The notes under the pieces are model-generated. The model saw nothing but the letters and a program-made list of their open reading frames with translations. It did no database searches and was not told the DNA's origin. This document shows, piece after piece, positions 1 to 64,000 of a stretch of DNA of 64,000 nucleotides. This DNA is from Candidatus Woesebacteria bacterium GW2011_GWB1_39_12. Its GTDB lineage: Bacteria; Patescibacteriota; Microgenomatia; UBA8517. Location: contig LBWB01000005.1 in the NCBI GenBank assembly GCA_000993405.1, positions 3,698 through 67,697 of the forward strand, in the 5' to 3' direction. Within the stretch, counting starts at the first letter, position 1; each line of letters begins with the position of its first letter. The position numbers were made by a program, and so were the translations under genes.

Positions 1-709
1 CACCATCCATGTTGATAGCGTCTCGGGCATTACAGGTTCGCATCATGTAAGCCAGTTCACGAAGGGTTACTCCCTCGCTATAGCCAGGTTGCCTTCCATC
101 AACCACAATAAGAATTAAGGTGTTGTTGCCTGTTAGGCCAACGCTTGTCCTGGGATGTAAATGTACACAATCTTGGGGTCTAGAAGGATTACAGGTAATA
201 TAATTTTGAGCTACTTCGCCAACTCTAACAATTCCGTTTGAACCGGATATTGCATCCCACAAAGGGTCCCCCCCTCTTCCCCAAAATCTGACTTCATTAG
301 CCTCCGAAATAAAAAAAGATGGTTCAGGAGAAGGATCCGAGTACTGGTCTCCTTGGGATGCGGCCAGCCCCGCTGGATCAGTAAGACTCCAGTGTAGATC
401 TCCATTAATGGCAACATCAGATCCATAAGTTGACAGAAAGGAAGAAGTGGTTCTGCCGAGCCCTTCTCTAGGCGTAACCATCAGGTCTATATTTGGATTA
501 TTTAAATCGATCTTAACAACGTACCAAGTTAGGGTTCTGGGTGAGCTGGCGGTAAATCTTCTGTAGGTTATCCCGTCAGAAATTTGTTGAAAGTCGACAT
601 TGCAGTTAAAATCAGGACCCGTTGATTGGGCTTTTGAGGTTTTGGGAAGGACAAATAGAGCAAAAACAATTAATAATAATGTAAACAACATTTTTTCGGT
701 TAGTTTCAT
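1..709 (-). CDS. Phosphodiester glycosidase family protein; N-terminal part, continues beyond window start
   Basis: Hand translation from the ATG at 709 gives an uninterrupted frame running off position 1. Signal peptide MKLTEKMLFTLLLIVFALFVLPKTSKA, then ...TSVGLTGNNTLILIVVDGRQPGYSEGVTLRELAYMMRTCNARDAINMDG. This is the typical core of the phosphodiester glycosidase (NAGPA-like) domain. It is missing from the ORF track only because it runs off the edge. Confidence 0.65.
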   Translation of the reverse strand, partial: MKLTEKMLFTLLLIVFALFVLPKTSKAQSTGPDFNCNVDFQQISDGITYRRFTASSPRTLTWYVVKIDLNNPNIDLMVTPREGLGRTTSSFLSTYGSDVAINGDLHWSLTDPAGLAASQGDQYSDPSPEPSFFISEANEVRFWGRGGDPLWDAISGSNGIVRVGEVAQNYITCNPSRPQDCVHLHPRTSVGLTGNNTLILIVVDGRQPGYSEGVTLRELAYMMRTCNARDAINMDG

Positions 710-710
710 A

Positions 711-1895
711 TTACCTTTCTAGTTCGTCCGGCACCAAAGTTTGTTGTAACAAATCAGATAGTTCAAACGATTCTTGCATATGGGCGAAAAACAGTTCAGC
801 CGGCCTTTGGTTTGAAAGAAAAACATTGGTTAAATAAAGACCCGGACTGATAATTTGATAAGGCGACGTCTGGGCTTCAACCTCGCCTTTCCGATCCTCA
901 GTAGAGGAAAAAGGAATGTAGGGGAAAAGTCTGCCAAGAGCCTGAGTTAATCTGACTCTTGTTCTTGAGGACGGATAACAAAAACGAGGATCTGTACCGG
1001 ATCCACAACCAACAATCTGGTTGTGTCTTTCAACACCCGCTCTTGATTGTTCAAAAAGCCTGTCGGTTATCTGACTATCCCAGGCAAGAAGTTTTTTTAG
1101 AGGACCCGAATAATCTACAATTTTTCTTATGCCCTCTTCTGTATTCGGATCAGGGGGGTCGTATTCGGCTCTTCCGTTAATACCATTTAAGTACCAGCTT
1201 ATATATTCATTTACTTTGGCGGGATTGTCCAGACTATCTGGCATGATCTCAGGAGGTTGTTCCTGACTGTTAACTACAAGCTCGGTATTCCCCATAATGG
1301 GTAGATATGCTTCCTGCAAGTCGATAGCGATATTTTTTTGTCTGTTTATGCTGAAACGACATGTTTCTCTATAGAAACCGTCTGGGCTGGCTCCGAAATT
1401 TATAGTGCAGTCTGCGCTGATTGGATTTCCTTCGAAGGTAAGGGTTGTGGCGGCTCCGGTCTCATAAAGATGCTCAGCAATAATCTCTAGTCTGTCGTAG
1501 ACCAAAAGATCGTTTCCGCAGAAAAGAGCTATATCAGCAACGTTTTGGTTGCAAGGGCTTGCTTGGTAGGGTCTCAGAGAATGAAATTCTGTCGGGCGGA
1601 CCTGGTTGCAGGGTACATAAGGAGGGGGGATTGGACCCCGGGTTGGAGTAGGTGTATTAGTAACAGTAGGTATTGGGGTATTTGTGGGTCCGTCGTCACC
1701 AGCTGCATGGCAAAAACAGTCTCCTGTCCTTTCATCTACTCCGCAGACTTGATTACTTCTGCAACTATCATCAAAACGATGGCAGGGAGGACTATTGCCT
1801 TCACACTCTTGTGCCTTAATGTTCTTCGTTAATATTAAAAAGTTGAGGGCAAAAATAGATGTAACTAAAAGTGTTTTAACAATCCTTATGGGCAT
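711..1895 (-). CDS. Secreted hypothetical protein: signal peptide, Cys-rich N-terminal module, Pro/Thr-rich linker, ~300-aa C-terminal domain of unknown function
   Basis: ORF 711..1955. The likely start is the internal ATG at 1895 (MPIRIVKTLLVTSIFALNFLILTKNIKAQ reads as a signal peptide). Cys-rich segment ECEGNSPPCHRFDDSCRSNQVCGVDERTGDCFCH, then linker TNTPIPTVTNTPTPTRGPIPPP. Confidence 0.55.
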   Translation of the reverse strand: MPIRIVKTLLVTSIFALNFLILTKNIKAQECEGNSPPCHRFDDSCRSNQVCGVDERTGDCFCHAAGDDGPTNTPIPTVTNTPTPTRGPIPPPYVPCNQVRPTEFHSLRPYQASPCNQNVADIALFCGNDLLVYDRLEIIAEHLYETGAATTLTFEGNPISADCTINFGASPDGFYRETCRFSINRQKNIAIDLQEAYLPIMGNTELVVNSQEQPPEIMPDSLDNPAKVNEYISWYLNGINGRAEYDPPDPNTEEGIRKIVDYSGPLKKLLAWDSQITDRLFEQSRAGVERHNQIVGCGSGTDPRFCYPSSRTRVRLTQALGRLFPYIPFSSTEDRKGEVEAQTSPYQIISPGLYLTNVFLSNQRPAELFFAHMQESFELSDLLQQTLVPDELER

Positions 1896-1941
1896 GATCC
1901 AGTTTAGCATAATTGCTTTTGACGTGGATAGAAGAACGAAC

Positions 1942-2223
1942 TTAGGGTGGAACAATACGAAAGTTGGTGACGTCGGCTCCGGTAAAAACTCCGATGAAGC
2001 GTAGAATTAGGTAGCTTAGGGCAACGAGTGCTATGCCACCTATTGCATAAGTCAATGTTTTTTTAGCAGATTCCAGGCTTTTGGGGTCACCTCCAGAAGT
2101 GATAAATTTGAAGCCTCCCAGTAAAAGCATGATAAAAAGAAGTATTCCGGCTAGACCCAAAAGAGCCGCAATCACTCTTTCAAACATCCCCTCGAAGCTT
2201 TGTAAAGTGGCAGGTTCGCCCAT
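1942..2223 (-). CDS. Pilin-like small membrane protein, TrbC/VirB2-like 'T4SS pilin' family; paralog 1 of 8
   Basis: 93 aa, two TM segments flanking the motif FITSGGDPKSLESAKKTL...AIGGIALV. The motif is shared by all eight tandem paralogs. Confidence 0.6.
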   Translation of the reverse strand: MGEPATLQSFEGMFERVIAALLGLAGILLFIMLLLGGFKFITSGGDPKSLESAKKTLTYAIGGIALVALSYLILRFIGVFTGADVTNFRIVPP

Positions 2224-2337
2224 AAGTTTTTATATACTTACAGTTTAGCGAAGAATTTGTATAAGGGCAATAAGGACTGTTCTTTCATTAAAAAACCCCG
2301 ACAAGCGGGGTTTACTCCAAATTAGTATTACTTTCTA

Positions 2338-2682
2338 TTATGGTGCCTGAGCATTCGGAATATTAAGAGAAAGTATATTGATTCCGAAGAACAAGTTTAC
2401 AAGATTGATTATTGCCCACGCTGCAAAAACTATAACTAGACCGATTAGAGCTGCTGTAATTTGACCTCGTGCTGCTTCTGTTTGTCCTTTGTCTCCACCG
2501 GAGGTGATGTATCTTATTCCTCCCCAAACTAGCATGAAGAAGAAGATAAGGGCTGCAATAACCAGGACAAGAACAATTAAAGCAGAGATAATATTTGCAA
2601 TCGTAATGTCATTGAGTCCTGCAAATTGCCCTCCAGGAGTAATGTTTATTGCTTGAGCGTAGACCGGTGAAAGTAATGTCAT
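2338..2682 (-). CDS. Pilin-like small membrane protein (TrbC/VirB2-like), paralog 2
   Basis: 114 aa. YITSGGDKGQTEAARGQITAALIGLVIV between hydrophobic segments. Confidence 0.6.
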   Translation of the reverse strand: MTLLSPVYAQAINITPGGQFAGLNDITIANIISALIVLVLVIAALIFFFMLVWGGIRYITSGGDKGQTEAARGQITAALIGLVIVFAAWAIINLVNLFFGINILSLNIPNAQAP

Positions 2683-2767
2683 GTTGATGTTTTTATTATG
2701 TGATTATTCAAAATCCTTTGTCAAGTACCAGTTTTGAAATCAAATACTTGTTTAATCAATTTATACT

Positions 2768-3373
2768 TCAGGGATTCCTGCATTCCCAACCAGGATCCCT
2801 GCATGTCAGTGTTCCACACTCACCGCCTACTGAAACCCAGCCTCCTGAAGTACATCTGTAACAACCACCCGCAAAAGTGCGTCTTCCCACACTGTCTGTG
2901 ACTGCATAATATCCAGAACACGAACCGCCACATGGACAAGCGGTGTTACCTCCAGACGGAGCAGATCCGCCATCTCCACCTCCGTCCCCACCCCCACCTT
3001 GTGGACAAATTAGTGTTGACGCAAAGCCTATATCAAACGCCCCGATTCTTACTCGCCTCAGACCTATTCCGAAAAAGCACTCGACCAGGTTAAGAATGGC
3101 GAAAAAGGCAAGAAGTATGATAACTCCGACAAGTGCGCTTGTTATACGGCTCCTTGCTTGCTCCAAGCGCATTTTGTCTCCACCAGAGGTTATCCATTGT
3201 ATTGCACCAACAATTAGTATAAATACGAAAACAATTGCGCCTATTACAAATCCGAGGCCGATTAATGCGGGAATGAGTCTGCCAAGAAATTCAGCACCAC
3301 TGGTAAATCCAAGGTCTATGGCCGGATTTCTGATGTTTTGGGCAAGTAATTGTTGTGAAATTAATGGATTCAT
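2768..3373 (-). CDS. Pilin-like protein with a C-terminal Gly/Cys-rich extracellular extension, paralog 3
   Basis: 201 aa. WITSGGDKMRLEQARSRITSALVGVIILL core, then GGGGDGGGDGG...CPCGGSCSGYY...CYRCTSGG...CGTLTCRDPGWEC. Confidence 0.6.
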   Translation of the reverse strand: MNPLISQQLLAQNIRNPAIDLGFTSGAEFLGRLIPALIGLGFVIGAIVFVFILIVGAIQWITSGGDKMRLEQARSRITSALVGVIILLAFFAILNLVECFFGIGLRRVRIGAFDIGFASTLICPQGGGGDGGGDGGSAPSGGNTACPCGGSCSGYYAVTDSVGRRTFAGGCYRCTSGGWVSVGGECGTLTCRDPGWECRNP

Positions 3374-3393
3374 AACACAAATTATCTAAAAAG

Positions 3394-3873
3394 CTATTGA
3401 CAGATACCAGCGAAACAACCTTCGGCTGGAGAATTACAACAGACATCTCCTACGCCACAACTTCCACCGCTTATTATGCATCCAGGGGGACCAATAGGAC
3501 TTCCACCGGCTCCAAGTCTTATTCTTTGAATCATTTCCCCGATGTCTAAAATATTATTTATTCCCAATAAAGTCGTAATCAGATCCATTATAAACATGGC
3601 TGCTATGACGACGACTAACCCGATGACGCCTGTTGTAATCTTTCTTCTTGCATCCTCAAAAGCCCCCTTGTCTCCGCCGGAACCAATTATGCCTATTGCT
3701 CCTGTTATGAGTATGAACATGAAGTAGATTGCTGCGATTACGGTCATTAGACCAATCGTTGTTGATAGCACGTCGGCTAAAAGCCGGACGGCGTTACTCC
3801 CGATGCCGATATTTCCTATTCCCGTTAAGGGGCCTCCGACAGGGTTTGATCTTTGAGCTAAAAGATTTCTCAT
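3394..3873 (-). CDS. Pilin-like protein with a C-terminal Cys-rich tail, paralog 4
   Basis: 159 aa. IIGSGGDKGAFEDARRKITTGVIGLVVV core. C-terminus GCIISGGSCGVGDVCCNSPAEGCFAGICQ. Confidence 0.6.
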   Translation of the reverse strand: MRNLLAQRSNPVGGPLTGIGNIGIGSNAVRLLADVLSTTIGLMTVIAAIYFMFILITGAIGIIGSGGDKGAFEDARRKITTGVIGLVVVIAAMFIMDLITTLLGINNILDIGEMIQRIRLGAGGSPIGPPGCIISGGSCGVGDVCCNSPAEGCFAGICQ

Positions 3874-4217
3874 TGTGGTGAAAAGAATTGGAGTTGCAAT
3901 ATTGCGTTCGCATCGCCGAAAAGAATTTGTCCTACAATTCCGGCAATAACAAAAGCACCAGCAGCTATGACCAATCCTATTATGCTTTGAGTAATTTTTG
4001 CGGTCGCATCCGCAATTCTTTTGGGATCTCCGCCTGCGGATAAATATGCGTAGCCCGCCATGATCAAATTAAAAACGGTAAATATTCCTGCTCCGACAAT
4101 GAGAGTTCTTAGAATTATGTTTAAAAGTATTTGCAGCCCTGAAATGCTCCCGCTATTGAAGCGACTGAGAAATTGAGGCGGACTGACAGTACCCCATCTA
4201 TTTTGTGCTATATTCAT
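3870..4217 (-). CDS. Pilin-like small membrane protein, paralog 5
   Basis: 115 aa. YLSAGGDPKRIADATAKITQSIIGLVIA. Overlaps the stop of the upstream gene by 4 nt, which suggests an operon. Confidence 0.55.
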   Translation of the reverse strand: MNIAQNRWGTVSPPQFLSRFNSGSISGLQILLNIILRTLIVGAGIFTVFNLIMAGYAYLSAGGDPKRIADATAKITQSIIGLVIAAGAFVIAGIVGQILFGDANAILQLQFFSPQ

Positions 4218-4230
4218 ATTTAGATTTAAT

Positions 4231-4551
4231 CTAACCCAATATAGTTATTCCTAAAGTAGCCTCTATAAATCTGACTATTAAAAATGCCGCTACAACTAGT
4301 ATAAATCCAATTATCCCGGCTGTCATTATCTGCATTGCCTGCTGTTGTTTTTGGGGATTGCCGGCGCCTGTTATCATCTGAAATCCTGCAAAAATAAAAA
4401 GGAAAAGAAGAATTACGCCGGCAACAACTATAGCGTTTGAGGCAATTATTGAGACGAGTTGTCCAAGATCGGTAATTTCGGTAAGAAAACCTCCCCCACC
4501 AAGTCTTCCGAAAAAAACATCTCCTATATTAAAAGCTAAATTTGAGTTCAT
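4231..4551 (-). CDS. Pilin-like small membrane protein, paralog 6
   Basis: 106 aa. MITGAGNPQKQQQAMQIMTAGIIGFILV. Confidence 0.55.
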   Translation of the reverse strand: MNSNLAFNIGDVFFGRLGGGGFLTEITDLGQLVSIIASNAIVVAGVILLFLFIFAGFQMITGAGNPQKQQQAMQIMTAGIIGFILVVAAFLIVRFIEATLGITILG

Positions 4552-4877
4552 GTCGAGCCGAAAATGTTTAAAATAGGATCCAAACTAAAAATCCTGGCTA
4601 TGAGTCTGACCACCCAATAGGCCGTAAACATAATCAAAAAACCGACAACCGCATAAGTAATTTTTTGTTGACCAGATGCAACTGCCTTAGGGTCCCCCTG
4701 AGAGGTAAGTATTTGAAATCCGCCCAAAATTACGTAAATTAAAATTAGAAAACCCGCTATTCCGAAAATATAGGGAATTAGTCGGTAAATTATATGGCCT
4801 ATCGAAAAAGGACTACCACCTCCCGGAGCCAGTTCCGGTAGGGTAACTCTTATTAATTCGCGAAAATCTATTGGCAT
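4548..4877 (-). CDS. Pilin-like small membrane protein, paralog 7
   Basis: 109 aa. ILTSQGDPKAVASGQQKITYAVVGFLIM. Confidence 0.55.
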   Translation of the reverse strand: MPIDFRELIRVTLPELAPGGGSPFSIGHIIYRLIPYIFGIAGFLILIYVILGGFQILTSQGDPKAVASGQQKITYAVVGFLIMFTAYWVVRLIARIFSLDPILNIFGST

Positions 4878-5902
4878 TATTGATTTCCAAATCCCGGAAT
4901 TTGTAGAATTTGGACTCCGATAAATCTTAACAAATAGGCTCCGAAGAGAAGTAAAACTAATCCCATGATGGCCGCAGTCAGTAGTTCCTTGCCGGCCTGA
5001 ACCCTTTGAGGATTCCCGGCTGAGGTAATAATCAAAAAGCCCGCATAAATCATTAAGACGAATGCAATGCCTCCCGCAAGCCCCATTCCCCAGCGAAGAA
5101 GGAAACTAGTAAAACCCTGGGTGTCTTCAACAGGAATACAACCTACTGCAGTACAGATACCCCCGAGGTTAGAATTTGTCGAACCAGTACAAGCGCCAGA
5201 ATCCACGGGATCACAGAAAATTGCTAGATTAGACCCCCCAATTGATGCTTGTGCGGCTTGACAGATTCTGGGTGTTCCTGGGCCGCTTGCGCGACAGTAC
5301 CCGCAGGCACTATCACAGTCTTCGTGTTCAAGACAAGGTTGTCCACAAGCCACACCACCTGGTGGGTTATTATTGACTACACATTGACATTCTAATGGGC
5401 CTCTTCCTCCACCTCTTACATCTTGTACACAAGGACTCCCACAGCCTCCCCTATAAATAAGTTCAGTACAACTCATCCAGTCAGTTGGACACCCAGCGTT
5501 TGTTGGTGGAATGCAGCAATTGCCTACTGTATCGCTTGTAGTTCTGCAGATTGTTGGAGTACCTCCTTCATCTTCGCATAAGGTGCCTGATCCGTAACTT
5601 CTACAATCTCCTCCACTCGGACACGGTTCTGCTGTAAGGATACAAGGATTGTTGACATCTGCTCTACACTCATCAGCATCCTCATCAACATTTCCGCTGT
5701 GAGTTGCGCAGACAGAGTCGTCGACGCCATACCCAGTTCCACAAGTATCGGTGTTTTCATTGGGCTGGCAACGTTGTGAAACCGGTCCTACCGGTACTGG
5801 AACGCAGTCGAATGTTTGGGCAAAGGCTTTTTGTGGTTTTAAAAAGGCAAAAACAAATAATACTAAACTAAAAGCAATAGCTATAGATAAAATCCTTTTC
5901 AT
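4877..5902 (-). CDS. Secreted Cys-rich protein with a C-terminal pilin-like domain, paralog 8
   Basis: ORF 4877..6001. The likely start is the ATG at 5902 (signal peptide MKRILSIAIAFSLVLFVFAFLKPQKAFA). About 230 aa with more than 30 Cys (CVPVPVGPVSQRCQPNEN...CQCVVNNNPPGGVACGQPCLEHEDCDSACGYC). C-terminus IITSAGNPQRVQAGKELLTAAIMGLVLL. Confidence 0.6.
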   Translation of the reverse strand: MKRILSIAIAFSLVLFVFAFLKPQKAFAQTFDCVPVPVGPVSQRCQPNENTDTCGTGYGVDDSVCATHSGNVDEDADECRADVNNPCILTAEPCPSGGDCRSYGSGTLCEDEGGTPTICRTTSDTVGNCCIPPTNAGCPTDWMSCTELIYRGGCGSPCVQDVRGGGRGPLECQCVVNNNPPGGVACGQPCLEHEDCDSACGYCRASGPGTPRICQAAQASIGGSNLAIFCDPVDSGACTGSTNSNLGGICTAVGCIPVEDTQGFTSFLLRWGMGLAGGIAFVLMIYAGFLIITSAGNPQRVQAGKELLTAAIMGLVLLLFGAYLLRFIGVQILQIPGFGNQ

Positions 5903-5974
5903 TAATTTTAGTCTAGCACAAAAACTATTTGTCAAAAAGTCTATGCCGACTTTGCTGGTATAATTAAAAACAAC

Positions 5975-7723
5975 ATGAGTAGAACAAAGAACAAAGAACA
6001 AAGAACAAAGACAACATTCTTTAATTTGTTTTTATATTTTCTCTTTTTGTTATTTTTTTTACTAATCACTAGTCACTATTCACTATTCACTGTCTCCGCC
6101 GAACCCAACTGTGATTCTCCCGGACCCGGGGACATTGACTTTTGTTTACAAAAGATCGAGCAGGAGATAAATGCATTAAAGCCGGCCCAGGAATACAACA
6201 AAAAAGAACTTTCGGATTTGAGGATACAAATTGCTGGTTTAGAAAAGAGAATTGTCGGACTTTCAAACCAACTCGAGGTGACCCAAAAAGATATAGAAAA
6301 AAGAGAGGAAGACCTGGCCTATGCAGAGGAAATTTTTGTCGAAAAAACAAAAAATCATTATAAGTTTTTAAGAATTTATGATCCTCTTTTGCCCTTCCTA
6401 TCCTCAAGCGATGCTTCTTCCGCTTTCAGAGAAATAGCTTTTCGCCAAAAAGCAGCCAAAGAGGATATTAAAACAATGGAAAAGTATGGAGAGGATCTTC
6501 TGGGCCTAAAAAATGACAAGGCAAATCTGGAGAAAAATAAGACAAACCTTTCAACGCTTCGCTCGCAAGTCAGTCAAAGGGCTCAGTTTCTGGCAGGAGA
6601 AGTTGAAAAGACGGAAAAATATTTAGCAACCTTGTCTGCAAAGCAGGAAGAGCTTTTGGCTCTTAAAGCCGGAGGTTTTCAGACTTCTGTCGGAGATACT
6701 CCTCCTACATTGGAACCCTGTTCGGGTCCTCCCGGATCATCTAATTTCTGCGACCCGGGCGTAAGGCCGGCTTTTGCTGCATTTTCTTTCGGAGCCCCCC
6801 ACAGAACCGGAATGAGTCAGTACGGAGCTTTTGGGCGAGCAAAACAAGGTCAGTCGGCAGAAGCCATTTTATCCGCCTATTATCAAGGGGCCGAACTTAA
6901 TAAAGGATATCCGGTTCCGGCTACAATCGGAGTTTCCGGCTACGGAAGAGTCTCTTTTGAAGACAATTATCTTTTGGGAATTTATGAGGTTCCAGAAAGG
7001 TGGGGAAATGAAGGTGGTTTTGAAGCCTTGAAAGCTCAAGCTGTTGCGGCAAGAAGCTATGCATTGGCAGTAACCAATAATGGAGCCGGTACAATCTGCA
7101 CAACCGAAGCTTGTCAGGTTTACAAACCACAATTGAAAAGCGGCAAATGGGCAGAAGCCGTCCGTGCAACGCGTGGTTGGGTAATGATGAAAGGGGGTGT
7201 GCCCGCAACAACTTATTACGCATCAACTTCGGGCGGTTTTACTATTTCGCAGTGGGGCTGGTCCGGCATAAAAGACGCAAAAGATGGCGATTGGCCGAAT
7301 GCCTCTTATGAGAAAATCTCAGCTTCTCCATGGTTTTACAAAGCCTGGTACAGGAATCGTGCGGGGGCTACATGCGGTAGGAGTAACCCATGGTTAAAAA
7401 GCGAAGAACTGGCAGATATCATAAACGCTTGGCAAGTTTTGTATAAAGGAGGAGGCGACGTTTCGCGTGTTTCTCCTCTTGATACAAGCTGTTGGAACGG
7501 AAACCCGTATTCAATGGGCGAACTTGCGGGGGTTGGAGGATATAATTCGGTTTCAAGTGTTTCGGTTACTTATTCAAACTCAGGTTCAACCCAGAGCTTA
7601 AATTTTTCCACGAACAAGGGATCCGTCAGTATGTCCGGTGAGGAATTTAAAAAGGCGTTTAATTTAAGAGCCCCAGGATATATTGGATTAAAAAGTAGTT
7701 TGTTTAATATAGAGAAGCTCTAA
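5975..7723 (+). CDS. SpoIID/LytB-domain protein with an N-terminal TM segment and a coiled-coil region
   Basis: 582 aa. Central coiled coil. C-terminal FEALKAQAVAARSYALAV...TTEACQVY matches the SpoIID/LytB amidase-enhancer domain. The N-terminus is encoded by a gaacaaa x4 heptamer repeat. Confidence 0.7.
   Translation: MSRTKNKEQRTKTTFFNLFLYFLFLLFFLLITSHYSLFTVSAEPNCDSPGPGDIDFCLQKIEQEINALKPAQEYNKKELSDLRIQIAGLEKRIVGLSNQLEVTQKDIEKREEDLAYAEEIFVEKTKNHYKFLRIYDPLLPFLSSSDASSAFREIAFRQKAAKEDIKTMEKYGEDLLGLKNDKANLEKNKTNLSTLRSQVSQRAQFLAGEVEKTEKYLATLSAKQEELLALKAGGFQTSVGDTPPTLEPCSGPPGSSNFCDPGVRPAFAAFSFGAPHRTGMSQYGAFGRAKQGQSAEAILSAYYQGAELNKGYPVPATIGVSGYGRVSFEDNYLLGIYEVPERWGNEGGFEALKAQAVAARSYALAVTNNGAGTICTTEACQVYKPQLKSGKWAEAVRATRGWVMMKGGVPATTYYASTSGGFTISQWGWSGIKDAKDGDWPNASYEKISASPWFYKAWYRNRAGATCGRSNPWLKSEELADIINAWQVLYKGGGDVSRVSPLDTSCWNGNPYSMGELAGVGGYNSVSSVSVTYSNSGSTQSLNFSTNKGSVSMSGEEFKKAFNLRAPGYIGLKSSLFNIEKL
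5982..6093. repeat. Two degenerate heptamer tandem arrays: (gaacaaa)x4 at 5982-6009 and (tcactNt)x4 at 6066-6093
   Basis: Read directly from the sequence. Both lie in the 5' end of the CDS starting at 5975. Confidence 0.8.
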
Positions 7724-7890
7724 AGAGCTGAAATCCTAAGTACTAAATTCGAAATCCTAAACAATATTTAAAAAAATAACCAATTTATATTCATAAATTG
7801 TCAAATTTTCAAATTCTCAAAACGTTAAGGATTTTGTATTTAAGTAATTTGGATTTGTTTAGAGTTTAGAAATTGGGATTTAGTATTTGT

Positions 7891-7916
7891 CAACTCAAAT
7901 GTTATAATTTGAGTTG
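7891..7916 (+). promoter_or_regulatory. Perfect 9-bp inverted repeat (caactcaaa/tttgagttg) flanking a TATAAT box, 2 nt upstream of the ATG of the 7919 gene
   Basis: caactcaaatgttataatttgagttg. TATAAT lies at 7903-7908. The nearby TTGTCA at 7887-7892 gives only a 10-nt spacer, so the -35 assignment is uncertain. Candidate operator/promoter with a very short or leaderless 5' UTR. Confidence 0.35.
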
Positions 7917-7918
7917 AG

Positions 7919-8581
7919 ATGCCTGATGTATTTGTTTCAAAAGAAAAGACAAAATCTTCTAAGCCGAAGTCGATTATTACTAAACCTAAAGGACCTGAAA
8001 GGCATAATCTTCCCGGCCATACTCATAATCCTTTAGCCGCCTTTTGCTACTACCCGGATTATGTGAAGTTTGTCAGCGAAGATCCCGAGGAAAAGGTGGT
8101 TTTACTTTTACGCCGGCATCCGATAACCAACGTAAAATGGATACTTCCCGCATTTCTGATGGTATTAGCACCTTCTTTTTTCCCCGTAATTTTGCCTTAC
8201 GATCTTTTACCAGCAGGTTTTCGGATTATATTCCCACTTGTTTGGTATCTTATAACCTCGGCTTTCATCCTCGAGGAATTTTTGAGCTGGTTTTTCCACG
8301 TTAATATTGTAACCGATGAAAGAATTGTTGAGGTTGATTTTTTTAACCTCGTTTCAAGAGAAATAACCGACGCTAATATAGATCAGATTCAGGATGTTAC
8401 TCCGCGTGTTGTAGGAGCAGTAAGAACATTTTTTAACTTCGGTGATGTGGTGATACAGACGGCAGCCGCGGTTCCCTTGATTAATTTTGAGGCTGTTCCA
8501 AATCCGGACAAAGTAGCCAGAATATTAAGAGAATCACGTATCGAGGAGGAGCAGGAAAAATTGGAAGGAAGGGTTAGATAA
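7919..8581 (+). CDS. YdbS-like bacterial PH domain (bPH_2) membrane protein
   Basis: 220 aa. LLLRRHPITNVKWILPAFLMVLAPSF, two TM helices, then ...VTDERIVEVDFFNL...NFGDVVIQTAAA, which is typical of PF03703-type proteins. Confidence 0.6.
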   Translation: MPDVFVSKEKTKSSKPKSIITKPKGPERHNLPGHTHNPLAAFCYYPDYVKFVSEDPEEKVVLLLRRHPITNVKWILPAFLMVLAPSFFPVILPYDLLPAGFRIIFPLVWYLITSAFILEEFLSWFFHVNIVTDERIVEVDFFNLVSREITDANIDQIQDVTPRVVGAVRTFFNFGDVVIQTAAAVPLINFEAVPNPDKVARILRESRIEEEQEKLEGRVR

Positions 8582-8582
8582 T

Positions 8583-8807
8583 ATGCAAGATTTTGGAAGT
8601 ATTGCACCCTCTATCTTTATTCTTATAAAAATTGCTGTTTGGATTTTTCTTTTTACGTATGTTCTATTTTCCGGAGTTGTCATAAAACAAGTTCGTGTTA
8701 TGACGCAGACTTTGGAAGTAGGCTTTGAAAAACCGATAAAACTCATTGCGCTTGTTCACTTTATTGTCTCTCTCACCGTTTTTATTTTAGCCCTTATTAT
8801 TCTTTAA
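8583..8807 (+). CDS. Small hypothetical membrane protein
   Basis: 74 aa, two predicted TM segments. Start overlaps the stop of the upstream gene. Confidence 0.45.
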   Translation: MQDFGSIAPSIFILIKIAVWIFLFTYVLFSGVVIKQVRVMTQTLEVGFEKPIKLIALVHFIVSLTVFILALIIL

Positions 8808-8825
8808 GATAAAGTGTCTTAGCTT

Positions 8826-8851
8826 ATGAACTGGTTTCAAAACCAGTTCAT
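8826..8851 (+). terminator. Perfect 12-bp inverted repeat (atgaactggttt / aaaccagttcat) downstream of the 8583..8807 gene
   Basis: Seen in sequence. No T-tract follows, so it could be a Rho-independent-like hairpin or a protein-binding palindrome. Confidence 0.35.
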
Positions 8852-8908
8852 ATAACCTAGTGTAAGCTCTCAAAACGAGCCTAGAAGGCGAGTTTTGAAA
8901 CAGGTTCT

Positions 8909-10762
8909 ATGCCTTTTGAGATCATCTCGGCAAAACTTACGGGTAATCCCGACGCAGCAGGTTGGGCTCAAATTTATGAATTCAGTCCAGACGACGAAGA
9001 GAAATATAAGCTTAGAGGGAAACTTTTTGCGGTAATTTCCACTTCAACAAAAGAGGTTGGAATGGATACGGTTCTTGCAGGGAGAGAAGTTTTGTCACGC
9101 CTTCATGAAGAATATTTTGGAGAAACTTCAGGAAGTTCTTTTTCAAGACTGAAAATCTCTGTTGAGAAAGTTATAAACGAATTTTCTTCGTGGGAAGATA
9201 TTCAAATTGCCTGCGTTTCTTATGTTAATAATGTTTTTAACGTGGCTGCCGGTGGTGGGGCGCGGATTGTTGTTTTGAGACAAGGCGACCTGTCAACCAT
9301 TCTTCAAAGTCAATCTGGGGAAGTTCAGATAGCGTCTGGTATTCCCAAAGAAGGTGATTTTGTCATTTTGGCTACTAGTCAATTTTTCAATAGATTTTCA
9401 CAGGGGGTTCTTAAGGGGGCAATTCAAGGAAGAGATCCAAAAGAAGTCGTTGAAGTTCTTGCGCCAATTATTCATTCAGGAGGTTTAACAGGTAGTCTCG
9501 GTGCAAGTTTTTTAAAAGTAGTAACGCTTGCACCAAAATTTGACCAAGCTCCTGCAGGTAATAGAATCGAACCCACAGAAATGTTTTCCCAAGGAGTTAA
9601 AAATATTTCTGGATTATTCAAAGGATTGAAAGCAAGAGCCGTTTATGTTCGAAATGTTGGAGACGAAAAAGTGCCGCCAAAAAAGAGGGTTTTGGCGAGC
9701 ATAGGCGCAGTTCTTCTTATAACTTTAGTCGTTAGCATTTTTTTTGGAATTAGACAAAAAAGAAACAATGATTTACAAAAGGAGTTTGAGGAAAATTTTT
9801 CGGTAGCGGTGCATGAATTAGATGAAGCCGAAACCCTTTATTCTTTGAATCCGGATCGAGCAAGAGATCTTTTTTACGGGGCAAGAGAAAAAGTTTTGGG
9901 TTTATCGAAAGAGAATTTTAAGGAGGAGGAGGTTGCCGAACTTAAAAAAAAGATCGAGGAGGGGGGAAGAAAGATCTTGGGTGAACACACTCAGGAGCCA
10001 TTAACTTTTGTTGATCTTGGGCTCTTAAGTCAGGGATTTGACGGAGATAGTTTAGTCTTTTCTGATGGAAAAGTTTTTGTTTTCGACAAAGAGGGAAAAA
10101 GAATTGTAAGTGTTGAGATTAAATCCAAACGAGCGGAGGTGATTGCCGGAACAAATCTTCTTGGTAAGGCCGAGGCAATTGCCGTCTACTCGGACAGAGT
10201 CTTTACTATTACTCCGGAGGGCATTTTCGAAATTTTTGAAAATAGCAAAAAGGTGATTGAAGCAGAATGGGACGGAGAAATCTTGGCATACTCATATGCA
10301 GGTAACTTTTATGTCCTTGAGAAAAGTGGTTCTGTAATTTGGCGCTACGCCGGCAGCGAAAATGGTTTTTCGGCAAGGCGAAACTGGCTAACAGAAAGCG
10401 TGGTTGTTGATTTGACCGATGCCAAACAAATTGTAATAAATGGTTCGATTTGGGTTTTAAAGGACGATGGCGAGGTTGTTAAACTGACTTTAGGAAATTT
10501 ACAGGCGTTTGGTCTTAAGAATGTTGCTCCCGACGTCGATAAAGCCGACGCAATTTTTGTCAGTGAAGAGACCGAAGATTTTTATGTTTTAGAAAGTGAT
10601 GGCGGCCGAGTCGTTGTTGTAAATAAAGACGGAGAATATAAAGCACAATATCTGTCAGATCAAATAAAGAACGCAAGATCTCTTGTGGTGTCAGAAGAAG
10701 AGAAGAAGTTAATTCTTCTTACCGGAAACAAACTTTTTTCAATTGATCTTGAACATTTATAA
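8909..10762 (+). CDS. Membrane protein: cytoplasmic PP2C-like, possibly degenerate N-terminal domain; single TM; extracellular beta-propeller-like repeats
   Basis: 617 aa. N-terminal NVAAGGGARIVVLRQG and GDFVILATSQFF resemble PP2C motifs, but the catalytic Asp residues are not evident. TM VLASIGAVLLITLVVSIFFGI. C-terminal repeated blades (VFVFDKEGK, FYVLEKSGSVIW, IWVLKDDGEVV, FYVLESDGGRVVVV). Confidence 0.45.
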   Translation: MPFEIISAKLTGNPDAAGWAQIYEFSPDDEEKYKLRGKLFAVISTSTKEVGMDTVLAGREVLSRLHEEYFGETSGSSFSRLKISVEKVINEFSSWEDIQIACVSYVNNVFNVAAGGGARIVVLRQGDLSTILQSQSGEVQIASGIPKEGDFVILATSQFFNRFSQGVLKGAIQGRDPKEVVEVLAPIIHSGGLTGSLGASFLKVVTLAPKFDQAPAGNRIEPTEMFSQGVKNISGLFKGLKARAVYVRNVGDEKVPPKKRVLASIGAVLLITLVVSIFFGIRQKRNNDLQKEFEENFSVAVHELDEAETLYSLNPDRARDLFYGAREKVLGLSKENFKEEEVAELKKKIEEGGRKILGEHTQEPLTFVDLGLLSQGFDGDSLVFSDGKVFVFDKEGKRIVSVEIKSKRAEVIAGTNLLGKAEAIAVYSDRVFTITPEGIFEIFENSKKVIEAEWDGEILAYSYAGNFYVLEKSGSVIWRYAGSENGFSARRNWLTESVVVDLTDAKQIVINGSIWVLKDDGEVVKLTLGNLQAFGLKNVAPDVDKADAIFVSEETEDFYVLESDGGRVVVVNKDGEYKAQYLSDQIKNARSLVVSEEEKKLILLTGNKLFSIDLEHL

Positions 10763-10809
10763 TTTTAGGTTGATTTTATGTCAAACTCCGAGTATAATAC
10801 AGGCTGTTT

Positions 10810-11169
10810 GGGGACGATCGGTTTCGACGGGAAATGTACTTTAAAATCTGCAAGCAAAGTTTGACCCACACTTTTCAAAAGAGGTCAAAAAGAATAATTG
10901 CTAACAAAAGCGATTATGACTTCGACTACGCTTATTTAAGCTAAGTTGAATGCTCACCGGCCTTGTTTCTCAACCGAGCTGGATGGGTATAAACCTGTTG
11001 AGATGCGGAAAGTATGAGTGGTTTTATATACTTTCCTAAGACTTAAAACCAAACTCTCAACTCTTTCTTTAGTTTTAATGTTGAGAATTAAAAATTTAAG
11101 CTAAATAAGCTTGTAGAAGATTTTAAATTCATTTTTCGGACGAGGGTTCGATTCCCTCCGTCTCCACCA
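10810..11169 (+). ncRNA. ssrA: tmRNA (SsrA)
   Basis: 5' GGGGACGATCGGTTTCGACGGG matches the canonical tmRNA 5' end. 3' GGACGAGGGTTCGATTCCCTCCGTCTCCACCA is a tRNA-like T-arm plus acceptor plus encoded CCA. Acceptor pairing GGGGACG/CGTCTCC. By analogy with the E. coli resume region, the tag ORF is GCT AAC AAA AGC GAT TAT GAC TTC GAC TAC GCT TAT TTA AGC TAA = (A)NKSDYDFDYAYLS. smpB lies immediately downstream on the opposite strand. Confidence 0.85.
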
Positions 11170-11172
11170 AAT

Positions 11173-11607
11173 TTACTTGAGCTTTTCTCGAAGCTCTTGT
11201 TCCATTTCTCTTTGAATATCCTTTTTCTTAATACTTTCCTTTTTTTCAAACTTTCTTTTCGATTTTGCCAGAGCAAGCTCAATCTTGGCAAGATTTCCTT
11301 TTGTATAAATTTTTGTCGGGACAAGAGTCAACCTTTTTTGTTTTATCTTCGTTTGAATGGAAATAATTTGGTCTTTGTGAAGAAGGAGTTTTCTGGTTCT
11401 GGTCGATGAATAGTCCTTTTTTCCCTCGACCGGTATGTTTGCGTTGACTAGATAGATTTCGCGGTCAATAATTTTTGCAAAAGAATCCGATAAATTTACG
11501 TGCCCACCCCTTACGGCTTTTGCTTCAGCGCCCAATAAAGATATTCCCGCCTCGATTCTTTCGAAGAGATTATAATTAAACTTAGCCTTTTTATTTACAA
11601 TTTGCAT
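11173..11607 (-). CDS. smpB: SsrA-binding protein SmpB
   Basis: ORF 11173..11670. The likely start is the ATG at 11607 (MQIVNKKAKFNYNLFERIEAGISLLGAEAKAVRGG...RKLLLHKDQI...LTLVPTKIYTKGNLAKIELALAKSK). Matches the conserved SmpB core. A heptamer repeat array sits at and upstream of the start. Confidence 0.85.
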   Translation of the reverse strand: MQIVNKKAKFNYNLFERIEAGISLLGAEAKAVRGGHVNLSDSFAKIIDREIYLVNANIPVEGKKDYSSTRTRKLLLHKDQIISIQTKIKQKRLTLVPTKIYTKGNLAKIELALAKSKRKFEKKESIKKKDIQREMEQELREKLK

Positions 11608-11616
11608 AATAATATA

Positions 11617-11658
11617 GTGCAAAGTACAAAGAGCAAAGAACAAAGGAGTAAGCGAGTA
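11617..11658. repeat. Degenerate heptamer tandem array (gtgcaaa gtacaaa gagcaaa gaacaaa ggagtaa gcgagta), 6 units
   Basis: Read directly. Located at the 5' end of, or upstream of, smpB. Confidence 0.8.
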
Positions 11659-11714
11659 AGATTTTCCCATGCGCTTTGTCCTATGAACTTTGTGCTAGTT
11701 TATTTTACTCTTAA

Positions 11715-12383
11715 ATGGACTTAATTAGCTTAATATTTCCAAAAACGTGTTTAGGATGTGGTAGAGAAGGGAAATATATTTGTCAATCGTGTATTAATAA
11801 ACTTGTACTCCTTAAGCAGTTATGTCCTTATTGCGAGAAGGCGTCAACCGACGGGGTTACACATATTAAGTGTCTAAAGAAACTTCGACTTAGCGGCGTT
11901 TTTTCAATATGGCCATACGAGGGAGTGATTCGGACTGCGATTTTAAAGCTCAAATATAAATTTGCCAAGGAGATTGCGAAAGAACTCTCAGAATACATGG
12001 CAAATTACCTTAAAAACCAACCGATATTTCCGAAAAACTTGACACTTACACCGATTCCTCTTTATTTCCTCAGAGAAAACTTTCGCGGATTTAATCAAAG
12101 CGAACTTGTTGGTGAACCTTTAACAAAGAAGATGGGCTGGGATTTTAATTCTGATATTCTTATTCGGAAAAGGTTTCGCCGCCCCCAAACCGAGCTTAAA
12201 GGGAAAGAGCGACGAAGGAATATAAAAGGAGTTTTTTCTATGAATCCCAGCTACAAACTACAAACTACCAGCTACATACTTTTCGACGATGTCTATACCA
12301 CGGGTTCGACTCTCAAAGAAGCTGCGAAAGTATTAAAGCGAAACGGAGCGAAAGAAGTTTGGGGGTTAACAATCGCAAGATAA
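11715..12383 (+). CDS. comF: ComF family protein (phosphoribosyltransferase domain with N-terminal Cys4 zinc finger)
   Basis: 222 aa. CLGCGREGKYICQSCINKL...CPYCEK zinc ribbon. C-terminal PRTase motif ILFDDVYTTGSTLKEAAKVLKRNGAKEVWGLTIAR. Confidence 0.8.
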   Translation: MDLISLIFPKTCLGCGREGKYICQSCINKLVLLKQLCPYCEKASTDGVTHIKCLKKLRLSGVFSIWPYEGVIRTAILKLKYKFAKEIAKELSEYMANYLKNQPIFPKNLTLTPIPLYFLRENFRGFNQSELVGEPLTKKMGWDFNSDILIRKRFRRPQTELKGKERRRNIKGVFSMNPSYKLQTTSYILFDDVYTTGSTLKEAAKVLKRNGAKEVWGLTIAR

Positions 12384-12390
12384 ATAGGGA

Positions 12391-12807
12391 TTAGCGATAA
12401 GGACCGTAATATTTCAGTGATTCAGGATATTTTGAGCGTGCGACAAAGAAAATATTCCAGACTGGATCGGTCAATAACCATATTCCCTCTGTCGATAAAT
12501 TGGTTTCTTTGCCTTTTTCATAAATGATATTTACAACGTCTTGTTTAATCTGTTTGATCTCTAGTTTTTTATATGGAAACAATGGGGACTTCACGCACGA
12601 AGCATAAAGTAGATCAGACCAATCAATACATTTATCTAATTCAGTAGCTATCCATTCTTGATAGTTAAAATTTTTAGCAAACTGGGTTTTATCTTCAACG
12701 TCGGGAATTATCCGGAGGAGAAGTAACGATTTTATGGTAAGTGCAACACTTACTACTAAACCAACCGTAAGAGTAAAAAATAAAATCTTCTTGAATTTCT
12801 CTTTCAC
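12391..12807 (-). CDS. Hypothetical membrane-anchored protein
   Basis: 138 aa, N-terminal TM or signal anchor. No recognisable motif. Confidence 0.45.
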   Translation of the reverse strand: MKEKFKKILFFTLTVGLVVSVALTIKSLLLLRIIPDVEDKTQFAKNFNYQEWIATELDKCIDWSDLLYASCVKSPLFPYKKLEIKQIKQDVVNIIYEKGKETNLSTEGIWLLTDPVWNIFFVARSKYPESLKYYGPYR

Positions 12808-12898
12808 AATTTTAGCATAACAATAATTAACCAGAATTTCTAATGGAGTGGAAGATTAAGTGTACTAGCAAGAGAATTATTTGAAGCAAATGTATTTG

Positions 12899-12983
12899 CG
12901 GAGGGTACAGGATTCGAACCTGTGTAGGGATTTCTCCCTCGAGTTTTCGAAACTCGCGCAATTGTCCACTCTGCCAACCCTCC
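12899..12983 (-). tRNA. tRNA-Ser (anticodon CGA)
   Basis: Reverse complement GGAGGGTTGGCAGAGTGGACAATTGCGCGAGTTTCGAAAACTCGAGGGAGAAATCCCTACACAGGTTCGAATCCTGTACCCTCCG. Cloverleaf with anticodon loop TTCGAAA, a long variable arm, T-loop GGTTCGAAT. No CCA encoded. Confidence 0.85.
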
Positions 12984-13112
12984 TCGTCGGAACTAGCTTC
13001 GCTTTCCGCAAACCGCTTACGCTTTTTGCTTTACGCTTCGCTGTTCCTCCTCTCAAAATTTCTTGAAGAAATTTTGTATCTTCAAATTCCAAAGGGGTAT
13101 ATCTTTGATGGG

Positions 13113-13185
13113 TGCACCTGGGAGGAATCGAACCTCCAACCTCTTAGTCCGCAACCAAGCGTTCTATCCATTGAACTACAGGTGC
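13113..13185 (-). tRNA. tRNA-Arg (anticodon reads GCG)
   Basis: Reverse complement GCACCTGTAGTTCAATGGATAGAACGCTTGGTTGCGGACTAAGAGGTTGGAGGTTCGATTCCTCCCAGGTGCA. Standard 73-nt cloverleaf, anticodon loop TTGCGGA. Confidence 0.75.
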
Positions 13186-13195
13186 GAATATAACG

Positions 13196-13263
13196 AGCAC
13201 TTGTAGCGAGATCGACAAGGTTCTGAGCGGAGCTCAGGTTCTTATCCATTGAACTACAGGTGC
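13196..13263 (-). pseudogene. Degenerate tRNA-like partial duplicate: 5' half identical to the adjacent tRNA-Arg, aberrant anticodon and T arms
   Basis: Reverse complement GCACCTGTAGTTCAATGGATAAGAAC CTGAGCTCCGCTCAG AACCTTGTCGATCTCGCTA CAAGTGC. The first 25 nt are identical to the tRNA at 13113-13185. The anticodon region is replaced by a CCTGAGC-TCC-GCTCAGG hairpin, and the T arm does not fold canonically. Confidence 0.4.
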
Positions 13264-13320
13264 AAGTACATAATTTTACCAGATTTGAAGCCAAAAATCT
13301 TCTTAGGTTAAAGAAGGGGC

Positions 13321-13899
13321 TTAGGAGATTTTTTTTGAAACCCAGTCTGAAGCTTTATCCATTCTCGTGGGAGCTGCTTCCTCCTCAGGAATATAAAGAG
13401 AAAGGGACTTTTTAATTTTATCCTTATCGCTATCGTTAATTACCAACTCTAACCTTCCCGGAACTACCAGTGTTTCCAAGATCAATAAATCAGTATTCAA
13501 GCGTTTTGTAAACCAAAAACGAGTGAAAAGCTCCCAATCGTTTCTTCTGTCAGCAACTTTTATTCCCTTGTTGGTAACGGCGTATTCGATCGTTTCCGGT
13601 TCCACTGTTGACAAAATATAAAACAAAAAGACCAAAGCGATCAAAAGCACAACAGGCATTGCACCTTCAACAATAAAAAGAATAAATCCAAAAATAGAAG
13701 CAATAACAATTAACCTTACCCAGAATTCCCTCTCTCTTTTCTTAAAAGCTCTTGCCGGTGCCTTCCAGGAAAAAAGCAATTTTTCCGGTTCGGGTCTTGG
13801 AGGAAGTGGGGATTGAACAGGCTGTTGGGGGGTAGCTTGTTGGGTCGCTTGAGGAGAAGGAGCTTGATTACTTTTCTGATTGGGCATATCTAAAATCAT
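13321..13899 (-). CDS. Hypothetical membrane protein: Q/P-rich N-terminus, two TM segments, C-terminal domain of unknown function
   Basis: 192 aa. No recognisable motif. Confidence 0.5.
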   Translation of the reverse strand: MILDMPNQKSNQAPSPQATQQATPQQPVQSPLPPRPEPEKLLFSWKAPARAFKKREREFWVRLIVIASIFGFILFIVEGAMPVVLLIALVFLFYILSTVEPETIEYAVTNKGIKVADRRNDWELFTRFWFTKRLNTDLLILETLVVPGRLELVINDSDKDKIKKSLSLYIPEEEAAPTRMDKASDWVSKKIS

Positions 13900-13964
13900 T
13901 ATACATACTTGGTTAACAGCTTTTCAATAAGCCTTTATCGGTGATATAATCTCAACTGCAAGGA

Positions 13965-14047
13965 GGAGTCGCCTAGTGGTCGATGGCAGAGGTTTGCTAA
14001 ACCTCGATCCGCAGGGGTCACGTGGGTTCGAATCCCACCTCCTCCGC
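13965..14047 (+). tRNA. tRNA-Ser (anticodon GCT)
   Basis: GGAGGAGTCGCCTAGTGGTCGATGGCAGAGGTTTGCTAAACCTCGATCCGCAGGGGTCACGTGGGTTCGAATCCCACCTCCTCCG. Anticodon loop TTGCTAA, long variable arm. A 16-nt copy of its 3' end (gaatcccacctcctcc + ACCA) recurs at 14113-14132. Confidence 0.85.
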
Positions 14048-14136
14048 TCGTTTTACTCGCGGAGTCGTTGGGATTTGATAGCGCACAAGTAAAGTATTTC
14101 ATGCTTTGCACGGCGAATCCCACCTCCTCCACCAAT

Positions 14137-14604
14137 ATGTTAGACAAAAATACTGTTTTAGTTTCCGCTGCGTGTGTCTATAGAGACGTAAAAGGAAAGC
14201 CTCGCTGGTTTTTTATTAAACAGACGGAAGTTGATGGTTGGGAAATTCCCAAGGTTTTGGTAAGAAAAGGAGAATCATCTGTTAGAGCGGTTCTTAGGTT
14301 GATGGGAGAAAAAGGCGGCATGAGTACAAGGGTTTTGGAAGAAGCAGGAAGGGCCGGCGGAGTAACAACTATTAATGGAAGAAGTTTACCCCAGAGACAT
14401 ATTTATTATTTGATGATGGCCAAGTCTTTGGCAAATGAGACAATCGGATTTTCTGAGTGTCTGTGGCTTGAATATTCCAAAGCGGTAAAAAAGGTTAACT
14501 CTAAAAGAGATAAAACGATGTTAAAAGCCGCTAGAGAAACTTTGGAAAAATGGAAAAAGGAAAACCAGAAAAGGAGAAATGGTTTGACATTTGAAGCTTC
14601 ATGA
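14137..14604 (+). CDS. NUDIX-fold protein with a degenerate Nudix box (possibly inactive)
   Basis: ORF 14068..14604. The upstream extension overlaps a tRNA-derived repeat, so the likely start is the ATG at 14137 (MLDKNTVLVSAACVY...). The segment GESSVRAVLRLMGEKGG aligns to the Nudix box but lacks the conserved EE. Confidence 0.5.
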   Translation: MLDKNTVLVSAACVYRDVKGKPRWFFIKQTEVDGWEIPKVLVRKGESSVRAVLRLMGEKGGMSTRVLEEAGRAGGVTTINGRSLPQRHIYYLMMAKSLANETIGFSECLWLEYSKAVKKVNSKRDKTMLKAARETLEKWKKENQKRRNGLTFEAS

Positions 14605-15104
14605 TGCGCGAGTTTTCCGCCGGGGGCGTTGTTTTTAAAAAAGCGAAAAGTAAAGTTTTATGGTTGGTAGCAAAGTCTTCTCCCAGCAAAAAATATCCTG
14701 GAGATATCTACAGACTTCCTAAGGGTTGGGTTGACGATGAAGAAAACGGTAAAAGGCCCGGACCACTTTCAAGGGGAGAAAAAAAGTTAACAGAAGATGA
14801 ACTTCGAAGTACCGCAGTAAGAGAAGTACAGGAAGAAGGAGGAGTAGAAGCCGAAATTATAAAAAAAATCGGAACAGAAAGATTTTTTTATACAAAAGAA
14901 GGAGAACGTATTTTGAAATTTGTTACTTTTTATCTGATGAAGTGGAGGAAGGATTTAGCTACCGGTCCGGGTTTTGAAACCGAAAAAGTTGAGTGGTTGG
15001 ATTACGAAGAAGCTCGAAAAAGACTTACCCATTCCGGAGAGAAAAAGATGCTGGATAAAGCAAAACAGAGTTTAGATCAAGGTTTACAAGAAAGTTTGGT
15101 ATAA
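14601..15104 (+). CDS. NUDIX hydrolase
   Basis: 167 aa. GGVVF...LPKGWVDDEE...Nudix box G-x5-E-x7-REVQEEGGV intact (REUxEExGU signature). Confidence 0.8.
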   Translation: MMREFSAGGVVFKKAKSKVLWLVAKSSPSKKYPGDIYRLPKGWVDDEENGKRPGPLSRGEKKLTEDELRSTAVREVQEEGGVEAEIIKKIGTERFFYTKEGERILKFVTFYLMKWRKDLATGPGFETEKVEWLDYEEARKRLTHSGEKKMLDKAKQSLDQGLQESLV

Positions 15105-15133
15105 TGTAGCGTTTGGATTATTTAGAGTATTAA

Positions 15134-15220
15134 GGAGAGGTGCGAGAGCGGTTTAATCGGTACGATTGGAGATCGTATGTGATCGCAAGGTCACCGAGGG
15201 TTCGAATCCCTCCCTCTCCG
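15134..15220 (+). tRNA. tRNA-Ser (anticodon GGA)
   Basis: GGAGAGGTGCGAGAGCGGTTTAATCGGTACGATTGGAGATCGTATGTGATCGCAAGGTCACCGAGGGTTCGAATCCCTCCCTCTCCG. Anticodon loop TTGGAGA, long variable arm. Confidence 0.85.
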
Positions 15221-15301
15221 CTCACCTTCGTTTTGCTTGATTTAGAACCTTTCCAGTGCTATTATAGGACGTTTAATACTTTTTAGGACTTACTCAAATT
15301 T

Positions 15302-16114
15302 ATGAGAATAGAAGGTCAAACTAATACCAACCCCATTCGAGAGACTCTTGATTATTGGGGAAGACATCCGCGCGATGTCATTTTCAGGATTGCTCCCGCT
15401 TTTGTACTTTTTCTAGCGGGTTGCCGAGGGGGGAGGGGACAAATATCAAACGAAGAACTGCAAGCCACCCTTTCCGCAGGATTTGCCCAGGCTACAGAAG
15501 TTATGAAGACAGCACAGGTGGAAGCAACCGCTCTGGTTGGTGAAGGCCAGGCAGAAGCAACTCGGTTGGCCAGAACGCCAACACCTTCAAAAACTCCGAC
15601 GCCAAATTCAACAGTTGTGGCTTTGCAAGGCACAATTGCGTCTTTTCAAACCCAAGCAGCCGAAAGTTTGCCGACACTTACTCCGATCCCAAGTAAACCG
15701 GTCGAAGTCGCAACCCAGGAACTAGGTTTGACAGCGACACCAACTGAACCGGTTCTCCGGTTTTTCGTCTTGGATGATAATTCAGTTACCGAGGAAATCA
15801 GGGAAAAAACTGTTGCCTTGTTAAAAAGGCTCTTCCCCGATGCTGAGGTGGTTGGATTTGAAACCTGTACTACAGAGTTGAGAGATGGTCAATGGTCAGG
15901 CGGGGTTGCGGACCATACAATTAATGGAGTTCAGTCTGCGGGTCCAGATTGTGTAAAGGATATTCTGGAAGAAAATCCTGGTGCAACTATCGTCGGTTAT
16001 ACTCAGGGGCAAAGGGAGATGAATGAGATGATACGTGCTGGGTCGGTTGTTGTTTGTTGGAAACCAGATTCTAATTGCGTCATTGATGCATTAGACGAAT
16101 CTCTTAACAAATAG
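15302..16114 (+). CDS. Hypothetical lipoprotein/secreted protein with a Pro/Thr-rich linker
   Basis: 270 aa. Lipobox-like LFLAGC. TPTPSKTPTPNS linker. Visibly more GC-rich than its neighbours. Confidence 0.5.
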   Translation: MRIEGQTNTNPIRETLDYWGRHPRDVIFRIAPAFVLFLAGCRGGRGQISNEELQATLSAGFAQATEVMKTAQVEATALVGEGQAEATRLARTPTPSKTPTPNSTVVALQGTIASFQTQAAESLPTLTPIPSKPVEVATQELGLTATPTEPVLRFFVLDDNSVTEEIREKTVALLKRLFPDAEVVGFETCTTELRDGQWSGGVADHTINGVQSAGPDCVKDILEENPGATIVGYTQGQREMNEMIRAGSVVVCWKPDSNCVIDALDESLNK

Positions 16115-16216
16115 GAAAGGATAGACTTTAGTTTATTTTAGAATGTTTTTTTAGGTCCTAAATCCGAACTTCCCCCCACTAACCGCTAAATTCATTTTTA
16201 TGCTATATTACTAGAT

Positions 16217-16450
16217 ATGAATAAGAATCTTCTTAAACTAGCTACAATTCTTTTTTTATTGTCCACTTTTATAATTATCTTCCCAAAGAAAGTTTATGCC
16301 TATGTTGATCCGGGAACCGGGAGTTATTTTTTGCAGATAGTTGTTGGTGTTTTGCTGGGAGGACTTTTTTCAGTTAAACTCTTCTGGAAGAATGTCAAAA
16401 ATACGTTTTCGAGAAAAAAACAAAGCAAAGAAACTTCCGAGCCGAATTAA
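16217..16450 (+). CDS. Small hypothetical membrane/secreted protein
   Basis: 77 aa. Signal peptide MNKNLLKLATILFLLSTFIIIFPKKVYA plus one TM segment. Confidence 0.45.
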   Translation: MNKNLLKLATILFLLSTFIIIFPKKVYAYVDPGTGSYFLQIVVGVLLGGLFSVKLFWKNVKNTFSRKKQSKETSEPN

Positions 16451-17807
16451 TCATTCCGCCTCATTCCGCGACCCAAGCGGATCCATCTTTACTCATGATA
16501 ATGAAATTTATCGAAGAGTAAACAAAATCTACAAACCTCAGTACGAGTATCTTTTGTCATCCGGCCTTTATAAAAGGCTGGTAAAAGATGGACTTCTGAT
16601 TCCTCATGAAGAAGTAAATTTGGAGAAGATCAAAGTTTACAAGATCATCAAGCCGATAAAAATTCCCTTCATATCTTACCCCTATGAATGGTGTTTTAGT
16701 CAGCTCAAAGATGCAGCCATTTTAACTTTGAAAATTCAAAAAATTGCCCTGGAATTTGGAATGACCTTAAAAGATGCCAGTGCTTTTAATGTCCAGTTTT
16801 TGAACGGGAAACCAATACTTATTGATAGTCTTTCTTTTGAAAAATATAAGCCCGGTGCTCCATGGGTTGCCTATAGACAATTTTGTCAACACTTTCTCGC
16901 ACCCCTTAGTTTAATAGTCTACAAAGACGTTCGTTTAAATCAGCTCTCAAGAATTTACATCGACGGGATTCCTTTAGATTTGGTTGTGTCTATCTTGCCT
17001 TGGCGTGTTTTATTAAAATCCAACTTATTTATTCATTTGTATCTCCATGCCAAAAGCCAAAAAGCTTTTGCAGATAAATTTTTAAATCCAAAAAAACACA
17101 AAGTTAGCCTTAATTCTTTAAGAGGACTAATAGAAAGTTTGGAGAAGACAATAAAAGACTTAACACTTAAGACAAAGGGTAGTACTTGGAGCAACTATCA
17201 AGATACTTGGAATTACAGCAAAATTGCATACGAAGATAAAAAGAGAATTATAAAAAAGTATTTAATAAAGGCTAAGCCAAAAGGTGTTTGGGACCTGGGT
17301 GCAAACATGGGAGATTTTAGTAGAATTGCATCATCACTAGGAGCTTATGTTATATCTATCGATAATGACGCCTTAGTCATTGAGAGAAATTACCTTTCGT
17401 CTAAAAAAAAGGGGGAAGAAAAAATACTTCCTCTGGTCATTGACCTGACTAATCCCAGTCCTAAAATTGGTTGGGAGAATAAAGAGAGAGAAAGCTTTCT
17501 AGAAAGAGGGTCGACAGACTGCTTATTGGCTTTGGCTTTGATTCATCACTTAGCAATTTCGAACAATCTAAGTTTCGAAATGATTGCTAGTTCCTTTTCC
17601 AAATTATGTAGATTTCTTTTAATTGAGTTTGTTCCCAAAGATGATTCGCAGGTAAAAAAACTTCTTAGGACACGAGAAGATATTTATGGTTATTATTCAA
17701 AAGATAATTTTGAGAAGGTTTTTGCCAAGTATTTTGAAAAGCTAGACCAATCTAAACTAAAGAAGACAAATAGAGTTATATATTTTTATAAGAGAAAGGG
17801 AAGGTAG
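16392..17807 (+). CDS. Class I SAM-dependent methyltransferase-domain protein with an N-terminal domain of unknown function
   Basis: ORF 16341..17807. A plausible ATG at 16392 gives MSKIRF... Motif I VWDLGANMGDFSRIASSLGAYVISIDND in the C-terminal third. The exact start is uncertain because the ORF overlaps the small ORF upstream. Confidence 0.55.
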   Translation: MSKIRFREKNKAKKLPSRINHSASFRDPSGSIFTHDNEIYRRVNKIYKPQYEYLLSSGLYKRLVKDGLLIPHEEVNLEKIKVYKIIKPIKIPFISYPYEWCFSQLKDAAILTLKIQKIALEFGMTLKDASAFNVQFLNGKPILIDSLSFEKYKPGAPWVAYRQFCQHFLAPLSLIVYKDVRLNQLSRIYIDGIPLDLVVSILPWRVLLKSNLFIHLYLHAKSQKAFADKFLNPKKHKVSLNSLRGLIESLEKTIKDLTLKTKGSTWSNYQDTWNYSKIAYEDKKRIIKKYLIKAKPKGVWDLGANMGDFSRIASSLGAYVISIDNDALVIERNYLSSKKKGEEKILPLVIDLTNPSPKIGWENKERESFLERGSTDCLLALALIHHLAISNNLSFEMIASSFSKLCRFLLIEFVPKDDSQVKKLLRTREDIYGYYSKDNFEKVFAKYFEKLDQSKLKKTNRVIYFYKRKGR

Positions 17808-17810
17808 GTT

Positions 17811-19346
17811 ATGAAGAATAAAGTTTATTATCCGTTTATTCTCGCGTTGTTTCCTGTTTTCTTTCTTTATTCCTTTAACGTAGGCGAGGTAAAGTTTAGT
17901 GAAATTTTGCCGTCTTTATTTACTGTTTTAGGATTTAGCCTTTTTTTGTATTTAGTTTTTTACCTGATATTCAAAAAAAGTAGTGAGAAGTCGGCGCTTG
18001 CAACTTTCTTTATTCTTTTTCTAATCTTTTCTTATGGTCATATAGCAAGCGTAGTCTATCCGTTTCATAAGGATTATTATCAAATAAGCGATTTGTATCT
18101 AATAACCCTTTGGATAGTTTTAATTGCTCTTGTTATCTTTTGGGTTGGCCAGCTCAAGAAGGACTTAAAAAGGATCAATGTTTTTTTGAGCTTAGTCAGT
18201 TTAGTGCTGATTATTTTTCCTTTAGTTAATATTGGTTTCTTTCAGTTAAAAAATTCTCTAAATCAAAAAAAGTCAGAGATGCGAACTCCCCAAAAGACGC
18301 TTGAAGCGGGGGGAGAAAGTCTGGTGCAGAATGAAAACTTGCCTGATATTTATTACATAATCTTGGATAGATATGCGAGTAAAGAAATTTTGAAAGAAAG
18401 ATATGGCTTTGACAACAGCAAATTCATAAGAGATCTTCGCTCAAAAGGGTTTTATGTAGCCGAAAAATCATTTGCAAATTATCCAAAGACTGCTCATTCC
18501 TTGGCTTCGTCTTTAAACATGGACTATCTGAATTTTGGGTCAGAATCAGGTAATAATTGGAGGCCTATTTTTGATATGCTTAAAGACTATAAAGCCTGGA
18601 GTTTGTTGAAAGAAAGAGGTTATAAATTTATTCATATGGGTTCTTGGTGGCAACCAACTAGTGAGAATTCTTATGCAGACGAGAATATTAACATATATCC
18701 TCTGCCGGAGTTTTCGCTTGTCCTTTATAAGACTACTTTTTTTTATCCTCTGGGTAAAATTGCGGGTATTTTTAATGAAAGACTTATTCAATATCAGAGA
18801 GTTAAACTACAATTCGAGAAGCTGGAGAGTATTTCTCAGGATTCCGATCCTACTTTCGTCTTTGTGCACTTCTTGGTTCCTCATGACCCATATGTATTCA
18901 ACGAAGATGGAAGTTTTGTTTCCGAGACAGAGGAGACAAGAACAAGCGAGAATGACAAGTACATAAATCAGGTAAAGTTTGTTAACTCCAAGCTTATTAA
19001 CTTTATTGATAAAACTTTAAACGGACAGAGTAAATCTATAATTATTTTGCAAAGCGACGAAGGTCCGCATCCTGAAAGACACGAGCTTGACCCCTTGGGA
19101 TTTAATTGGAATGAGGCAACAAACGAGGAGCTCAAGCTTAAAATGGGGATATTTAATGCCTACCTTTTTCCGGGTGTTGACAAAAGTGTGTTTTATTCAA
19201 GTATTACCCCGGTTAATTCATTTAGACTTTTATTCAATAGTTATTTTGGGACAGACTATGATATTTTGGAAGACAGAGCCTTTGTCTTCGAGGATTACAA
19301 CCACCCTTTTAAGTTTTACGACGTGACAGACAAATTAAGAAACTAG
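17811..19346 (+). CDS. LtaS-like / sulfatase-family membrane transferase (N-terminal polytopic membrane domain, extracytoplasmic alkaline-phosphatase-superfamily domain)
   Basis: 511 aa, about 5 N-terminal TM helices. DIYYIILDRYASKE, HFLVPHDPYVF and IILQSDEGPHPE resemble sulfatase / phosphoglycerol-transferase motifs. Confidence 0.55.
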   Translation: MKNKVYYPFILALFPVFFLYSFNVGEVKFSEILPSLFTVLGFSLFLYLVFYLIFKKSSEKSALATFFILFLIFSYGHIASVVYPFHKDYYQISDLYLITLWIVLIALVIFWVGQLKKDLKRINVFLSLVSLVLIIFPLVNIGFFQLKNSLNQKKSEMRTPQKTLEAGGESLVQNENLPDIYYIILDRYASKEILKERYGFDNSKFIRDLRSKGFYVAEKSFANYPKTAHSLASSLNMDYLNFGSESGNNWRPIFDMLKDYKAWSLLKERGYKFIHMGSWWQPTSENSYADENINIYPLPEFSLVLYKTTFFYPLGKIAGIFNERLIQYQRVKLQFEKLESISQDSDPTFVFVHFLVPHDPYVFNEDGSFVSETEETRTSENDKYINQVKFVNSKLINFIDKTLNGQSKSIIILQSDEGPHPERHELDPLGFNWNEATNEELKLKMGIFNAYLFPGVDKSVFYSSITPVNSFRLLFNSYFGTDYDILEDRAFVFEDYNHPFKFYDVTDKLRN

Positions 19347-19349
19347 ACG

Positions 19350-20885
19350 TTAGTACTCGTAGATAGTAGCTTTATCATTTTCAAAAATCTTTTTGAGAAA
19401 TGGGTATCTTAAATTGCTAGCTCCTCCCTTTTTAGTAATTTCCTTTTCCTCGCTTGACCAGACAATATATTTTATTTCTTCTTCTTGCAAGAAGTTTTTT
19501 GCCTCCTCTTCCATCATTTGATTTGCATAAAATTTTGACATTACCTTGATCTTGTCCTGGGAATTTGGAGTCTGATAGTAGTGACCGAAATAGACTCTAC
19601 TACCTGTGTTGGCTGGAATAATATTTCCCATAAAGTATGCAGAAAGAACTCCAACGCCCTTTTTTGTATTTTTATTCAAAAAACTAACTAAATCGTATTC
19701 TTCTTTAGCCACATATGACCAATTACTAATTTCTCCTCCTACCCCAAAGGCCATTGCAAAACGGGCGCTTAGGATAATAAATGTTGTTGTTGGAAGTAGG
19801 ATAACCAGTAAAAAAACAAGGGATTTTTTTCTAGTCTTAAAGAACAAAGAAAAATCCTTTAGCTGGCTAAGAACAAGTAAAGTTGCTGGGAAGAAAAGAG
19901 CTCGAAGGTAATATCGGGCAAATCCTGTCGGCAGATAAGAAAGGATTATACTTAGCAGAAACCAGGTATTTAGAAAAATTAAATGTTCACTCCATTTTCT
20001 TTTTAAAAAAAATTGCATAAGTAAAAATGTGCTTAAAATTCCATATCCCAAAAAAAGTGAGATGGGATTTGGGGTGGGGAGGTTGGGCGAGAAGACACCT
20101 TTAAAAGCCGTTGAGGAGAGAAGGTGTAAGGAATATAGAATACCAGGCGGTAAGCTCAAAGCAATTGGCAGAAAAATATTTTTTATGGGTTGGACGCTTT
20201 TTCTTTTTCTGGCAAGGAACAATGCGTAAATAAAAAAGATAAGATAAAAACTTAGAAGATAAAAGGGATAAATAAAGGCAAGTACGCCTAGTGCTAACCC
20301 ACTTAGTGAAAGGTATTTAAGAGAATTCCTCTTTTGTCCTAGGAAGTAGAAAGAAAGAGATATTAAATAAAATGAAATAGCTAGCGCTTCATGAGCGCGT
20401 TGAAAAGTTGAGGCAAAAGTGAATGGAGTCATGGTGATATCAGGAAGAAATACCTTTGGATAAAATAGCCAGCCGAATCCTCCTGCAAGAGGAATTAAAA
20501 ATAAAGCTGCGTTGATGCCTTTCCGTTTGAGAAAAGCTTGCGAAACCCGATAGATGGTTAGCATTAAAACACCTCCAGCAATAACTGTTGAGATATTAAA
20601 TATCAGGAAAGGATTAGTAGACGGAAATAAGACCCCCAAAAGTGTATAAAGAGGATAAAGGACTATTGGTTTATGGGGCATGGTTGTATAAGCGTTTTGG
20701 AATTTAAGTCCGTGGGTTTGCGACCAGCGGATTGCCGAAACATAGACGTTTATATCCCAGGGATCAAACCATGAAACTTGTCCCAAATAAACTTTATCTT
20801 TTGGCGGATTTATATATCCGTAAAAGTTTGGGAAGTTATATAGGAATAAAACCAACAATGTTATTAAAATTGCCCCCCGCTTCAT
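19350..20885 (-). CDS. Large polytopic membrane protein, putative GT-C-type glycosyltransferase / glycopolymer assembly protein
   Basis: 511 aa with 10 or more predicted TM helices. Family not identifiable by eye. Confidence 0.4.
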   Translation of the reverse strand: MKRGAILITLLVLFLYNFPNFYGYINPPKDKVYLGQVSWFDPWDINVYVSAIRWSQTHGLKFQNAYTTMPHKPIVLYPLYTLLGVLFPSTNPFLIFNISTVIAGGVLMLTIYRVSQAFLKRKGINAALFLIPLAGGFGWLFYPKVFLPDITMTPFTFASTFQRAHEALAISFYLISLSFYFLGQKRNSLKYLSLSGLALGVLAFIYPFYLLSFYLIFFIYALFLARKRKSVQPIKNIFLPIALSLPPGILYSLHLLSSTAFKGVFSPNLPTPNPISLFLGYGILSTFLLMQFFLKRKWSEHLIFLNTWFLLSIILSYLPTGFARYYLRALFFPATLLVLSQLKDFSLFFKTRKKSLVFLLVILLPTTTFIILSARFAMAFGVGGEISNWSYVAKEEYDLVSFLNKNTKKGVGVLSAYFMGNIIPANTGSRVYFGHYYQTPNSQDKIKVMSKFYANQMMEEEAKNFLQEEEIKYIVWSSEEKEITKKGGASNLRYPFLKKIFENDKATIYEY

Positions 20886-20925
20886 ACTGGTAAAATTGTA
20901 AACTAAGCTAACGACATATTACCAG

Positions 20926-22551
20926 TTGAGAAATCTGAAAAAGGTTATGCTTACGAGAAAATTTAGAGGTTTTGCGGACAGGAAATTATTTCTGTTTTTT
21001 TGGGTCCTTTTATTCATAGCTTTTTGTTCAAAGGCGTTTATCTTCTTGGACCCGGATTTTGGTTGGAGGATAAAGGCCGGAGAAATTTATTTAAATTCCG
21101 GCATTCCTGAAACTGACCCCTTTTCATATACAATGTCCGCTTTTCCTTGGGTGGATCACGCCTGGAGTCAGTCGCTTCTTTTTTATTTTATATATTCAAA
21201 GCTTGGTTATTTTGGGCTAGCGCTTCTCGAATCACTTCTTGCGATTTTGGGTCTTTATTTAATTTCTTTTAGCTTTGGTAAGCCAATTTTGAGTAAAGAA
21301 ATTCTCAAAAATCTGGGATTTTATATAAATACGAGGTTTTTAAAACCTTTCTTTTTTGAATTGTCTTACGAAAAGCTGGGGCTATTCTTAAGTTTCCCTG
21401 TTCTTTTAGGGGCCTCAATATTTTTTACCTTTTTTGGTATTCGAGCCCAAACAGTCAGCTGGCTAATGATGTCCTTTTTGGTTCTTATTCTCTTTAAATC
21501 AAATTTGGGAAAAGCCAAATATATTATTCCACCACTTTTTCTTTTCTGGGCCAATCTTCACGGAAGTTTTTTGATGGGTCTAACCACATTTTTTATTTTT
21601 TTATTTTTAAAATCTGTAAGAACCAAAAAAGCGTTGATTAGCGAATGGACAATTTTAATTGTAAGCATTTTGCTAACATTTATTAACCCTTATGAAGGTG
21701 GAATTTGGAAAGAGGCATTTTCTTCCATTTCAGATACAAAACTTCGTTTTAGCATAGTCGAGTGGATGCCGGCACTTATGATGCTTGACTTGGCAATAGT
21801 TTCTTTTATAGGAATTTCGTTCAGTCTTTTTGTGAAATATAGGAAGAAGCTAAGGCTCGAGGAAACCGGATTATATATATTCTTTTTGACCTCGGCATTA
21901 CTGTCAAGAAGACACCTGCCTTTATTTGTAATTATTGCTATTCCGGTTACGGTTAAGACAATCAATTTTCTTTTGGAAGATGCAAAGAAAGTAAAGAAAG
22001 GGCAAGAGAGATTTACAAAGTTTTATAAAACGCTCTGGTTAACCAGCCTTATAATTTTCTTTATCCAAGCCATTTTTGCATTTCGTGAGGCTGGTTACTT
22101 AGGCTATGGCGGTTTTTATCCAAAGGAGGCCGTTTCTTATCTAAATGAAAATTTGCCTCGAGGTGAGATTTTCTCAGAATATGGTTGGGGGGGATATTTA
22201 ATTTGGAAATTGCCGCAAAAAAAAGTATTTGTTGATGGCAGAATGCCATCTTGGAGATGGGACGAGCCAGATAATGCTGGATTAACTTCAGCCTTTGATA
22301 CTTATAACGAAGTACTGTCGGGGAAGGTTGACTATAGAAAAGTATTTGAAAGATATGATGTCGAAGTTGTACTTTGGAGTAAACCTAAAGAAGAAGACAA
22401 ACTGGATGATCTGACCGAGAAACTTGAAGGGTTCCTTTCGGTTTTCGGATGGGAGACAAGCGATTTTGATCTTTTGCAGGCTTTAGAGCAAGATGGTTGG
22501 GTGAAAGTATACGAAGATGAAGTGGCGGTTTTATATAAAAGCCCTCGTTAA
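20926..22551 (+). CDS. Large polytopic membrane protein with a C-terminal soluble domain, putative envelope glycopolymer biosynthesis
   Basis: 541 aa with 10 or more TM helices. Divergently transcribed from the previous gene across a 40-nt spacer that contains the 7-bp inverted repeat ctggtaa/ttaccag. Confidence 0.4.
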   Translation: MRNLKKVMLTRKFRGFADRKLFLFFWVLLFIAFCSKAFIFLDPDFGWRIKAGEIYLNSGIPETDPFSYTMSAFPWVDHAWSQSLLFYFIYSKLGYFGLALLESLLAILGLYLISFSFGKPILSKEILKNLGFYINTRFLKPFFFELSYEKLGLFLSFPVLLGASIFFTFFGIRAQTVSWLMMSFLVLILFKSNLGKAKYIIPPLFLFWANLHGSFLMGLTTFFIFLFLKSVRTKKALISEWTILIVSILLTFINPYEGGIWKEAFSSISDTKLRFSIVEWMPALMMLDLAIVSFIGISFSLFVKYRKKLRLEETGLYIFFLTSALLSRRHLPLFVIIAIPVTVKTINFLLEDAKKVKKGQERFTKFYKTLWLTSLIIFFIQAIFAFREAGYLGYGGFYPKEAVSYLNENLPRGEIFSEYGWGGYLIWKLPQKKVFVDGRMPSWRWDEPDNAGLTSAFDTYNEVLSGKVDYRKVFERYDVEVVLWSKPKEEDKLDDLTEKLEGFLSVFGWETSDFDLLQALEQDGWVKVYEDEVAVLYKSPR

Positions 22552-22593
22552 TTTTCATCCTTTCTTCGGTTTTATTTGATATAATGAAATAAG

Positions 22594-24393
22594 ATGGCAG
22601 ATCAGGTTGATGAGGTAAAGTCAAAAATAGATATAGTATCTTTAATTTCTGAGTACGTTGAGCTTAAGCGCGCGGGCAGAAATTATAAAGCTTTATGCCC
22701 TTTTCACTCCGAAAAGTCCCCTTCGTTTATGGTTTCACCCGAACTCCAGATTTTCAAATGTTTTGGGTGTCAAAAAGGTGGCGATGCTATAACCTTTTTA
22801 CAAGAATATGAAGGAATGGATTTTCCCGAAGCCTTAAAATTTTTAGCCGAAAGGGTTGGGGTAAAGCTTATTAGAGAAAATTTTGTCGGTAAAGACAATA
22901 AAGAAAGGTTATATGAAATAAATTCTCTCGCGTCTCGCTTCTACCATTATATTTTACTCAATCACAATGCAGGGAAAATTGCTCTTGATTATTTAAAAAA
23001 TGAGCGGGGGGTAAAGCTTGATACGATAAAAACTTTCCAGATAGGTTATTCTCCCGATACCCCTCTTGCTTTTAAGAAATATTTAGTGGAAAAGAAAAAA
23101 ATTTCACTGAAGGAACTGGAGAAGGTAGGACTTATTTATAGCAAAAATGGAGTTGCTTTTGATAGATTTCGGGGAAGGATTATTTTTCCTTTACACGACC
23201 ACAGAGGTAATATTGTTGGTTTTTCGGGCAGAGTTCTTCCGGAAGCACGTAATGATATTGCAAAATATATTAATTCGCCCGAGACCGAAATTTATCACAA
23301 GTCAAAAATTCTTTTTGGCTTACAGTTTACAAAAGGCGAGATTAAAAAAGAAAAAGAAGCTGTTATTGTGGAAGGAGAGCTCGACGCCATCTCGTCGTGG
23401 CAAGTCGGAATAAAAAATATTGTTGCGATTAAAGGTTCGGCACTAACCGATGAGCAGGTAAGACTTTTGGGTAGATTTACTCAAAAACTGATCTTGGCGC
23501 TTGACACCGATTTTGCAGGCAATGAGGCAGCGAGGCGCGGATTTGAAACTGCCGAGAAGCTAGGTTTTGATATCAAGGTTGCAAAACTTTATGGATTCAA
23601 AGATCCGGATGAGGCTGCTCGCAAGGATCCCGAGAAGCTAAAGGAAAGTTTGACAAAAGCAAAAGACGTCTGGGATTTTATTATCGACTTAATATTTGAG
23701 CGTTATCCGAGCCTAAACGGAAGCGATAAGGCAAAAATAAGTAGGGAAATAATTCCGATACTCTCGGACATAAAGGATAAAATTGTTCAAGCTCATTATA
23801 TAGACATTGTGGCTAGAAAACTTGGAGTTTCTTTGGAAGTCGTTTCAGAACAAGTGAATAAGGTTGTTGGGGAAGAAGTTGAAAAACCGAAGCTTGAGAT
23901 ATTAGTAAAGCCCCAAGCGAAAATGCGGCGTGAGCTTTTAGAAGAGAGATTCTTGGCAATCGTCTTTCGCTATGATCCCAGAATTCTTCTTAAGAATACG
24001 CGACTTATCAAGTTAATACAAACGCCTTTGGCAAAAAGAATTGTAGAGGAGTTTAAATCTTTTTCTAAAAAGCATGCTGACTTTGATCCATCACTTTTTG
24101 CCTCTTTACTGCCGGGTGAACTTGTCGACGGCTACGTTGATTTGATACTAAAGGATATAAAAGGCTTGGATCCTGAAAATCCTGAGAGAATGGAAAAAGA
24201 GATTGTTCTTATCGAGAAGGAGTTAAGCGTACTTGATGTCAAAGAAAAGCTGGAAGAAGTTTCATTACAGATTGGCGATTTGGAGGAATTGAAAGACCTG
24301 AAGATGGTAAAAAGGAAGGAAGAAGAATTTGGGGAATTAACAAAAAAGCTAAATGAACTTGAGCACAAGAATTTTAAGGGTATAATTCTTTAG
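22594..24393 (+). CDS. dnaG: DNA primase DnaG
   Basis: 599 aa. CHC2 zinc finger CPFHSEKSPSFMVSPELQIFKCFGCQKGGDAITF. TOPRIM region EGELDAIS...DTDFAGNEAA. Followed by rpoD, the classic operon arrangement. Confidence 0.9.
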   Translation: MADQVDEVKSKIDIVSLISEYVELKRAGRNYKALCPFHSEKSPSFMVSPELQIFKCFGCQKGGDAITFLQEYEGMDFPEALKFLAERVGVKLIRENFVGKDNKERLYEINSLASRFYHYILLNHNAGKIALDYLKNERGVKLDTIKTFQIGYSPDTPLAFKKYLVEKKKISLKELEKVGLIYSKNGVAFDRFRGRIIFPLHDHRGNIVGFSGRVLPEARNDIAKYINSPETEIYHKSKILFGLQFTKGEIKKEKEAVIVEGELDAISSWQVGIKNIVAIKGSALTDEQVRLLGRFTQKLILALDTDFAGNEAARRGFETAEKLGFDIKVAKLYGFKDPDEAARKDPEKLKESLTKAKDVWDFIIDLIFERYPSLNGSDKAKISREIIPILSDIKDKIVQAHYIDIVARKLGVSLEVVSEQVNKVVGEEVEKPKLEILVKPQAKMRRELLEERFLAIVFRYDPRILLKNTRLIKLIQTPLAKRIVEEFKSFSKKHADFDPSLFASLLPGELVDGYVDLILKDIKGLDPENPERMEKEIVLIEKELSVLDVKEKLEEVSLQIGDLEELKDLKMVKRKEEEFGELTKKLNELEHKNFKGIIL

Positions 24394-24397
24394 TGAC

Positions 24398-24736
24398 ATG
24401 GCAAAGAAAGAGACAGCTGATTTAATTAAAAAAGGAAGAGACCAGGGTTTTCTAACTCAAGATGATATATTGGAGGTTTTTCCCAACGCAGAAGAAAACT
24501 TGACCGAGCTTGACGATCTTTATGACAAACTCTTGGCAGAAAGCATTGACGTATTTGAGTCGGTTGAAGCTGAAGAAATGGATTCCGATGAGAAAGCGAA
24601 AGAAAAGCTCGAGCGGGAAATTGAGATTTTATCAAAGCTGGGTGGCGCCGAATCAACCGATCCGGTCTCAGTCAAATCTTCGTCTGGTCGTTTCAATAGC
24701 CAAAAAATATATCGGCCGCGGGCTATCTCTTCTTGA
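24398..24736 (+). pseudogene. rpoD: RNA polymerase sigma-70 (RpoD) N-terminal fragment: region 1.1 through the start of region 1.2; frame breaks after ...STDPV
   Basis: [44 protein letters not shown] aligns to sigma-70 region 1.1. STDPV begins region 1.2, after which the frame diverges to [12 protein letters not shown]...*. The remainder of rpoD continues in the +1 frame. Confidence 0.6.
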
Positions 24737-25367
24737 TCTTATCCAAGAAGGTAATCAGGGTTTAATAAGAGCGGTTGAAAAATATGATTGGAGAAAAGGT
24801 TTTAAATTTTCTACTTATGCTACCTGGTGGATTCGTCAGGCAATAACCCGGGCGATTGCAGATCAGGCTCGAACCATAAGAATTCCGGTACACATGGTTG
24901 AGACGATTAATAAACTTTATAGAATCAGCAGGCGTCTGATGCAAGAGTTGGGTCGGGAACCGACCGCCGAAGAGATCGCAGAAGAGGCGGAACTGGATGC
25001 CGACAGAGTTAGGGAAATTTTTAAAATTGCCCAGGAAGTAACCTCGCTCGAGGCTCCTGTCGGAGAGGACCAGGAGAGTTTCCTGGGAGATTTTATTCCT
25101 GATGAAAGCCAGCTTTCTCCGGTTGATGCCGCATCAAAACAACTCTTGAAGAATCATCTCGACGAGGTTTTGGCGACTCTTTCTGACAGGGAAGCGAGGG
25201 TTTTAAAGTTAAGATTTGGTCTGGAGGGAAATAAGCAAATGACTTTGGAAGAGGTTGGGAAGGTTTTCGGGGTAACCCGTGAGCGCATTCGTCAAATTGA
25301 AGCAAAAGCACTGCGTAAGCTAAAGCATCCCAGTCGACGAAAGAAACTTCAGGATTATTTGGAGTAA
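24510..25367 (+). CDS. rpoD: RNA polymerase sigma-70 factor RpoD, regions 2-4 (reading frame continues from the upstream fragment after an apparent deletion/frameshift)
   Basis: [81 protein letters not shown]...[41 protein letters not shown] is near-identical to primary sigma factors. Sigma-like sequence begins at about 24679. The annotated ATG at 24510 is not a biological start. Confidence 0.75.
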
Positions 25368-25394
25368 CCTTTGCCAAGTAGTAAACTGACTAAG

Positions 25395-26501
25395 ATGCCT
25401 GCCTTTATTAAAAGATTTCTTTTGGTTTTGTTGTTTGCACTTTCATTTTCTACCGGTCTTTTTGCGAGTTATTTTTACTTAAACTTTTCCAAAGTTTTTA
25501 TTAAAACTCCCAAAGATGTTTCGCTTGAAGATAACGCTTCTAGCAATTTACCTGACGGAACATACAACATTCTTTTATTAGGCTACGGAGGAGCAGGACA
25601 CGACGGCGGGAATTTGTCCGATGTAATCATTGTCGTAAACATTAATCCCGAAAGAAAAAAGTTGACCTTGATATCAATTCCTAGGGATCTGTGGGTCGAA
25701 ATACCGGTACGGTCCGATATAAAGGAAAAATATAAAATTAATGCGGCCTATGCAATTGGAAGTGACGATAAAAAGTACCCCCTTAAAGAACCACAATATA
25801 AAGGCGAAACTGGCGCCGGTGTAATGGCCAAAAAGGTAGTTACAGAATCGATTGGTTTGCCAATTCACTATTTTCTAGCAGTGGATTTTGAAAGTTTTAA
25901 AAAGATAGTTGATACTTTGGGAGAGATAGAGGTTGATGTTCCTGTAACATTTGATGATTACTTTTACCCGATAAAAGGGCGGGAAAACGATACCTGCGGA
26001 AAGTCGGCAGCAGAAATTGCCAGACTTCATGGGCTTTATTCAGACACAGAACTTCATCACCAGTTTGAGTGTCGTTATGAACATATCCATTTTGATTCAG
26101 GCAAAGTAAAAATGGATGGCGAGACCTCTTTAAAATTCGTCCGCTCCCGGGCGTCGGCCCAGCATGGAGGAGACTTTGCCAGAAGTCAACGCCAGCAGGC
26201 AGTTTTGGTGGCTATGAAAAGTAAACTTATTTCAATTTATGCGGCCAGAAAGATTGATGAGCTGTTTAATGAGTTTGGAAATCTGGTTAGGACTGATTTG
26301 GACACTTCAGCAGTAAAAGATTTGTCAAAAATTTTGGGAAAGCCTGAAGATTATAAAATTTCTTTTATAGGGCTTAACGAAGACAATGTTCTGCTTGCTT
26401 CAAAAAGTCTGGACGGCCAGTTTATATTAATACCCAAGGAGGGCGAGGGAGTATTGACAGGAGTGCACAAATTTATATTCGATGAATTGAATAAAAACTA
26501 A
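25395..26501 (+). CDS. LytR-CpsA-Psr (LCP) family cell-envelope glycopolymer transferase
   Basis: ORF 25371..26501 begins at TTG. ATG at 25395 (MPAFIKRFLLVLLFALSF, TM anchor). NILLLGYGGAGHDGGNLSDVIIVVNINPERKKLTLISIPRDLWVEIP matches the LCP signature. Confidence 0.75.
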   Translation: MPAFIKRFLLVLLFALSFSTGLFASYFYLNFSKVFIKTPKDVSLEDNASSNLPDGTYNILLLGYGGAGHDGGNLSDVIIVVNINPERKKLTLISIPRDLWVEIPVRSDIKEKYKINAAYAIGSDDKKYPLKEPQYKGETGAGVMAKKVVTESIGLPIHYFLAVDFESFKKIVDTLGEIEVDVPVTFDDYFYPIKGRENDTCGKSAAEIARLHGLYSDTELHHQFECRYEHIHFDSGKVKMDGETSLKFVRSRASAQHGGDFARSQRQQAVLVAMKSKLISIYAARKIDELFNEFGNLVRTDLDTSAVKDLSKILGKPEDYKISFIGLNEDNVLLASKSLDGQFILIPKEGEGVLTGVHKFIFDELNKN

Positions 26502-26514
26502 AGAGACACTTCAC

Positions 26515-26637
26515 TTAGCGTAATTTTTTCAAAAGAAAAACACCGAGTAAAACCAGGTCGACAAAAACTACAACCCATGTAAGAAATCCAAGAAAACCAT
26601 ATCCATTCATCATTCCTGAATATCCCCATCCCATCAT
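26515..26637 (-). CDS. Candidate small hydrophobic peptide (~40 aa), not in the ORF track
   Basis: Strong SD GGAGGTGA 7 nt upstream of ATG. Translation MMGWGYSGMMNGYGFLGFLTWVVVFVDLVLLGVFLLKKLR. Confidence 0.3.
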   Translation of the reverse strand: MMGWGYSGMMNGYGFLGFLTWVVVFVDLVLLGVFLLKKLR

Positions 26638-26709
26638 ATCTATCACCTCCAAAACTGGCCAGCGGCCTAAATTAAGTATAGCAGAAGATTAGGAAATTAT
26701 GTGTTACTT

Positions 26710-27135
26710 TTACATAGATGCCTGGAGCATGCCGACGCGGTTGCCTTCGGTGTCTTTAAGCATGATAAATTTCCCGATACCTGGGATATCCATCACCTTA
26801 CCAACTATTTTTCCACCCGACTTTTTGACAATTTCTATGTGTTTTTCGAGATTGTCTACCGAGATTACCAAATGTGGCGTGTTACCGTATGGGCCTTTTG
26901 GATAAAAGCCTCCGTTTATTGCACCTTTCTTTTTGTGCATTTGGTTTTTGTCCACCGGAGAAGTAGTTGCCAAAACATAACTTCCCATTTTGGGGAGGTA
27001 CTGCATATCCCACCCAAAAACGTTCGAATAAAATTTACTTAACCGTTTGGGATTAGAGTATGGCATCTCGAAGTGGACAACAGGATTCATTTTCGACGTA
27101 AAAGTTATTCTAAATAAATCGATAAGTTTTATCAA
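26710..27135 (-). CDS. VOC-family (glyoxalase/bleomycin-resistance fold) protein
   Basis: 141 aa. MNPVVHFEMPYSNPKRLSKFYSNVFGW...HLVISVDNLEKHIEIVKKSGGKIVGKVMDIPGIGKFIMLKDTEGNRVGM. The start may be the internal M at 27090. Confidence 0.65.
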   Translation of the reverse strand: MIKLIDLFRITFTSKMNPVVHFEMPYSNPKRLSKFYSNVFGWDMQYLPKMGSYVLATTSPVDKNQMHKKKGAINGGFYPKGPYGNTPHLVISVDNLEKHIEIVKKSGGKIVGKVMDIPGIGKFIMLKDTEGNRVGMLQASM

Positions 27136-27143
27136 GAAGTAAT

Positions 27144-27689
27144 TTAAAGTTTAGTAACATCAGAAAGCTCAACTCTGACCAGTTTTGTCATCTTTTCTGT
27201 TCTCACATATCCAAGAGCATCAACATCTGGGTCATAAAGCTCAACCATATCCTCAACAGGTCGTTCAAAAATTCTTACACCTTTTATTTTTTTGCCAGTA
27301 AACAGAGATTCTTTGAGTTTTTTATAGTCTTCAGGTTCTAAATAAAAGTCTACATCTCCGACTTGATGGCGATAAGGATCTGGCCTTCTTATATAGAGGT
27401 AAGTATAGATGGTTTCCGGCACATCGCCTTTAGCTGGAATAACAATTGGTTTAAGTAGGCGGAAATACTTTTGATTCCAGTTATCAGATGCTTCTGTCAT
27501 TTCCTTGCGCAGTTTGGTGAGAAAATTGAATTCATCGTCATAATGACAAAATATACCAATATTTCCGGCGTTTTGAAGATAATGTCCAAACGTTTGTTTG
27601 CAAAGTTTATAACATTCGAAATGAACATGCTTGATAGCTTCAAACAACTTTTCTTTGCTTTTTATTGGACTGAATCGGTACAGTTTCAT
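27144..27689 (-). CDS. Hypothetical protein
   Basis: 181 aa, no recognisable motif. Confidence 0.5.
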   Translation of the reverse strand: MKLYRFSPIKSKEKLFEAIKHVHFECYKLCKQTFGHYLQNAGNIGIFCHYDDEFNFLTKLRKEMTEASDNWNQKYFRLLKPIVIPAKGDVPETIYTYLYIRRPDPYRHQVGDVDFYLEPEDYKKLKESLFTGKKIKGVRIFERPVEDMVELYDPDVDALGYVRTEKMTKLVRVELSDVTKL

Positions 27690-27754
27690 ACTTGAAGTAT
27701 ATCAGTTTCGGGAGAATGTTGAGGCGAATTTACCGAAGCACTCGCTTAATAAAG

Positions 27755-28159
27755 CTAGGTCTTGGAGTCTATTTGTCCAAAGTCAAGCGCTATGCAAGGT
27801 TCGTCACCAATTACCCAAGCGTCATGTCCTGATTGAACCTCAAAAGCCTCTCCCGGACCAACAGAGACTTCTTGGCCGTCGGCAGTCCGGGTGCACATTC
27901 GACCTGATATAACATAACCAATATGCGCTTCGGAACTCTTACCGGTCTCCTTCCCTACAAGTTCGGACCATCTCCAACCAGGTAAATATTTCCCTCGACC
28001 AATAAAAACCGAGTCCAGAATTACCACTGTCCGTTCGCTTCCATCCAGAAAAGTCCACGATTTTTCACCGTTATCCAAATTCTTTACAACAATTCCTGTC
28101 ATATTTTGGATTATAACAGGTTGGGGGGAAATTTGAGGCAAAGTTGACGAAGCGCTCAC
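27755..28159 (-). CDS. Cupin-domain protein
   Basis: 134 aa. HIGYVISGRMCTRTADGQEVSVGPGEAFEVQSGHDAWVIGDEPCIALDF fits a cupin beta-barrel. Confidence 0.55.
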   Translation of the reverse strand: MSASSTLPQISPQPVIIQNMTGIVVKNLDNGEKSWTFLDGSERTVVILDSVFIGRGKYLPGWRWSELVGKETGKSSEAHIGYVISGRMCTRTADGQEVSVGPGEAFEVQSGHDAWVIGDEPCIALDFGQIDSKT

Positions 28160-28824
28160 TTGGTCTTGAAAATTTCCTTTTTAAGACTCCTCGCCAGTTT
28201 TAAATAAAAGTTCTCCATATCTTTTCTTTCTAAAGGAACCAGAAGTTTAGGGATATCTTTATAGATAACTGCCTCGGTGAACGATTGTCCGAGTTGTATA
28301 GGATCAATTGGCCAGTCGAATTTTGCTCGAGCTAGGTCAATCAGTTTTCGCAAGGAATAATTTTCTTTCTTCATAATAAAATAGATATCTACGAAATCTC
28401 TTTCTCTTGGTTTAGTTGAAATGGTGTGGATTTTGTTTGCGGCGATGTCTTCTAAGCTATCAACCGCTAAGCCGTGCCATTTTTTACCTTTGTTAATCCT
28501 GGGAAATGGGTAGTAATTAAAATCGACTTTTAATTCATTTGTTAACAATTTCAGCGTATAGGAGTGCAGACCTAGATATCTTCGATGAGTTATTTTTTTG
28601 GCTTTTAGTTTTTTTCCGGCAATCCCGACAAATTTATTAATGCTTGGTAAATGAATCTCTTTTTCGCTGAATAAATCGATGTCTTGTGATTCGCGATGCT
28701 TGAGATAAATTTCTGAAAGAACAGTACCACCTGTCCAGTAGAAGTTTTTTAAAAGATATGGCTCTTTTAGGACAAGTGCCAAAAAGTTTTTTTGATGTTT
28801 TTTGAGGACGGTTTTTTCCTCCAT
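28156..28824 (-). CDS. Nucleotidyltransferase AbiEii/AbiGii-family toxin (type IV TA / abortive infection)
   Basis: 222 aa. FYWTGGTVLSEIYLKHRESQDIDLFSEKEI matches the family's GGTAL...R.SEDIDL signature. Confidence 0.65.
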   Translation of the reverse strand: MEEKTVLKKHQKNFLALVLKEPYLLKNFYWTGGTVLSEIYLKHRESQDIDLFSEKEIHLPSINKFVGIAGKKLKAKKITHRRYLGLHSYTLKLLTNELKVDFNYYPFPRINKGKKWHGLAVDSLEDIAANKIHTISTKPRERDFVDIYFIMKKENYSLRKLIDLARAKFDWPIDPIQLGQSFTEAVIYKDIPKLLVPLERKDMENFYLKLARSLKKEIFKTK

Positions 28825-29018
28825 AACAGATACTCTAGGTATATTTTTGTATTTGGATCAATCCTCTCTTTTATTTTCGGCCAGGCGTGTTTTACTTCGC
28901 TCTCATCGAGTTTTTCTCCGTCTAAGCCGTAATTGATAAGCTGAGTTAACCTCCACAGACGGTATTCTTCGGGATTTTCATTTTTGAACTTTTTTTCGTC
29001 GATCGACCAGTTAATCAT
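28767..29018 (-). CDS. Small protein overlapping the AbiEii start; possible cognate antitoxin-like partner
   Basis: 83 aa. 58-nt overlap with the toxin gene, an operon arrangement. No HTH recognisable. Confidence 0.4.
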   Translation of the reverse strand: MINWSIDEKKFKNENPEEYRLWRLTQLINYGLDGEKLDESEVKHAWPKIKERIDPNTKIYLEYLLWRKKPSSKNIKKTFWHLS

Positions 29019-29085
29019 GTTGTAATTATATCATTTTCGGAGGATAAAATTGGAAGAAGCATTTCGTACTTAGAAATCTTTTCTG

Positions 29086-29114
29086 CCTTGCTCATTCCTG
29101 CATAGCGCGGGGGG
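29086..29114. repeat. Copy 1 of a ~30-nt direct repeat ccttgctcattSctgcatagcgcgggg; copy 2 lies at 30477-30503
   Basis: About 30 of 32 positions identical between the two copies, with extended similarity about 15 nt further 5'. Each copy lies just 3' of a minus-strand gene stop and upstream of the next minus-strand gene. Confidence 0.75.
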
Positions 29115-29128
29115 TGGTCATATTAGGA

Positions 29129-29488
29129 CTATTCGTATGACTGTTTTATCCAATCAATCAACCCTTTGTCAATATCTTTGGACTCCTTTATGTCTACAAA
29201 ATAAGCCCACCTTTGTTTTTGAAAATGCTTAACTTTATTAATTCGAGGGCTTTTAAATTGTTTTCTTGCAACAAATTCGACAATAATCTTTGATGTTTGA
29301 ATCCGCAATGCTGCAAAGACAAGGGTGTGTATCAAGCCAATGTAGGCTTTGCCGATTTTGTATTCAAAGTCGATCTCTTTGACCAATTTGGTAGTCAGGT
29401 CGTCAAATAAAGGCTTCATATTCACTCTCTCACCACGAAAGTGATAATCAAGCGGATAGGAAGATTGTTTGTTAATCTTAACAGTCAT
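29129..29488 (-). CDS. Hypothetical protein
   Basis: 119 aa, no recognisable motif. Confidence 0.5.
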   Translation of the reverse strand: MTVKINKQSSYPLDYHFRGERVNMKPLFDDLTTKLVKEIDFEYKIGKAYIGLIHTLVFAALRIQTSKIIVEFVARKQFKSPRINKVKHFQKQRWAYFVDIKESKDIDKGLIDWIKQSYE

Positions 29489-29609
29489 AATTGAAGTATA
29501 GCAAAGCCCTCACTTAATCGAGTCAAAGCATCTGGGTTATTTGGATGAGGTTGCCGAAGGCGCCGTCGGTTACCCGAAAGTAATTTAACATTTCCCTAGG
29601 CAGGTATAC

Positions 29610-30338
29610 TCAGAACTGATGTTTTTCAAGATAGCTTACACAGTCACCTTGATTTTTGAAAGCTGGATTATTGAACGTTTTCCAACTACTGTTTTTACAC
29701 TGAACTCTACCAATTGGTGGACCAACTATTGAGTCCGATGTAAGAGTAAAATCATCAAAACTCCCACCACCATTACCACTGTTAAGTCCAGATAGACCTA
29801 TTCGGTTTGAAGTAGTCGCTATGTGAGTTAAGATATATACATCGTTCAAATATATTGCTAATTCTCCAGAAAGACTGTTTGTCTCAACTCTCATTGTATA
29901 CCATATCGTCCGGGTAGAAATTGAAGTAAGTGGGTAATCATAGTAATCATAACGCTGTGCTGTTCCTTCGGACTCAATAACTCTAAGGATATTTGCATCG
30001 GGATAAATTAGAACATCTATCCAATTATTTTCATCGATATACCATACAGTAATTCCAGCGTAACCGTTATCATGAAATAGTATTTTTGTCTCAACGGACT
30101 GGTCAGATAGGGAATAATTGCCCACCAGAAATTTATAATGGTCACGACCATTGTCTTCAATTAAAACACCATCAGTAACTCGCCAGTTTCCTAAACTGCA
30201 CCAAGTGCATGGCTTGGCTGAAATCCATCCGATAGTATCTTCATCATTAAAGTTATCAAAAAACTTGCCAGCGTAAGCAGGAGTAACGGCTAATCCGAAT
30301 AAGATTACTAATACAATCACTAGGCATATTTTTTTCAT
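29610..30338 (-). CDS. Secreted protein with a concanavalin/LamG-like jelly-roll fold
   Basis: 242 aa. Signal peptide MKKICLVIVLVILFGLAVTPAYA. FDNFNDEDTIGWISAK...GNWRVTDGVLIEDN resembles DUF1080/LamG-type lectin-fold domains. Confidence 0.4.
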   Translation of the reverse strand: MKKICLVIVLVILFGLAVTPAYAGKFFDNFNDEDTIGWISAKPCTWCSLGNWRVTDGVLIEDNGRDHYKFLVGNYSLSDQSVETKILFHDNGYAGITVWYIDENNWIDVLIYPDANILRVIESEGTAQRYDYYDYPLTSISTRTIWYTMRVETNSLSGELAIYLNDVYILTHIATTSNRIGLSGLNSGNGGGSFDDFTLTSDSIVGPPIGRVQCKNSSWKTFNNPAFKNQGDCVSYLEKHQF

Positions 30339-30476
30339 ATCTAAAGTATACCAGTTTAGGTATGTACAAGCTTAAGAAACCAAAGTCTTCTTGAATGAGG
30401 CTAAAATGCTACAATTTCTCATCTCTTTTTCACCGCCTTACTCTGGTAAAAGTTTTCTATAGAAGAAGACCTTTTT

Positions 30477-30503
30477 CCTTGCTCATTGCTGCATAGCGCG
30501 GGG
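30477..30503. repeat. Copy 2 of the direct repeat ccttgctcattgctgcatagcgcggg
   Basis: See the copy at 29086-29114. Confidence 0.75.
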
Positions 30504-30541
30504 AGTAGTTTTCGGCGGGAGATACAGTTCTTTTTGACAAT

Positions 30542-31705
30542 TCAGACGAATGCTGGTTCAGGAGGAATCGTGGTAACAGTTGCGGGTACAGGACTGTCAA
30601 CTTCAGACCTGTACGCTTTTTTACTAATATTTTCAGAGGCTGATCTTTTTACCAGTTCTTTGACTATTATTCTAATTAACTTTTTAGCCTCAATTTCATT
30701 CACTTTTGACGAAGTGTTCCAATCAAGCCCCGGTCCTGTATTACCTTCCAGAAAATAGATGTTTTTATTATTGCTGATTATAAAATCTAAAGAATATAAA
30801 GAGCTGTCATTCCCCAAAACTTTTGTAATCTCTTTTGAAAGGTTTGTTATTCCTTGCGGAATTTCTCTTTTTGAAACATAAATTAGACAACCGCCTCTAT
30901 GTTCATTGCATCGAAAGCCCCCCCGTTTAGCAATTCTTATATAAGTTTGTATGATTTTCCCTCCCAAAAAAATAAGACGTATGTCTGTCGGAGAAAAAGA
31001 ATCGTGGTATCTGAACCCTTTATCAAATTTGATAAAAGGCTGAAGTATAAAAGTTTTGGAACTTTTTTTCACAATTCTTACAATACTCTTCAAATTATTT
31101 TTTTTGAATTTAAAAACACTCCTTCCGCCTGCGCCAAATCTGTCTTTCATTATAATTTCGTCGGAAAAGTCCTCGCGGTGGGGATGGTTGCTTTTTATCT
31201 GTTCGAGAGTTTTACAAGCGCTTTTGACACTTTTAAGAGTATTTTTTTTAATACTCACCGTTGGAATGGAGAATTGATGGAGTTTTTTATAAGTTTCGTA
31301 TTTGTCAAAAAAAAGATCGAAAAGATATGGAGAATTAAAGGGTTTAACTTTTTCGGAAGAAAACAAAAGATCTCGACTGTCTTTAATTCTCTTGTTCACA
31401 GGTGAAAATTTATCGAAAATTAATTTTGAGTAACCCGCCTTTTTTACCTTAATCCACTTACTTTTGTCAAAAAGCCAGTAACTTTTGCATTTGCCGGCAC
31501 CGATTACGCCGGCGGAAGTAGTAAAAGCTGCTTTTAAGCCATTCTTTTGGCAGATTTCTAAAAAAAATCCGTATACAATATTGTAACTTTCGCTATTCGA
31601 ACCCTTAGCAAAAGGAAGCACTACACCGTTTTTTAAAGTAGAGGCGCTGGTGGCAAGTTTTTCTGTGTATACAATTAGAATATCAAACAGTTCACTTTCC
31701 ATCAA
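30542..31705 (-). CDS. ATP-grasp domain protein
   Basis: 387 aa. IMKDRFGAGGRSVFKFK...FILQPFI...DIRLIFLGGKIIQTYIRIAKRGGFRCNEHRGG fits an ATP-grasp ligase fold (RimK/YheC-D-like). Confidence 0.5.
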   Translation of the reverse strand: MMESELFDILIVYTEKLATSASTLKNGVVLPFAKGSNSESYNIVYGFFLEICQKNGLKAAFTTSAGVIGAGKCKSYWLFDKSKWIKVKKAGYSKLIFDKFSPVNKRIKDSRDLLFSSEKVKPFNSPYLFDLFFDKYETYKKLHQFSIPTVSIKKNTLKSVKSACKTLEQIKSNHPHREDFSDEIIMKDRFGAGGRSVFKFKKNNLKSIVRIVKKSSKTFILQPFIKFDKGFRYHDSFSPTDIRLIFLGGKIIQTYIRIAKRGGFRCNEHRGGCLIYVSKREIPQGITNLSKEITKVLGNDSSLYSLDFIISNNKNIYFLEGNTGPGLDWNTSSKVNEIEAKKLIRIIVKELVKRSASENISKKAYRSEVDSPVPATVTTIPPEPAFV

Positions 31706-32892
31706 ACGAATGTTAACGCGTTTCCTTTTTTATTGGCTCTTCCTGTTCTTCCGATACGGTGAATGTAGTCCTCATAGGTTTCGGGAAGATCGTAGTTAAT
31801 AACGTGAGTGACATCTTTGATATCAAGTCCGCGTGATGCAATGTCTGTAGCAAGGAGTACTTGTACCTTATTGTTTTTGAAAAGCTCCAGCGCCTTCCGT
31901 CTTTGGCCTTGGGATTTATTGCCATGGATAGTTGCAACTGTTACTCTTCGCTCAACTAAAGCGCTTGCAACCCTGTCTATTCCTCGTTTTGTTCTGCCAA
32001 ATACCAGGACTTTTTCAAATTCCCTATTAGTCAAGAGTTCGTCAAGCACGTCAATTTTATCCCGACCGTTTAACTTCACAATATCCTGGTTTACGCTTGC
32101 GGGAGTGGGTTGGGATTTAAGAGAAATAACCAAAGGATCACGGGCAAAATCGCTCATAATTTTTTGTACCTTTTCCGGTAATGTGGCGGAGAAAAAGAGA
32201 GAATGCCGCTCTCGAGAAAGTTTTGAGACAATATATCTAACGTCCACGATGAAGCCCATATCAAGCATCCGGTCTACTTCATCTAGGACAATACTTCTGA
32301 ACGAGTTGAAATCCAGCTGTCTTCGGCTTTCTAAGTCCTTTAATCTTCCGGGGGTTCCCACTACAAAATGAGGACTTCTTCTTAGTTTGTGAATTTGACT
32401 ACCGATACCGACTCCGCCGATACAAATAACTGACTCTATATGAGTTCCTCTTGCCAGATCTGTTAATTCCTGTTCGACTTGGATAGCCAATTCTCGTGTT
32501 GGAGTGACAATAAGAACCTTTTCGCGATCATTTTTTAATATCTTGTCGATGAGCGGGATTAAGAATGTTGCTGTTTTGCCGGTACCCGTATTTGCAATAC
32601 CTACAACATCCTTTCCGTCAAGGATAGGGAGGATGGCCGCGTCTTGTATGGGGGTAAGAACTTTATAGCCTTTGAGAGAGATATTTTGTTTCAGAATGGA
32701 GTGAATTTGAAAATCCGAAAAAGAATGGGTTGGAGTAAATTCTTCAATGGAAAATTCTGCGGCATCGTGAATGAACATGGCCGGGTTGTAAGAAGGAGTA
32801 CTTCTTCCTCCACGAGGGAAATGTCCATTTCCACGATTGCCAAATGAATTACCCCGTCTATTAAAAAGTCTGCGATGATTTTGTCTAAACAT
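31702..32892 (-). CDS. DEAD-box ATP-dependent RNA helicase
   Basis: 396 aa. Q-motif region, GIANTGTGKTATF (motif I), PTRELA, VLDEVDRMLDMGF (motif II), SAT, HGNKSQGQRRKALELF, HRIGRTGRANKKG (motif VI). Confidence 0.9.
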   Translation of the reverse strand: MFRQNHRRLFNRRGNSFGNRGNGHFPRGGRSTPSYNPAMFIHDAAEFSIEEFTPTHSFSDFQIHSILKQNISLKGYKVLTPIQDAAILPILDGKDVVGIANTGTGKTATFLIPLIDKILKNDREKVLIVTPTRELAIQVEQELTDLARGTHIESVICIGGVGIGSQIHKLRRSPHFVVGTPGRLKDLESRRQLDFNSFRSIVLDEVDRMLDMGFIVDVRYIVSKLSRERHSLFFSATLPEKVQKIMSDFARDPLVISLKSQPTPASVNQDIVKLNGRDKIDVLDELLTNREFEKVLVFGRTKRGIDRVASALVERRVTVATIHGNKSQGQRRKALELFKNNKVQVLLATDIASRGLDIKDVTHVINYDLPETYEDYIHRIGRTGRANKKGNALTFV

Positions 32893-33315
32893 GTGTGTTT
32901 AAAATCGATCAAAACAATAAAACTGCTCAACTAGTTACGTATTATTGAAGAAGATGAAAAGATACAGGAAGAAAAATAAAATAATTGGGGTACCTTTACC
33001 TATCTAAATTCAAAATATGTTAAAAATTAAGCAGATCTATTGCTTCGATCTGCTCTCACAAAGTGTACTATATCACAAATATCCTAAAAGTCCAGCAAAG
33101 ACCATTACTCGACAACAACTTGATCAGTTACGCCTTTTTCCCCAACTATGAATTTTCTCTTGATGGCCTTAGAAATAACAACTTTCCGGTGTTAACAAAA
33201 GACACGTTCAATATTGATTGATAGATTCTCAAATATAAGCATAAATCCCCTTGCGCCCTGACTCTGAGGTTCTTAGACTAAAACTTTAGCCCTGACATAA
33301 ACAACTTTGTCAACT

Positions 33316-33570
33316 TCATCTTTGTAAGGGCGGCTGGCCTCCGCCAGCTGGTGGATTTTGTTGTTGTCCTTGGGGAGGTTGCTGCCCTCCAGTTGGAGGA
33401 GGGGAACCCTGGGGTTGTCCACCCTGTTGCCCTGGTTGTTGAACTCCCCCTTGAGGGGTTCCTTGGTTTTTGGGAACAATATTTCTTCCAAGATAGAAAC
33501 CGACTACTCCAGCAACTAAAAGTCCAATCATCACCCAAGTTAAAATTAAAGCCTTGCCGGCCGTCGACAT
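33316..33570 (-). CDS. Small membrane protein with a Gln/Pro/Gly-rich low-complexity tail
   Basis: SD AGAGGTGA precedes the ATG at 33570 (MSTAGKALILTWVMIGLLVAGVVGF...QQPGQQGGQPQGSPPPTGGQQPPQGQQQ). Confidence 0.45.
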   Translation of the reverse strand: MSTAGKALILTWVMIGLLVAGVVGFYLGRNIVPKNQGTPQGGVQQPGQQGGQPQGSPPPTGGQQPPQGQQQNPPAGGGQPPLQR

Positions 33571-33730
33571 TTTTGTCACCTCTTTTAAAGCTAACAGGAA
33601 AAGAAAACAAAGTCAAAAAATATGTTAGATATTCCCCAGACTTTTTTGGCCCCCCCTGATTGACATGTTCCCTTCGGTTTAACTCAGGGTAAACAGGAAC
33701 AAGAAAATTTAGACCCTTAGCGAGCCACGG

Positions 33731-33982
33731 TCAACGATGAAGGCAACCGGCCCAACAACAAGGTCGGCGCTTCCCGTCTATAAGCTCCTCACGTACTCGT
33801 TCGACATGATTTCTTCTCGTCTCTAGTTTCTTGACGGAAGTGGTCCAGCAAATCCATTCATTACGTGCCAGCGGAGTAAGACCATTCCAAGCCGCCAATA
33901 CAGCTGGACTAGAAGTAAGTACCTTTCGCAAGTCAATCGGAACTTTATGTACTACACCAGTGGCGATTTCATTTTTAGCCAT
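33731..33982 (-). CDS. Hypothetical small protein (YdeI/OmdA-like?)
   Basis: 83 aa ending ...ERVREELIDGKRRPCCWAGCLHR. Family assignment uncertain. Confidence 0.4.
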   Translation of the reverse strand: MAKNEIATGVVHKVPIDLRKVLTSSPAVLAAWNGLTPLARNEWICWTTSVKKLETRRNHVERVREELIDGKRRPCCWAGCLHR

Positions 33983-34072
33983 GTTGCTTATTTTACCATT
34001 CTTTTTTCTTCTTTGGTTTTGGCTCCACCCGGCAGAAAATACGAGAACCTACTATGCTAGTATATAGAATAC

Positions 34073-34285
34073 ATGAAGCTAACCAATGACAGATACACAA
34101 TTTTCTTAGGCACTAAGAATTTCACTGAACGTTATTATAAAGATAAAAACGGGTGGCTGAAGGTATCCGCACGAGGTAAAGAATTTCGGATGACAGCAGA
34201 ACAAGTTCTAAATCATCTTTTACCAGCACTTTCTGGCATTAAATCAAACCTTAAAATCAAAGTAGAATATAATAAAGAGCCTTAG
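34073..34285 (+). CDS. Hypothetical small protein
   Basis: 70 aa, isolated ORF with no clear SD. Confidence 0.3.
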   Translation: MKLTNDRYTIFLGTKNFTERYYKDKNGWLKVSARGKEFRMTAEQVLNHLLPALSGIKSNLKIKVEYNKEP

Positions 34286-34428
34286 GTATAAATATATTCA
34301 GCTCGCCAAGTGGGACGACCTGTGGTGAGCAATGCCGTACCATTTCAGACAAGCAGAATGGTTTGAAATTGTCGACACTCCTGATCTTATTCAAACCCCG
34401 ATTCATTCGAAGGAGTGAACAAACTTGT

Positions 34429-35052
34429 TTATTCTACAGATTTGGAAATTTTTGTGAGACCGTAGTTGACGGCCTGCTCAAGTTTATCTGGCGACATACT
34501 GCAGCTTTTCGAATCCGTATCGTTAATAAAGTCCTCCCATTTGCTAATCCACTCGCCATCGCCAAGAGCGTTAAGTTCCTGGATGATATTTGTCTTATCT
34601 GTTGCACTAAAACAGTTCGGAGGCTGTTTTCCAAAGGTTGACATCATCATGGATGCGGTACGTGCGATATTGGGAATATCGTCGGTAGCTACCTGCAGTT
34701 TGCTAAGTGTGTCTTTTGTTGATGCAAGTTCTTCTTCGCCAGTTTTCAATTTAAGATTGAGGATTTCGACTTCTTTTGCAAGGTCTGTGCTTTTGTAGAA
34801 AATCAAGTCTTTTTCGAGTTGCACACTTTTTTCTTTTGACTGAGCCAGGTTATTTATTGTGGTTGTTAAATCAGATGAGAGAGACTGGTTTTTCATAAAG
34901 AGAAAGCCTGTTCCAACCACTCCTACTATTGCAATTACTCCTGTTAAAACAAGAACGATGCGGGTTTTTGAAGGGGAAGGGATTGATACATTCTTTTGAG
35001 CCTGAGTTACGGTTTGAGACTGATTGGCGGGGACAGTTTCCATTAATTTCAT
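34429..35052 (-). CDS. Membrane-anchored coiled-coil protein, hypothetical
   Basis: 207 aa. N-terminal TM RIVLVLTGVIAIVGVVGTGFLF, then a coiled-coil region. Confidence 0.5.
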   Translation of the reverse strand: MKLMETVPANQSQTVTQAQKNVSIPSPSKTRIVLVLTGVIAIVGVVGTGFLFMKNQSLSSDLTTTINNLAQSKEKSVQLEKDLIFYKSTDLAKEVEILNLKLKTGEEELASTKDTLSKLQVATDDIPNIARTASMMMSTFGKQPPNCFSATDKTNIIQELNALGDGEWISKWEDFINDTDSKSCSMSPDKLEQAVNYGLTKISKSVE

Positions 35053-35222
35053 TTTTACACAAAAGCCAAGAAAGAATCAAGGAGTGGAGGATATTTATCT
35101 CCATTTCGAGGGTTATATTAAGTATCAACTGGTTTACACTGAGCCCTTCTACTTCGATCAGGATAAACTTGCCGAAGTGCTCCACTTTTTGGATACTATC
35201 CGAATGCTTAACTACTTGGATA

Positions 35223-35585
35223 TTATCCCGCCCTCGTACCATTGGGAACCATTTTCTCAGGAATCGCTAGAACAGGAGTGATTTTGTCAGCATATCCAAT
35301 ATCAAATAACATTCCTTCTGATAGCTCGCCCATCATTTCCTTAGGCTCAAGGTTTACCACGAATAAGGCCTGTTTTCCTTCTATCTCCTGAGGGTTTGCC
35401 CGTTCGTTTTTGAGTCCAACAAGAATCTTACGTTTATGATCTCCAAAATTAACAATAAGTCTTACTAGTTTGTCTGAATTTTCGATATCTTCAACTGCCT
35501 CTATTGTTCCGACTCGGATATCCAACTTTTCTAGATCCTCGAATTTAATGAGTGGTTTTATTGGTGCAACTTTTATAAGTGACAT
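35223..35585 (-). CDS. tRNA-binding domain protein (CsaA/Trbp111-like, EMAP/MetRS C-terminal-type OB fold)
   Basis: 120 aa. DIRVGTIEAVEDIENSDKLVRLIVNFGDHKRKILVGLKN...LEPKEMMGELSEGMLF matches the tRNA-binding OB-fold domain. Confidence 0.7.
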   Translation of the reverse strand: MSLIKVAPIKPLIKFEDLEKLDIRVGTIEAVEDIENSDKLVRLIVNFGDHKRKILVGLKNERANPQEIEGKQALFVVNLEPKEMMGELSEGMLFDIGYADKITPVLAIPEKMVPNGTRAG

Positions 35586-35602
35586 AATTTTTGTGATATG
35601 TT

Positions 35603-35923
35603 TTAGGACGAGAGAATGATAAAAGGTTTATGACGATTTTTGGGATTAAATCTCCTATATATTACTGAAGAGTTTTGCGCATCTACGGTAATAAGATAGC
35701 CATCCTTATTAACATGTGGATACGTACGTCCTGATTTATGTCCGCTATCAAATCGTTCCGCTACCAATGTTGCATAATTTAGACTTTTAGTTCCGCGTCC
35801 TGAGATAAAGTTAGGGAATTGAATGTTCAGAAAGAGATTAGAGAAAGAAAAAGTTCCATTTTTTATATTCTTGAATGAGCTCATACCCAATTCAGAAAGT
35901 GTTTTAGTTTTTCTCCTCTTCAT
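35603..35923 (-). CDS. Hypothetical protein
   Basis: 106 aa. Confidence 0.4.
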   Translation of the reverse strand: MKRRKTKTLSELGMSSFKNIKNGTFSFSNLFLNIQFPNFISGRGTKSLNYATLVAERFDSGHKSGRTYPHVNKDGYLITVDAQNSSVIYRRFNPKNRHKPFIILSS

Positions 35924-36047
35924 ATAATGTTAAATATTGGTTCGGATAAAATCAACTTGGCTCGAGAAATGGTCACAATTTCGGACAACTGACTGGGTAA
36001 ATTACCTTGAATACCCAGAATACGCAACTAAGGAAGTTAATCGATTC

Positions 36048-36947
36048 CTAAACCTTAGTTAAGATATTTTGAGGCTTACCTGCTACAAAAGCTTCGATAT
36101 TCTGCACCGCTATTTCGGCACCATTTACAAGCGCTTGTTTAGACGACCAGGCAATGTGAGGAGTTACTAGCACCTTTGGATTACTCAGGGCTTTCTGATA
36201 GAACTCGTTAGTTGTATCGCCAAACTTTTCTGGATCGCAGTCTATTGCAGCGCCTCCCACAATTCCGTTATCAATCGATTTGAGCAACCCATCCAGGTCA
36301 TAAGTGTATCGTCTGACAAAGGACACAAAGTAAGCACTCTTTTTAAGCGACATAAAGAACTTTTCATCAAGTAAGTTTTTACTTGTAGAGTTGCAATTGA
36401 GGGCGTTAATCACTAAGTCAGCATCGGCGGCTTTGGCAATTAAATCGTCACCTCGTTCAAAGAAGCTGACTTTCATACCCAAAGCCTCACAAGGAATAGC
36501 AATCTTAGAGCCTATGCTTCCTTTGCCGACAATAAGCACTTTCTTTTCATTCAAGCTCTCATGAACTTCGACAGAGATGGTTTTGTCAGCCCTTACTAAG
36601 GGAATAAACTTACGAAACAAGGCAAGGGTCATGAACATCACCCACTCGATAATTGATGGTCTATTGCCACCTTGTGAATTAGCAACTACTACGCCTTTCT
36701 TTTTTAGCTCTTTAGAGTTGAATACACCAAGTTCGACATAGGGATAAGTCACAAAAATATCTTTTAATTTGGGTAAGCTATCGAGCAGGAACGCACCGTC
36801 ACTATAAAGAACATCAGCCCCATAAGTTTGCTTAACTAAGTCATCAGAACTTGACGGACTGGAAAGATAATTAACCTCACCTAGCGCTTCAAGCCGTGCC
36901 TTTTGTTTGTCTGTTGGATTGGCTCCTAATACTACAATTTTTGTCAT
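36048..36947 (-). CDS. D-isomer-specific 2-hydroxyacid dehydrogenase (NAD-binding)
   Basis: 299 aa. VLIVGKGSIGSKIA (GxGxxG), GGAAIDC, TPHIAWSS are signatures of the D-2-hydroxyacid dehydrogenase family. Confidence 0.8.
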   Translation of the reverse strand: MTKIVVLGANPTDKQKARLEALGEVNYLSSPSSSDDLVKQTYGADVLYSDGAFLLDSLPKLKDIFVTYPYVELGVFNSKELKKKGVVVANSQGGNRPSIIEWVMFMTLALFRKFIPLVRADKTISVEVHESLNEKKVLIVGKGSIGSKIAIPCEALGMKVSFFERGDDLIAKAADADLVINALNCNSTSKNLLDEKFFMSLKKSAYFVSFVRRYTYDLDGLLKSIDNGIVGGAAIDCDPEKFGDTTNEFYQKALSNPKVLVTPHIAWSSKQALVNGAEIAVQNIEAFVAGKPQNILTKV

Positions 36948-36967
36948 ATAGATTTATATTACACCAA

Positions 36968-37351
36968 TTATATTTTTTGTTGGTTCTTCGCAGCTAATTT
37001 GGAATCAGTGACATTCCCAGTGTTTAGCGTTACTTTTGGCTCGATTAAGACTATGTGAACTTCTTCTTTTGCTTCGGGTTTATGCTCGATTGGGTGCGGA
37101 ATTATGACAAACTCGCCCTCGTTTATTTCCACATCTCTGTCTCTGAAGTGAATTGTCAACCGACCTTTAATCACCAAAAACAGCTCGTCTTCACTTTCGT
37201 GGTGATGCCAGACAAATTCTCCTTTGAGTTTTACTACCTGAACCTTATGGTCATTCAACTCACCAACGATTTTGGGATTCCAGTATTCCTTGAAAAGAGA
37301 CAGTTTATCGGCGATATTGACTACTTTTACGGTATCACTGATGTTTTTCAT
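36968..37351 (-). CDS. Cupin-domain protein
   Basis: 127 aa. WHHHESEDELFLVIKGRLTIHF...GEFVIIPHPIEHKPEA fits a cupin fold. Confidence 0.6.
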   Translation of the reverse strand: MKNISDTVKVVNIADKLSLFKEYWNPKIVGELNDHKVQVVKLKGEFVWHHHESEDELFLVIKGRLTIHFRDRDVEINEGEFVIIPHPIEHKPEAKEEVHIVLIEPKVTLNTGNVTDSKLAAKNQQKI

Positions 37352-37391
37352 ATCTTGTTTATTATAACAAAATTAGCCGATTTGTTCTTTC

Positions 37392-37760
37392 TCAAAGTTT
37401 GTATCTCGGATCCAACAAAGTGCAAATTGCCAGAAATACGAGCAAATATAAAATGCCGCCAATAACTAACTTTTCTAAAAAAGATACCTGCCTTCTTCTT
37501 ATTATCTTGGGTATAGCGATTAATAGAAAAGCCTCGATGACAAACGAAAGACCGCCAAGACCATAATAAAAAATTATCTGGAGTGGTTTAGATAGAAACG
37601 AAATGTCTTCTTTTACATCACCGAAAAGATCAAGTGGTGTAGAGATCTTCAAAATGTCTTGGGTTATATCCTTCAGAAAGTGGACAAGAATGAAAATATA
37701 CAGGAACGGAAGAAGTAGTCTCCAGATGTTAAAGACTGATTTGATCTGTTTAATTTTCAT
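37392..37760 (-). CDS. Hypothetical membrane protein
   Basis: 122 aa, 3-4 TM helices. Confidence 0.45.
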   Translation of the reverse strand: MKIKQIKSVFNIWRLLLPFLYIFILVHFLKDITQDILKISTPLDLFGDVKEDISFLSKPLQIIFYYGLGGLSFVIEAFLLIAIPKIIRRRQVSFLEKLVIGGILYLLVFLAICTLLDPRYKL

Positions 37761-37779
37761 AATTTCAATCCCAAAGCTC

Positions 37780-38064
37780 CTATGGCAATATGGTTGCTAA
37801 AAACCAAAGTGGTAAGGAAAACACAACCAAAGCACCCAATAAGCCAAGTCTATCTCTTTTCAAAACCACCAACGACCCCACAATACCCAGAAGGTCTAAA
37901 GGATAGGTTACATAATTACAGTATGGCTTGCACCACAGATGAGGTCTATGGAGAATGTTGGTAAATGAACTGTGTAACCCAAAAACTTGTAGAGTATCCC
38001 TGATTAGGTGATAAACCGAAGCAAGAAAAATAACAATAAATACCAATTTCAAGAATTTGCTCAT
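37780..38064 (-). CDS. Hypothetical membrane protein
   Basis: 94 aa, 2-3 TM helices. Overlaps the upstream gene by 4 nt. Confidence 0.45.
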   Translation of the reverse strand: MSKFLKLVFIVIFLASVYHLIRDTLQVFGLHSSFTNILHRPHLWCKPYCNYVTYPLDLLGIVGSLVVLKRDRLGLLGALVVFSLPLWFLATILP

Positions 38065-38534
38065 AGGATAAACCAGCGAGAAACTTGCTGTGTATACCTG
38101 ACATAGTCCTCCCCATACCTCGCTTTTAATATGGGTTCTTCAACTCTAATCAGGTAAATATGAAGTCCTACCGCCCCGATAAGAAATAACCCCAACAACA
38201 TTATGTGCCCAAGAGAAAGAAACAAGCCCAAGTATATAAGCGCATGAGCTACATAAATCGGATTCCTTGTGAATTTATACACGCCTTTAATCACCAACTT
38301 TTTAGGAGGTTCTGTCAGCATAGGAGTCCCTCTACCGTGGAGCTTAAATGTTAAACTCGCAATTAAAGCAAGTAATACGCCACCTACGGTAAGCACGTAG
38401 CCCAGCGATTTCAGAACTCCAAAGTCAATTTGGGGTAAGTTAAGCGCAGTATTTATATAAGCAAAACTCAGTGGAAGAAGCACCCATAACAGTAGAATAG
38501 CGAACAAACCAAATAAAAAGGATTTGAACTTCAT
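38061..38534 (-). CDS. Isoprenylcysteine carboxyl methyltransferase (ICMT)/phospholipid methyltransferase family membrane protein
   Basis: 157 aa. VYKFTRNPIYVAHALIYLGLFLSLGH matches the family's RNPxY...G motif. Confidence 0.65.
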   Translation of the reverse strand: MKFKSFLFGLFAILLLWVLLPLSFAYINTALNLPQIDFGVLKSLGYVLTVGGVLLALIASLTFKLHGRGTPMLTEPPKKLVIKGVYKFTRNPIYVAHALIYLGLFLSLGHIMLLGLFLIGAVGLHIYLIRVEEPILKARYGEDYVRYTQQVSRWFIL

Positions 38535-38588
38535 CTTAGCAACAAGTATACCTCTTCCTACTGAAAAATTGTATAATTAAGTTGAGTT

Positions 38589-38777
38589 ATGCCGAAGAAA
38601 AACACGACTTTACCAAAATTGTTAACTATCCGCCAAGCAGCGGAGATTTTGAATGTCCATGTGGAGACACTGAGACGATGGGATAAAAGCGGAAAGTTGA
38701 AGGCTACCCGAATCAACGAGCGTGGTGATAGGCGCTATGACCCAAGAGATATCGAAAAAATCTTAAATAACAAATAA
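38589..38777 (+). CDS. Excisionase/MerR-type helix-turn-helix DNA-binding protein
   Basis: 62 aa. LLTIRQAAEILNVHVETLRRWDKSGKLKATRINERGDRRYDPRDIEKI is typical of the excisionase-family HTH. Directly precedes the 1134-aa ORF with a 4-nt gap. Confidence 0.7.
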   Translation: MPKKNTTLPKLLTIRQAAEILNVHVETLRRWDKSGKLKATRINERGDRRYDPRDIEKILNNK

Positions 38778-38781
38778 ATCT

Positions 38782-41700
38782 ATGAGCGACCTTCTTGGAG
38801 GAAAATTAGATAATTCAGAGATTAAAAAGGAGATCGGCAAATCCTCCTTCTCTACTGGGTATAAACCATCCAGTCAACTAATCAATGATACTCTTGAACA
38901 ACTTTGGTTTCATGATTTTTACAATAGTTTTATATCCGACGAGGTTTATCTTAGCTACCTACTTAGTTACCTGAATCAAATTAAGCCTCGCAAATTTGAC
39001 CGATATGAGTTCTATAAATATTTCTTTGATCAAATTGAGAAAAAACTAAGTGCAAGGAAAATCCTACAGCAAATTGCACTCACATTTGAAAAGCTACAAA
39101 GCGATGCTATCCCCCCAGAGGAATACAATTCCCTCTTACAACAGGTAAATGCTCCGACAGACACATTTAGTGCCTCCTGGATGGACACATGCCATTTAGG
39201 AAAAGTTAAAAAAAGAGACGAGAAGAAATTATTTATTTGGGAGCATCATACCCTTACTGAGTTTTTAGTCGCCGAATATTTACTTGAAGGCGAGGATGTC
39301 TTAGGAGAATTTCAAAAACTGGCAATTCTAAAGCAAGAAGGCATAACTGCTTTTAAGCCGTCATGGTCTGGTGTTTTGCGCTTCCTTATTGAATCTAAAA
39401 AAGGCTTAGAAGTCAGCGCCTGGCTGATCAGTTTCTTAGAAAAACATCCAGATGACCTTGATGATAATCTAGCAGAACTTCTCGTTTACGAGCTGGCAAA
39501 CCAAACTTCAAAGATCAAGAAAAGAGTTTTTAATCTTGTTTACAACTCTTATTTTGAAAAAGTTACCTGGATACCTGTTAGGGCAAGAGTTCGCTTATCT
39601 AAATTTGTCGATAAACAATCATATAAAAGGCTAAAAACCGATATTAAAGTTTGGGCAAACAAGACTGAAACTTTTGTGCGGAGGGGTAATGTTGTCTCAA
39701 TAATAGAAGGTATATTAAAGGACAAAAATAAAATCGTCGATGCTACAGAGAAAAAATTCTGGCTCACAAAACTAGTAGAGTTTGCTAATAATCCCAACGA
39801 TGACGGCAATGGTGTTCTCCAAAGACACAGCTTGGGAGCATTAGCACAATTTGAAGACGAGAGCATAATCTCTAAGGTCTCGCAGAAATGTTTCGAGGAA
39901 ACACGAGACTCGTTGGTAAGAAATGAATTTATACAGTTTTGTATTGACACGAATCCTAACTCTAAAGAAGCTATCGATTACTTTGTAAAAGACATCTCTA
40001 GTATTTACTCCCGCCACGGGCTTTACAGGATTACAACCCAAGAAGCAATTGAGTATTTACTATCCAAAATCGCCGAAGACACCAGTTTTCTTAGGGAGTT
40101 TTTAGATAAGGAAAGTGTTTTCGACAAAGACGGTAGTGACAGGCGGCTTCTTAAAAATATTAAAAAGCGCATCAATACTAAGGTGATCCAATTATTAAAA
40201 AAGATTATTTTTACGGTTCTTCGTATCACTGATTATTATCATGAAGGGCAATCTAGTCTTCTGCGTCAAATAATTCAGCTAATCAACGAGCATGATCCAC
40301 GCTATCTCTTTGAGATCTTGACAGATATAAAAAGTGAAAAGGATGAACAAAAAATAGACAGGCTTTTCTGGGATTCAAGAGATTTATTGGCATTGTTGCT
40401 AACCAAAGACAATGTCAAAGAATATTTCGATTTTTTGAAAGATTTTCCAGATAGAACAAAGAGGGATACTCAATTTGTCGTATATAGCGCAAAACGATTG
40501 AACGGAGAAATCGGAGAAGCGACTTATCAAGAAGCAGTGAAACTAAAATTGGTTGAAAAAGTTGATGAAAGAAGCTCGAAAAAATACTTCGAAAAACAAG
40601 AGAGGCAAAGAAAACAGAAGGTCTACACGAATTTTCTTCATCAGCTTGAGCCAGAACCAGGCAAATTTCAGACTGGCGTCTTTGAATATTTTATTCAAAA
40701 CAAGGAAGAGATTCAGAAACAATGGAAAAAGAAAGATAAGCAAAAACTGCTGAAACTGGCAGTTAAAGTTTGCCTTCAAAAAATTAATCCTCGTCAATTT
40801 CGAGTAACTTTAGCAAATAAGGGCGAAGGGAATAACCAGTTTACATGGAGCACACCCGCTTCCTATTACGGAGACCTGCTCAATGCGGTTAAAGAATTAG
40901 CACCAGAAGAAATCAAAAAGCATAGACAGAATATTATTGACTTTATTCCCTACGAGTTTGATACCTCAGCTACTTTAGATTTTATAGAACAAGTAAACGA
41001 TACTGACCTTGCCTGGGTAAATCAGGTCATGAGTGATCAAAACGACCACCGTCGTTATCTTATACCACAAACTTATATTTATCTGGTAGGAGAGTATGCA
41101 AAACGCCGTTGTAAATTGGATACCGTAAAACCAATTCTGAAATCATTTATAACCGATCCCGATATTCGGGACTATACCCGCCGTTCAGCTTTAGAAAATT
41201 TAGCTCATTTCATAGACAGCTCAGATAAAGTGACTAAGAAGTTCCTCAAGGATATTTTTACAAAATCAAGTGACCAAGAGCTCGTCGAGATTGCTAATGG
41301 CTTGTTAATAACTGTATATGAAGACGAGAAAGCCATTAATTGGCGTTTTGAAAAGCTAAAAAAACCGCTGGAATTTAACAGAGAGGATGTCGAAGGTCAA
41401 GCTCATTCGGTTGGGGCAGTAGAAGAAGAACTCATGAGAATGTCGTCAGCAAAACCATTAATGGACTTGCGTGACGAAAAGTATTTACCCAAATTTTTGG
41501 ATTTACTTGACTACTCATTTAAGTTTACTGAAAAAAAAGATAACAAAAAGTATTGGGAATATGTCAACTATCTCTGGCGAACAGTTACAGAATTCGTAGA
41601 CAAATTAAAAGAAAAGGGGTCATTTATACCCCTTATGGAACTAGAAAACTGGGTTGAGGAACACTCTCAATATGAGAACATTAACTGGTTTGAGGCACGA

Positions 41701-42186
41701 ATAAAGGAAATCAAGAGAAATTATCTCAACCTTGTTCATCCTTTCGATAAACTTGTGGACGGCGTGGAGGAACTCAACAAGATTGGTGTGCCTGCCGCAT
41801 CAATAGCTTATTTTCTATTCAAAGCACAATTAGTAGAGTCAAGATTGCGAGATCTTATTTTGGGAATAAATTACTTCCTTGAAAAGGCAAATAACAAATT
41901 GCCAATCTACAGGAAACTGAATCACGAAAATAAAAAAAGACTTAAAAATTCAACATTAAGCCAATTGTGTGACGAGCTGAACTGTTACCAAAGCCAACTG
42001 GTTGAGAAGTTAAAGAATAAGCTAAGTCAATTTTCTACCGAAAGGAATAAATTTAATCACGAACTATATAATCAGAACAAAGATATTCGTGACCTAAGTG
42101 AAGAAGCTAAAAAATACACAAAATTTGCTGAAGAAAGCCTAGATTTAATACACTCAGTTTGGGAAGAAATTTTGACTATCAGGTAA
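38782..42186 (+). CDS. Large (1134 aa) alpha-helical protein of unknown function with a possible C-terminal HEPN-like motif
   Basis: No P-loop found. Long helical-repeat (HEAT-like) middle region. The C-terminal ~130 aa contain ...SQFSTERNKFNHELYNQ..., i.e. R-N-x3-H, the HEPN RNase signature pattern. In an operon with the upstream HTH gene and inside the putative integrated element. Confidence 0.5.
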   Translation: MSDLLGGKLDNSEIKKEIGKSSFSTGYKPSSQLINDTLEQLWFHDFYNSFISDEVYLSYLLSYLNQIKPRKFDRYEFYKYFFDQIEKKLSARKILQQIALTFEKLQSDAIPPEEYNSLLQQVNAPTDTFSASWMDTCHLGKVKKRDEKKLFIWEHHTLTEFLVAEYLLEGEDVLGEFQKLAILKQEGITAFKPSWSGVLRFLIESKKGLEVSAWLISFLEKHPDDLDDNLAELLVYELANQTSKIKKRVFNLVYNSYFEKVTWIPVRARVRLSKFVDKQSYKRLKTDIKVWANKTETFVRRGNVVSIIEGILKDKNKIVDATEKKFWLTKLVEFANNPNDDGNGVLQRHSLGALAQFEDESIISKVSQKCFEETRDSLVRNEFIQFCIDTNPNSKEAIDYFVKDISSIYSRHGLYRITTQEAIEYLLSKIAEDTSFLREFLDKESVFDKDGSDRRLLKNIKKRINTKVIQLLKKIIFTVLRITDYYHEGQSSLLRQIIQLINEHDPRYLFEILTDIKSEKDEQKIDRLFWDSRDLLALLLTKDNVKEYFDFLKDFPDRTKRDTQFVVYSAKRLNGEIGEATYQEAVKLKLVEKVDERSSKKYFEKQERQRKQKVYTNFLHQLEPEPGKFQTGVFEYFIQNKEEIQKQWKKKDKQKLLKLAVKVCLQKINPRQFRVTLANKGEGNNQFTWSTPASYYGDLLNAVKELAPEEIKKHRQNIIDFIPYEFDTSATLDFIEQVNDTDLAWVNQVMSDQNDHRRYLIPQTYIYLVGEYAKRRCKLDTVKPILKSFITDPDIRDYTRRSALENLAHFIDSSDKVTKKFLKDIFTKSSDQELVEIANGLLITVYEDEKAINWRFEKLKKPLEFNREDVEGQAHSVGAVEEELMRMSSAKPLMDLRDEKYLPKFLDLLDYSFKFTEKKDNKKYWEYVNYLWRTVTEFVDKLKEKGSFIPLMELENWVEEHSQYENINWFEARIKEIKRNYLNLVHPFDKLVDGVEELNKIGVPAASIAYFLFKAQLVESRLRDLILGINYFLEKANNKLPIYRKLNHENKKRLKNSTLSQLCDELNCYQSQLVEKLKNKLSQFSTERNKFNHELYNQNKDIRDLSEEAKKYTKFAEESLDLIHSVWEEILTIR

Positions 42187-42483
42187 GAAATAAACAATGT
42201 TGACTTATTGACCAGCGCGTTAGCCCCCGTGTTGACTTTGTAGGCGCTTTCGTGCTTGAAGTGGCATCTGATTACCTTATGTTAGCTTCAGAAGCCTCGT
42301 TGGGGATTTGTTGCAGGAGTCTGCAGTAGTTCTGGGAGGACTCCTTAACCTCCATACTTGATTGGGCTAGCCTGGAGAGTTTCCTGGTAAAACCAGTATA
42401 TTTCTAGCGTCAGAACCAATAAGTAATTTAACTCAATAACAATAAAAATTCAACTTCACTTGATATTTCTCTCTTTTCTATTG

Positions 42484-43257
42484 TTACTTCGGCGCTTGTC
42501 CGTTCAGCTCGTTTGAATAGACGATCACTTGCCCTCCGTTAGTGATGGTTAAGCTCAGGCTTCCGCCTGTGCTGTTTCGCCATCCGAAGAAGTAGTTGAT
42601 CTTGCTGCCTCCGCCGTCCTTTATGTTCGTCATTTCAGGATCGAGTTTTAGGCTTGTCAGGTCTACTCCGAGGATATTTTTATGATCTTCGATAAACTTC
42701 TCGGCTACCTTCTGGGCTTGCGCCTGAGTGTAGCGGGGAGTGTAGTCGTATTCCGCTTGCGGATCAAACCAACGACTGCCATCTGAGTTCGTTCCCCATC
42801 TGCTACCTTCCCATGCTTCTGCCCTCACTGAGACGATGTAATTCGTCTTTGGGTCTATCGTGAAGCCTCCAAGCTTGGCATTATAATGCTCGTTCTTGGG
42901 ATTGTTATAATCGGTGCCTTCAAAGGTGCTGCAGATAAAATCCACAGCAACTGACTTATCACCAAGAAACTCTTTGATATTGGCGACTGCCTTTGCCCTC
43001 TGGTCTTCTGGTCGGGCTGTCAGTTGGCAGTATTCTTTGTAGGCATCTTTATGCGCCTGGCTCTCAGCATTCTTATTTGTGTTCATCGCCTCTACTAACT
43101 GGGCGATTCTCGTCGCTTTGGCATCAGTTGACAATGTCGGGGCAACTTTTGATTGATTTATTAAACGAGGGATTAGGATGATAACCAGAAGCGCAACTAC
43201 TGCTAAAAGTAAAATAGCGGGAAGAAAACGAGATTTATTTTTATTTGTCATATTCAT
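42484..43257 (-). CDS. Membrane-anchored extracytoplasmic protein, hypothetical
   Basis: 257 aa. N-terminal TM LPAILLLAVVALLVIILIP. Strong SD GAGGAGGTGA. Confidence 0.55.
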   Translation of the reverse strand: MNMTNKNKSRFLPAILLLAVVALLVIILIPRLINQSKVAPTLSTDAKATRIAQLVEAMNTNKNAESQAHKDAYKEYCQLTARPEDQRAKAVANIKEFLGDKSVAVDFICSTFEGTDYNNPKNEHYNAKLGGFTIDPKTNYIVSVRAEAWEGSRWGTNSDGSRWFDPQAEYDYTPRYTQAQAQKVAEKFIEDHKNILGVDLTSLKLDPEMTNIKDGGGSKINYFFGWRNSTGGSLSLTITNGGQVIVYSNELNGQAPK

Positions 43258-43550
43258 TTTTCACCTCCTCTCGGGTATAAATTGATAATTTAGCCTTGAG
43301 TGTTGCATGTTAACTTCGCTTAAGGGAGATTGTCAAATCAAACAAAAAGCTCCCCCCAGCGATGGCTTGCGCCACCTGCCACCCTTTCGGATGACAGCCT
43401 CGACAGCGCTCTAGGGAGAGCTTGTTGCTGTCGAGGACTTCTTCATGCCATGCCCCTTGCGGAGTTTAGGCAATGTGCTTATATTGTAACAATTTTAGGC
43501 TAATTTTTATATAATGATCATATCCATTGATACTGTCCTATAAATGGAAA

Positions 43551-44252
43551 ATGACAATGAAAATGAATATTGCAAAACAACAAGCTATAGCAAAAATCTG
43601 GTTAGTGCTACAAGAAATCCAAGAAAAAGTGGAGCTTACAAACGATGTGGATGCAGCGATCAATTTACCAGTAATCCCAACAAAACAATATTACAGGGAG
43701 TTTAGGAAAATATTCGGGGAGGAAGTCGATGACGAATATATTTGCCAGGAGAGGGTCGGAATCTTAAACGGTCTAGAGAAAAGAGACTTAATCATGTGGG
43801 AGGACGAATTCCCAGGAATGATACGCTTCACAACTACCCATTTATATGACGATTATTACAAGGAAATCGAGAAGCAATACACACAGATCGATTCAACTGT
43901 AAGTGAGCAACAAAATATTCTTCAATGGCAGGAACTTAAATTGGATCTCTCAAAAGGAACTCTGCAATATAAAAATAGCCCACCCATAGATGTATCTCCA
44001 AGCGAAGAAGAGATTATGTTTTTAGCGGTCCTGATGAGAGCCAAGAGAATAGTTGAGTATGTCGAGATTGCAAGAGAACTAAAAATGAACTGTTATCACC
44101 AAGGAGTGACCAACGAAGATCTCGCAAGAAATGTGCAGTATCTAAGGCGGGATATTGTGCCAGTTTTAGAAAAAATAGGCATGCCCCGAAGTGAAATAAA
44201 GAGAATGATTGTCTCAATCAGAAACAAGGGTTACAAACTCCGCACAAAATAG
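43551..44252 (+). CDS. Putative transcriptional regulator with a C-terminal OmpR/PhoB-type winged-helix DNA-binding domain
   Basis: ORF 43527..44252 begins at TTG. ATG at 43551. C-terminal SPSEEEIMFLAVLMRAKRIVEYVEIARELKM...NVQYLRRDIVPVLEKIGMPRSEIKRMIVSIRNKGYKLRT matches the Trans_reg_C pattern (...VSxRNKGYKL). Confidence 0.5.
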   Translation: MTMKMNIAKQQAIAKIWLVLQEIQEKVELTNDVDAAINLPVIPTKQYYREFRKIFGEEVDDEYICQERVGILNGLEKRDLIMWEDEFPGMIRFTTTHLYDDYYKEIEKQYTQIDSTVSEQQNILQWQELKLDLSKGTLQYKNSPPIDVSPSEEEIMFLAVLMRAKRIVEYVEIARELKMNCYHQGVTNEDLARNVQYLRRDIVPVLEKIGMPRSEIKRMIVSIRNKGYKLRTK

Positions 44253-44356
44253 TCGTCTCCCAACCCGCAAAACTCCTCGTAAGATCGTAAATTCTTCCTA
44301 GACAAGCCCGTGGCAACTTGCTACTGATTCCCCAAGAATATGGGTAGCTATCAATT

Positions 44357-44623
44357 TTGATAACTATCACTATGACGCAGCAAGAACTAAACAACGATTA
44401 CTATTCAACCAACGACCTTTCTTTGGCTACCACCCTCTCCCTTTGGTGTCCTATTGAAGATATTGACCGTTCTAATCCCCGCAAGGCATTTTTTATCTTC
44501 CGAAAAACTTCTGAACTGGAAAAGCTAATTGACCAGTATTTCCGAAACGAAATCAAGATTTCACCGCAAGTTTATTTCAACCAGTTGCGGGTTATTAAAG
44601 CTCGGCTCTATGCCAACGAATAA
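44357..44623 (+). CDS. Small protein resembling the DUF5659 family
   Basis: 88 aa. YSTNDLSLATTLSLWCPIEDIDRSNPRKAFFIFRKTSELEKLIDQYFRNEIKISPQVYFNQLRVIKARLY matches the S-T-x-D-L-x-L-A pattern and length of DUF5659-type proteins. Confidence 0.4.
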   Translation: MITITMTQQELNNDYYSTNDLSLATTLSLWCPIEDIDRSNPRKAFFIFRKTSELEKLIDQYFRNEIKISPQVYFNQLRVIKARLYANE

Positions 44624-44779
44624 CTATGATAAGCAGAAACCTATTATTAGAACTAAAACAAATTTTAGAAGAAGATTTCAACTTAAAGTTAAGTTTGGAG
44701 CAAGTGATGGAAATAGGCACGATTTTATTGGCATATGTCGAAACTTTATTAAAAATCGAATCAGCTAGTAAAGGAGGGG

Positions 44780-45025
44780 TTGAACATGCTTGATAAAGAT
44801 ATAGAAAAACTAAATTCACAAACAGTCAACAAAGACGACCATATCATAGTTGCAGTTCGAAGACTATATATTCAAGAGTTTGTAGAGGCTAACTATGGGA
44901 GGGAGCTAACTGAGGCAGAGTTGGAAGAATTAACCTGGTTAGTTTGGGAAAACGATTGGGAGTTAATGCAGTGGCTCGACAAGGCAATAAGGCAAATTAT
45001 CGAGGAGGCAAAACAGAAAAAGTAA
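44780..45025 (+). CDS. Hypothetical small acidic protein
   Basis: 81 aa. RBS-like AAGGAGGGG upstream. Confidence 0.5.
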   Translation: MNMLDKDIEKLNSQTVNKDDHIIVAVRRLYIQEFVEANYGRELTEAELEELTWLVWENDWELMQWLDKAIRQIIEEAKQKK

Positions 45026-45040
45026 AAAATAAGAATAACT

Positions 45041-45394
45041 ATGACAATCACTATTAACGACATAACAGCCAAAATCAAATTATTAAAATCAGAAACCATT
45101 CTTGCTCAGGCAACGCTTGTCCTCTTCGATGTTTGGAAAGAGCATGGCTGGAAAGTTTTGAGGTCAGATAGACTGCACCCAAAGTTCCAAGAGCCGATCT
45201 GGTTTCAAGCTCCTAGTTATAAATTTTTAGGCAAGTGGAACGAGATTGTTTTTATAGACAACAGCAAGTTGTTTGATGAAGTCATCGAAAAAATATATGA
45301 CGCTTATTGCCTCGCTAGGAGTAAAAACCCTAACCAGGGCAAGGAGGACGAAATCGTAACTGAGGAGGTAAATATAGATGACATTAACTTATAA
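45041..45394 (+). CDS. Hypothetical protein
   Basis: 117 aa. Confidence 0.45.
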   Translation: MTITINDITAKIKLLKSETILAQATLVLFDVWKEHGWKVLRSDRLHPKFQEPIWFQAPSYKFLGKWNEIVFIDNSKLFDEVIEKIYDAYCLARSKNPNQGKEDEIVTEEVNIDDINL

Positions 45395-45498
45395 AACCAA
45401 TAGTAACTATATAGGGACTTATAAAGGGATTTTTACAGTAACAGTTTTTCCCTTTAAGAGGAAATGTATTTATATAAGTTACTATAACTAATTTAACT

Positions 45499-46071
45499 AT
45501 GAATATCGTTACATCAAAAATACCAGGAGAACGAGCAAAACAATACGCCGCTTGGCTTCTGTATTGTGAAGTTGGAAGCCTCGAAAAAACGCTCAAAGTG
45601 TGGGAAAGAATTCAAGGACAGAATGATACCGAAATGATACCAATTTTGGGAGTTTACATGGGTAAACCTGTTGGTCTGGCAACCCTCAAGCGTTGGTCTA
45701 GCCGCTACAACTGGAAAGAGCGGACTGAGCTGAAAAACACCGAAGATCTGGAAGATATGAGATTTCAATTTAAGAAAATAAAACAAACGAGAGCGTATAA
45801 AATTGCCATTTTATTAGACAGGGTTCTTGACAGATTGAGTCGGCAGCTGGATCAAGGAATGTATGTCAGCACAAGAGATCTTTATACCCTTTGGAAGATG
45901 CACCGAGTCGAAGAAGGATTGAGTATCGGAAACTACCAGGTTATTACTTATCAGCAACCACCCGCAGAACCAAAAAGTCCTGAAGAAATAGAACTAGATA
46001 AGCAAATAGAAGAAGCGGTTGATCAATTCCATAAAAATAAACATAAGGATGATCAGCCTACCATTACTTGA
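45499..46071 (+). CDS. Hypothetical protein (possible HTH-containing element protein)
   Basis: 190 aa. Immediately upstream of the recombinase. Confidence 0.45.
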   Translation: MNIVTSKIPGERAKQYAAWLLYCEVGSLEKTLKVWERIQGQNDTEMIPILGVYMGKPVGLATLKRWSSRYNWKERTELKNTEDLEDMRFQFKKIKQTRAYKIAILLDRVLDRLSRQLDQGMYVSTRDLYTLWKMHRVEEGLSIGNYQVITYQQPPAEPKSPEEIELDKQIEEAVDQFHKNKHKDDQPTIT

Positions 46072-46117
46072 TATTGCCAAACAATTTGTTTATGTTCTGT
46101 GTTGAACAAAAATTATT

Positions 46118-47704
46118 ATGAAAACTGCCATATTCTGCCGAGTAAGCAGTAAAGAACAGGAAGAAACAGGCTACTCCCTGCCAGCGCAGGAGAAATTCTT
46201 ACGAGAGTATGCCGACAAACAAGGCTTAGAAGTCGCCAAGGTCTTCGCCGTTTCAGAGTCTGCAGCAGGCAAGGTCCAAAGGAAGATCTTTATTGAGATG
46301 ATTGCTTATGTCCGCAAGCACGACATCCCCACAATTATTGTAGAAACAACTGACCGTCTAACCAGGAACTTTGCCGATGTTCCCACTATCGACTTATGGA
46401 TTACTGAGAACGAGGATCATCAAGTCCACCTGGCAAAAGAAGGCTGCATTCTCCACAACACCTCCCGCTCCCACGAGTGGTTTATGTGGCGGGTAAAGGT
46501 GGCAACCGCTGAATACTATGTCCGACTCCTCTCGGAAAATGTAAAGAAGGGGCAAAAGGAAAAGATCGCCCAGGGATGGTTACCAACCAAACCGCCTAAT
46601 GGCTATAAAACCATCGGAGATACAGGACACAAAATCCATGTTGTTGACGAAGATACCGCGCCCTTTGTGAGGAAAATGTTTGATCTGTATATTACAGGCA
46701 ATTATTCAATCAAACGGCTCTCCAAAAAGATGTATGCCGAAGGGATGCGATCCCAATTGGGGCATAAACTCCCGCATAGTCGCATTCACACCTTGTTGCG
46801 CGATCCTTTTTATATCGGCAAAATGAGATGGCAAGATAACATTTATGAGGGTAAACAGCAGCCGTTAATCACCGTCGAGCAATTTAATAAAGTCCAGACC
46901 ATGCTTAAAAGCAGAACTACCCCTAAATACCGCAAGCATAACTTCCTCTTCCGAGGTCTGATCAAATGCGCTGGCTGCCACAACTCAATTACTTTTGAAA
47001 CGGCTAAGGGTCATATTTACGGTCACTGCAACCATTATCACGAATGCCCACAAACAACCTGGGTTAAGGAATACGAAGTCGAAGACCAGCTTTTAGAAGG
47101 GTTTGAAACCTTAAAAATCAAAAACAGCCGTATAGTCGGATGGCTGAAGAAGGCACTCAAGGAAAGTCACCAGGACGAGATCGAATACCACAACAACACC
47201 GTAGGCGAACTTGAAACCCGCTACGAGGCGGTTCAGAAGCGGATGGACAAGTTATACGACGACAAGCTAGACGAAAAGATTGCTCCAGAGTTCTACAACA
47301 GGAAATTCAAACAGTATTCAGACGAGAAAGATGAAATAACGGAATCGATAAAGAAACACGCCCAGGCAAGCACAGGCTACATTAACTTAGGGGTGAATAT
47401 CTATGAACTCTCCCAAAGAGCCAAAGAACTATACCTGAAAGCCAAGGCTAAAGGCATGATAGACGAGCAAAGAGCCTTAATCCGATTTATCTTTGCCACC
47501 TTAACGGTTGATGGGGAAAAATTAAGCTACACCTATTCCAAGACCTTCAAAATCCTCTCCGAGGCAGTCGCAGAAACAAATGGTCCGAAAGTGGGAAAAA
47601 TTGACGACTTAGAAAATGGAAAATTCGAACTTACAAAAAAGCCCGACAATTCAACACAAAAGGACGCTTTGTTGCCTCTGCGTCCCATCTGGCTCCTCGG
47701 GTAG
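46118..47704 (+). CDS. Large serine recombinase (resolvase-family catalytic domain, recombinase domain, zinc ribbon)
   Basis: 528 aa. MKTAIFCRVSSKEQ (catalytic Ser). Recombinase-domain core. CAGCHNSITFE...HCNHYHEC zinc ribbon. C-terminal coiled coil. The last 15 nt overlap the 3' end of tRNA-Asn on the opposite strand. Confidence 0.85.
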   Translation: MKTAIFCRVSSKEQEETGYSLPAQEKFLREYADKQGLEVAKVFAVSESAAGKVQRKIFIEMIAYVRKHDIPTIIVETTDRLTRNFADVPTIDLWITENEDHQVHLAKEGCILHNTSRSHEWFMWRVKVATAEYYVRLLSENVKKGQKEKIAQGWLPTKPPNGYKTIGDTGHKIHVVDEDTAPFVRKMFDLYITGNYSIKRLSKKMYAEGMRSQLGHKLPHSRIHTLLRDPFYIGKMRWQDNIYEGKQQPLITVEQFNKVQTMLKSRTTPKYRKHNFLFRGLIKCAGCHNSITFETAKGHIYGHCNHYHECPQTTWVKEYEVEDQLLEGFETLKIKNSRIVGWLKKALKESHQDEIEYHNNTVGELETRYEAVQKRMDKLYDDKLDEKIAPEFYNRKFKQYSDEKDEITESIKKHAQASTGYINLGVNIYELSQRAKELYLKAKAKGMIDEQRALIRFIFATLTVDGEKLSYTYSKTFKILSEAVAETNGPKVGKIDDLENGKFELTKKPDNSTQKDALLPLRPIWLLG

Positions 47705-47764
47705 GATTCGAACCTACGACCTTTCCCTTAACAGGGGACCGCGCTACCACTGCGCCACCGAGGA
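47690..47764 (-). tRNA. tRNA-Asn (anticodon GTT)
   Basis: Reverse complement TCCTCGGTGGCGCAGTGGTAGCGCGGTCCCCTGTTAAGGGAAAGGTCGTAGGTTCGAATCCTACCCGAGGAGCCA. Canonical cloverleaf, anticodon loop CTGTTAA, CCA encoded. Confidence 0.85.
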
Positions 47765-47798
47765 ATGATTTTAAAGCAGTGACATTATAGCAAAGAAT

Positions 47799-48113
47799 TT
47801 AGCCTCTGGGTAGCTTGATTAAACCTGCGTGAATTTCTCTATGGCAGTTTGCACAAACTAATAAACATTTGTGTATTTCCTTAACTATCATCTTCCAACT
47901 TTTTGTCATATCCCTGACATTTAAGGCAAATAGCTTTTTCTTTTCATTAATATGATGAAAATCGAGTGCGCCGGAATATTTTTTGTAACCACAAACTTGA
48001 CATTCTCCACCACCTTCCTGAACGGCTAATTCCTTGAGATGCCTTCTTCTTTTAGCTACTGCATCTGCTAAATACCTTGCTCGATCTCTATACTTTCGGG
48101 TATCTTTTGCCAC
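47799..48113 (-). CDS. HNH endonuclease
   Basis: 104 aa. CQVCGY...LDFHHINEKK...LVCANCHREIH, an HNH motif with two Cys pairs. Confidence 0.75.
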   Translation of the reverse strand: MAKDTRKYRDRARYLADAVAKRRRHLKELAVQEGGGECQVCGYKKYSGALDFHHINEKKKLFALNVRDMTKSWKMIVKEIHKCLLVCANCHREIHAGLIKLPRG

Positions 48114-48154
48114 AATTCAGTATTAACCAAATTAAACCCGAAGTCAAGTAGAAT

Positions 48155-48775
48155 TTACCCACTGAAGTCTTGACGCGGCAACATACTCTGGGTATTTAAC
48201 TTGTTTCCAAATTGGTATTTTTTATTTAAAGATATGGCTAATTCTGTTATTGTGAAACCGAGAGGTATGAAGATAAGGGTACTTGCTAATTGATTTTTCA
48301 AGAAAGGTAGTGCGTAAAAATAAGACATTAAAAGCCCTGCCAAATTTTTAGCGTACATATTTCCAAGAAGCCAGACGCCGAAATTAGTCCAGAGGTAGAA
48401 AAAAATATTTGCGGAAAATCCGATAGAGGTTAGCGAAAAAATATTAGATATTTTTTCGGTGATTGGTGATCTGTGATTGGTGATTAGTTTTTTTAAGATA
48501 GAACTTGCTAAAAAAGCAGGGATTAGAAAACCGCTCCAAGTGAAAAGAAAGATGTTTGAATTTCCGATAACCAGGTCTGAGAGGGAAATAATTGCAAAAG
48601 TTAACCAGAAAGATTCTTTCTTGCCAAAATAGAACGACGATAAGATCATGGTCGCGGTTATTAATTCAACATTTGGTCCCAGGTCGAAAGCGATTCTTTC
48701 GGAGATAGCGATAAGAAATAAAAGAGTAAGTACTAAGTATTTTGTATTAAGTATTTTGTATATAGGATTTTTCAT
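48155..48775 (-). CDS. Polytopic membrane protein, possible ECF-transporter S-component-like
   Basis: 206 aa with 5-6 TM helices. Translationally coupled to the upstream DUF4430-like gene by a 4-nt overlap. Contains a tgattgg-type heptamer repeat at 48460-48487. Confidence 0.4.
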   Translation of the reverse strand: MKNPIYKILNTKYLVLTLLFLIAISERIAFDLGPNVELITATMILSSFYFGKKESFWLTFAIISLSDLVIGNSNIFLFTWSGFLIPAFLASSILKKLITNHRSPITEKISNIFSLTSIGFSANIFFYLWTNFGVWLLGNMYAKNLAGLLMSYFYALPFLKNQLASTLIFIPLGFTITELAISLNKKYQFGNKLNTQSMLPRQDFSG

Positions 48776-49200
48776 TCAGGTTTGATATATTGCCACTCAA
48801 CAACGTCACCAGGTTTTAATTTATAAAGGTCCGCCGCGACAGTTCCTGATTCTCCATTTATAAAATAAATCCAGGCTTTCTCAGCGGAAGATTCGTAACC
48901 GTTAATTGATTTTACGAATATTCCAAAGTCATACTGCTCGGTAACAAGGGCTATGTTCTCCTTTTCAGATATGGTTTTTAGTAGGCTGAAGGCGGTTAAG
49001 TCTTGGGGCGCATCTAATTCGTAATTTGAAGCATTATTTTCTCCATAGTCGATTGTCAATTTTGCATTCTGTAAATTTACTTCAGGCGTAGGAGAAATCT
49101 CTGGTGTTTTGATTGGCTGAGATTTGGGAGTTAAAAGCAAAAAAGCAGATATGATTACGCCTGCGGAAGCTAGAATGAAAAGGAAGAATTTCTTGTTCAT
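48772..49200 (-). CDS. DUF4430-like secreted protein
   Basis: 142 aa. Signal peptide. ...FGIFVKSINGYESSAEKAWIYFINGESGTVAADLYKLKPGDVVEWQYIKPE matches the DUF4430 C-terminal pattern (W.Y.VNG......G......L..GD.V.W.Y). Confidence 0.55.
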   Translation of the reverse strand: MNKKFFLFILASAGVIISAFLLLTPKSQPIKTPEISPTPEVNLQNAKLTIDYGENNASNYELDAPQDLTAFSLLKTISEKENIALVTEQYDFGIFVKSINGYESSAEKAWIYFINGESGTVAADLYKLKPGDVVEWQYIKPE

Positions 49201-49239
49201 GGTTTTTTCCTACCTCGGGATACTTCAAAGCCGCTAGTT

Positions 49240-49330
49240 TTCCGACTATACGGTTGCGGTACAGTGCCGGAATTCCCGCCTCGACTCGCGTTAATTGTCG
49301 ACGCGAGGCAGGTCACCGGACTTCCTTTAA
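49240..49330 (-). promoter_or_regulatory. GC-rich structured leader upstream of the DUF4430-ECF-S-like operon; candidate riboswitch-like element
   Basis: ggttgcggtacagtgccggaattcccgcctcgactcgcgttaattgtcgacgcgaggcaggtcaccggacttcc stands out against the AT-rich background and has multiple stem-forming segments (GCCTCG...CGAGGC, TCGCG...CGCGA). The minus-strand transcript contains AGTCCGGTGACCTGCC and GGGAATTCCGGCACTGT, which loosely resemble cobalamin-riboswitch blocks but in non-canonical order. Confidence 0.3.
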
Positions 49331-49405
49331 CACGGTTTTGTTTATTTACAATAGTTACCTCTTGATAAAATTGCAAGCACTATTTTTGTGTTATTATGAA
49401 TTTAT

Positions 49406-49927
49406 ATGCTCGAAAAAGTTTTGCATGCCAGAGGTTCATATCTAAGAGACGCCGTTTTTTCTGCAAGTGACGGGGTTATTACCACTTTTGCTGTTGTTGC
49501 AGGATCAACCGGGGCAGCGCTTGGTGCAAATGTTGTCATTATTTTGGGTTTTGCTAACCTTTTGGCTGATGGTTTTTCGATGGCCTCAGGGACCTATCTC
49601 GGAGTCAAAAGTGAAATAGAATTTGAAAAGGCAGAAGGCGATAAACACGCATCCGAAGCAAGTCCTTTTAAACAAGGGTTGGTTACTTTTTTATCTTTTA
49701 ACTTTGCAGGCCTTATTCCTCTTTTTCCTTACATTCTCAATATTAGGCCCCGTTTTTATACTTCACTTTTTTTGGTATTTTTTGCCATGTTTGTAATAGG
49801 GGCTATAAAAGGTAAATATACAAGGAAGAGTAGGGTTCGTTCTGGGGTCGAAATGCTTTTGATAGGGGGTTTTGCTGCTTTTGTTGCTTATGGGGTTGGG
49901 TTTTTGATTGACAGATACATGATCTAA
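49406..49927 (+). CDS. VIT1/CCC1-family (DUF125) iron/manganese transporter-like membrane protein
   Basis: 173 aa. FSASDGVITTFAVVAGSTGAALG...LADGFSMASGTYLGVKSE matches VIT-family signatures. Confidence 0.75.
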   Translation: MLEKVLHARGSYLRDAVFSASDGVITTFAVVAGSTGAALGANVVIILGFANLLADGFSMASGTYLGVKSEIEFEKAEGDKHASEASPFKQGLVTFLSFNFAGLIPLFPYILNIRPRFYTSLFLVFFAMFVIGAIKGKYTRKSRVRSGVEMLLIGGFAAFVAYGVGFLIDRYMI

Positions 49928-49953
49928 AAGGGTACTCGAGGAGGTGAGATATT

Positions 49954-50128
49954 TATGAGTAGTAAGGATGTAAAGATGTATTCACAGGTTTTAATGGGTG
50001 GAGCGGTTGTTGCGATTTTCCTTTCAGCCCTGGGCTACATGGGAACCGATATATGGCTTGCTTCAACCCAGTGGCTTCTGGTTGCCGCGGTTCTTGCGCT
50101 TTTTGGAGTTTATTTAAAAATGAAATAA
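49954..50128 (+). CDS. Small membrane protein (~57 aa), not in the ORF track
   Basis: SD GAGGAGGTGA before ATG. MSSKDVKMYSQVLMGGAVVAIFLSALGYMGTDIWLASTQWLLVAAVLALFGVYLKMK has two TM helices. End coordinate approximate. Confidence 0.45.
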
Positions 50129-50223
50129 GTACGGATTAAAGTGGGTACGGAAATTGTGCGGAGAATATGCGGGAATATTGATTGGGTTTGACACATAGTA
50201 ATAAAAGTGCTATTTTATTTTCA

Positions 50224-50721
50224 ATGAAAAGAAGGGATATAGTAATAGGGATTTTGATTTTAGTAATAGTTGCAGGGGTAATTTACTGGAGGCAAAGAAC
50301 CAGTCCCAGCGAAGAAATGAGAGTCCCTGAAACTTTGTCCTTGGAGGATACTCTTGAGGAAAAGTTTAAAATAGAAATACCCGAAGACGTTGACAAGGCA
50401 GAACTAAAAGACGTCACAGGAGGAAGTGCTTCGGCAATTGCCATAAGGAAATTTGAAAACAATAAATTCACCCACAGTATTTTGGCAGATTTACCCGATC
50501 CAGAAGCCGGTTCCTTTTATGAGGGATGGCTGGTGAGAGGAGAAGAAGGATCAGACAACTTTTCTTCTTTTTCAAGCGGCAGAATGAGACTTGCAAAAGG
50601 CGGTTGGATGCTTGAATTTGAATCATCTACCGACTATTCCGACTACAACAAAGTTGTTGTAACTAGCGAAAAAGTTGCAGACAAAACCCCGGAAAAGCAC
50701 ATCCTGGAAGGTAGTTTCTAA
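50224..50721 (+). CDS. Membrane-anchored extracytoplasmic hypothetical protein
   Basis: ORF 50182..50721. The likely start is MKRRDIVIGILILVIVAGVIYW (ATG at 50224). Confidence 0.5.
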   Translation: MKRRDIVIGILILVIVAGVIYWRQRTSPSEEMRVPETLSLEDTLEEKFKIEIPEDVDKAELKDVTGGSASAIAIRKFENNKFTHSILADLPDPEAGSFYEGWLVRGEEGSDNFSSFSSGRMRLAKGGWMLEFESSTDYSDYNKVVVTSEKVADKTPEKHILEGSF

Positions 50722-50782
50722 GTTTTTCTTCAATTATTTCTTTTTGTGGTCTGGGAGATTTGTTTATGATATCCTATTCTGG

Positions 50783-51511
50783 ATGAAGAGTTTAACAGCC
50801 AGTTTTATTATCGGTCTTTTTATTTTGTTATTATCATCATCTAATGCGAACGCTTCATTATTGGTAGTTAAAAAGGACGGAGAAGTCACCTGGAATGTAC
50901 TTTCGGAAGAGGATACTGCTCTTGGCATACCCACTCATTCTTATTTGGAGGTAAAGAAGGCGGGGGAGGTAACACCTTCCTCTACGTCAGTAATAACTCT
51001 TAGCAAAAAGAACGATAAAATTAGTCTTTTTGTGGACTCCGGCAATGAAAAGAGGGAACTCGACGTCACAAATTGGCAGGAAGACCTTTTGGAAATTGAA
51101 GAAAGAGCAGAAGTTCAAAAATTAAAAATTAATTTAAATGAAGGGAAATTTAGTCTTGAACAAAAAGGTATTATCGCAGTAACAGATTATCCCTTGACCA
51201 TTGATTCAAAGAGTGCAGAACTTTCTCTGGTTACACCAAGCGGAGAACGATTTGTTTCTATCTTTCCGCTTGAGGCGGTCGAGGCCGTATTACGAACAAA
51301 ACTGATAACCAAAGCCGTCAATCCCAAAATCGAAATAGTAGAAAAGGAAAGGGAGTTACAGTATATAATTTCCGGGGAAAAGGTCTTTAATATTTTAGGG
51401 ATTTATGAATACTCTATTCCGATAACTTCGTATATTTCAGCTTCAACCGGAGAAATTTTATCTGTTGATTCGCCAACTTGGTTTAAATATGTAAAATTTT
51501 TATTTGTATAG
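50783..51511 (+). CDS. Secreted hypothetical protein
   Basis: ORF 50675..51511. The likely start is ATG at 50783 (MKSLTASFIIGLFILLLSSSNANA, signal peptide). Confidence 0.5.
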   Translation: MKSLTASFIIGLFILLLSSSNANASLLVVKKDGEVTWNVLSEEDTALGIPTHSYLEVKKAGEVTPSSTSVITLSKKNDKISLFVDSGNEKRELDVTNWQEDLLEIEERAEVQKLKINLNEGKFSLEQKGIIAVTDYPLTIDSKSAELSLVTPSGERFVSIFPLEAVEAVLRTKLITKAVNPKIEIVEKERELQYIISGEKVFNILGIYEYSIPITSYISASTGEILSVDSPTWFKYVKFLFV

Positions 51512-51514
51512 GGG

Positions 51515-52006
51515 GTGATTTGTTTGGAACAAGAAATACAAAAGTCTGCAGGCAGTAAAAAAGGTTTATTAATTGTGGTGGTTCTAGTAGTAGTTTTGGG
51601 TTTGGGTGGTTATTTAGTTTTGTCCGGTCAGAAAAAGACACAGGAGAATTCAAGCCCGGAAGTTACTGAAGGACAAGAAGGATTTGCGGCTACTTCCGAA
51701 GATTTGCAAAAATCTGGCGTCTCCGAGTCGGCAAGAGAAGTTAGTGTTGAGGGGAATGAATATTCTTTTTCTCCTGAATCACTTAGTTTAAATAAAGGTG
51801 AACGAGTCCGATTAACTTTCAAAAATACAGGAAAATTACCGCATAATCTAACGATAGAAGGGCTCGGAATTTCATCTAAAACAATTTCGGGAGGAGCGAG
51901 CGACACGATTGAATTTACGGCGACTGAGGCCGGGATCTTTAATTTTTACTGTTCTGTCGGAAATCACAGGGGTTTGGGAATGGAAGGGAGCTTGGAGGTG
52001 AAGTAA
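51515..52006 (+). CDS. Cupredoxin (plastocyanin/azurin-like blue copper protein), membrane-anchored
   Basis: GTG start. N-terminal TM. Type-1 copper ligand pattern LPHNLTIEGLG...FYCSVGNHRGLGM (His, Cys, His, Met). Confidence 0.75.
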   Translation: MICLEQEIQKSAGSKKGLLIVVVLVVVLGLGGYLVLSGQKKTQENSSPEVTEGQEGFAATSEDLQKSGVSESAREVSVEGNEYSFSPESLSLNKGERVRLTFKNTGKLPHNLTIEGLGISSKTISGGASDTIEFTATEAGIFNFYCSVGNHRGLGMEGSLEVK

Positions 52007-52008
52007 AG

Positions 52009-52257
52009 TTGCAAATAACTATTTACTCAACAACAACGTGTCCTTATTGTAAGATGCTCAAAGATTATTTGAGCGAAAAAAACTTTGCATTTACTGAAAA
52101 ATTGGTTGATCAGGACGACGCGGCTCGAGATGAAATGGCCGGAATCTCTGGAGGATTTCTGGGGGTTCCGTTTACTTTGGTTGTGAAGGATGATGGTTTA
52201 AAAGAAACAATAATAGGTTTTGACAAAAACAGACTGGATAAAGTTTTGGGAATATGA
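52009..52257 (+). CDS. Glutaredoxin/NrdH-like thioredoxin-fold protein
   Basis: 82 aa. IYSTTTCPYCKMLKDYL, a CPYC active site. Confidence 0.8.
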   Translation: MQITIYSTTTCPYCKMLKDYLSEKNFAFTEKLVDQDDAARDEMAGISGGFLGVPFTLVVKDDGLKETIIGFDKNRLDKVLGI

Positions 52258-52913
52258 TTTTTGTTAACTTCAAAACATACGAACAAGGAACCGGGGCAGA
52301 CGCAATAAGACTGGTCAAGATTTTGGAGGAAGTTGCCCACGCGTCCCAAATAAAGATTATTCCTGTTGTTCAGGCGGCTGATGTTCGAGAGATGGTTGCA
52401 ACGACCCAACTTGAGGTTTGGTCTCAGCATGTAGATCCGGTCGAATTCGGTGCTCATACAGGTTTTATCCTAGCCGAAGCCGTAGTTGAAGATGGGGCAA
52501 GTGGAACTTTTTTGAACCACTCTGAACACAAGTTTTCAGATTTTGGGACTCTTGAAAAAGCTCACGCAAGAGCCCTCGAAGTTGGATTAAAAACGCTTAT
52601 TTTCGCAGGAAATTTAAGTGAACTTAAACTTATTCTTAAACTTAATCCTACCTTCGCTTCTTATGAACCACCGGAATTGGTCGGAAGCAAGACAACTTCT
52701 GTTGCACAATCGAAACCTGAAGCGATAGCAGAGGCAGTCGAGATAACCAAAGCCAAGGGGTTGCCTCTTATAGTTGGAGCAGGAATAAAATCAAGAGAAG
52801 ATGTTAGAAAAAGTTTGGAGTTGGGGGCAGTTGGAGTGGCAGTTGCTTCTGATATTGTTACAGCCAAAGATCCGAAAGAAGAAATTTTGGATTTAGTAGA
52901 AGGATTTGAGTAA
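52254..52913 (+). CDS. tpiA: Triosephosphate isomerase, archaeal-type
   Basis: 219 aa. IFVNFKTYEQGTG...FLNHSEHKF...YEPPELVGSKTTSVAQSKPE...LIVGAGIKSREDV...LGAVGVAVAS aligns to the short archaeal-type TIM family (VNFKTY, NHSE, EPPELIG, GAGI). Confidence 0.7.
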   Translation: MIFVNFKTYEQGTGADAIRLVKILEEVAHASQIKIIPVVQAADVREMVATTQLEVWSQHVDPVEFGAHTGFILAEAVVEDGASGTFLNHSEHKFSDFGTLEKAHARALEVGLKTLIFAGNLSELKLILKLNPTFASYEPPELVGSKTTSVAQSKPEAIAEAVEITKAKGLPLIVGAGIKSREDVRKSLELGAVGVAVASDIVTAKDPKEEILDLVEGFE

Positions 52914-52983
52914 ATTAACATTGCTAGATGGCTAGATAGTTATATGGTTAAAAAGAGCTATCTAACCATTTAACTATTTAACC

Positions 52984-53436
52984 ATGATAATTTATCTTGG
53001 TTCTGATCACCGAGGGTTTGCCTTAAAGGAAAAAATTTCCAAATGGTTGTTTGAATGGGAATATAAATTTGAAGATATGGGGGCGGACCATTTGGATACA
53101 GAAGACAACTACACGATTTATGCTGAAAGAGTGGCATCAATGGTTGTAAGAGACAAAGATAAGGCAAGAGGTATTCTTCTTTGTGGGAGTGGTGTAGGAG
53201 TTGATGTTGTTGCGAATAAATTTGACGGGGTAAGAGCATCAATCGGAAAGAGCGTTGAACAAGTTAAGGCAGGCAGAAATGACGACGATATGAATGTCCT
53301 GGTTATTGCAGCGGATTATACGAAAGAAGAGGAAGTAAAAGAAATGCTGAAGGCGTTTTTGGAAACTGAATTTTCAGGCAAGACGAGATTTAAAAAGAGA
53401 CTTCAGGATATAGAAAAGATCGAAGCGAATAATTAA
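52984..53436 (+). CDS. rpiB: Ribose-5-phosphate isomerase B (RpiB/LacA/LacB family)
   Basis: 150 aa. IIYLGSDHRGFALKEKI...ILLCGSGVGVDVVANKFDGVRAS. Confidence 0.85.
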   Translation: MIIYLGSDHRGFALKEKISKWLFEWEYKFEDMGADHLDTEDNYTIYAERVASMVVRDKDKARGILLCGSGVGVDVVANKFDGVRASIGKSVEQVKAGRNDDDMNVLVIAADYTKEEEVKEMLKAFLETEFSGKTRFKKRLQDIEKIEANN

Positions 53437-53437
53437 T

Positions 53438-54454
53438 ATGGAACTTCCAAAATTGTCGGACTTAGATGTTTCTGGAAAAAGAGTAATCGTTAGGATGGAT
53501 TTGGATGTGGATGATGACTACACAAGGCTGGAATTTGCGGAAGAAACGCTTGATTATCTGGTAAAAAAGATGGCCAGACTCATAATAATCGGCCATAAGG
53601 GTAGGCCCGAAGGAGAGAAGTTACCCGAATTGTCGCTTGCGTCGCTTGCAGATGTTCTCGGGGGAGTTGTGGGTGAGAAAGTTAATTTTTTCCATGACAC
53701 TGTTGGGTACGAAGTTGAGAAAAGAGCAAAAATGTTGGGGGAAGGCGAGATTTTACTTCTAGAAAATTTGAGATTTGAAGCTGGTGAGGAAAAAAATGAT
53801 GACGCCTTTTCCAAAAACTTAGCTTCAATTGGCGAGATTTATATCAACGAAGCATTTGCTGTGTCACACCGCGAACATGCTTCAATTGTAGGTCTTCCGA
53901 AACTATTACCTCATGCTTCCGGTTTTCGTTTCGAGAAAGAGGTGGAAAACTTAAACAAAGTTTTGGAAAATCCCAAAAGGCCAGTTGTTTTGGTTATTGG
54001 TGGAATCAAAGAAGATAAAGTCGAGTATATAAAAAGCTTCATTAAAATTGCCGATAAAATACTTGTTGGGGGGAGGCTTCCGATATTATTTGGCGAGGAA
54101 AATCCTGACCCAAGTAAAGTCATTATGGGTCAGCTTATTCCCGATAAAGAAGATATAACGATTCATACAATAGAGCGCTTTAAGGAAGAAATTGCAAAAG
54201 CCGGGACAATAGTTGTTGCCGGGGTTCAGGGTAAATACGAAGACGAAGGTCATCGTCAAGGAACACTGGAAGTATTTAATGCAATCGTAGTATCTTCAGC
54301 GTTTAAAGTTGCGGGAGGAGGAGACGCCGAAGCAGCGATAACTGAATTTGGACTGAATGACAAGTTTGACTGGATTTCGGTTGGCGGCGGCGCAATGCTT
54401 GAGTACCTTGTTCAGGGAACTCTACCGGGTATAGACGCTCTTCTTAATAGATAA
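53438..54454 (+). CDS. pgk: Phosphoglycerate kinase (short form)
   Basis: 338 aa. DLDVSGKRVIVRMDLDV, LLLENLRFEAGEEKNDDAFSKNLASIGEIYINEAFAVSHREHASIVGLP, VLVIGGIKEDKVEYI, GGGDAEAAI, ISVGGGAMLEYLVQGTLPGIDAL. Confidence 0.85.
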   Translation: MELPKLSDLDVSGKRVIVRMDLDVDDDYTRLEFAEETLDYLVKKMARLIIIGHKGRPEGEKLPELSLASLADVLGGVVGEKVNFFHDTVGYEVEKRAKMLGEGEILLLENLRFEAGEEKNDDAFSKNLASIGEIYINEAFAVSHREHASIVGLPKLLPHASGFRFEKEVENLNKVLENPKRPVVLVIGGIKEDKVEYIKSFIKIADKILVGGRLPILFGEENPDPSKVIMGQLIPDKEDITIHTIERFKEEIAKAGTIVVAGVQGKYEDEGHRQGTLEVFNAIVVSSAFKVAGGGDAEAAITEFGLNDKFDWISVGGGAMLEYLVQGTLPGIDALLNR

Positions 54455-54477
54455 AGACTGTTTTGTTTTTAAAGGAT

Positions 54478-54501
54478 GTAAGAGTAACAGTAAGAGTGAG
54501 A
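54478..54501. repeat. Degenerate hexamer tandem array (taagag taacag taagag tgagag) immediately upstream of the 54504 start codon
   Basis: Read directly. Confidence 0.7.
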
Positions 54502-54503
54502 GT

Positions 54504-54854
54504 ATGTTTAGATTTCAAACATTGGAGGTTTGGAAAAAGGCTGTGGACTTTGCTGATTTAATGATTGAAATTGCGGATGCATTACCTCAAAAATATCAGT
54601 TTTCATTTGGTGACCAATTAAGACGTGCCGGATTATCTGTGCCTAATAATATAGCAGAAGGGAATGGAAGGAAATTTAAAAAAGAAGCAAGCCATTTGTA
54701 TAATATTTCTAAGGGATCACTTTATGAATGTATAAATATATTGGTAATTTTAAACAAAAGAAATCTCATTAATTGGAAGAAATTTAATCGTGAATATATC
54801 TATAAACTTGCAGAAGAAATTGCGAAGATGCTAACAGGTTTAATGAAAAAATAG
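54504..54854 (+). CDS. Four-helix-bundle protein (the family often found in 23S rRNA intervening sequences)
   Basis: 116 aa. FRFQTLEVWKKAVDF...QFSFGDQLRRAGLSVPNNIAEGNGRKFKKEASHLYNISKGSLYEC matches the TIGR02436-type 'four helix bundle protein' signature. Inserted between pgk and gap. Confidence 0.8.
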   Translation: MFRFQTLEVWKKAVDFADLMIEIADALPQKYQFSFGDQLRRAGLSVPNNIAEGNGRKFKKEASHLYNISKGSLYECINILVILNKRNLINWKKFNREYIYKLAEEIAKMLTGLMKK

Positions 54855-54894
54855 GTTGTAATTTTTTATATTTACTCTTACACTTACTATTAGT

Positions 54895-56001
54895 ATGGTC
54901 AAGGTGGGAATAAATGGTTTTGGGAGAATCGGAAGGATTGCCTTCAGAATTGCGCTCCTTAAGCACACTTCAGAAGTGGAGGTTGCCGTAATTAATACCT
55001 CCGGATCGATGGAGGTGGATGGTTGGGCACATTTAACAAACTTCGATACTATGTATCGAAGATTCGAGTTCAAAGTGCAAAGTGAAAAGGTCAAAGATGC
55101 GAAGGAAACTACGGATGAGGATCCATTAATCGGTTATCTGTTAGTCGGCGAAAAAAATATAAAAGTTCCCATTTTGGCTCAAAAGGATCCAGCCAAGATT
55201 CCTTGGGGAAAGTATGGAGCTGATGTTGTAATTGAATCAACCGGGAAGTTTACGACAGAAGAAGATGCCAAAAAGCATGCAGTTGGCGGAGCAAAAAGAG
55301 TTGTAATTTCGGCTCCTGCAAAGGGAGGAAATGTTGGAACATACGTTATCGGGGTTAACGAGTACAAAGGCGAAGCTGAGGTTATAAATAATGCTTCCTG
55401 TACGACAAATTGTGTTGCGCCGGTTGCTGCAGTAATGCATTCTGCTTTTGGAATCGAAAAGGCAGCCATGACTACATCTCACTCTTATACCGACGATCAA
55501 AACTTACAGGACGGTTCGAGCCACGATCTAAGAAGGGCTAGGGCTGCAGCTATGAACATAGTTCCAACTACAACCGGGGCGGCTGTTGCAACAACTGAAA
55601 CAATACCTGAACTTAAAGGAATTTTCGATGGGATGGCACTCCGGGTTCCCACCGCAACAGGTTCGATAACGGATTTTGCATTTGTAGTTAAGAAAAACGT
55701 GACCGTAGAAGAAGTAAATAATGCTTTTAAAAAAGCAAGCGAGAACGCTATTTATAAAGGAATTTTGGCTGTAACCGACGAACCGCTTGTGTCCTCTGAC
55801 ATCATTGGTCGTGATGAATCTGCAATTGTCGATCTTTCTCTTACTCAAGTTGTCGGCGGAAACTTGGTTAAAGTTTTTGCTTGGTATGACAACGAGTGGG
55901 GGTATGCGAATAGACTCATTGAACAGGTAATTAGAGTAGGGCAAAGGTTGGATAGTAATAAAGCTCCAAGTGATCCAATAACACTTTCGTTTAAACAGTA
56001 A
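54895..56001 (+). CDS. gap: Glyceraldehyde-3-phosphate dehydrogenase
   Basis: 368 aa. MVKVGINGFGRIGRIAFR, SCTTNCVAP (catalytic Cys), WYDNEWGY. Confidence 0.9.
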   Translation: MVKVGINGFGRIGRIAFRIALLKHTSEVEVAVINTSGSMEVDGWAHLTNFDTMYRRFEFKVQSEKVKDAKETTDEDPLIGYLLVGEKNIKVPILAQKDPAKIPWGKYGADVVIESTGKFTTEEDAKKHAVGGAKRVVISAPAKGGNVGTYVIGVNEYKGEAEVINNASCTTNCVAPVAAVMHSAFGIEKAAMTTSHSYTDDQNLQDGSSHDLRRARAAAMNIVPTTTGAAVATTETIPELKGIFDGMALRVPTATGSITDFAFVVKKNVTVEEVNNAFKKASENAIYKGILAVTDEPLVSSDIIGRDESAIVDLSLTQVVGGNLVKVFAWYDNEWGYANRLIEQVIRVGQRLDSNKAPSDPITLSFKQ

Positions 56002-56019
56002 AGATTGGAGGCGAGGTAA

Positions 56020-56262
56020 ATGAAAATAAATCAGGAAAATAACATCTTAAAAAATTTATCAGGTTATGGCAAATTATCAGTTATTTTAGGAATAATATCT
56101 ATTATTTCAATTCAAACTGTATTTATTACTACTGCAATTATAGTTGGACTTTTGACGTTCTTTTATTCTAGAAAGACGGGAAATAAAAGTGCTGCAAAAT
56201 GGGGGATAGCGGGCGCGATATTAGGATTAATAGGTCTCCTGTGGGGACTTGCTCCTATATAA
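56020..56262 (+). CDS. Small membrane protein, hypothetical
   Basis: 80 aa, two TM helices. Confidence 0.5.
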   Translation: MKINQENNILKNLSGYGKLSVILGIISIISIQTVFITTAIIVGLLTFFYSRKTGNKSAAKWGIAGAILGLIGLLWGLAPI

Positions 56263-56275
56263 TAATTATAAGTTT

Positions 56276-56755
56276 ATGGCGGTTTTTACTCCCAAAGGTA
56301 GAAACGATTCGCACATTTTTGACTATTCGGAAATTACCAACCAAATCATTATTGGTTCTGATTTATGTAAAGGTGGAGTGTGTCTTATCCATGGAGAGGA
56401 ATTTAAAAGATTGGGGGTTCAGATAGAAATAAATTTGAGTCAGGAAAATAATGAATTGCCTCCGAAAGATATAGAAACTTATCTTTGGATCCCAGTTGTG
56501 GATGGATATTCTCCTACGGTTGGACAGCTGGAAATTGGAACATGTTTAATGGATACCGCAATTTCCCAGGGTAAAAAAGTTTTTGTTCATTGTAAAAACG
56601 GACATGCCAGAAGCCCCACCTTGGTTGCAGCTTATCTGATAAAACATCAAGGGATGAGTGTTGAAGACGCACTAAAACTGATTAACGAAAAACGTCCCGA
56701 GTCGCACATCGAAAAATCCCAAAGGAAAGTTCTGGAAGAATTTGCAGCAAAATGA
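56276..56755 (+). CDS. Dual-specificity (Cys-based) protein phosphatase
   Basis: ORF 56249..56755 begins at TTG. ATG at 56276. VFVHCKNGHARSPTLVAAYLI is the HCxxGxxRS/T catalytic loop. Confidence 0.75.
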   Translation: MAVFTPKGRNDSHIFDYSEITNQIIIGSDLCKGGVCLIHGEEFKRLGVQIEINLSQENNELPPKDIETYLWIPVVDGYSPTVGQLEIGTCLMDTAISQGKKVFVHCKNGHARSPTLVAAYLIKHQGMSVEDALKLINEKRPESHIEKSQRKVLEEFAAK

Positions 56756-57408
56756 TACAAATTATTCCCTCTATTCTGACAAACAACCCGAACGAATTAC
56801 AGGAAAAGCTTACCCTTTGTGAAGGTCTGGTAGAGAGAGTTTCAATCGATATTATTGACGGGAAGTTTGCAGACAATAAAACAATTGACCCCATCATATT
56901 ATTTGATCTGGATACAAGTTTGAAAATCGACTACCAACTAATGGTTTATGAACCCGTTAATTGGATTGAAAGGTGCGTAAGAGGTCAAGCAGATAGGATA
57001 ATAGGACACATTGAGCAGATGAGCGATCAGGTTGAATTTGTAGGTAAGGTTCAGGAGGTTGGTTTATCTATTGGACTTGCGCTTGATATTGAGACGAGTG
57101 TTGCAAAGATTGACCCGACAATTCTAACTAATCTTGATGTTGTCTTGGTGATGAGTGTAAAAGCGGGCTTTGGGGGTCAGGAATTTGACAAACGAGCTAT
57201 TAACAAAATAAGAGAGCTTGACGAGATACGCGCGAGGGATGATTCGCCCTATAGAATTCAAGACGACGGTGGTATAACTTTGGAAAGTATTTATAATGTG
57301 CATAAGATTGGAGTCGATGAAGTTTCAATTGGCAGAAAACTGTTTGATGGAGATTTAGCAAAAAATCTGGCTAAATTTCAGAAAGCAGCACACAATATAA
57401 AGCAATAG
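56752..57408 (+). CDS. rpe: Ribulose-phosphate 3-epimerase
   Basis: 218 aa. IIPSILT...IDIIDGKF, VLVMSVKAGFGGQEF, DDGGI are RPE TIM-barrel signatures. Confidence 0.75.
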   Translation: MIQIIPSILTNNPNELQEKLTLCEGLVERVSIDIIDGKFADNKTIDPIILFDLDTSLKIDYQLMVYEPVNWIERCVRGQADRIIGHIEQMSDQVEFVGKVQEVGLSIGLALDIETSVAKIDPTILTNLDVVLVMSVKAGFGGQEFDKRAINKIRELDEIRARDDSPYRIQDDGGITLESIYNVHKIGVDEVSIGRKLFDGDLAKNLAKFQKAAHNIKQ

Positions 57409-57476
57409 CTATATAGTTAAATGGTTAAATAGTTTTTTAGCCATTCAGCTATATAACAATTTAACTATTTTTTATT

Positions 57477-58106
57477 ATGGATGATCATCTACCAAAGCCA
57501 CTAATAAAAAATATTGCTTTTTTTGGTGATTCACACATTCCTGAGGAGAATCCTGTCTATGAGGACGCATATGAAATCGCCAAAACGTTGGCAGAAGAAG
57601 GGTTTACTATTGTCGATGGAGGAGGGCCGGGTGTAATGGACGCTGCAACGAAGGGAGCGGAAGCAGCTAATGGTGAAACTATTGCGGTTACCTTTTATCC
57701 AAAAGATGCCCCCGGTTTTGAGGGAAGGTACGTAGGTAATATTGTCGATAAAGAAATAAAAACAACAAATTATATTGATAGGATGTTTAAGCTTATGGAA
57801 CATGCCGATCTCTATATAATTTTTAAGGGAGGATCAGGTACTATAAGTGAGTTTGGGACGGCTTGGGTTTTGGCAAAACTTTATTATGGACATCATAAAC
57901 CCTTCATTCTTTATGGAAATTTTTGGCACGAAGTTATATCAGTCATTAAAAAAAATATGTTAATAGATGAAACCGAGCTGGGCGTATTTCGTATAGTAAG
58001 TAAAAAAGAGGATATTGTCCCAGCAATAAAGTTGTTCGAAGAAGAGATGAAAAAGGTAAAACACGAGCACGAAAAGAACCACGAAGGCAAGGCATATATG
58101 AAATAA
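57477..58106 (+). CDS. LOG-family (TIGR00730) Rossmann-fold nucleotide-binding protein
   Basis: 209 aa. IAFFGDSH...DGGGPGVMDAATKGA...GGSGTISEF. Confidence 0.75.
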   Translation: MDDHLPKPLIKNIAFFGDSHIPEENPVYEDAYEIAKTLAEEGFTIVDGGGPGVMDAATKGAEAANGETIAVTFYPKDAPGFEGRYVGNIVDKEIKTTNYIDRMFKLMEHADLYIIFKGGSGTISEFGTAWVLAKLYYGHHKPFILYGNFWHEVISVIKKNMLIDETELGVFRIVSKKEDIVPAIKLFEEEMKKVKHEHEKNHEGKAYMK

Positions 58107-58958
58107 ATGGATTATTCGATTGAAGAACTTCAAACAAAAGCTAACGACATAAGACAAGACATTATAAAAATGCTTCTTGAGGCAGGGAGCGGGCATTCTG
58201 CGGGACCTCTGGGAATGGCGGATGTTTTTACCGCTTTGTATTTCGGGGGAGTAATGGACTACGACCCTAAAAATCCGAAATGGGAAGAGCGCGACAGATT
58301 AATTCTTTCAAATGGTCATATCTGTCCGGTTTTGTATGCAACACTAGCTCACGCAGGATATTTTCCACATGAGGAATTGATGACTTTAAGGAAACTAGGG
58401 AGCCGACTTCAGGGACATCCGGAAAGAGAAAGATTGCCGGGAATTGAAACAACATCAGGTCCTCTTGGATCGGGGTTGGCCCAAGCTTCGGGTTATGCAT
58501 ACGCTTCTCGGATGGATTCTAAAAAGTTCAGAGTTTTTTGCTTAACAAGCGACGCAGAACATCAGGAAGGTAATCACTGGGAGGCAGTAGCTTTTGCCGG
58601 GAAATATAATCTGTCGAATTTAACTGCTTTCGTTGACAGAAACAATATTCAGATATCGGGTTTTACCGAAGATGTAATGCCGCTTGAGCCTTTGAAAGCA
58701 AAATATGAAGCCTTTAACTGGAACGTTTTAGAAGTTGACGGACACAATATTGAGGCGATTATTGACGCCGTTAATATGGCAAAAGCAATAGCCGAAAACC
58801 CGACTGTAATAATCTGCCACACGATTCCCGGAAAAGGAGTTGATTTTATGGAAGGAAAGTGGGAATGGCATGGTAAGGCACCGAATCCTGAAGAAGCTAA
58901 AAAAGCATTAAACGAATTAAGAACTTTGCAAGGAAAGATTAAAAGTGAACATGAATAA
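58107..58958 (+). CDS. tktA: Transketolase, N-terminal subunit (split tkt)
   Basis: 283 aa. GSGHSAGPLGMADVFTALYF (TPP-binding), SNGHICPVLYA, TTSGPLGSGLAQASG, DAEHQEGNHWEA. Confidence 0.85.
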   Translation: MDYSIEELQTKANDIRQDIIKMLLEAGSGHSAGPLGMADVFTALYFGGVMDYDPKNPKWEERDRLILSNGHICPVLYATLAHAGYFPHEELMTLRKLGSRLQGHPERERLPGIETTSGPLGSGLAQASGYAYASRMDSKKFRVFCLTSDAEHQEGNHWEAVAFAGKYNLSNLTAFVDRNNIQISGFTEDVMPLEPLKAKYEAFNWNVLEVDGHNIEAIIDAVNMAKAIAENPTVIICHTIPGKGVDFMEGKWEWHGKAPNPEEAKKALNELRTLQGKIKSEHE

Positions 58959-58963
58959 TTTTA

Positions 58964-58992
58964 GGCACTAGGCATTAGCGACTAGGCACTAG
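58964..58992. repeat. Degenerate heptamer tandem array (ggcacta ggcatta gcgacta ggcacta)
   Basis: Read directly. Lies in the intergenic region between the two tkt subunit genes. Confidence 0.75.
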
Positions 58993-59035
58993 TTAAAAAT
59001 GCTAAGGTCAAAATTGCGTTGTTGATTAAAATTGT

Positions 59036-59290
59036 ATGTTTAAGGCTAAAGCGTTTGTAGTAATTCAAATTCTATTATTATCATTTTCAATTATTGGATT
59101 GTTAATGTGGGATTTTGGTTTTTTTGAAGGGATGTTTGGTTGCTTCTATTGTCCCCCTGGGGCGCGATGTATTTTCGGCGTAAATATAATTTGTTCAGTT
59201 GTTGGTAAGTTTATTTTTATTATATTTGGAGCTTTATGGGTTATTTATTCAATCATATATTTAAGCAAACAATCTATTCATAGAGAATAG
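59036..59290 (+). CDS. Small Cys-containing membrane protein inserted between the split transketolase genes
   Basis: 84 aa, 3 TM helices. CFYCPPGARC. Confidence 0.45.
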   Translation: MFKAKAFVVIQILLLSFSIIGLLMWDFGFFEGMFGCFYCPPGARCIFGVNIICSVVGKFIFIIFGALWVIYSIIYLSKQSIHRE

Positions 59291-59301
59291 TAATAATATA
59301 T

Positions 59302-60363
59302 TTGAATATGCTTAACAAGGAGCTAAAGTTATCAGACAAGATTTTTTCTAAAGAAATTGATAAGGTTCCGACGAGGAATGGGTACGGAGAGGGGTTAGTG
59401 GAGGCAGGAGAGAAAGATGAGAGAGTTGTGGTTTTGAGCGCTGATGTTGGGGAATCGACACGAGCATTTTACTTCAAGGAGAAATTTCCTGAAAGATATA
59501 TCGAAGTTGGTGTTGCCGAGCAGGCAATGGCAACAATCGCTGGCGGAATGGTAAATTACGGCAAAATTCCCTTTATTTCTTCCTACGCGACCTTTTCTCC
59601 CGGAAGGAATTGGGAACAAATAAGAACAACAATTGCCTTAAATGACGTACCGGTAAAGATTGCAGGAGCTCATGCGGGTATCTCCGTTGGCCCTGACGGA
59701 GCAACACACCAGGCACTTGAAGACATTGCAATTATGCGGGCAATGCCGAATATGATTGTTATTGCTCCTTGTGATTCCATTGAAACAAAAAAAGCTACTA
59801 TTGAAGCCGCAAAAAACGGAAAACCGACATATATTCGTTTCGCCCGAGAAGCGACACCTGTTTTTACTACCGAAGACACACCTTTTGAGATAGGGAAGGC
59901 GCTCATCCTGTGGGACTCGCTTAAAATTTCCAATTTCCAAATTCCAATTTCCAATGAAATTCAAAATTCAAAATTCAAAATTCAAAATTCTTGCGCAATC
60001 ATTGCTTGTGGTCCTCTGGTTTACGAAGCGCTACTTGCGGCCAAGGAACTGGAAGAGCAAGAGATTGGCGCGATTGTAGTTAATTGTCATACGATTAAAC
60101 CTATTGATGAAGAAACAATAATTTCAGCTGCCAAAAAATGCGGCGCGGTTGTTACAGTTGAGGAACATCAGGTAATCGGAGGCTTAGGAGGAGCTGTTGC
60201 GGAAGTTTTAGCTAGAAATTATCCGACCCCCATGGAATTTATCGGCATGCCTGACTCTTTTGGTGAATCAGGTGACCCAGACGAACTTTTAGAGAAGTAT
60301 GGAATGAAGTCAAAAGACATAGTCGAGGCAGTAAAGAAAGTTATAAGAAGAAAACAAAATTAA
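59302..60363 (+). CDS. tktB: Transketolase, C-terminal subunit (split tkt) with an in-frame low-complexity insertion
   Basis: 353 aa. Pyrimidine-binding and C-terminal domains (GEGLVEAGEKDERVVVLSADVGEST, ISVGPDGATHQALEDIAIMRAMPNM). The insertion SLKISNFQIPISNEIQNSKFKIQNS is encoded by the heptamer repeats at 59924-59990. Confidence 0.85.
   Translation: MNMLNKELKLSDKIFSKEIDKVPTRNGYGEGLVEAGEKDERVVVLSADVGESTRAFYFKEKFPERYIEVGVAEQAMATIAGGMVNYGKIPFISSYATFSPGRNWEQIRTTIALNDVPVKIAGAHAGISVGPDGATHQALEDIAIMRAMPNMIVIAPCDSIETKKATIEAAKNGKPTYIRFAREATPVFTTEDTPFEIGKALILWDSLKISNFQIPISNEIQNSKFKIQNSCAIIACGPLVYEALLAAKELEEQEIGAIVVNCHTIKPIDEETIISAAKKCGAVVTVEEHQVIGGLGGAVAEVLARNYPTPMEFIGMPDSFGESGDPDELLEKYGMKSKDIVEAVKKVIRRKQN
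59924..59990. repeat. Heptamer tandem repeats (aatttcc x4 then aattcaa x3-4) inside the tkt C-subunit CDS
   Basis: Read directly. 63-67 nt; the reading frame is preserved. Confidence 0.8.
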
Positions 60364-61319
60364 TTTGATAACTTGACTTCTGTTTTTCTTTTTTTCAGCC
60401 ACCTTCTAAGAAATATATATATAGCCAGGACTGGAACCCAGATGACTGTGTAGACTCCGACCCATATCGCAAAAGTTGCGATATTTCTTAAGAACCCAAT
60501 GAGAGATCGCACTGCCAGTTTAAAGATTACGCCAGGCCTGAAGGTCTCGCTTGGTTGGTATGGAAGCGCAATTTCATCGGTTGAAATATAAATTGTAAGT
60601 TTTGCAAGCTCGGCGTTTTTCTCCAAAGCATCTTGCTGACCTTTTAATGTATCAATTTGATTTTGGTAAGAAAGAACTTGCTGTGTCAGATTGGTAATAT
60701 CAGTTATTTGGGTTGCTTGATCAAGAATAGTCTCTAATCTCGCTTTTGTTCGTTCAATCTGGGCAATGCGGGTATCGATATCGATATATTGATCCGTAAC
60801 GTCGTGCCCCACTAAATTTTCCGAAACAACCTTTACGGACAACGAATGGAAATATTTCAGCGAGTCTTCCAAGTCTCTCGATGGAACTCTCACAATAACC
60901 GTAGCAGTGGGCGCGTCCTGAGGATTGGAAACATTTGAAGAAACCATATAACCACCTTTTTGTTGAGCATAGGAAACGATTTTATTTCGGACATCGGTAA
61001 CATCCTTCACAAGAAGTGAAAGACTTGACTCTTGTACGACAAGTCTGTCTTTAACGTCGGGTTGTGGTGCATAGTCTTGTTGATACTGTGGCATAAGAGA
61101 AGGCGACGAGATTCCTGCTGCAGGAGCGTCGAAAGAGCCACCGGGTGAAATACCAACAGTACCACCACTTCCGTATTGACTTTTGGATGTATTTGGAATG
61201 TCCAATGAAAGAATATTTACGCCAAAAAAGACTTTAAATAAGTTTAAAAGAAGATAGACAACAACAAGGAGAGCAATGGTCAAAAACCTATTTCGCTTTA
61301 CCCACTCAACTACTTTCAT
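60360..61319 (-). CDS. DUF4349-like membrane protein (N-terminal TM, coiled coil, C-terminal TM)
   Basis: 319 aa. The architecture and coiled-coil centre (QYIDIDTRIAQIERTKARLETILDQA...) fit DUF4349. Confidence 0.5.
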   Translation of the reverse strand: MKVVEWVKRNRFLTIALLVVVYLLLNLFKVFFGVNILSLDIPNTSKSQYGSGGTVGISPGGSFDAPAAGISSPSLMPQYQQDYAPQPDVKDRLVVQESSLSLLVKDVTDVRNKIVSYAQQKGGYMVSSNVSNPQDAPTATVIVRVPSRDLEDSLKYFHSLSVKVVSENLVGHDVTDQYIDIDTRIAQIERTKARLETILDQATQITDITNLTQQVLSYQNQIDTLKGQQDALEKNAELAKLTIYISTDEIALPYQPSETFRPGVIFKLAVRSLIGFLRNIATFAIWVGVYTVIWVPVLAIYIFLRRWLKKRKTEVKLSN

Positions 61320-61416
61320 TAGTTAGATTATGGATCTTTGAGAAGATGTGTGTCAATGATTTAAGTAATCCTAATCAGTAAATTCAAAAGCTATAGCCCT
61401 GAGTCAAATCGAAAGG

Positions 61417-62349
61417 TTATAACCCTGAGCCTAGTCGAAGGGTGGAGAGGATTTGATTAAAAATTTCTTCATTTTTTATATTAGGCGTATTCGGACCAAG
61501 ATTATATAAAGTAAACCTGTAAGTATTAGAATTGTTATATAGAAAAATATGTCGGCCGAAATCCATACAACATCCGCCATAGGTTTGAAAAGCAGGTTTT
61601 CCGGCAATTAATATTTGCTTTTCGAATTTGTAATCATCACTGGTTTTTTGAGTACATTGGGTGGGTGTTTGTGAACTACATGAATTCATGAATGATTGAA
61701 ATGTTTCTAATGCGTCATCTTCAGTTATTACGAGAGAATTGTTTTTTTCAACCTTGATCCAAATAATTCCTGGACTTGTAGTGCTGTCAGCACTGACATC
61801 TGGAGGTAAAAATGACACAAAATCGTAAGATATACTATTACTTTCTTTGAACGTCCACGAAGACGGATATTTTACTTCATAGGTATATTTTGCATTTTTG
61901 TAGGTTTTCCAATCTTCCGGAATAATATTATCCGAATTACTTGATTGATTACCCTCAATTTCCAGAAGTTTTTGTTCTTCTTCTGAGAGTGGTTGGATGA
62001 ACTCTTTATTGTCTTTTGTAACACATACCGCGGGATAGCTTTCGCGGATAATACTCCCTTTGGTTTTTGTGCAGTCTTCAAAATTTTGCGGGATTTTTGG
62101 TTTGTTAACCTTTTGGTAGGCAATGAAAAAGGCGGCGCCAAAAAGAAAAATCATTAGGAATGTCGATAAGCCCATGGAGACAACCGGCGAAGTAAATATT
62201 TTTACAAACCAATCAGAACTTTTCTTACTACCGGTGATCGTCAGATCTTCCTGCAAGATGACATCGTTTAGGTCCTGACTCTTATTTTGTGTGGGGGGGG
62301 GCATAAGTTTCTTGATTCTCATTATCATATAAAAGATTAAGAGTTTCAA
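61417..62349 (-). CDS. Membrane-anchored extracytoplasmic hypothetical protein
   Basis: 310 aa. TM FLMIFLFGAAFFIAY. Confidence 0.5.
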   Translation of the reverse strand: MKLLIFYMIMRIKKLMPPPTQNKSQDLNDVILQEDLTITGSKKSSDWFVKIFTSPVVSMGLSTFLMIFLFGAAFFIAYQKVNKPKIPQNFEDCTKTKGSIIRESYPAVCVTKDNKEFIQPLSEEEQKLLEIEGNQSSNSDNIIPEDWKTYKNAKYTYEVKYPSSWTFKESNSISYDFVSFLPPDVSADSTTSPGIIWIKVEKNNSLVITEDDALETFQSFMNSCSSQTPTQCTQKTSDDYKFEKQILIAGKPAFQTYGGCCMDFGRHIFLYNNSNTYRFTLYNLGPNTPNIKNEEIFNQILSTLRLGSGL

Positions 62350-62379
62350 CGCGAGTAGAGTTTATGGTAAATTGGAAGT

Positions 62380-63399
62380 ATGAATATTGATGTTCTTAAG
62401 TCTACCGCCAAAGAACTTGTCGCTCCTGGGAAGGGAATTTTAGCGGCTGACGAAAGCACTGGTTCGATTAAAAAGAGATTTGATGCAGTTAGTGTTGAAT
62501 CAACTCCCGAAAACCACAGAATATATAGACAGCTTATATTTAAGACTGAAGGAATCGAGGAATATATCTCTGGAGTCATTATGTTTGACGAAACAATTCG
62601 TCAGTTGACCGACGATGGAGTTCCATTCCCTAAATCTTTGCAAGATAGAGGTATTATTCCCGGAATAAAAGTTGATACTGGTGCAAAAGATATGGCGAAT
62701 TTCCCGGGAGAAAAAATTACGGAAGGCCTTGATGGACTTCGCGAAAGACTTACCGAATATAAAGAAATGGGCGCACGATTCACAAAATGGAGAGCTGTTA
62801 TTGCAATCGGTGATGTTATACCGATTAAGACTTGTATCGAATCAAATGCCGAAGCTTTGGCGCGTTTTGCAGCTCTTTCTCAAGAGGCCGATCTTGTGCC
62901 AATAGTTGAACCCGAAGTTTTAATGGATGGAAACCATGATATTAAAAAAAGTGAGGAAGTTACTTACAAGACATTGAAATCGGTTTTTGCCAAGCTATCT
63001 GAACATAGAGTTGATTTCTCGGGAATGTTATTAAAGCCTAATTGGATTCATCCTGGAAAAGAAAGTGGTCAGGAGGCTGTCGATGATGAAATTGCAGAGA
63101 CAACTCTTCGCGTATTTAAAGATGTGATTCCTGTCGAGGTCCAGGGAATAGTTTTTCTTTCAGGAGGAGATTCACCCGAAGAATCAACGGGTCACCTTAA
63201 TGCATTGAATAAAATGGGGGACGCGCCGTGGCAGATATCGTTTTCCTTTGGAAGAGCCCTTCAAAAACCCGTGTTAGAAAAATGGGGAGGGAAAAGTGAA
63301 AATGTTGAGAATGCACAGAAAGAATTTTATAAAAGAGCTAAACTTAATTCATTAGCAAGAAGTGGAAAGTATGAGAAGGAGATGGAGAAAGAGGATTAA
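62380..63399 (+). CDS. fba: Fructose-bisphosphate aldolase, class I (Schiff-base, eukaryote-type)
   Basis: 339 aa. GKGILAADESTGSIKKRF, IVFLSGGDSPEEST and LLKPNW are near-identical to class I aldolase signatures. Confidence 0.85.
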   Translation: MNIDVLKSTAKELVAPGKGILAADESTGSIKKRFDAVSVESTPENHRIYRQLIFKTEGIEEYISGVIMFDETIRQLTDDGVPFPKSLQDRGIIPGIKVDTGAKDMANFPGEKITEGLDGLRERLTEYKEMGARFTKWRAVIAIGDVIPIKTCIESNAEALARFAALSQEADLVPIVEPEVLMDGNHDIKKSEEVTYKTLKSVFAKLSEHRVDFSGMLLKPNWIHPGKESGQEAVDDEIAETTLRVFKDVIPVEVQGIVFLSGGDSPEESTGHLNALNKMGDAPWQISFSFGRALQKPVLEKWGGKSENVENAQKEFYKRAKLNSLARSGKYEKEMEKED

Positions 63400-63464
63400 T
63401 AGCTAGATGGTTATATGGTTAAATTGTTATATTGTTAACTGTTTTGCCATTTAGCAATATAGCC

Positions 63465-64000
63465 ATGCAGCAATTAGAATTATTATCAGTAGGTGACGTT
63501 ACTTGGGACGTGTTTTTGTCTCCTACGGAGTCGGAAGCTTTGTGTACGCTCAAGGAAAGGGAGTGTTATATATGTTTTACATTTGGAGAAAAGATTCCCG
63601 TAAAATCCATAGATTATTCTTTGGGTGGTAATGCGGCCAATAACGTAGTTGGAGCAAGACGCTTGGGGGTAAGATCTGGTCTGGTTACAACTTTGGGAGG
63701 AGATAGTACGGGTAATCTAATTGTCGAAAGACTAGAAAAAGAAGGGGTGGATATGGATTATGTTATTCAACAACCCATGGCAGGATCAAATTTTTCGACA
63801 GTCATAAACTATGCTGGCGAACGAACGATATTTACTTATCACGCACCCCGTTCTTATGAATTTCCAGTCCATCTTCCGGTAACTCCTTGGGTTTATCTAA
63901 CTTCCATGGGGGAAGCATTCCAGCCTTTTTACAATCACTTTGTGGATTTTATACATAAAAATTCCACCATAAAACTTGCTTTCAACCCGGGAAGTAGACA
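63465..64000 (+). CDS. PfkB-family carbohydrate kinase (ribokinase/fructokinase-like), N-terminal part; continues beyond window
   Basis: ATG at 63465. LLSVGDVTWDVFL...LGGNAANNVVGARRLGVRSGLVTTLG is the PfkB N-terminal signature. Confidence 0.7.
   Translation, partial: MQQLELLSVGDVTWDVFLSPTESEALCTLKERECYICFTFGEKIPVKSIDYSLGGNAANNVVGARRLGVRSGLVTTLGGDSTGNLIVERLEKEGVDMDYVIQQPMAGSNFSTVINYAGERTIFTYHAPRSYEFPVHLPVTPWVYLTSMGEAFQPFYNHFVDFIHKNSTIKLAFNPGSR

Follow-up and report, generated by a model that had tools for sequence, protein, structure and literature searches.

What is built from the eight consecutive pilin-like genes of Candidatus Woesebacteria GW2011_GWB1_39_12, an ultra-small groundwater bacterium, and why do three of them carry cysteine-rich modules? 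In the 64 kb stretch of DNA analysed here (the window), all eight consecutive genes, on the minus strand between 1942 and 5902, matched the Pfam family T4SS_pilin (PF18895), in agreement with the original prediction, which had placed them in the TrbC/VirB2-like T4SS pilin family expanded in CPR bacteria. Paralogs were numbered from the lowest-coordinate gene: paralog 1 is operon position 8, and paralog 8 is position 1. The coordinates below are those of the open reading frames, except for position 1, whose TTG-started frame is 4877-6001 (minus).

4877-5902, minus strand: position 1 (paralog 8), 341-aa 'GCIP-type' pilin; PF18895, 27.1 bits
5819-5902, minus strand: signal peptide of position 1 (residues 1-28), classical, MKRIL...KAFA/Q
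5135-5818, minus strand: Cys-rich ectodomain of position 1 (residues 29-256), 28 Cys
Residues 261-332 of position 1, minus strand: two-helix hairpin
4548-4877, minus strand: position 2 (paralog 7), 109-aa short pilin, overlapping position 1 by 1 nt; 31.6 bits
4231-4551, minus strand: position 3 (paralog 6), 106-aa short pilin, overlapping position 2 by 4 nt; 39.2 bits
3870-4217, minus strand: position 4 (paralog 5), 115-aa short pilin; 26.5 bits
3394-3873, minus strand: position 5 (paralog 4), 159 aa, hairpin and tail; 18.9 bits, E 0.0017
3397-3549, minus strand: C-terminal extension of position 5, 51 aa, ending in C-x6-C-x5-CC-x6-C-x4-C
2768-3373, minus strand: position 6 (paralog 3), 201 aa, hairpin and tail; 23.0 bits, E 8.5e-5
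2771-3061, minus strand: Gly/Cys-rich C-terminal ectodomain of position 6, 97 aa, 9 Cys
2338-2682, minus strand: position 7 (paralog 2), 114-aa short pilin; 47.6 bits, the top score of the array
1942-2223, minus strand: position 8 (paralog 1), 93-aa pilin, the shortest; 39.3 bits

Five of the eight scores exceeded the gathering cut-off of PF18895 (26.6 bits), position 4 was 0.1 bit short of it, and paralogs 3 and 4 fell under it, yet with E values of 0.002 or lower. A custom-built family HMM recovered precisely the eight array ORFs from the whole window (79 bits for position 5), with no further match at E ≤ 10. All eight also matched NF045849 (NCBIfam; Mycoplasma ICE pilin-like conjugal transfer protein), at E values from 1.8e-9 (position 3) to 0.076 (≤ 6e-5 in seven), with every score under the model cut-off of 40 bits. 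Approximately 75 residues of the cores were alignable, at 24-35% identity among the eight. The motif was looser than the [IL]TS[GA]G[DN]P proposed earlier, the strict form of which occurred only in paralogs 1 and 8; variants in the array were ITSGGDK, IGSGGDK, LSAGGDP, ITGAGNP, and LTSQGDP. Overlaps, described before as 4-nt ones in a tightly packed array, were found at three junctions only (1, 4, and 4 nt); the remaining gaps measured 13, 20, 85, and 114 nt.

Each core consisted of two hydrophobic helices (Kyte-Doolittle hydropathy of 1.7-2.5) on either side of a 14-residue polar loop. Across 28 genomes, at each of the eight positions, the loop contained 2.1-4.1 Lys and Arg per 15 residues, compared with 0.3-1.2 for the flanks. 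This charge bias agreed with the VirB2-type pilin hairpin predicted originally, and insertion of each subunit into the membrane, with both ends outside and the short basic loop on the cytoplasmic side, is well supported. Cys-rich domains led by a signal peptide preceded helix 1, and Cys-rich tails followed helix 2; since the charge bias places both termini outside, all three Cys-rich modules are extracellular.

The most likely start of paralog 8 is the ATG at 5902, because databases hold the 341-aa form (UT24_C0005G0012, 341 aa, 100%) and a classical signal peptide results. The earlier count of more than 30 Cys was too high: 28 were found in this form and 30 in the TTG-started 374-aa ORF. The first array gene always encoded a signal peptide, then an ectodomain, and then the hairpin, and 91 homolog clusters combined a signal peptide and variable Cys-rich domain with a conserved core, C..TAIGCIP..GIAGGIA..TSAGNPQRLQAGKELLTAA. 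The hairpin of the AlphaFold model had pLDDT values above 90. When the disulfide pattern was compared with 12 homologs, as had been proposed, 13-22 of the 28 Cys columns were kept, at a non-Cys identity of 17-31%. The N-domain shared 25-32% identity with its closest relative, versus 84-87% for the core and 88% for the neighbouring SpoIID protein. A disulfide-scaffolded, fast-evolving ectodomain and entry of this subunit via Sec are well supported. Because the Cys scaffold is conserved while other residues diverge, the N-domain changes faster than the core, and other lineages have PKD domains joined to the same hairpin, the ectodomains look like binding modules.

That subunits 5 and 6 of this genome bear smaller C-terminal Cys-rich ectodomains is also well supported. 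Both had been described as large; both were present, but the Cys-rich part of position 5 was small (~30 aa with 6 Cys, within the 51-aa extension). No Pfam family matched this tail, none of the fetched loci held a related one, and the closest relative (L005) lacked it, having a tail of 13 aa there. Its six Cys are spaced like those of knottin (inhibitor-cystine-knot) mini-proteins, and a position-6 homolog (P0114) bears two units of the same pattern; however, no family match was significant (Toxin_12 at E 0.056 in P0114 only, and none in the window protein). Position 6 had one further Cys at the end of TM2, and its Cys pair C99 and C123 was nearly invariant. Its tail was in frame, at 73-74% identity, in the diverged ortholog of L005, and 38 of 119 homolog clusters had a tail of at least 30 aa, with at least 4 Cys in 30 of these 38. 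Residues ~140-201 of the predicted model formed a small beta domain (pLDDT of 74-94 per 10-residue block). Cys-rich tails were gained and lost between close relatives. The adhesin-fold comparison suggested originally was carried out, and the Cys-rich modules matched no Pfam family, known adhesin, or solved fold.

The proposal of one operon proved too simple, as paralog 2 is bracketed by two putative signals:

2695-2724, minus strand: sigma-70-like promoter match, TTGACA-18-CATAAT (11/12), in the 85-nt gap upstream of position 7
2290-2310, minus strand: intrinsic-terminator-like hairpin, CCCCG-cttgt-CGGGG then U6, in the 114-nt gap after position 7

The promoter-like site, a consensus match only, was the best within 1-8000, where the total count of such matches was not above that in shuffles. 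The terminator-like hairpin folded at -11.3 kcal/mol with a weak z of only -0.84. Five related loci, all within the window's own clade (5 of 28 loci), likewise had a hairpin with a T-run at this junction, with differing stem sequences; the other array junctions together yielded a single comparable hairpin. The position-7 junction was the only one with a gap in every locus. Because of its own promoter-like site and positionally conserved terminator, position 7 is a candidate for the major or most highly expressed subunit.

Eight orthogroups occurred in a fixed order in the 28 Microgenomatia loci, in which eight was the modal array size. In 98.6% of comparisons, the best cross-genome match kept its place in the array (756/756 at both positions 4 and 8), a position-specific ortholog of position 2 was present in 28 loci, and identity was 61% at the same position versus 32% between positions. 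Per-position identity between genomes was 50-76%, with position 7 the most conserved (75.5%). Since best matches keep their array position and same-position identity exceeds that between positions, the eight genes are old, distinct, position-specific orthogroups and not recent paralogs, so that the lineage-specific expansion implied by that word does not hold. Natural single polypeptides with 8, 7, and 3 hairpins exist, those with 7-8 being reproducible in three contigs, which suggests that the subunits act together.

The flanking genes agreed with the secreted Cys-rich protein, phosphodiester glycosidase, and SpoIID protein named originally:

1-709, minus strand: start only of a NAGPA phosphodiester-glycosidase gene; the window edge cuts a 714-aa secreted protein
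711-1895, minus strand: secreted protein, 394 aa, 13 Cys; no Pfam match
5975-7723, plus strand: divergently oriented gene for a SpoIID-domain cell-wall protein, 582 aa, signal anchor; SpoIID PF08486, E 4.7e-14

In related genomes, a conserved protein of 700-940 aa is encoded directly after the array, and the 711-1895 product corresponds to its N-terminal part: residues 88-393 of the product aligned to the N-half of a single ORF, which was present in 26 of 27 other eight-gene loci and nearly always began 0-39 bp beyond the array. The 714-aa protein comprises, in order, a signal peptide, a NAGPA domain, and the C-terminal part of this array-following protein, the end of which is lysozyme-like. 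NAGPA (PF09992) was matched at E 1.8e-18 by the 1-709 ORF and at E 5.3e-30 by the full-length protein in L001, which reached 24.9 bits for SLT_3 (PF18896; cut-off of 27 not reached); four of 24 orthologs matched SLT_3, the strongest at E 1.5e-10. Of 27 other eight-gene loci, 26 had the SpoIID gene beside the array. A polytopic membrane protein (at least 6 TM helices), without detectable homology to anything, is encoded 2.5 kb downstream, and the SpoIID, lysozyme-like, and polytopic proteins were syntenic in 21-26 of the 27 loci. No VirB4, VirB11, VirD4, or type IV pilus ATPase was found among the larger ORFs of the window, as noted before, or VirB4 within 10 kb of the array in the eight-gene Woesebacteria loci examined. 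Assembly machinery elsewhere in the genome, as had been supposed, agrees with the listing of VirB4 for assembly GCA_000993405.1 (Table S1, PMC12102498). In L084, a GCIP-led array had a VirB4-like ATPase 2 kb away, a coupling-protein-like gene abutted the array in L038, and pilins near virB4 are known in 1135 assemblies (PMC12102498, PMC10633639).

The array itself is not new, because 'VirB2-like pilin arrays' of 2-11 tandem genes in Patescibacteria were published by Quinonero-Coronel et al. in 2025 (441 arrays, mostly in Microgenomatia and Saccharimonadia; PMC12102498); in Southlakia epibionticum, one such array had been shown to be essential (Wang et al. 2023, PMC10633639). PF18895, the tandem arrangement, and low within-array identity (about 25%) are common to both, Microgenomatia are named as array-rich, and the source assembly is in that dataset with VirB4. 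On the other hand, variable sets of 2-11 with antigenic or host-range versatility were proposed there, whereas the present array is a fixed set of eight position-specific orthogroups far from virB4, led by a signal-peptide-bearing subunit with a Cys-rich ectodomain and flanked by cell-wall enzymes. The fixed order, position-1 architecture, position-7 promoter-like site and terminator, distance from virB4, and flanking enzymes were not mentioned in the literature searched, nor were Cys-rich pilin fusions, which had been said to lie outside the standard description.

VirB2, TrbC, and TraA (PF04956 and relatives) are also small two-helix hairpins with a basic cytoplasmic loop and termini outside. 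The termini of F-pilin lie on the pilus exterior, so that terminal fusions would show on the surface. However, the window proteins had no detectable sequence similarity to this group, the seven short subunits lack a long cleaved leader, the fused forms cannot undergo the head-to-tail cyclisation known from TrbC and VirB2, and eight different subunits, in a single-membrane organism, stand against one. The Mbov_0395 family (NF045849) also occurs in wall-less or single-membrane bacteria with a Gram-positive/Tenericutes-class T4SS, and all eight window proteins aligned over nearly its whole 80-residue model, albeit under the 40-bit cut-off. The Mycoplasma ICE pilin-like protein is encoded by a single short gene and is not known to carry ectodomain fusions. 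The minor pilins of type IV pili and type II secretion offer an analogy (several low-copy subunits encoded with a major one, and adhesive or variable parts on tip subunits), but differ in fold and machine, without homology; no class III (prepilin peptidase) signal sequence was present in the eight proteins.

An artefact, namely chance hydrophobic frames or Cys-rich fusions created by frameshift or misassembly, is scarcely credible. The position-5 tail without an ortholog among the fetched loci would fit it, and other assemblies, in which gene lengths were the same, are weak independent checks because they come from the same population (99.98-100% identical). Nevertheless, eight independent Pfam matches, orthologs in 80 loci from many genomes, the in-frame position-6 tail in L005 and dozens of clusters, and the position-1 architecture of 91 clusters ruled it out for seven of the eight genes, the exception being position 5 (its tail), and the Cys segments are regarded as true fusions. 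A pool of major pilins that can replace one another, maintained for variation in antigens or host range by analogy with the VirB2 paralogs of Bartonella and Anaplasma, may appear attractive: this was suggested for Patescibacteria arrays (PMC12102498), within-array identity is low, the position-1 ectodomain is hypervariable, and the tails come and go. It is nonetheless improbable in view of an old orthogroup at each position and fixed array size and order. The array shows no sign that genes were recently duplicated, underwent gene conversion, or changed in copy number, and only the added ectodomains vary, not the hairpins.

A less unlikely, but still doubtful, alternative is a membrane complex of fixed stoichiometry (a ring or short wall-spanning conduit, with one copy each or fixed ratios) without an extended pilus, built with the polytopic protein and cell-wall hydrolases, displaying the Cys-rich domains from a membrane anchor, and for which VirB4 may be dispensable. 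The strict order of eight conserved orthogroups, translational coupling of positions 1-6 (overlaps or few-nt gaps) as in multi-subunit complexes, the 7-8-hairpin polypeptides, VirB4 absent within 10 kb while the cell-wall and polytopic proteins are syntenic, and the lack of any link in fold or sequence to the VirB2 that forms filaments all favour it. However, L084 and many other Patescibacteria (PMC12102498) carry the family in physical linkage with virB4, an assembly role of the polytopic neighbour is a guess because it has no detectable homology, and the seemingly separate and stronger expression of position 7, judged from its sequence signals, would better suit a shaft subunit than an equimolar complex.

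The reading we prefer, to which we give an even chance, is that this locus represents the form that the T4SS 'VirB2-like pilin array' of Patescibacteria takes in Woesebacteria/Microgenomatia, and that it encodes a multi-subunit T4SS pilus or conduit with variable adhesin heads. A T4SS pilus has been reported for no Patescibacterium in the literature searched, 'pilin' being a family name, and a 230-aa head or eight covalently linked hairpins would be hard to fit into the canonical five-start VirB2 lattice. In the proposed T4SS structure, a VirB4-type system encoded elsewhere in the genome would extract the hairpins from the membrane for assembly into one multi-subunit, wall-crossing filament or tube, with subunit 7 as the abundant shaft subunit and the translationally coupled subunits 1-6 as low-copy 'minor pilins', while SpoIID and the NAGPA/lysozyme-like protein would open peptidoglycan for it. 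Tip, adhesin, or host-attachment roles of the Cys-rich modules are plausible. The three fast-evolving, disulfide-rich outer domains probably face the host, and the exposed heads of the minor pilins may determine host specificity by binding to the surface of host cells.

Eight ORFs followed one another on the minus strand at 1942-6001, and all of them matched the Pfam family PF18895 (T4SS_pilin; gathering score of 26.6 bits): five scored over the cut-off (27.1-47.6 bits), one was 0.1 bit short (26.5 bits), and two proteins with C-terminal extensions were under it (23.0 and 18.9 bits; E values of 8.5e-5 and 1.7e-3, respectively). An HMM built from the clade gave 70-92 bits for all eight proteins and, when run over the whole 64 kb window, recovered exactly these ORFs and no further family member. 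The core alignment spanned ~75 residues, with 24-35% identity among the eight. The original prediction of eight tandem pilin-like paralogs was therefore borne out with small corrections, and their identification as T4SS-type pilins of CPR bacteria was supported by PF18895. Paralog 8, counted last in that prediction, leads the operon (position 1; paralog 1 is accordingly position 8), and is identical to UT24_C0005G0012 of Candidatus Woesebacteria bacterium GW2011_GWB1_39_12, a 341-aa 'hypothetical protein' in databases; with the ATG at 5902 as its start codon, the protein has 28 Cys and a classical signal peptide.

All eight proteins also aligned over the full length with NCBIfam NF045849, the 'pilin-like conjugal transfer protein' of Mycoplasma ICE (E values of 1.8e-9 to 0.076, all below its cut-off), which links them to T4SS by sequence, independently of the Pfam name. 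The T4SS class of Gram-positive bacteria and Tenericutes was stated to lack VirB2-like pilins (PMC12102498); given the alignment with NF045849, this statement may need revisiting. Sequence searches spoke against membership in the classical VirB2/TrbC/TraA family: none of the eight matched PF04956 (TrbC) at E <= 1, and a profile of 32 pilin cores found no pilin in PDB, a simple helical hairpin such as that of the solved conjugative pilins being beyond the discriminating power of fold searches. The PDB matches of this profile were designed helical proteins only, sharing a 'GDPK..A' turn, and were rejected as chance matches. A 'faint' precomputed TrbC match was found on P0250 only, an unrelated 8-hairpin protein. 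The class III signal of type IV pilins (prepilin-peptidase site G|F/M-T-L-I/L-E) was absent from all eight N-termini, and whereas type IV pilins and T2SS pseudopilins have a single hydrophobic helix, all eight proteins have two. Several short pilins among paralogs 2-4 (2338-3873) begin with a conserved '..(L/Y)AQ..', resembling the end of a signal peptide, with neither a hydrophobic region ahead of it nor upstream room for one. A holin-like reading (small two-helix proteins beside wall hydrolases) was dropped because of the eight conserved genes, the housekeeping chromosomal context with no phage genes nearby, and the links to conjugation-protein families.

Both helices had a hydropathy of 1.7-2.5, and structure models predicted helical hairpins at high confidence. 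The content of Lys and Arg was 2.1-4.1 per 15 aa in the inter-helix loop vs 0.3-1.2 in the flanks (8 positions in 28 genomes). Since the loop is rich in Lys and Arg, the positive-inside rule places it in the cytoplasm and both termini outside, the same topology as that of VirB2/TraA, and the modules attached to these termini should thus be extracellular and disulfide-bonded; this assignment was well supported, and the fusion architecture agreed with it.

At position 1, a signal peptide and an ectodomain always preceded helix 1, and a conserved motif (C...TAIGCIP) was located just outside the membrane. The ectodomain ranged from ~30 to >400 residues in 91 homolog clusters and in the 150 best of 378 strong matches from a library of 1.8 billion proteins, usually with an even number of Cys (up to 42). 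Alignment of the window's position 1 with 12 homologs showed Cys at 13-22 of its 28 Cys columns (a figure somewhat inflated because aligners favor Cys-Cys columns), with 17-31% identity at other residues. Compared with L005, the locus of the closest relative, the ectodomain was 25-32% identical, vs 84-87% for the hairpin and 88% for the adjoining SpoIID. The ectodomain thus appears to be a conserved disulfide scaffold with fast-changing surfaces, and the fast evolution of this head was well supported.

Position 6 (paralog 3) carried a Gly/Cys-rich tail of 97 residues, 73-74% identical in L005, for which a small β-domain was predicted by a structure model with good confidence. About a third of the position-6 homolog clusters were tailed, most tails being Cys-rich and of several types, and the linker was bracketed by a nearly invariant Cys pair. 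One homolog of the position-6 gene (2768-3373), P0162, has a C-terminal Gly linker followed by a HINT/intein-like domain (PT-HINT; E value of 2.4e-9, over the cut-off), which hints at possible self-processing or C-terminal ligation of a pilin. The tail of position 5 (paralog 4) ended in six Cys (C-x6-C-x5-CC-x6-C-x4-C), and appears to be a recent gain because it was missing from L005. Its Cys spacing (C-C-CC-C-C) is that of knottins, which are defined by a connectivity of I-IV, II-V, and III-VI, and suggests a putative knottin; the tail had no Pfam match. The isolated Cys-rich modules matched neither Pfam nor a solved fold, and when they were searched in the other proteins of 85 loci, as a test for module shuffling, only orthologous pilins were matched. 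The Cys-rich segments proved to be true fusions, as had been claimed, and not artefacts of frameshift or assembly: the gene lengths were the same in other assemblies (99.98-100% identical, and thus of the same population, which comes from the Rifle aquifer), and diverged orthologs kept the frame.

Scanning one genome per species with the conserved core of the first gene yielded 80 loci, which, by record title, belonged to Microgenomatia and related Patescibacteria (Woese-, Shapiro-, Gottesman-, and Levybacteria). Many MAG records (including L005, L006, L008, and L010) bore the title 'uncultured Gammaproteobacteria' or 'Pseudomonadales', and a single one was named 'Methanoperedens'; these titles look wrong, since the records carry typical Woesebacteria/Microgenomatia loci. 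When ORFs were called in the 80 loci and searched with the family HMM, array size was bimodal: eight genes in 28 loci (including the window) and two in 29 loci, many of the latter being contig-end cuts or split arrays. The genes between the split arrays (L055, L067, and L079) were considered as T4SS parts and rejected, being UPP synthase and mevalonate-pathway genes. Among the eight-gene arrays, in 98.6% of 6,048 comparisons the best match of a gene in another genome occupied the corresponding position of the array, and identity was 61% between genomes at the same position vs 32% between positions within one genome. Because of these same-position matches and identities, the array consists of eight old orthogroups in a conserved order, and is neither a recent expansion nor an apparent set of interchangeable variants.

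The library search also revealed single polypeptides with eight (P0250; 820 aa) and seven hairpins (P0218; 606 aa), and a position-1-type protein joined to two further hairpins, three in all (P0249). The 820-aa gene with eight hairpins was present in three independent contigs (L085:9925-16481, L086, and L087), followed on the 3' side by a pilin, a pilin-PKD fusion, and a 718-aa PKD-repeat protein. These natural multi-hairpin fusions argue that several hairpins would work side by side in one assembly, and the PKD fusion indicates that putative adhesion-type ectodomains are attached to the same hairpin in other lineages too.

Positions 1-6 were tightly spaced: neighboring genes either overlapped by 1 or 4 nt or were separated by 13-20 nt. 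Upstream of position 7, a gap of 85 nt contained the best-scoring sigma-70-like site in the region (11 of 12), and the 114-nt gap on its 3' side contained a GC hairpin followed by U6 (with a weak folding z-score). This hairpin was found by sequence reading and a custom scan; a standard terminator scan passed over it, presumably because the stem extended into the T-run. A hairpin with a T-run, differing in stem sequence, was present at the position-7/8 junction in five related loci, whereas all other junctions together yielded only a single comparable hairpin. Over the 28 loci, the junction after position 7 was the only one always gapped (median of 50 nt, minimum of 20 nt), vs medians of -4 to 12 nt for the others, and position 7 was the most conserved subunit (75.5%). 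We infer from these signals that position 7 may be expressed separately and more strongly, as a candidate shaft subunit.

The neighbors of the array were also conserved. A divergent SpoIID gene was kept in 26 of the 27 related loci, and a large secreted protein was encoded on the 3' side of the array in the same number, nearly always directly (0-39 bp). This array-following protein, a single polypeptide of 700-940 aa in 26 of 27 related loci, is split in two here (window 1-1895, minus strand; L001:14008-17338, L001 being the locus of this genome including the sequence left of the window): a 394-aa gene corresponds to the N-terminal part, and the next gene comprises a new signal peptide and NAGPA domain (residues 1-270) and the ancestral C-terminal part (residues 271-711), which looks like a gene broken by a putative domain insertion. 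The ancestral C-terminal part ends in a weak lysozyme-like match (PF18896, SLT_3; 24.9 bits vs a cut-off of 27); SLT_3 matches were found in 4 of 24 orthologs (best E value of 1.5e-10), and a PDB profile search with this protein gave no match.

In 21 of the 27 loci, a gene ~2.5 kb downstream of the array encoded a 557-aa protein, which combined a signal peptide and a ~200-aa ectodomain with at least six hydrophobic helices:

L001:17945-19618, 557-aa polytopic protein, just past the left edge of the window

By its architecture, this protein is a candidate diverged VirB6, a component 'missing' from Microgenomatia; Pfam, NCBIfam, and PDB profile searches gave no match to VirB6/TrbL or to anything else. 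A 74-aa ORF directly on its 3' side (L001:19629-19853) repeats its C-terminal 47 residues at 79% identity, and is a small tandem duplication or gene remnant. In 23-24 of 27 loci, synteny with SpoIID and the array extended to two proteins without Pfam matches, a 220-aa two-helix protein and a 617-aa single-pass protein (window 7919-10762, plus strand), which may be co-regulated via a shared divergent promoter region.

VirB4, VirB11, VirD4, and the type IV pilus ATPase were absent among the larger ORFs of the 64 kb window, the remainder of which is ordinary CPR chromosome (SmpB, DnaG, sigma-70, LytR, glycolysis, and a split transketolase), and no VirB4 was found within 10 kb of the array in the eight-gene loci examined. 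Genes for an AbiEii-family toxin (28156-28824) and a large serine recombinase (46118-47704) in the window had no evident tie to the pilin locus. The expectation that the assembly machinery lies elsewhere was supported: the source assembly (GCA_000993405.1) is listed with 'Presence of VirB4: Yes' (Table S1 of PMC12102498). The Levybacteria locus L084 encoded a VirB4-like ATPase (8899-10803; P-loop_TraG, E value of 5.4e-28) at a distance of 2 kb from its four-gene array, the first gene of which encoded a 647-aa pilin of the position-1 (GCIP) type, and in a Woesebacteria locus (L038), a coupling-protein-like gene (3675-5813; TrwB_AAD_bind and TraG-D_C) was found between SpoIID and the eight-gene array.

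The tandem array as such is already known because a 2025 survey of 3,035 Patescibacteria genomes using the same Pfam model reported 441 'VirB2 arrays' in 383 assemblies, especially of Microgenomatia and Saccharimonadia, with 2-11 pilin genes and a mean within-array identity of 25%; a pilin gene was near virB4 in 1135 of 1948 assemblies (PMC12102498). In Southlakia epibionticum, a six-gene array within the T4SS cluster is essential (PMC10633639; review PMC12857230). Filament formation by the PF18895 family is treated in reviews as a possibility (PMC12857230). Fusions of these pilins to Cys-rich or other ectodomains were not mentioned in the texts searched. What is new here is the fixed architecture of eight orthogroups, the ectodomain fusions and the way they evolve, the expression signals flanking position 7, and the conservation of the neighbors.

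We propose that a distant VirB4 system would assemble the hairpins into a multi-subunit filament or tube, in which position 7 may be the major subunit and positions 1-6 minor subunits whose heads bind the host, while SpoIID and the NAGPA/lysozyme-like protein would open the cell wall. The main rival is a membrane or wall-spanning complex of fixed stoichiometry rather than a long pilus, and the gene order, translational coupling, and multi-hairpin fusions fit it equally well. The authors of the survey suggested, by analogy with Bartonella and Anaplasma, that arrays serve in adapting to different hosts (PMC12102498); this idea of antigenic variation is compatible with the appended heads and incompatible with the hairpins.

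Taken to its furthest extent, the filament or tube would be a T4SS surface organelle of Microgenomatia unlike any described: an obligate assembly of eight VirB2-like subunits with fixed, non-interchangeable places, sometimes made as one 16-helix polypeptide, in which the hypervariable disulfide-scaffold heads of the leading (and sometimes other) subunits mediate host recognition by an episymbiont, and the conserved neighbors supply the missing, highly diverged VirB1- and VirB6-like parts. We consider this full proposal rather unlikely.

The T4SS with its pilin array is essential in the sole genetically tractable Patescibacterium, and the literature calls its function completely unknown (PMC11665869, PMC12857230). 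A fixed assembly of eight parts, as opposed to a collection of alternative pilins, would change how the structure and stoichiometry of the array are to be sought. The natural multi-hairpin fusions are ready-made constructs for structural work. The lysozyme-like and polytopic neighbors are candidates for T4SS components not recovered from Microgenomatia in the published survey, and the fast-evolving, disulfide-scaffolded ectodomains on defined subunits are concrete candidates for determinants of host specificity in uncultured Woesebacteria.

Follow-up and report, generated by a model that had tools for sequence, protein, structure and literature searches.

The window analysed here, a 64-kb stretch of a 74,301-bp contig of the MAG GW2011_GWB1_39_12 (G+C content 39.3%, in keeping with the bin name, and without a single N), carries the gene for the primary sigma factor, rpoD, immediately downstream of that for the primase, dnaG. 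The latter (599 aa, 22594-24393, plus strand) is an open reading frame (ORF) whose identical protein in other assemblies matches the Pfam families Zn_ribbon_DnaG, DNAG_N, Toprim and DnaB_bind, and rpoD begins with an ATG at 24398, four bases after its end, which is the conserved dnaG-rpoD arrangement that a previous reading of the sequence only (the sequence-only reading) had described. The rpoD gene is, however, broken at 24666|24667 and region 1.2 is missing. A first ORF (ORF1, 24398-24736, 112 aa) matches Sigma70_r1_1 (PF03979; residues 4-71, E = 8.8e-11), and its sigma-like part ends with ...AESTDPV, beyond which there is an out-of-frame tail of 22 residues and a stop (24668-24736) that, when the translation is set against the intact protein, has no counterpart peptide in the intact gene. 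A second ORF, open from 24510 to 25367 and in the +1 frame relative to ORF1, matches the families for regions 2 (PF04542, 6.6e-24), 3 (PF04539, 2.5e-26) and 4 (PF04545, 5.3e-19). In the Pfam search Sigma70_r1_2 (PF00140) was unmatched on both of these ORFs, and DPV is all that remains of it. Region 1.1, regions 2-4 and the dnaG-rpoD gene order expected of a primary sigma gene are thus all present, and what is absent is the one uninterrupted reading frame. Both the split and the missing region 1.2 had been recognized in the sequence-only reading, and the ORFs and Pfam matches bear it out, including its coordinates and the +1 relation of the two frames.

When the intact sigma protein from a sibling assembly was used in a tblastn search of the window, it returned two pieces in two frames and nothing more, such that the 64-kb window contains no second sigma gene by this search. 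The 5' part (24398-24666, plus strand) comprises codons 1-89 and two bases of codon 90, that is, region 1.1 and the DPV of region 1.2. The 3' part (24667-25367, plus strand) comprises the two last bases of codon T127, codons Q128-E359 and the stop (regions 2.1-4.2), and was recovered by tblastn as residues 127-359 at 99.6% identity, a figure that counts the broken junction codon. GenBank annotates the gene as two fragments on the same contig, both named 'MAG: RNA polymerase sigma factor': KKR01319.1 (112 aa, UniRef100_A0A0G0MB96) and KKR01320.1 (157 aa), the latter an exact-sequence match to 24894-25367 on the plus strand that starts at a Met within region 2.4/3.0. These entries are fragments of one gene, rather than a short sigma factor and a protein consisting only of region 1.1, and this is of some importance for database hygiene. 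The LytR_cpsA_psr ORF that follows on the plus strand (25398-26501) is unaffected, and encodes 368 aa as called on a sibling contig or 376 aa if read from a TTG at 25371.

An exact 110-nt deletion relative to sibling assemblies

The intact form of the gene is found in further assemblies of the same Rifle groundwater population. A DnaG protein identical to that of the window is encoded on 18 contigs (JGI, ENA, NCBI and Logan assemblies), and on those of the shown contigs that extend beyond the next gene (L001, L002, L003, and L005) this next gene is an intact rpoD of 359 aa with all five Pfam regions. The exact 359-aa protein, represented by KKQ98010.1 of the sibling MAG GW2011_GWA1_39_12, occurs on 14 contigs, six of which are 50-200 kb in length. 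KKQ98010.1 is an intact RpoD/SigA that lies in the same dnaG-rpoD-lytR neighbourhood as the gene in the window, and it differs from the latter in being encoded by a single ORF that has the 110 nt for R91-T127 (region 1.2 and the linker to region 2.1) which the window lacks.

Alignment to the intact sibling sequences gives the size of the deletion as exactly 110 nt, or 36 codons plus 2 nt, at a junction that reads CCGGT/CTCAGTC (24666-24667, plus strand). By alignment and BLAST the absent segment corresponds to positions 6074-6183 of L001 (JGI 3300025030), AAGACAATAC...CAAACTGA, or nt 270-379 of the gene, and its loss removes residues R91-L126 and breaks codon T127 (A|CT). The third base of V90 is now supplied by the second base of T127, which leaves the codon as Val and moves the frame by two bases, and from this 2-nt offset gene callers produce two fragments. 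The estimate of about 37 missing codons in the sequence-only reading was therefore correct, and is refined here to 110 nt between 24666 and 24667. Its view of the 7-nt tcagtca as a spacer between the two halves does not hold, as these bases are original coding sequence, namely the T of codon T127 together with the codons for Q128 and S129. In the intact protein Sigma70_r1_2 is matched at residues 88-120.

Outside of the deletion there are no differences. All of the 970 retained bases of the gene are nucleotide-identical to the intact allele, with the 5' part being 100% identical to L001 up to 24666 and the 3' part 100% identical to L001 6184-6884, and hence there is no sign of decay. The identity continues into the flanks, as L001 and the window match at 100.000% across 9.7 kb (6073 nt left of the junction and 3617 nt right of it) with the 110-nt gap as the sole difference, L002 and L004 are 100% identical to the window on either side of the junction for as far as they extend, and L003 is 100% identical to its left. 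Positions 1-57704 of the window are tiled by four sibling contigs (L016, L001, L028, and L020) with one mismatch in total and no indel besides the 110 bp (positions 57705-64000 lie beyond this tiling, and a look-up of a 353-aa protein encoded towards the end of the window matched no record). The lesion is specific and not a chance pattern, and rpoD appears broken because one MAG lacks 110 bases that assemblies of the same population, and of the same genotype, possess. It is not a property of the organism, whose real rpoD is an ordinary, uninterrupted primary sigma gene of 359 aa. A comparison with close relatives had been suggested in the sequence-only reading, together with the proviso that an intact single ORF containing region 1.2 would overturn the split; such ORFs are indeed what the sibling assemblies contain, although they do not come from re-sequencing of this sample. 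Near-identical sibling assemblies of the same population can thus resolve flags of this type cheaply and without reads.

Strain comparisons show how the intact gene evolves. The rpoD allele of L024 differs from the intact allele by 13 nt and 0 aa, and that of L005 by 23 nt and 1 aa (A121V), with seven of these nucleotide differences and the one amino acid difference falling within the 110-nt segment. That 13-23 nt but only 0-1 aa have changed means that rpoD, region 1.2 included, is under strong purifying selection in this population. PF00140 is retained in 120/120 of the best homologues, and the siblings, as well as all but one of these homologues (a fused entry), are single full-length ORFs.

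Several further observations concern the strain alleles and homologues themselves. Synonymous strain variation is dense across 24487-25100 (L003, L005, and L024), and two of these contigs, L003 and L024, match the window at 100% on the upstream side of 24666 and differ from it only beyond that point, which represents either recombinant strains or chimeric consensus assemblies. One homologue, a 406-aa Woesebacteria RpoD (P0061), has an insertion of ~47 aa between regions 1.2 and 2.1, a linker that tolerates insertions with region 1.2 retained. The fused entry (P0001, 530 aa) consists of two sigma-factor copies joined head to tail and is probably another assembly artefact. P0137 and P0142, sigma fragments of 157 aa that fall into the same cluster at 90%, were considered as further cases of the lesion and rejected, since they are contig-edge truncations from unrelated genomes.

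Loss during assembly or a real deletion allele

We consider the split to be a 110-bp loss in one MAG record, most likely a local assembly or scaffold-joining error, a reading that we favour with no great confidence. The 110 bases would have been lost in silico at a stretch where co-occurring strains differ at 7/110 positions; short-read graph assemblers can break and re-join at such strain-variable stretches, and the frame offset of 2 nt would then yield the two called fragments. The GW2011 MAGs are reportedly IDBA-UD assemblies, as attributed to Brown and co-workers in 2015. Of the seven positions in the segment that vary between strains, the first (A in L001, C in L005) directly adjoins the left breakpoint; the right breakpoint coincides with no strain-variable site seen, and contigs of other mixed-strain assemblies (L004-L007) end within a few hundred bases of the junction. 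The pipeline of the same laboratory used IDBA-UD with maxk 100 on 150-bp reads, with samples assembled separately (PMC4736985), and local assembly errors are a known feature of its short-read MAGs (Chen, Anantharaman, Shaiber, Eren & Banfield 2020, PMC7111523). The frequency of the latter, approximately one per 60-90 kb, fits the one per 58 kb of the window, with the difference that Chen et al. (2020, PMC7111523) define errors by missing read support, and for the lesion in the window a Logan contig (see below) hints at the existence of such support.

The sequence-only reading had left two alternatives, an assembly or consensus error and a variant sigma factor. The first of these fits the findings, as the lesion is private and the intact gene is found at 100% nucleotide identity on 14 contigs, and the second has no support. 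Private here means that the lesion is confined to the GenBank record and to one 2.7-kb Logan contig, and it is this contig that lends weight to another explanation. A real and very recent null allele (a pseudogene) may have existed in a sub-population, or in the DNA pool, of one sample (time point B, 0.1-um filter) and have been caught by two assemblers, being transient, accompanied by intact copies, or stemming from non-viable cells; we regard this as a substantial possibility that falls short of being probable. The contig (run SRR29904083, 2673 bp, approximately window 22158-24830) encodes the identical DnaG followed by the exact 112-aa out-of-frame product. Logan contigs are assembled from raw runs, and as the exact product requires the same junction, reads across it must exist if SRR29904083 consists of genuine environmental reads, in which case a purely in silico error would be refuted and the deletion would be a real allele, present in sufficient abundance for the graph to pass through it. 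The contig extends for ~2.5 kb to one side of the junction and for ~160 nt to the other. Judging from the behaviour of k-mer graphs, this suggests that the path through the junction was more than a minor branch in SRR29904083. The ends of the contig fall where contigs of real mixed-strain metagenomes break (L004-L007). On the other hand, SRR29904083 might be the same library deposited again, another Rifle sample, or reads generated from deposited genomes. A literature search found this run in no paper, and the 2014-era runs of the same collection gave no 112-aa product. With respect to decay, there are zero further changes relative to the intact allele, and the single Logan contig that shares the product may not be independent of the record.

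The biology of the gene also speaks against a real allele, since a null mutation in the sole primary sigma gene in view should kill the cell, an intact gene is present on 14 contigs of the identical genotype from other samples, and the strain comparisons point to strong purifying selection. Neither do the breakpoints resemble those typical of a deletion within a cell, in that there is no microhomology at the junction with the strain-A allele, the segment is not flanked by direct or inverted repeats, and no hairpin was found, with the DNA fold of the region being no better than that of shuffled sequences (z = 0.17). A 7-nt repeat inside the segment, AAGACAA, was rejected as a cause because a deletion from copy to copy would remove 98 nt and have other ends. 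No short repeated k-mer that would explain a mis-join in an assembly graph was found either. Exact-pattern scans of genome and metagenome contig collections do not bear on the matter, as a 34-nt pattern of the intact allele was unmatched in them in spite of its presence in L001 (Ga0209518_1000292); these collections therefore do not cover the population and their negatives for the junction are uninformative.

An alternative source of an artefact is editing after assembly, in which a run of N, or a stretch flagged as unsupported, was placed during curation and later stripped, closing the sequence over a 110-nt hole. Sibling scaffolds do have N-gaps of the wrong length, for example 100 N at positions 9900-9999 of L018 (ANAN16-1 SAMN03202996) opposite 149 nt in the window (8759-8907), the window has no N whatsoever, and editing would give breakpoints without homology. 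The same product on a Logan contig argues against it, and we regard editing as very improbable. Overall, assembly, and not an event in a cell, is the likeliest origin of the missing 110 bases; as a rough assessment, loss in silico stands slightly above an even chance and a real but dead allele somewhat below it.

Functional readings of the split gene

Region 1.2 of sigma-70 belongs to the sigma-2 domain and is required for open complexes to form. The split gene could nevertheless be functional if an internal start yielded a sigma factor without region 1.2 in addition to a free region-1.1 peptide, or if +1 ribosomal frameshifting near the junction fused the two parts. The 3' part is undamaged, and the +1 frame, open from 24510 onwards, would permit a fusion by a shift at any point ahead of 24736. 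However, positions 24667-24675 offer no stop, rare codon or slippery context, and the frame of ORF1 continues for 60 nt beyond the junction to the stop at 24734-24736. The relatives have one uninterrupted ORF, so that nothing conserved could programme a shift. Of the nine in-frame internal start codons checked, 0/9 are preceded by a TATAAT box or by a Shine-Dalgarno core. Region 1.2 itself is found in 120/120 homologues, and in this population purifying selection acts on it. The proposal in the sequence-only reading of a real variant sigma, made by frameshifting or from an internal start, thus finds no support in the frameshift context, the start signals or the unsplit relatives. A functional variant sigma is very unlikely, and a functional split gene of either type is to us a highly doubtful prospect.

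The TATAAT pattern was included in this search because the Shine-Dalgarno test is weak in this organism, where an SD-like tetramer precedes 8/55 genes. Of the called genes, 8/55 have a perfect TATAAT at a distance of 8-12 nt ahead of the start codon, with 0.6 expected by chance; examples are the stretches preceding dnaG (22574-22593) and rpoD (24378-24397) and those at 5955-5974 and 38569-38588. The predicted rpoD promoter is located within the 3' end of dnaG. By sequence pattern this suggests that leaderless or near-leaderless mRNAs may be widespread in this Woesebacterium.

Two known systems are instructive in comparison. In the prfB type of programmed +1 frameshift there are likewise two overlapping ORFs and a +1 shift within one gene, whereas rpoD of the window has no in-frame stop or slippery site, its split is not conserved, and 36 essential codons are missing rather than merely re-phased. 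Engineered mutants of E. coli sigma-70 in which region 1.2 is deleted or substituted are in-frame laboratory constructs that are defective in open-complex formation. As in rpoD of the window, region 1.2 is lost and regions 2-4 are kept in these mutants; in the window, in contrast, the frame is also broken, and the natural relatives all keep region 1.2. A further scenario is that of a genuine allele that is dominant in one Rifle groundwater sample, with cells that either survive on a sigma factor devoid of region 1.2, produced by +1 frameshifting or from an internal start that went unrecognised, or are polyploid and harbour intact genome copies as well as the null allele, and this we find scarcely credible. 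If such an allele were real and abundant, it would raise the question of how a CPR bacterium tolerates the loss of its only visible primary sigma gene, but the evidence points away from this. The split gene is not a new kind of sigma factor and its biology is ordinary.

Other features of the window

An island of ~11.7 kb (35964-47689) is absent from the sibling contig L030 (ENA ERZ4903072), which joins 29900-35963 directly to 47690-49459. At the end of the island there is a gene for a large serine recombinase (46118-47704, Resolvase and Recombinase), and the cargo includes a 62-aa MerR/HTH_17 gene followed by one for a 1134-aa protein that has no Pfam match (38782-42186). In a second sibling contig (L029) this site is occupied by different genes, for an AAA_21/AAA_15 ATPase and a DUF5677 protein, and the island has the appearance of an integrative element at a variable hotspot.

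On the minus strand, at least six small genes with matches to T4SS_pilin (PF18895) are located at 2338-6001 and adjoin a SpoIID-domain gene (5975-7723). Also on the minus strand, at 28156-28824 and 29129-29488, are an AbiEii-family toxin gene (PF08843) and a nearby DUF5655 gene, which lie between the lytR region and a DEAD-box helicase/RimK-like pair. Finally, a gene of the 23S_rRNA_IVP family (PF05635; 54504-54854) is situated between pgk and gap in a run of glycolysis genes that encode TIM, RpiB, PGK, and GAPDH.

What the first reader, a model, noticed from the sequence alone, without database searches (positions are those of the whole stretch)
38589..47764. Putative ~9 kb integrated element ending in a large serine recombinase whose 3' end overlaps tRNA-Asn
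A 528-aa large serine recombinase (catalytic Ser, recombinase domain, zinc ribbon, coiled coil) ends 15 nt inside the 3' end of the minus-strand tRNA-Asn(GTT). That is the classic signature of site-specific integration into a tRNA gene with reconstitution of its 3' end. Upstream, all co-located genes look like mobile-element cargo: an excisionase-type HTH, a 1134-aa orphan protein, a protein with an OmpR-type wHTH, a DUF5659-like small protein and several small acidic ORFs. An HNH endonuclease lies just beyond the tRNA. Serine recombinases leave no long direct repeats, so the left boundary is not visible by eye. Candidates are about 38540 and the GC-rich convergent intergenic region at 42187-42483.
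Basis: partly seen in the sequence, partly recalled or inferred. Interest (0 to 1): 0.7.

Follow-up and report, generated by a model that had tools for sequence, protein, structure and literature searches.

The report
Serine-integrase island in tRNA-Asn end
This is a real 11.7 kb mobile DNA island, longer than first thought, inserted by a serine integrase at the last six bases of a tRNA-Asn gene in a Woesebacteria (CPR) genome; inserting it cuts a conserved tail off the integrase's own gene.

Summary
A 528-aa large serine recombinase (46118-47704, +) ends 15 nt inside tRNA-Asn(GTT) (47690-47764, -).

The interpretation (an integrated element) is supported, but the boundaries are wrong. Two independent metagenome contigs of the same species have an empty site. 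They join window 47690 directly to window 35963 through a 6-bp core, TGGCTC, which is the tRNA 3' end GAGCCA. The insert is therefore 35964-47689 (11,726 bp). It also includes five genes I had first read as host genes from their Pfam domains: 2-hydroxyacid dehydrogenase, cupin, orf122, orf94 and a PEMT-like methyltransferase.

The deduced attP join occurs once in public metagenomes, at the left end of a related 13.4 kb element. The crossover lies inside the integrase ORF. The excised form would encode 558 aa with a conserved C-terminal tail, whose 32 codons are still intact at the far left end.

Relatives of the integrase occur in 442 species genomes, almost all Patescibacteria. In 46 of 62 informative loci a tRNA 3' end starts at or within 2 nt of the same Trp codon.

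The backbone is small and has no capsid or conjugation genes. The cargo looks defence-like: a 1134-aa HEAT solenoid related to TIR- and NACHT-fused proteins, with PARIS, restriction-modification or PycTM genes at the same slot in relatives. How the element transfers between cells is unknown.

The parts
35958..35963 (.). attL core TGGCTC, a copy of the tRNA 3' end (GAGCCA on the minus strand)
   Evidence: The alignments of empty-site contigs L019 and L020 to the two window flanks overlap by exactly these 6 nt.
35964..36062 (+). P' arm of attP, plus the detached last 32 codons and stop of the integrase (EKWSQFRTTDWVNYLEYPEYATKEVNRFLNLS*). It is in frame with the core and would be rejoined to int on excision.
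   Evidence: It is the only open frame of the six. Against L036 there are 9 synonymous and 1 non-synonymous codon differences. The same tail is attached to full-length integrases in L062 and L064.
36048..36947 (-). Left-end cargo: D-2-hydroxyacid dehydrogenase family protein (299 aa)
   Evidence: Pfam 2-Hacid_dh_C at 9.4e-20; NCBIfam. Absent from the empty-site contigs.
36968..37351 (-). Left-end cargo: cupin (127 aa)
   Evidence: Pfam Cupin_2 at 5.6e-11. Lies inside the indel.
37392..38064 (-). Left-end cargo: two small ORFs of unknown function (122 aa at 37392-37760; 94 aa at 37780-38064)
   Evidence: No family matches. They lie inside the indel.
38061..38534 (-). Left-end cargo: PEMT/ICMT-like membrane methyltransferase (157 aa)
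   Evidence: Pfam PEMT at 2.1e-12. Lies inside the indel.
38589..38777 (+). MerR/HTH_17 small DNA-binding protein (62 aa) that heads the variable cargo operon. Conserved backbone gene.
   Evidence: Pfam MerR_1 at 1.1e-12 and HTH_17 at 6.7e-12. It is 80-90% identical in L032, L033 and L040, where it precedes different cargo. It is duplicated in L010 ahead of a PARIS AriAB gene.
38782..42186 (+). Cargo: 1134-aa alpha-solenoid (HEAT-like) protein, a candidate immune sensor or effector
   Evidence: It has 99 homologues. Relatives carry a C-terminal TIR domain in place of residues 984-1134, or an N-terminal P-loop/NACHT domain that is absent here. AF2 gives pLDDT 89 and an all-helical fold. Foldseek finds only generic HEAT solenoids. 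There is no PADLOC or Pfam hit.
42484..43257 (-). Backbone: 257-aa protein with an N-terminal membrane anchor, function unknown
   Evidence: It is 44-84% identical in L037, L032, L033 and L040. The only library hit is a weak ComGC-like N-terminus.
43527..44252 (+). Backbone, but diverged: 241-aa protein, possibly a regulator or replication protein. It begins a module that is swapped in variant B.
   Evidence: It is 28-31% identical to the 267- and 298-aa proteins at the same position in L037, L022 and L040. No library hit. Window 43580-46064 is replaced in L009 and L022.
44357..44793 (+). Backbone: DUF5659 protein (44357-44623) and orf55 (44626-44793), the genes most constantly linked to this integrase
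   Evidence: Pfam DUF5659 at 2.8e-11. The two are found within 3 kb upstream of int in 51 and 40 of 80 genome loci respectively.
44780..45394 (+). Small ORFs: orf81 (44780-45025) and orf117 (45041-45394)
   Evidence: orf117 is conserved in 13 of 80 loci and in L032, L033 and L037. No family hit.
45499..46071 (+). 190-aa protein resembling phage small terminase subunits (an accessory gene, not universal in the family)
   Evidence: All 15 aligned family members hit phrog_6299 'terminase small subunit' (best 3.9e-12). It sits directly upstream of int in 12 of 80 loci. No Pfam, NCBIfam or PDB hit.
46118..47704 (+). Large serine integrase in its integrated-state form (528 aa). Codons 525-526 (TGG CTC) are the crossover core. 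The last two codons and the stop are tRNA antisense.
47690..47695 (.). attR core TGGCTC
47690..47764 (-). tRNA-Asn(GTT), the target gene. It is intact in both the filled and the empty alleles.
   Evidence: ARAGORN. The sequence is identical in L019 and L020.

Best explanation
Window 35964-47689 is an 11.7 kb integrative element in a Candidatus Woesebacteria genome. Its own large serine integrase inserted it at the extreme 3' end of tRNA-Asn(GTT).

Shown:
- Strand exchange happened within a 6-bp identity, TGGCTC. These 6 bp are the antisense of the tRNA's last six bases (GAGCCA). They are also codons 525-526 (Trp-Leu) of the integrase.
- attP therefore lies inside the int reading frame.
- Closely related genomes of the same species lack the element, and their tRNA is intact.
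- The two element ends are found joined, as attP, in a related element.

Inferred:
- The free, circular element encodes a 558-aa integrase with a conserved helical C-terminal tail of about 35 aa.
- Integration moves the last 32 codons to the opposite end of the element. The result is a 528-aa protein that ends in two residues specified by tRNA antisense.
- Excision would need a directionality factor. My guess is one of the small backbone proteins, DUF5659 or orf55. Excision would restore the full gene and the intact tRNA.

The element belongs to a family found across Patescibacteria. The family has a small conserved backbone (MerR-like HTH, orf257, a diverged wHTH protein, DUF5659, orf55, orf117, Int) and swappable cargo slots. 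Here the cargo is five metabolic or envelope-type genes plus a 1134-aa HEAT-solenoid protein, which I read as an anti-phage or immune gene. The element has no capsid, lysis or conjugation genes. It must therefore depend on something else for cell-to-cell transfer: a helper phage (it carries a small-terminase-like gene) or DNA uptake. That step is not shown.
For: Empty site. L019 and L020 come from different samples and different assemblers. They are 99.5-99.9% identical to both flanks and join 47690.. to ..35963 with a 6-nt overlap. L021 is a scaffold that links an empty-junction contig to an attL contig across an N gap, so both alleles are present in one sample.

Second context for the same left junction. 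L008/L027 is 99.99% identical across the whole insert and the right flank, but its left flank diverges immediately after the core.

attP. The 25-mer that spans the deduced join occurs once in the metagenome collection (L036). There an integrase 3' remnant (92.5% identical) is fused through TGGCTC to sequence 91% identical to window 35958-36046. That junction is the left end of a 13.4 kb sister element, whose own integrase (93% identical) abuts a tRNA 3' end through the same core.

Tail.
- It is the only open frame in this segment.
- There are 9 synonymous and 1 non-synonymous codon differences against L036.
- The same W..FRT..W....YPE....V..FL tail is attached to full-length integrases that are 50-87% identical.
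- AF2 of P0186 models the tail as short helices after a disordered linker.

Family. 442 species genomes hold relatives, almost all Patescibacteria. In 46 of 62 loci a tRNA 3' end starts at or within 2 nt of the Trp codon, and 35 of those are tRNA-Asn. The DUF5659/orf55 backbone lies upstream in 51 of 80 and 40 of 80 loci. The backbone is conserved in L032, L033, L037 and L040 with different cargo.

attB. The outer 9 nt of the non-tRNA arm (GGTTCGGAT) form an inverted repeat with the tRNA T-arm (ATTCGAACC). The symmetry axis falls inside the core.

Cargo.
- Relatives of the 1134-aa protein carry TIR or NACHT domains.
- In relatives, the slot after the MerR gene holds a fused PARIS AriAB (3.5e-62), a HinfI-type restriction-modification system, an 860-aa nuclease-like protein with a methyltransferase, or PycTM.
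Against: - No circular or attP form of this exact element was found. The one attP join is in a relative about 92% identical, and it sits inside a chromosome-like contig (a tandem-array remnant), not on a free circle.
- The left flank in L008 shows no attB-like symmetry and could be an assembly chimera.
- The five left-end genes have ordinary metabolic or envelope domains, and base composition shows no step. A two-part origin (an older island plus the 9 kb backbone) is therefore not excluded.
- The 1134-aa protein has no PADLOC or Pfam match and no recognisable catalytic domain.
- The small-terminase label rests on a single PHROG annotation.
- No directionality factor, replication protein or transfer function was identified.
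- All data are metagenomic assemblies.
Confidence: 0.8

Rival explanations
1. Composite locus. The mobile unit is only the roughly 9 kb backbone (about 38540-47689). Window 35964-38540 would then be the remnant of an older element or island at the same tRNA, or captured host DNA, and the two are lost or gained together only by accident.
For: The left-end genes have host-type domains. In L010, 230 nt comprising most of the MerR gene, its upstream intergenic region and the first 9 nt of the PEMT gene (window 38526-38755) are duplicated at 91% identity, which suggests a module edge near 38526. Sister elements carry entirely different genes between the P' arm and the MerR gene.
Against: The empty site removes the whole 11.7 kb cleanly at the core. 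The conserved P' arm and integrase tail lie at 35964-36062, not near 38540, and the same arm bounds the sister element in L036/L037. No copy of the core or of a tRNA fragment lies near 38540. Variable cargo next to a conserved arm is the usual island architecture.
Confidence: 0.1
2. Phage satellite (PICI-like). The element is induced by a helper phage of Woesebacteria, excises, and uses its small-terminase-like protein to have its 11.7 kb genome packaged into helper capsids.
For: The element is 10-14 kb and has an integrase at one end but no structural genes. The 190-aa protein and all 14 aligned homologues hit phrog_6299 'terminase small subunit'. More distant integrase relatives sit in phage-like lysogeny and replication modules (L041: ImmA/HTH_3, Phage_rep_O, HTH_36) or next to very large, uncharacterised proteins (L042). 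Defence cargo is typical of satellites (established knowledge of P4 and PICI hotspots).
Against: The terminase-like gene is in only 12 of 80 family loci and is absent from variant B of this same element. It has no match to Pfam, NCBIfam or PDB terminases. No primase or replicase, capsid-remodelling gene, or cos/pac site was identified. No helper phage is known. IMG/VR and INPHARED hold nothing close.
Confidence: 0.2
3. Decayed prophage remnant. A once-complete temperate phage has lost its structural genes, leaving the integrase and the early region. It no longer moves.
For: No structural genes are present. A clearly decayed relative exists: L010 has an integrase that lacks its catalytic domain.
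Against: The same compact backbone recurs at similar size in distant Patescibacteria and is conserved at the protein level. The integrase and its detached tail are both intact. Presence/absence polymorphism occurs among flanks that are 99.5-99.9% identical. The module swap in variant B indicates an evolving, transferable lineage.
Confidence: 0.08
4. The segment is ancestral, and the 'empty' contigs reflect an ordinary deletion or an assembly artefact rather than a site-specific event.
For: A 6-bp microhomology could also mediate an illegitimate deletion. All evidence comes from assemblies.
Against: The junction falls exactly at the tRNA 3' end and at the conserved Trp-Leu codons used by the whole integrase family. 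Two independent assemblies give the identical junction. The reciprocal attP join exists in a related element.
Confidence: 0.03

Closest known systems
Integrative elements of large serine integrases (phages A118, TP901-1, Bxb1, phiC31; SCCmec Ccr; XisF elements)
   Same: The domain architecture is the same: resolvase catalytic domain with the Ser nucleophile, recombinase domain, zinc ribbon with a coiled-coil insert. The identity between the att sites is very short (6 bp) and there are no long direct repeats. The integrase gene lies at the element boundary next to attP.
   Different: The target is the 3' end of a tRNA gene. [quoted passage not shown] I found no report of this for a serine integrase. 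The host is a CPR bacterium. No directionality factor was recognised.
SSV-type archaeal tyrosine integrases, whose int gene is partitioned on integration into a tRNA gene
   Same: attP lies within the integrase ORF and the target is a tRNA gene. The integrated element therefore carries the two parts of int at its opposite ends, and excision restores the gene. The SSV facts come from my own knowledge and from the title and abstract of PMC8371274 listed, which I did not read.
   Different: The recombinase superfamily is unrelated (tyrosine against serine), and the domain of life differs. Here only the last 32 codons are detached, so the catalytic and DNA-binding domains stay intact.
Integration-dependent control in mycobacteriophages (attP inside the repressor gene; C-terminal tags removed or added by integration)
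   Same: The concept is shared: integration alters the C-terminus of a phage-encoded regulator or recombination protein and so couples protein form to integration state. This is from my own knowledge and was not tested here.
   Different: Those systems use tyrosine integrases, and the split gene is the repressor. No degradation tag or regulatory effect has been shown for the tail described here.
Defence-carrying satellites and islands (P4-like hotspots carrying PARIS; PICIs)
   Same: This is a small integrase-bounded element with a conserved backbone and a hotspot where unrelated defence genes replace one another. A fused PARIS AriAB occupies the slot in L010, and restriction-modification genes and PycTM occupy it in L032, L037 and L040.
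   Different: There are no P4 or PICI hallmark genes (primase-helicase, Psu/Sid or Ppi/Cpm-type capsid remodelling genes, AlpA/Stl regulators). The integrase is serine type, the host phylum is different, and no helper is known.
Bacterial NACHT/STAND antiviral ATPases (for the 1134-aa cargo protein)
   Same: Residues 56-983 align with the post-NTPase helical and repeat region of NACHT proteins (P0097, 27% identity, E 1e-77). Closer relatives carry TIR effector domains.
   Different: The P-loop NTPase domain that defines STAND proteins is absent. The alignment starts at residue 207 of P0097, after its Walker A motif at about residue 52. The C-terminal 150 residues form a helical bundle of unknown function in the position where relatives have TIR.

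Membership tests
Large serine recombinase (serine integrase) | N-terminal resolvase catalytic domain with the conserved Arg and Ser nucleophile | tested here: met
   Pfam Resolvase at 1.7e-19 over residues 4-153. R8 and S10 are invariant in 42 homologues. Matches the TP901-1 integrase catalytic domain.
Large serine recombinase (serine integrase) | C-terminal recombinase domain plus a zinc ribbon with an inserted coiled coil | tested here: met
   Pfam Recombinase at 6e-16. Zn_ribbon_recom scores 25.6 bits, just above the cut-off of 25.3. Residues 171-457 align to the A118 integrase C-terminal domain. AF2 of the 58%-identical P0186 shows long antiparallel helices at 337-441.
Large serine recombinase (serine integrase) | attP x attB recombination at a short central identity with imperfect dyad symmetry, leaving no long direct repeats | tested here: met
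   The core is 6 bp and is the only shared sequence. The attB dyad axis lies inside the core, with 8 of the 9 outer positions symmetric. Catalysis itself is not testable here.
Integrative genetic element / genomic island | Presence/absence polymorphism with a precise empty site in close relatives | tested here: met
   L019 and L020 are empty. More than 10 assemblies are occupied. Flanks are 99.5-99.9% identical.
Integrative genetic element / genomic island | Circular or attP form in which the two ends are joined | tested here: inconclusive
   The attP 25-mer was found once, in a related element about 92% identical, as an internal junction of a chromosomal contig. There are no hits in IMG/VR. 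No free circle of this element was seen.
Prophage | Capsid, portal, large terminase, tail and lysis genes | tested here: not met
   None of the ORFs inside 35964-47689 that were scanned (Pfam: all 14 scanned; PHROGs: the nine from 38589 rightwards, not the five left-end genes) hits a structural or lysis family. The only packaging-related hit is the small-terminase-like phrog_6299.
Phage satellite (PICI / P4-like) | Packaging-hijack gene (small terminase or capsid-remodelling gene) | tested here: inconclusive
   phrog_6299 'terminase small subunit' at 2.8e-11 for the window protein, and hit by all 15 family members. There is no support from Pfam, NCBIfam or PDB, and the gene is in only 12 of 80 loci.
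Phage satellite (PICI / P4-like) | Own replication module (primase/helicase or Rep) and induction by a helper phage | tested here: not met
   No replication family was detected in this element. Variant B and L040 carry an HTH_36 protein. Helper dependence is not testable with these tools.
Integrative conjugative or mobilisable element | Relaxase, coupling protein or type IV secretion genes | tested here: not met
   No such Pfam or NCBIfam hits inside 35964-47689. oriT is not testable.
STAND / NACHT antiviral ATPase (1134-aa cargo) | P-loop NTPase (NACHT) domain | tested here: not met
   No Pfam ATPase hit. The alignment to the NACHT relative P0097 begins after its P-loop region.
Known anti-phage defence systems (PADLOC models) | Match of the cargo proteins to a defence-system HMM | tested here: not met
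   The 1134-aa protein has 0 PADLOC families. Only the 62-aa HTH hits mad1, a generic HTH match. Defence function is inferred from TIR/NACHT relatives and from slot sharing with PARIS, restriction-modification and PycTM genes.

The most novel reading that the evidence does not exclude
A clade of large serine integrases found across the CPR has placed its attP crossover inside its own coding sequence, at the Trp-Leu codons that double as the antisense of the tRNA CCA end. Integration then acts as a built-in switch. The episomal 558-aa enzyme carries a conserved helical C-terminal mini-domain. The integrated 528-aa enzyme lacks it. This difference could control directionality, stability or partner binding: for example, only the full-length form integrates, or the tail-less form is the one competent for RDF-dependent excision. 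That would be a mode of serine-integrase regulation not described before, combined with a tRNA target specificity that is rare and unverified for this enzyme family.
Probability: 0.3. Interest if true: 0.8.

Novelty: new variant of a known kind. Interest (0 to 1): 0.6.

Why it matters
Mobile elements of CPR/Patescibacteria are poorly characterised. In my searches I found no description of this element family, and no paper in the library mentions its hallmark domain DUF5659.

This locus gives a precisely delimited example, with attB, attL, attR and attP sequences, of a family present in hundreds of species genomes.

Three points matter beyond cataloguing:
1. It is strong comparative evidence that large serine integrases can specialise on tRNA 3' ends. 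A systematic survey regarded this as unreported and in need of proof (PMC7192596).
2. Because attP lies inside int, the enzyme has two natural isoforms tied to integration state. That is directly testable in vitro. It could bear on how directionality is controlled, and on engineering, since serine integrases are genome-editing tools.
3. The element's cargo slots point to candidate defence genes in organisms where little is known about immunity. One is a large NACHT-derived HEAT protein family whose C-terminal modules are interchangeable (TIR in some members).

Tried and rejected
- Repeat search for a displaced tRNA fragment or direct repeats near 38540 or elsewhere in 37500-48300: only chance-level matches.
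- GC content and skew profile: no discontinuity at either boundary.
- Promoter and terminator scan of the element: counts no higher than in shuffled sequence.
- attP 30-mer in IMG/VR: no hit.
- Integrase profile in IMG/VR: only 6 distant hits, at most 43% identical.
- 190-aa protein against INPHARED phages by tblastn: no match.
- PDB sequence searches for the 190-aa and 241-aa proteins, and profile searches for the 190-aa and 1134-aa families: nothing meaningful.
- Foldseek of the 1134-aa model: only generic HEAT solenoids with TM about 0.2, so no functional assignment.
- The 'OmpR-type wHTH' call for the 241-aa protein could not be confirmed in any library.
- The idea that the minus-strand small ORFs to the left (27-38 kb) were phage structural genes was rejected. 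They are ordinary cellular genes: DEAD helicase, ATP-grasp, tRNA-binding protein and others.
- L021 at first looked like a scar with a duplicated flank. It is a scaffold with a 10-N gap.
- Symmetry analysis of attP gave no clear dyad (best 10 of 24), so the crossover dinucleotide within TGGCTC cannot be named.
- Literature searches for a serine integrase with attP inside int, or for CPR integrative elements of this kind, found no precedent. One search failed on a syntax limit.

Full report
**1. The observation**

ORF 46118-47704 (+) encodes a 528-aa protein. It has Pfam Resolvase, Recombinase and Zn_ribbon_recom domains. It matches PHROG 95 'integrase' at 2.9e-78. In the PDB it matches the TP901-1 and A118 serine integrases. 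NCBIfam places it nearest XisF and CcrB.

ARAGORN finds tRNA-Asn(GTT) at 47690-47764 on the minus strand. The ORF ends TGG CTC CTC GGG TAG at 47690-47704, which is 15 nt inside the tRNA 3' end.

The window comes from contig LBWA01000006.1 of GCA_000993365.1. The source names the organism Candidatus Woesebacteria bacterium GW2011_GWB1_39_12 / GWA1_39_12, a CPR bacterium from aquifer metagenomes.

**2. Boundaries**

I looked up contigs that encode exactly the same flanking proteins. Many assemblies have the occupied locus.

The lookup with the DUF6580 protein to the right of the tRNA also returned contigs in which the HNH gene and tRNA-Asn are followed directly by the 106-aa and tRNA-binding genes. 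In the window those two genes lie at 35603-35923 and 35223-35585.

BLAST gives the detail:
- L019 aligns to window 55531-47690 and then to 35963-34880.
- L020 aligns to 49459-47690 and then to 35963-29900.
- Identity is 99.5-99.9%, and the two alignments overlap by 6 nt.

The junction sequences are as follows:
- attB: ..AAAATCAACT-TGGCTC-CTCGGGTAGG..
- attL: ..AAAATCAACT-TGGCTC-GAGAAATGGTCAC..
- attR: ..GCGTCCCATC-TGGCTC-CTCGGGTAGG..
- deduced attP: ..GCGTCCCATC-TGGCTC-GAGAAATGGTCAC..

The core is the antisense of the last six tRNA bases: two acceptor-stem bases, the discriminator and CCA.

L019 and L020 come from different samples and different assemblers. L021 is a scaffold in which an empty-junction contig is linked across 10 Ns to a contig that reads through attL. 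Both alleles therefore coexist in that sample.

A further contig, L008/L027, carries the whole insert and the right flank at 99.99% identity. It diverges from the window immediately after the left core into a GNAT acetyltransferase gene. This is a second context for the same left junction, although a chimera cannot be excluded.

In attB, the outer nine bases of the non-tRNA arm (GGTTCGGAT) mirror the tRNA T-arm (ATTCGAACC). The dyad axis falls inside the core. This is the kind of imperfect symmetry expected of a serine-integrase attB. That reading is my inference from established knowledge of A118-type sites.

**3. The ends joined**

The 25-mer spanning the deduced attP occurs once in the metagenome collection, in contig Ga0208958_1001867 (L036).

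In L036 a 334-nt 3' remnant of an integrase gene (92.5% identical to 47362-47695) is fused through TGGCTC to 89 nt that are 91% identical to window 35958-36046.

The same contig, 11 kb further on, carries a complete sister integrase (P0101, 93% identical). Its end abuts a tRNA-like 3' end through the same core. ARAGORN calls this tRNA only when introns are allowed.

So the junction in L036 is the left end of a 13.4 kb sister element. The neighbouring integrase remnant is what a partly deleted tandem copy would leave. This has two consequences:
- The right and left termini of these elements have been joined exactly as the deduced attP predicts.
- Window 35964-36046 is a conserved element terminus, while the genes next to it differ between elements. 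They are 2-hydroxyacid dehydrogenase to PEMT here, and other genes in the sister element.

I did not find a free circle of this exact element, and the attP 30-mer has no hit in IMG/VR.

**4. The integrase gene spans attP**

The core is codons 525-526 (Trp-Leu). In the integrated state the protein ends ..RPIWL-LG*, and the last two codons and the stop are tRNA antisense.

Read across the deduced attP, the ORF continues into 35964-36062 as EKWSQFRTTDWVNYLEYPEYATKEVNRFLNLS*. That gives a 558-aa protein.

Evidence that this tail is a real coding sequence:
- It is the only open frame of the six in that segment.
- Against the L036 copy it differs at 10 codons, 9 of them synonymously.
- The same tail is attached to full-length 557-aa integrases in genome loci L062 and L064, which are 73% and 87% identical.
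- A recognisably related tail (W-D-x-F-R-T-x-x-W ... Y-P-E ...) ends many homologues that are only 50-58% identical.

AF2 of one such homologue (P0186, mean pLDDT 81.5) shows three regions: the coiled coil at 337-441, a disordered linker at 489-497, and four short helices at 499-537 with pLDDT 68-77.

Among the 120 best database homologues, at least 46 instead read through into '..WLPREDSNLQP..'. The D-S-N there is GAT TCG AAC, the antisense of the tRNA T-arm. Another 25 stop two codons after WL, as the window protein does.

**5. Family and target**

A profile of the integrase finds relatives in 442 of the species-representative genomes. Nearly all are titled as Patescibacteria lineages: Woese-, Levy-, Roizman-, Gottesman-, Davies-, Pace- and Magasanikbacteria, Saccharibacteria and others.

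Of the 80 loci returned, 62 keep the WL motif. In 46 of those a minus-strand tRNA 3' end starts at the Trp codon or 2 nt from it. Of the 46, 35 are tRNA-Asn(GTT). The others are called Gln, Thr, Val, Asp or Tyr, mostly with predicted insertions of 170-355 nt, so those identities are uncertain.

[quoted passage not shown] It treated its 14 of 297 predicted cases as needing proof (PMC7192596).

**6. Gene content**

A backbone is conserved across sister elements (L032/33, L037, L040, L022): the MerR/HTH_17 62-aa protein, the membrane-anchored 257-aa protein, a diverged 241/267-aa protein, DUF5659, orf55, orf117 and Int. DUF5659 lies within 3 kb upstream of int in 51 of 80 genome loci, and orf55 in 40 of 80.

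Within this same species a variant B exists (L009 plus L022). It replaces 43580-46064 with a different module (267-aa protein, DUF5659, HTH_36/DUF3627 protein), while its integrase stays 96% identical.

No capsid, portal, large terminase, tail, lysis, relaxase or type IV secretion gene is detected.

The 190-aa protein just upstream of int, and all 14 aligned homologues, hit phrog_6299 'terminase small subunit' (best 3.9e-12). Nothing in Pfam, NCBIfam or the PDB supports that label. The gene is present in only 12 of 80 loci.

More distant integrase relatives with full-length tails sit in a phage-like lysogeny and replication module (L041) or beside very large proteins (L042). The family is therefore linked to phages or plasmids, but this element is a stripped-down member.

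**7. Cargo**

The 1134-aa protein is not an orphan. It has 99 homologues, mostly in CPR.
- Close relatives (53% identity over residues 8-983) replace its C-terminal 150 residues with a TIR domain.
- Distant relatives have an N-terminal P-loop/NACHT region. Our protein aligns only from their residue 207 onward, so it lacks the NTPase.
- AF2 (pLDDT 89, pTM 0.78) gives an all-helical solenoid with two beta-hairpins near residues 140-191 and a C-terminal bundle of long helices.
- Foldseek returns only generic HEAT solenoids.
- PADLOC has no model for it.

In sister elements, the slot headed by the MerR-like gene holds other genes:
- a fused PARIS AriAB (L010, 3.5e-62);
- an 860-aa nuclease-like protein with a methyltransferase, plus PycTM (L032);
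- PycTM (L040);
- a HinfI-type restriction-modification system and a 943-aa SMC/AAA_21 ATPase (L037).

A 67%-identical homologue of the 1134-aa protein lies next to type IV secretion genes in another contig (L035).

I therefore read the 1134-aa gene as defence cargo. This is inference, not demonstration. The five left-end genes have no obvious link to mobility or defence.

**8. Mechanism**

Shown:
- site-specific insertion at the tRNA-Asn 3' end with a 6-bp core;
- presence/absence polymorphism;
- conserved termini;
- the attP join in a relative;
- the integrase ORF spanning attP, with a conserved detached tail.

Inferred:
- The integrase catalysed the event.
- Excision regenerates the 558-aa gene.
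- A small backbone protein acts as directionality factor.
- The MerR-like protein regulates the cargo operon rather than acting as an excisionase. It directly precedes different cargo in four variants.
- The tail has a regulatory or structural role.

Unknown: how the element moves between cells. A helper phage (the satellite model) and DNA uptake are both open.

**9. Comparison with known systems and verdict**

This is a serine-integrase integrative element, so it is a known kind. Three features are unusual:
- tRNA 3'-end targeting by a whole clade of large serine integrases;
- attP inside int, which gives the integrase state-dependent isoforms. The nearest analogy is the unrelated SSV-type tyrosine integrases of archaea;
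- a previously undescribed, CPR-wide, compact backbone marked by DUF5659.

I rate it a new variant of a known kind, with interest 0.6. Its boundaries and several details are not.

Noticed in passing
L010:2822-6501 (JGI 3300009285, Ga0103680_10008542); corresponds to window 38526-38784 and 46801-47766: A strain variant is 100% identical to the window up to 38784. It then carries a second copy (91% identical over 230 nt) of most of the MerR gene plus its upstream region, followed by a fused PARIS AriAB gene (611 aa, PADLOC 3.5e-62). After that come an integrase remnant lacking the catalytic domain (54% identical, residues 173-528), tRNA-Asn and a different right flank (MFS, PCMT, UDG). This looks like a decayed, immobilised sister element.
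   Followed up: partly
L037:11573-11890, L038:4345-4662, and L046, L048, L050, L057, L072, L076, L083, L085, L103, L112: Many tRNA genes next to these integrases in CPR genomes carry insertions of 170-355 nt in the anticodon-loop region. ARAGORN calls them only when introns are allowed, and the anticodon assignments (Thr, Val, Gln, Asp, Tyr, Asn) are then uncertain. The nature of the insertions (group I introns or something else) was not examined.
   Followed up: no
window 47799-48113 (-), and L005:4318-5463: The HNH endonuclease gene just beyond the tRNA is present in both the filled and the empty alleles, so it is not part of the element. In strain variant L005, similarity to the window stops inside this gene (at 47969), and a 308-aa ORF with no Pfam hit replaces it.
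   Followed up: partly
window 28156-28824 (-), with 27755-28159 and 29129-29488: An AbiEii-type nucleotidyltransferase toxin (Pfam 6.2e-16) lies near a DUF5655 protein, 7 kb to the left of the element. It may be a toxin-antitoxin or abortive-infection module.
   Followed up: no
window 10810-15221: A tmRNA gene (tag ANKSDYDFDYAYLS) is followed by a cluster of four tRNA genes (Ser-CGA, Arg-GCG, Ser-GCT, Ser-GGA). No integrase was seen beside them in the ORF list.
   Followed up: no
L035:1129-11223 (GCA_964446685.1, CAYUPO010000010.1): A 67%-identical homologue of the 1134-aa protein sits beside a PLD-like gene and a type IV secretion cluster (VirB4/TraG-like, TraC-like, TrbC, M23 peptidase). The protein family therefore also travels on conjugative-type elements.
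   Followed up: no
L062:3001-7524 (JAGQLS010000002.1, 160 kb Woesebacteria contig): A full-length 557-aa integrase with the EKW.. tail is followed by a 925-aa ATPase-like gene on the opposite strand. This is an attP-state arrangement inside a large contig. It could be a tandem array, an episome joined to the chromosome by the assembler, or an integrase that is not at an element edge.
   Followed up: no
locus table (for example L047, L049, L054, L055, L058): Several MAG records that carry this Patescibacteria-type integrase and backbone are titled 'uncultured Gammaproteobacteria' or 'Pseudomonadales'. L049 is the same contig as L032, which has typical CPR-like gene content. The record titles look unreliable.
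   Followed up: no
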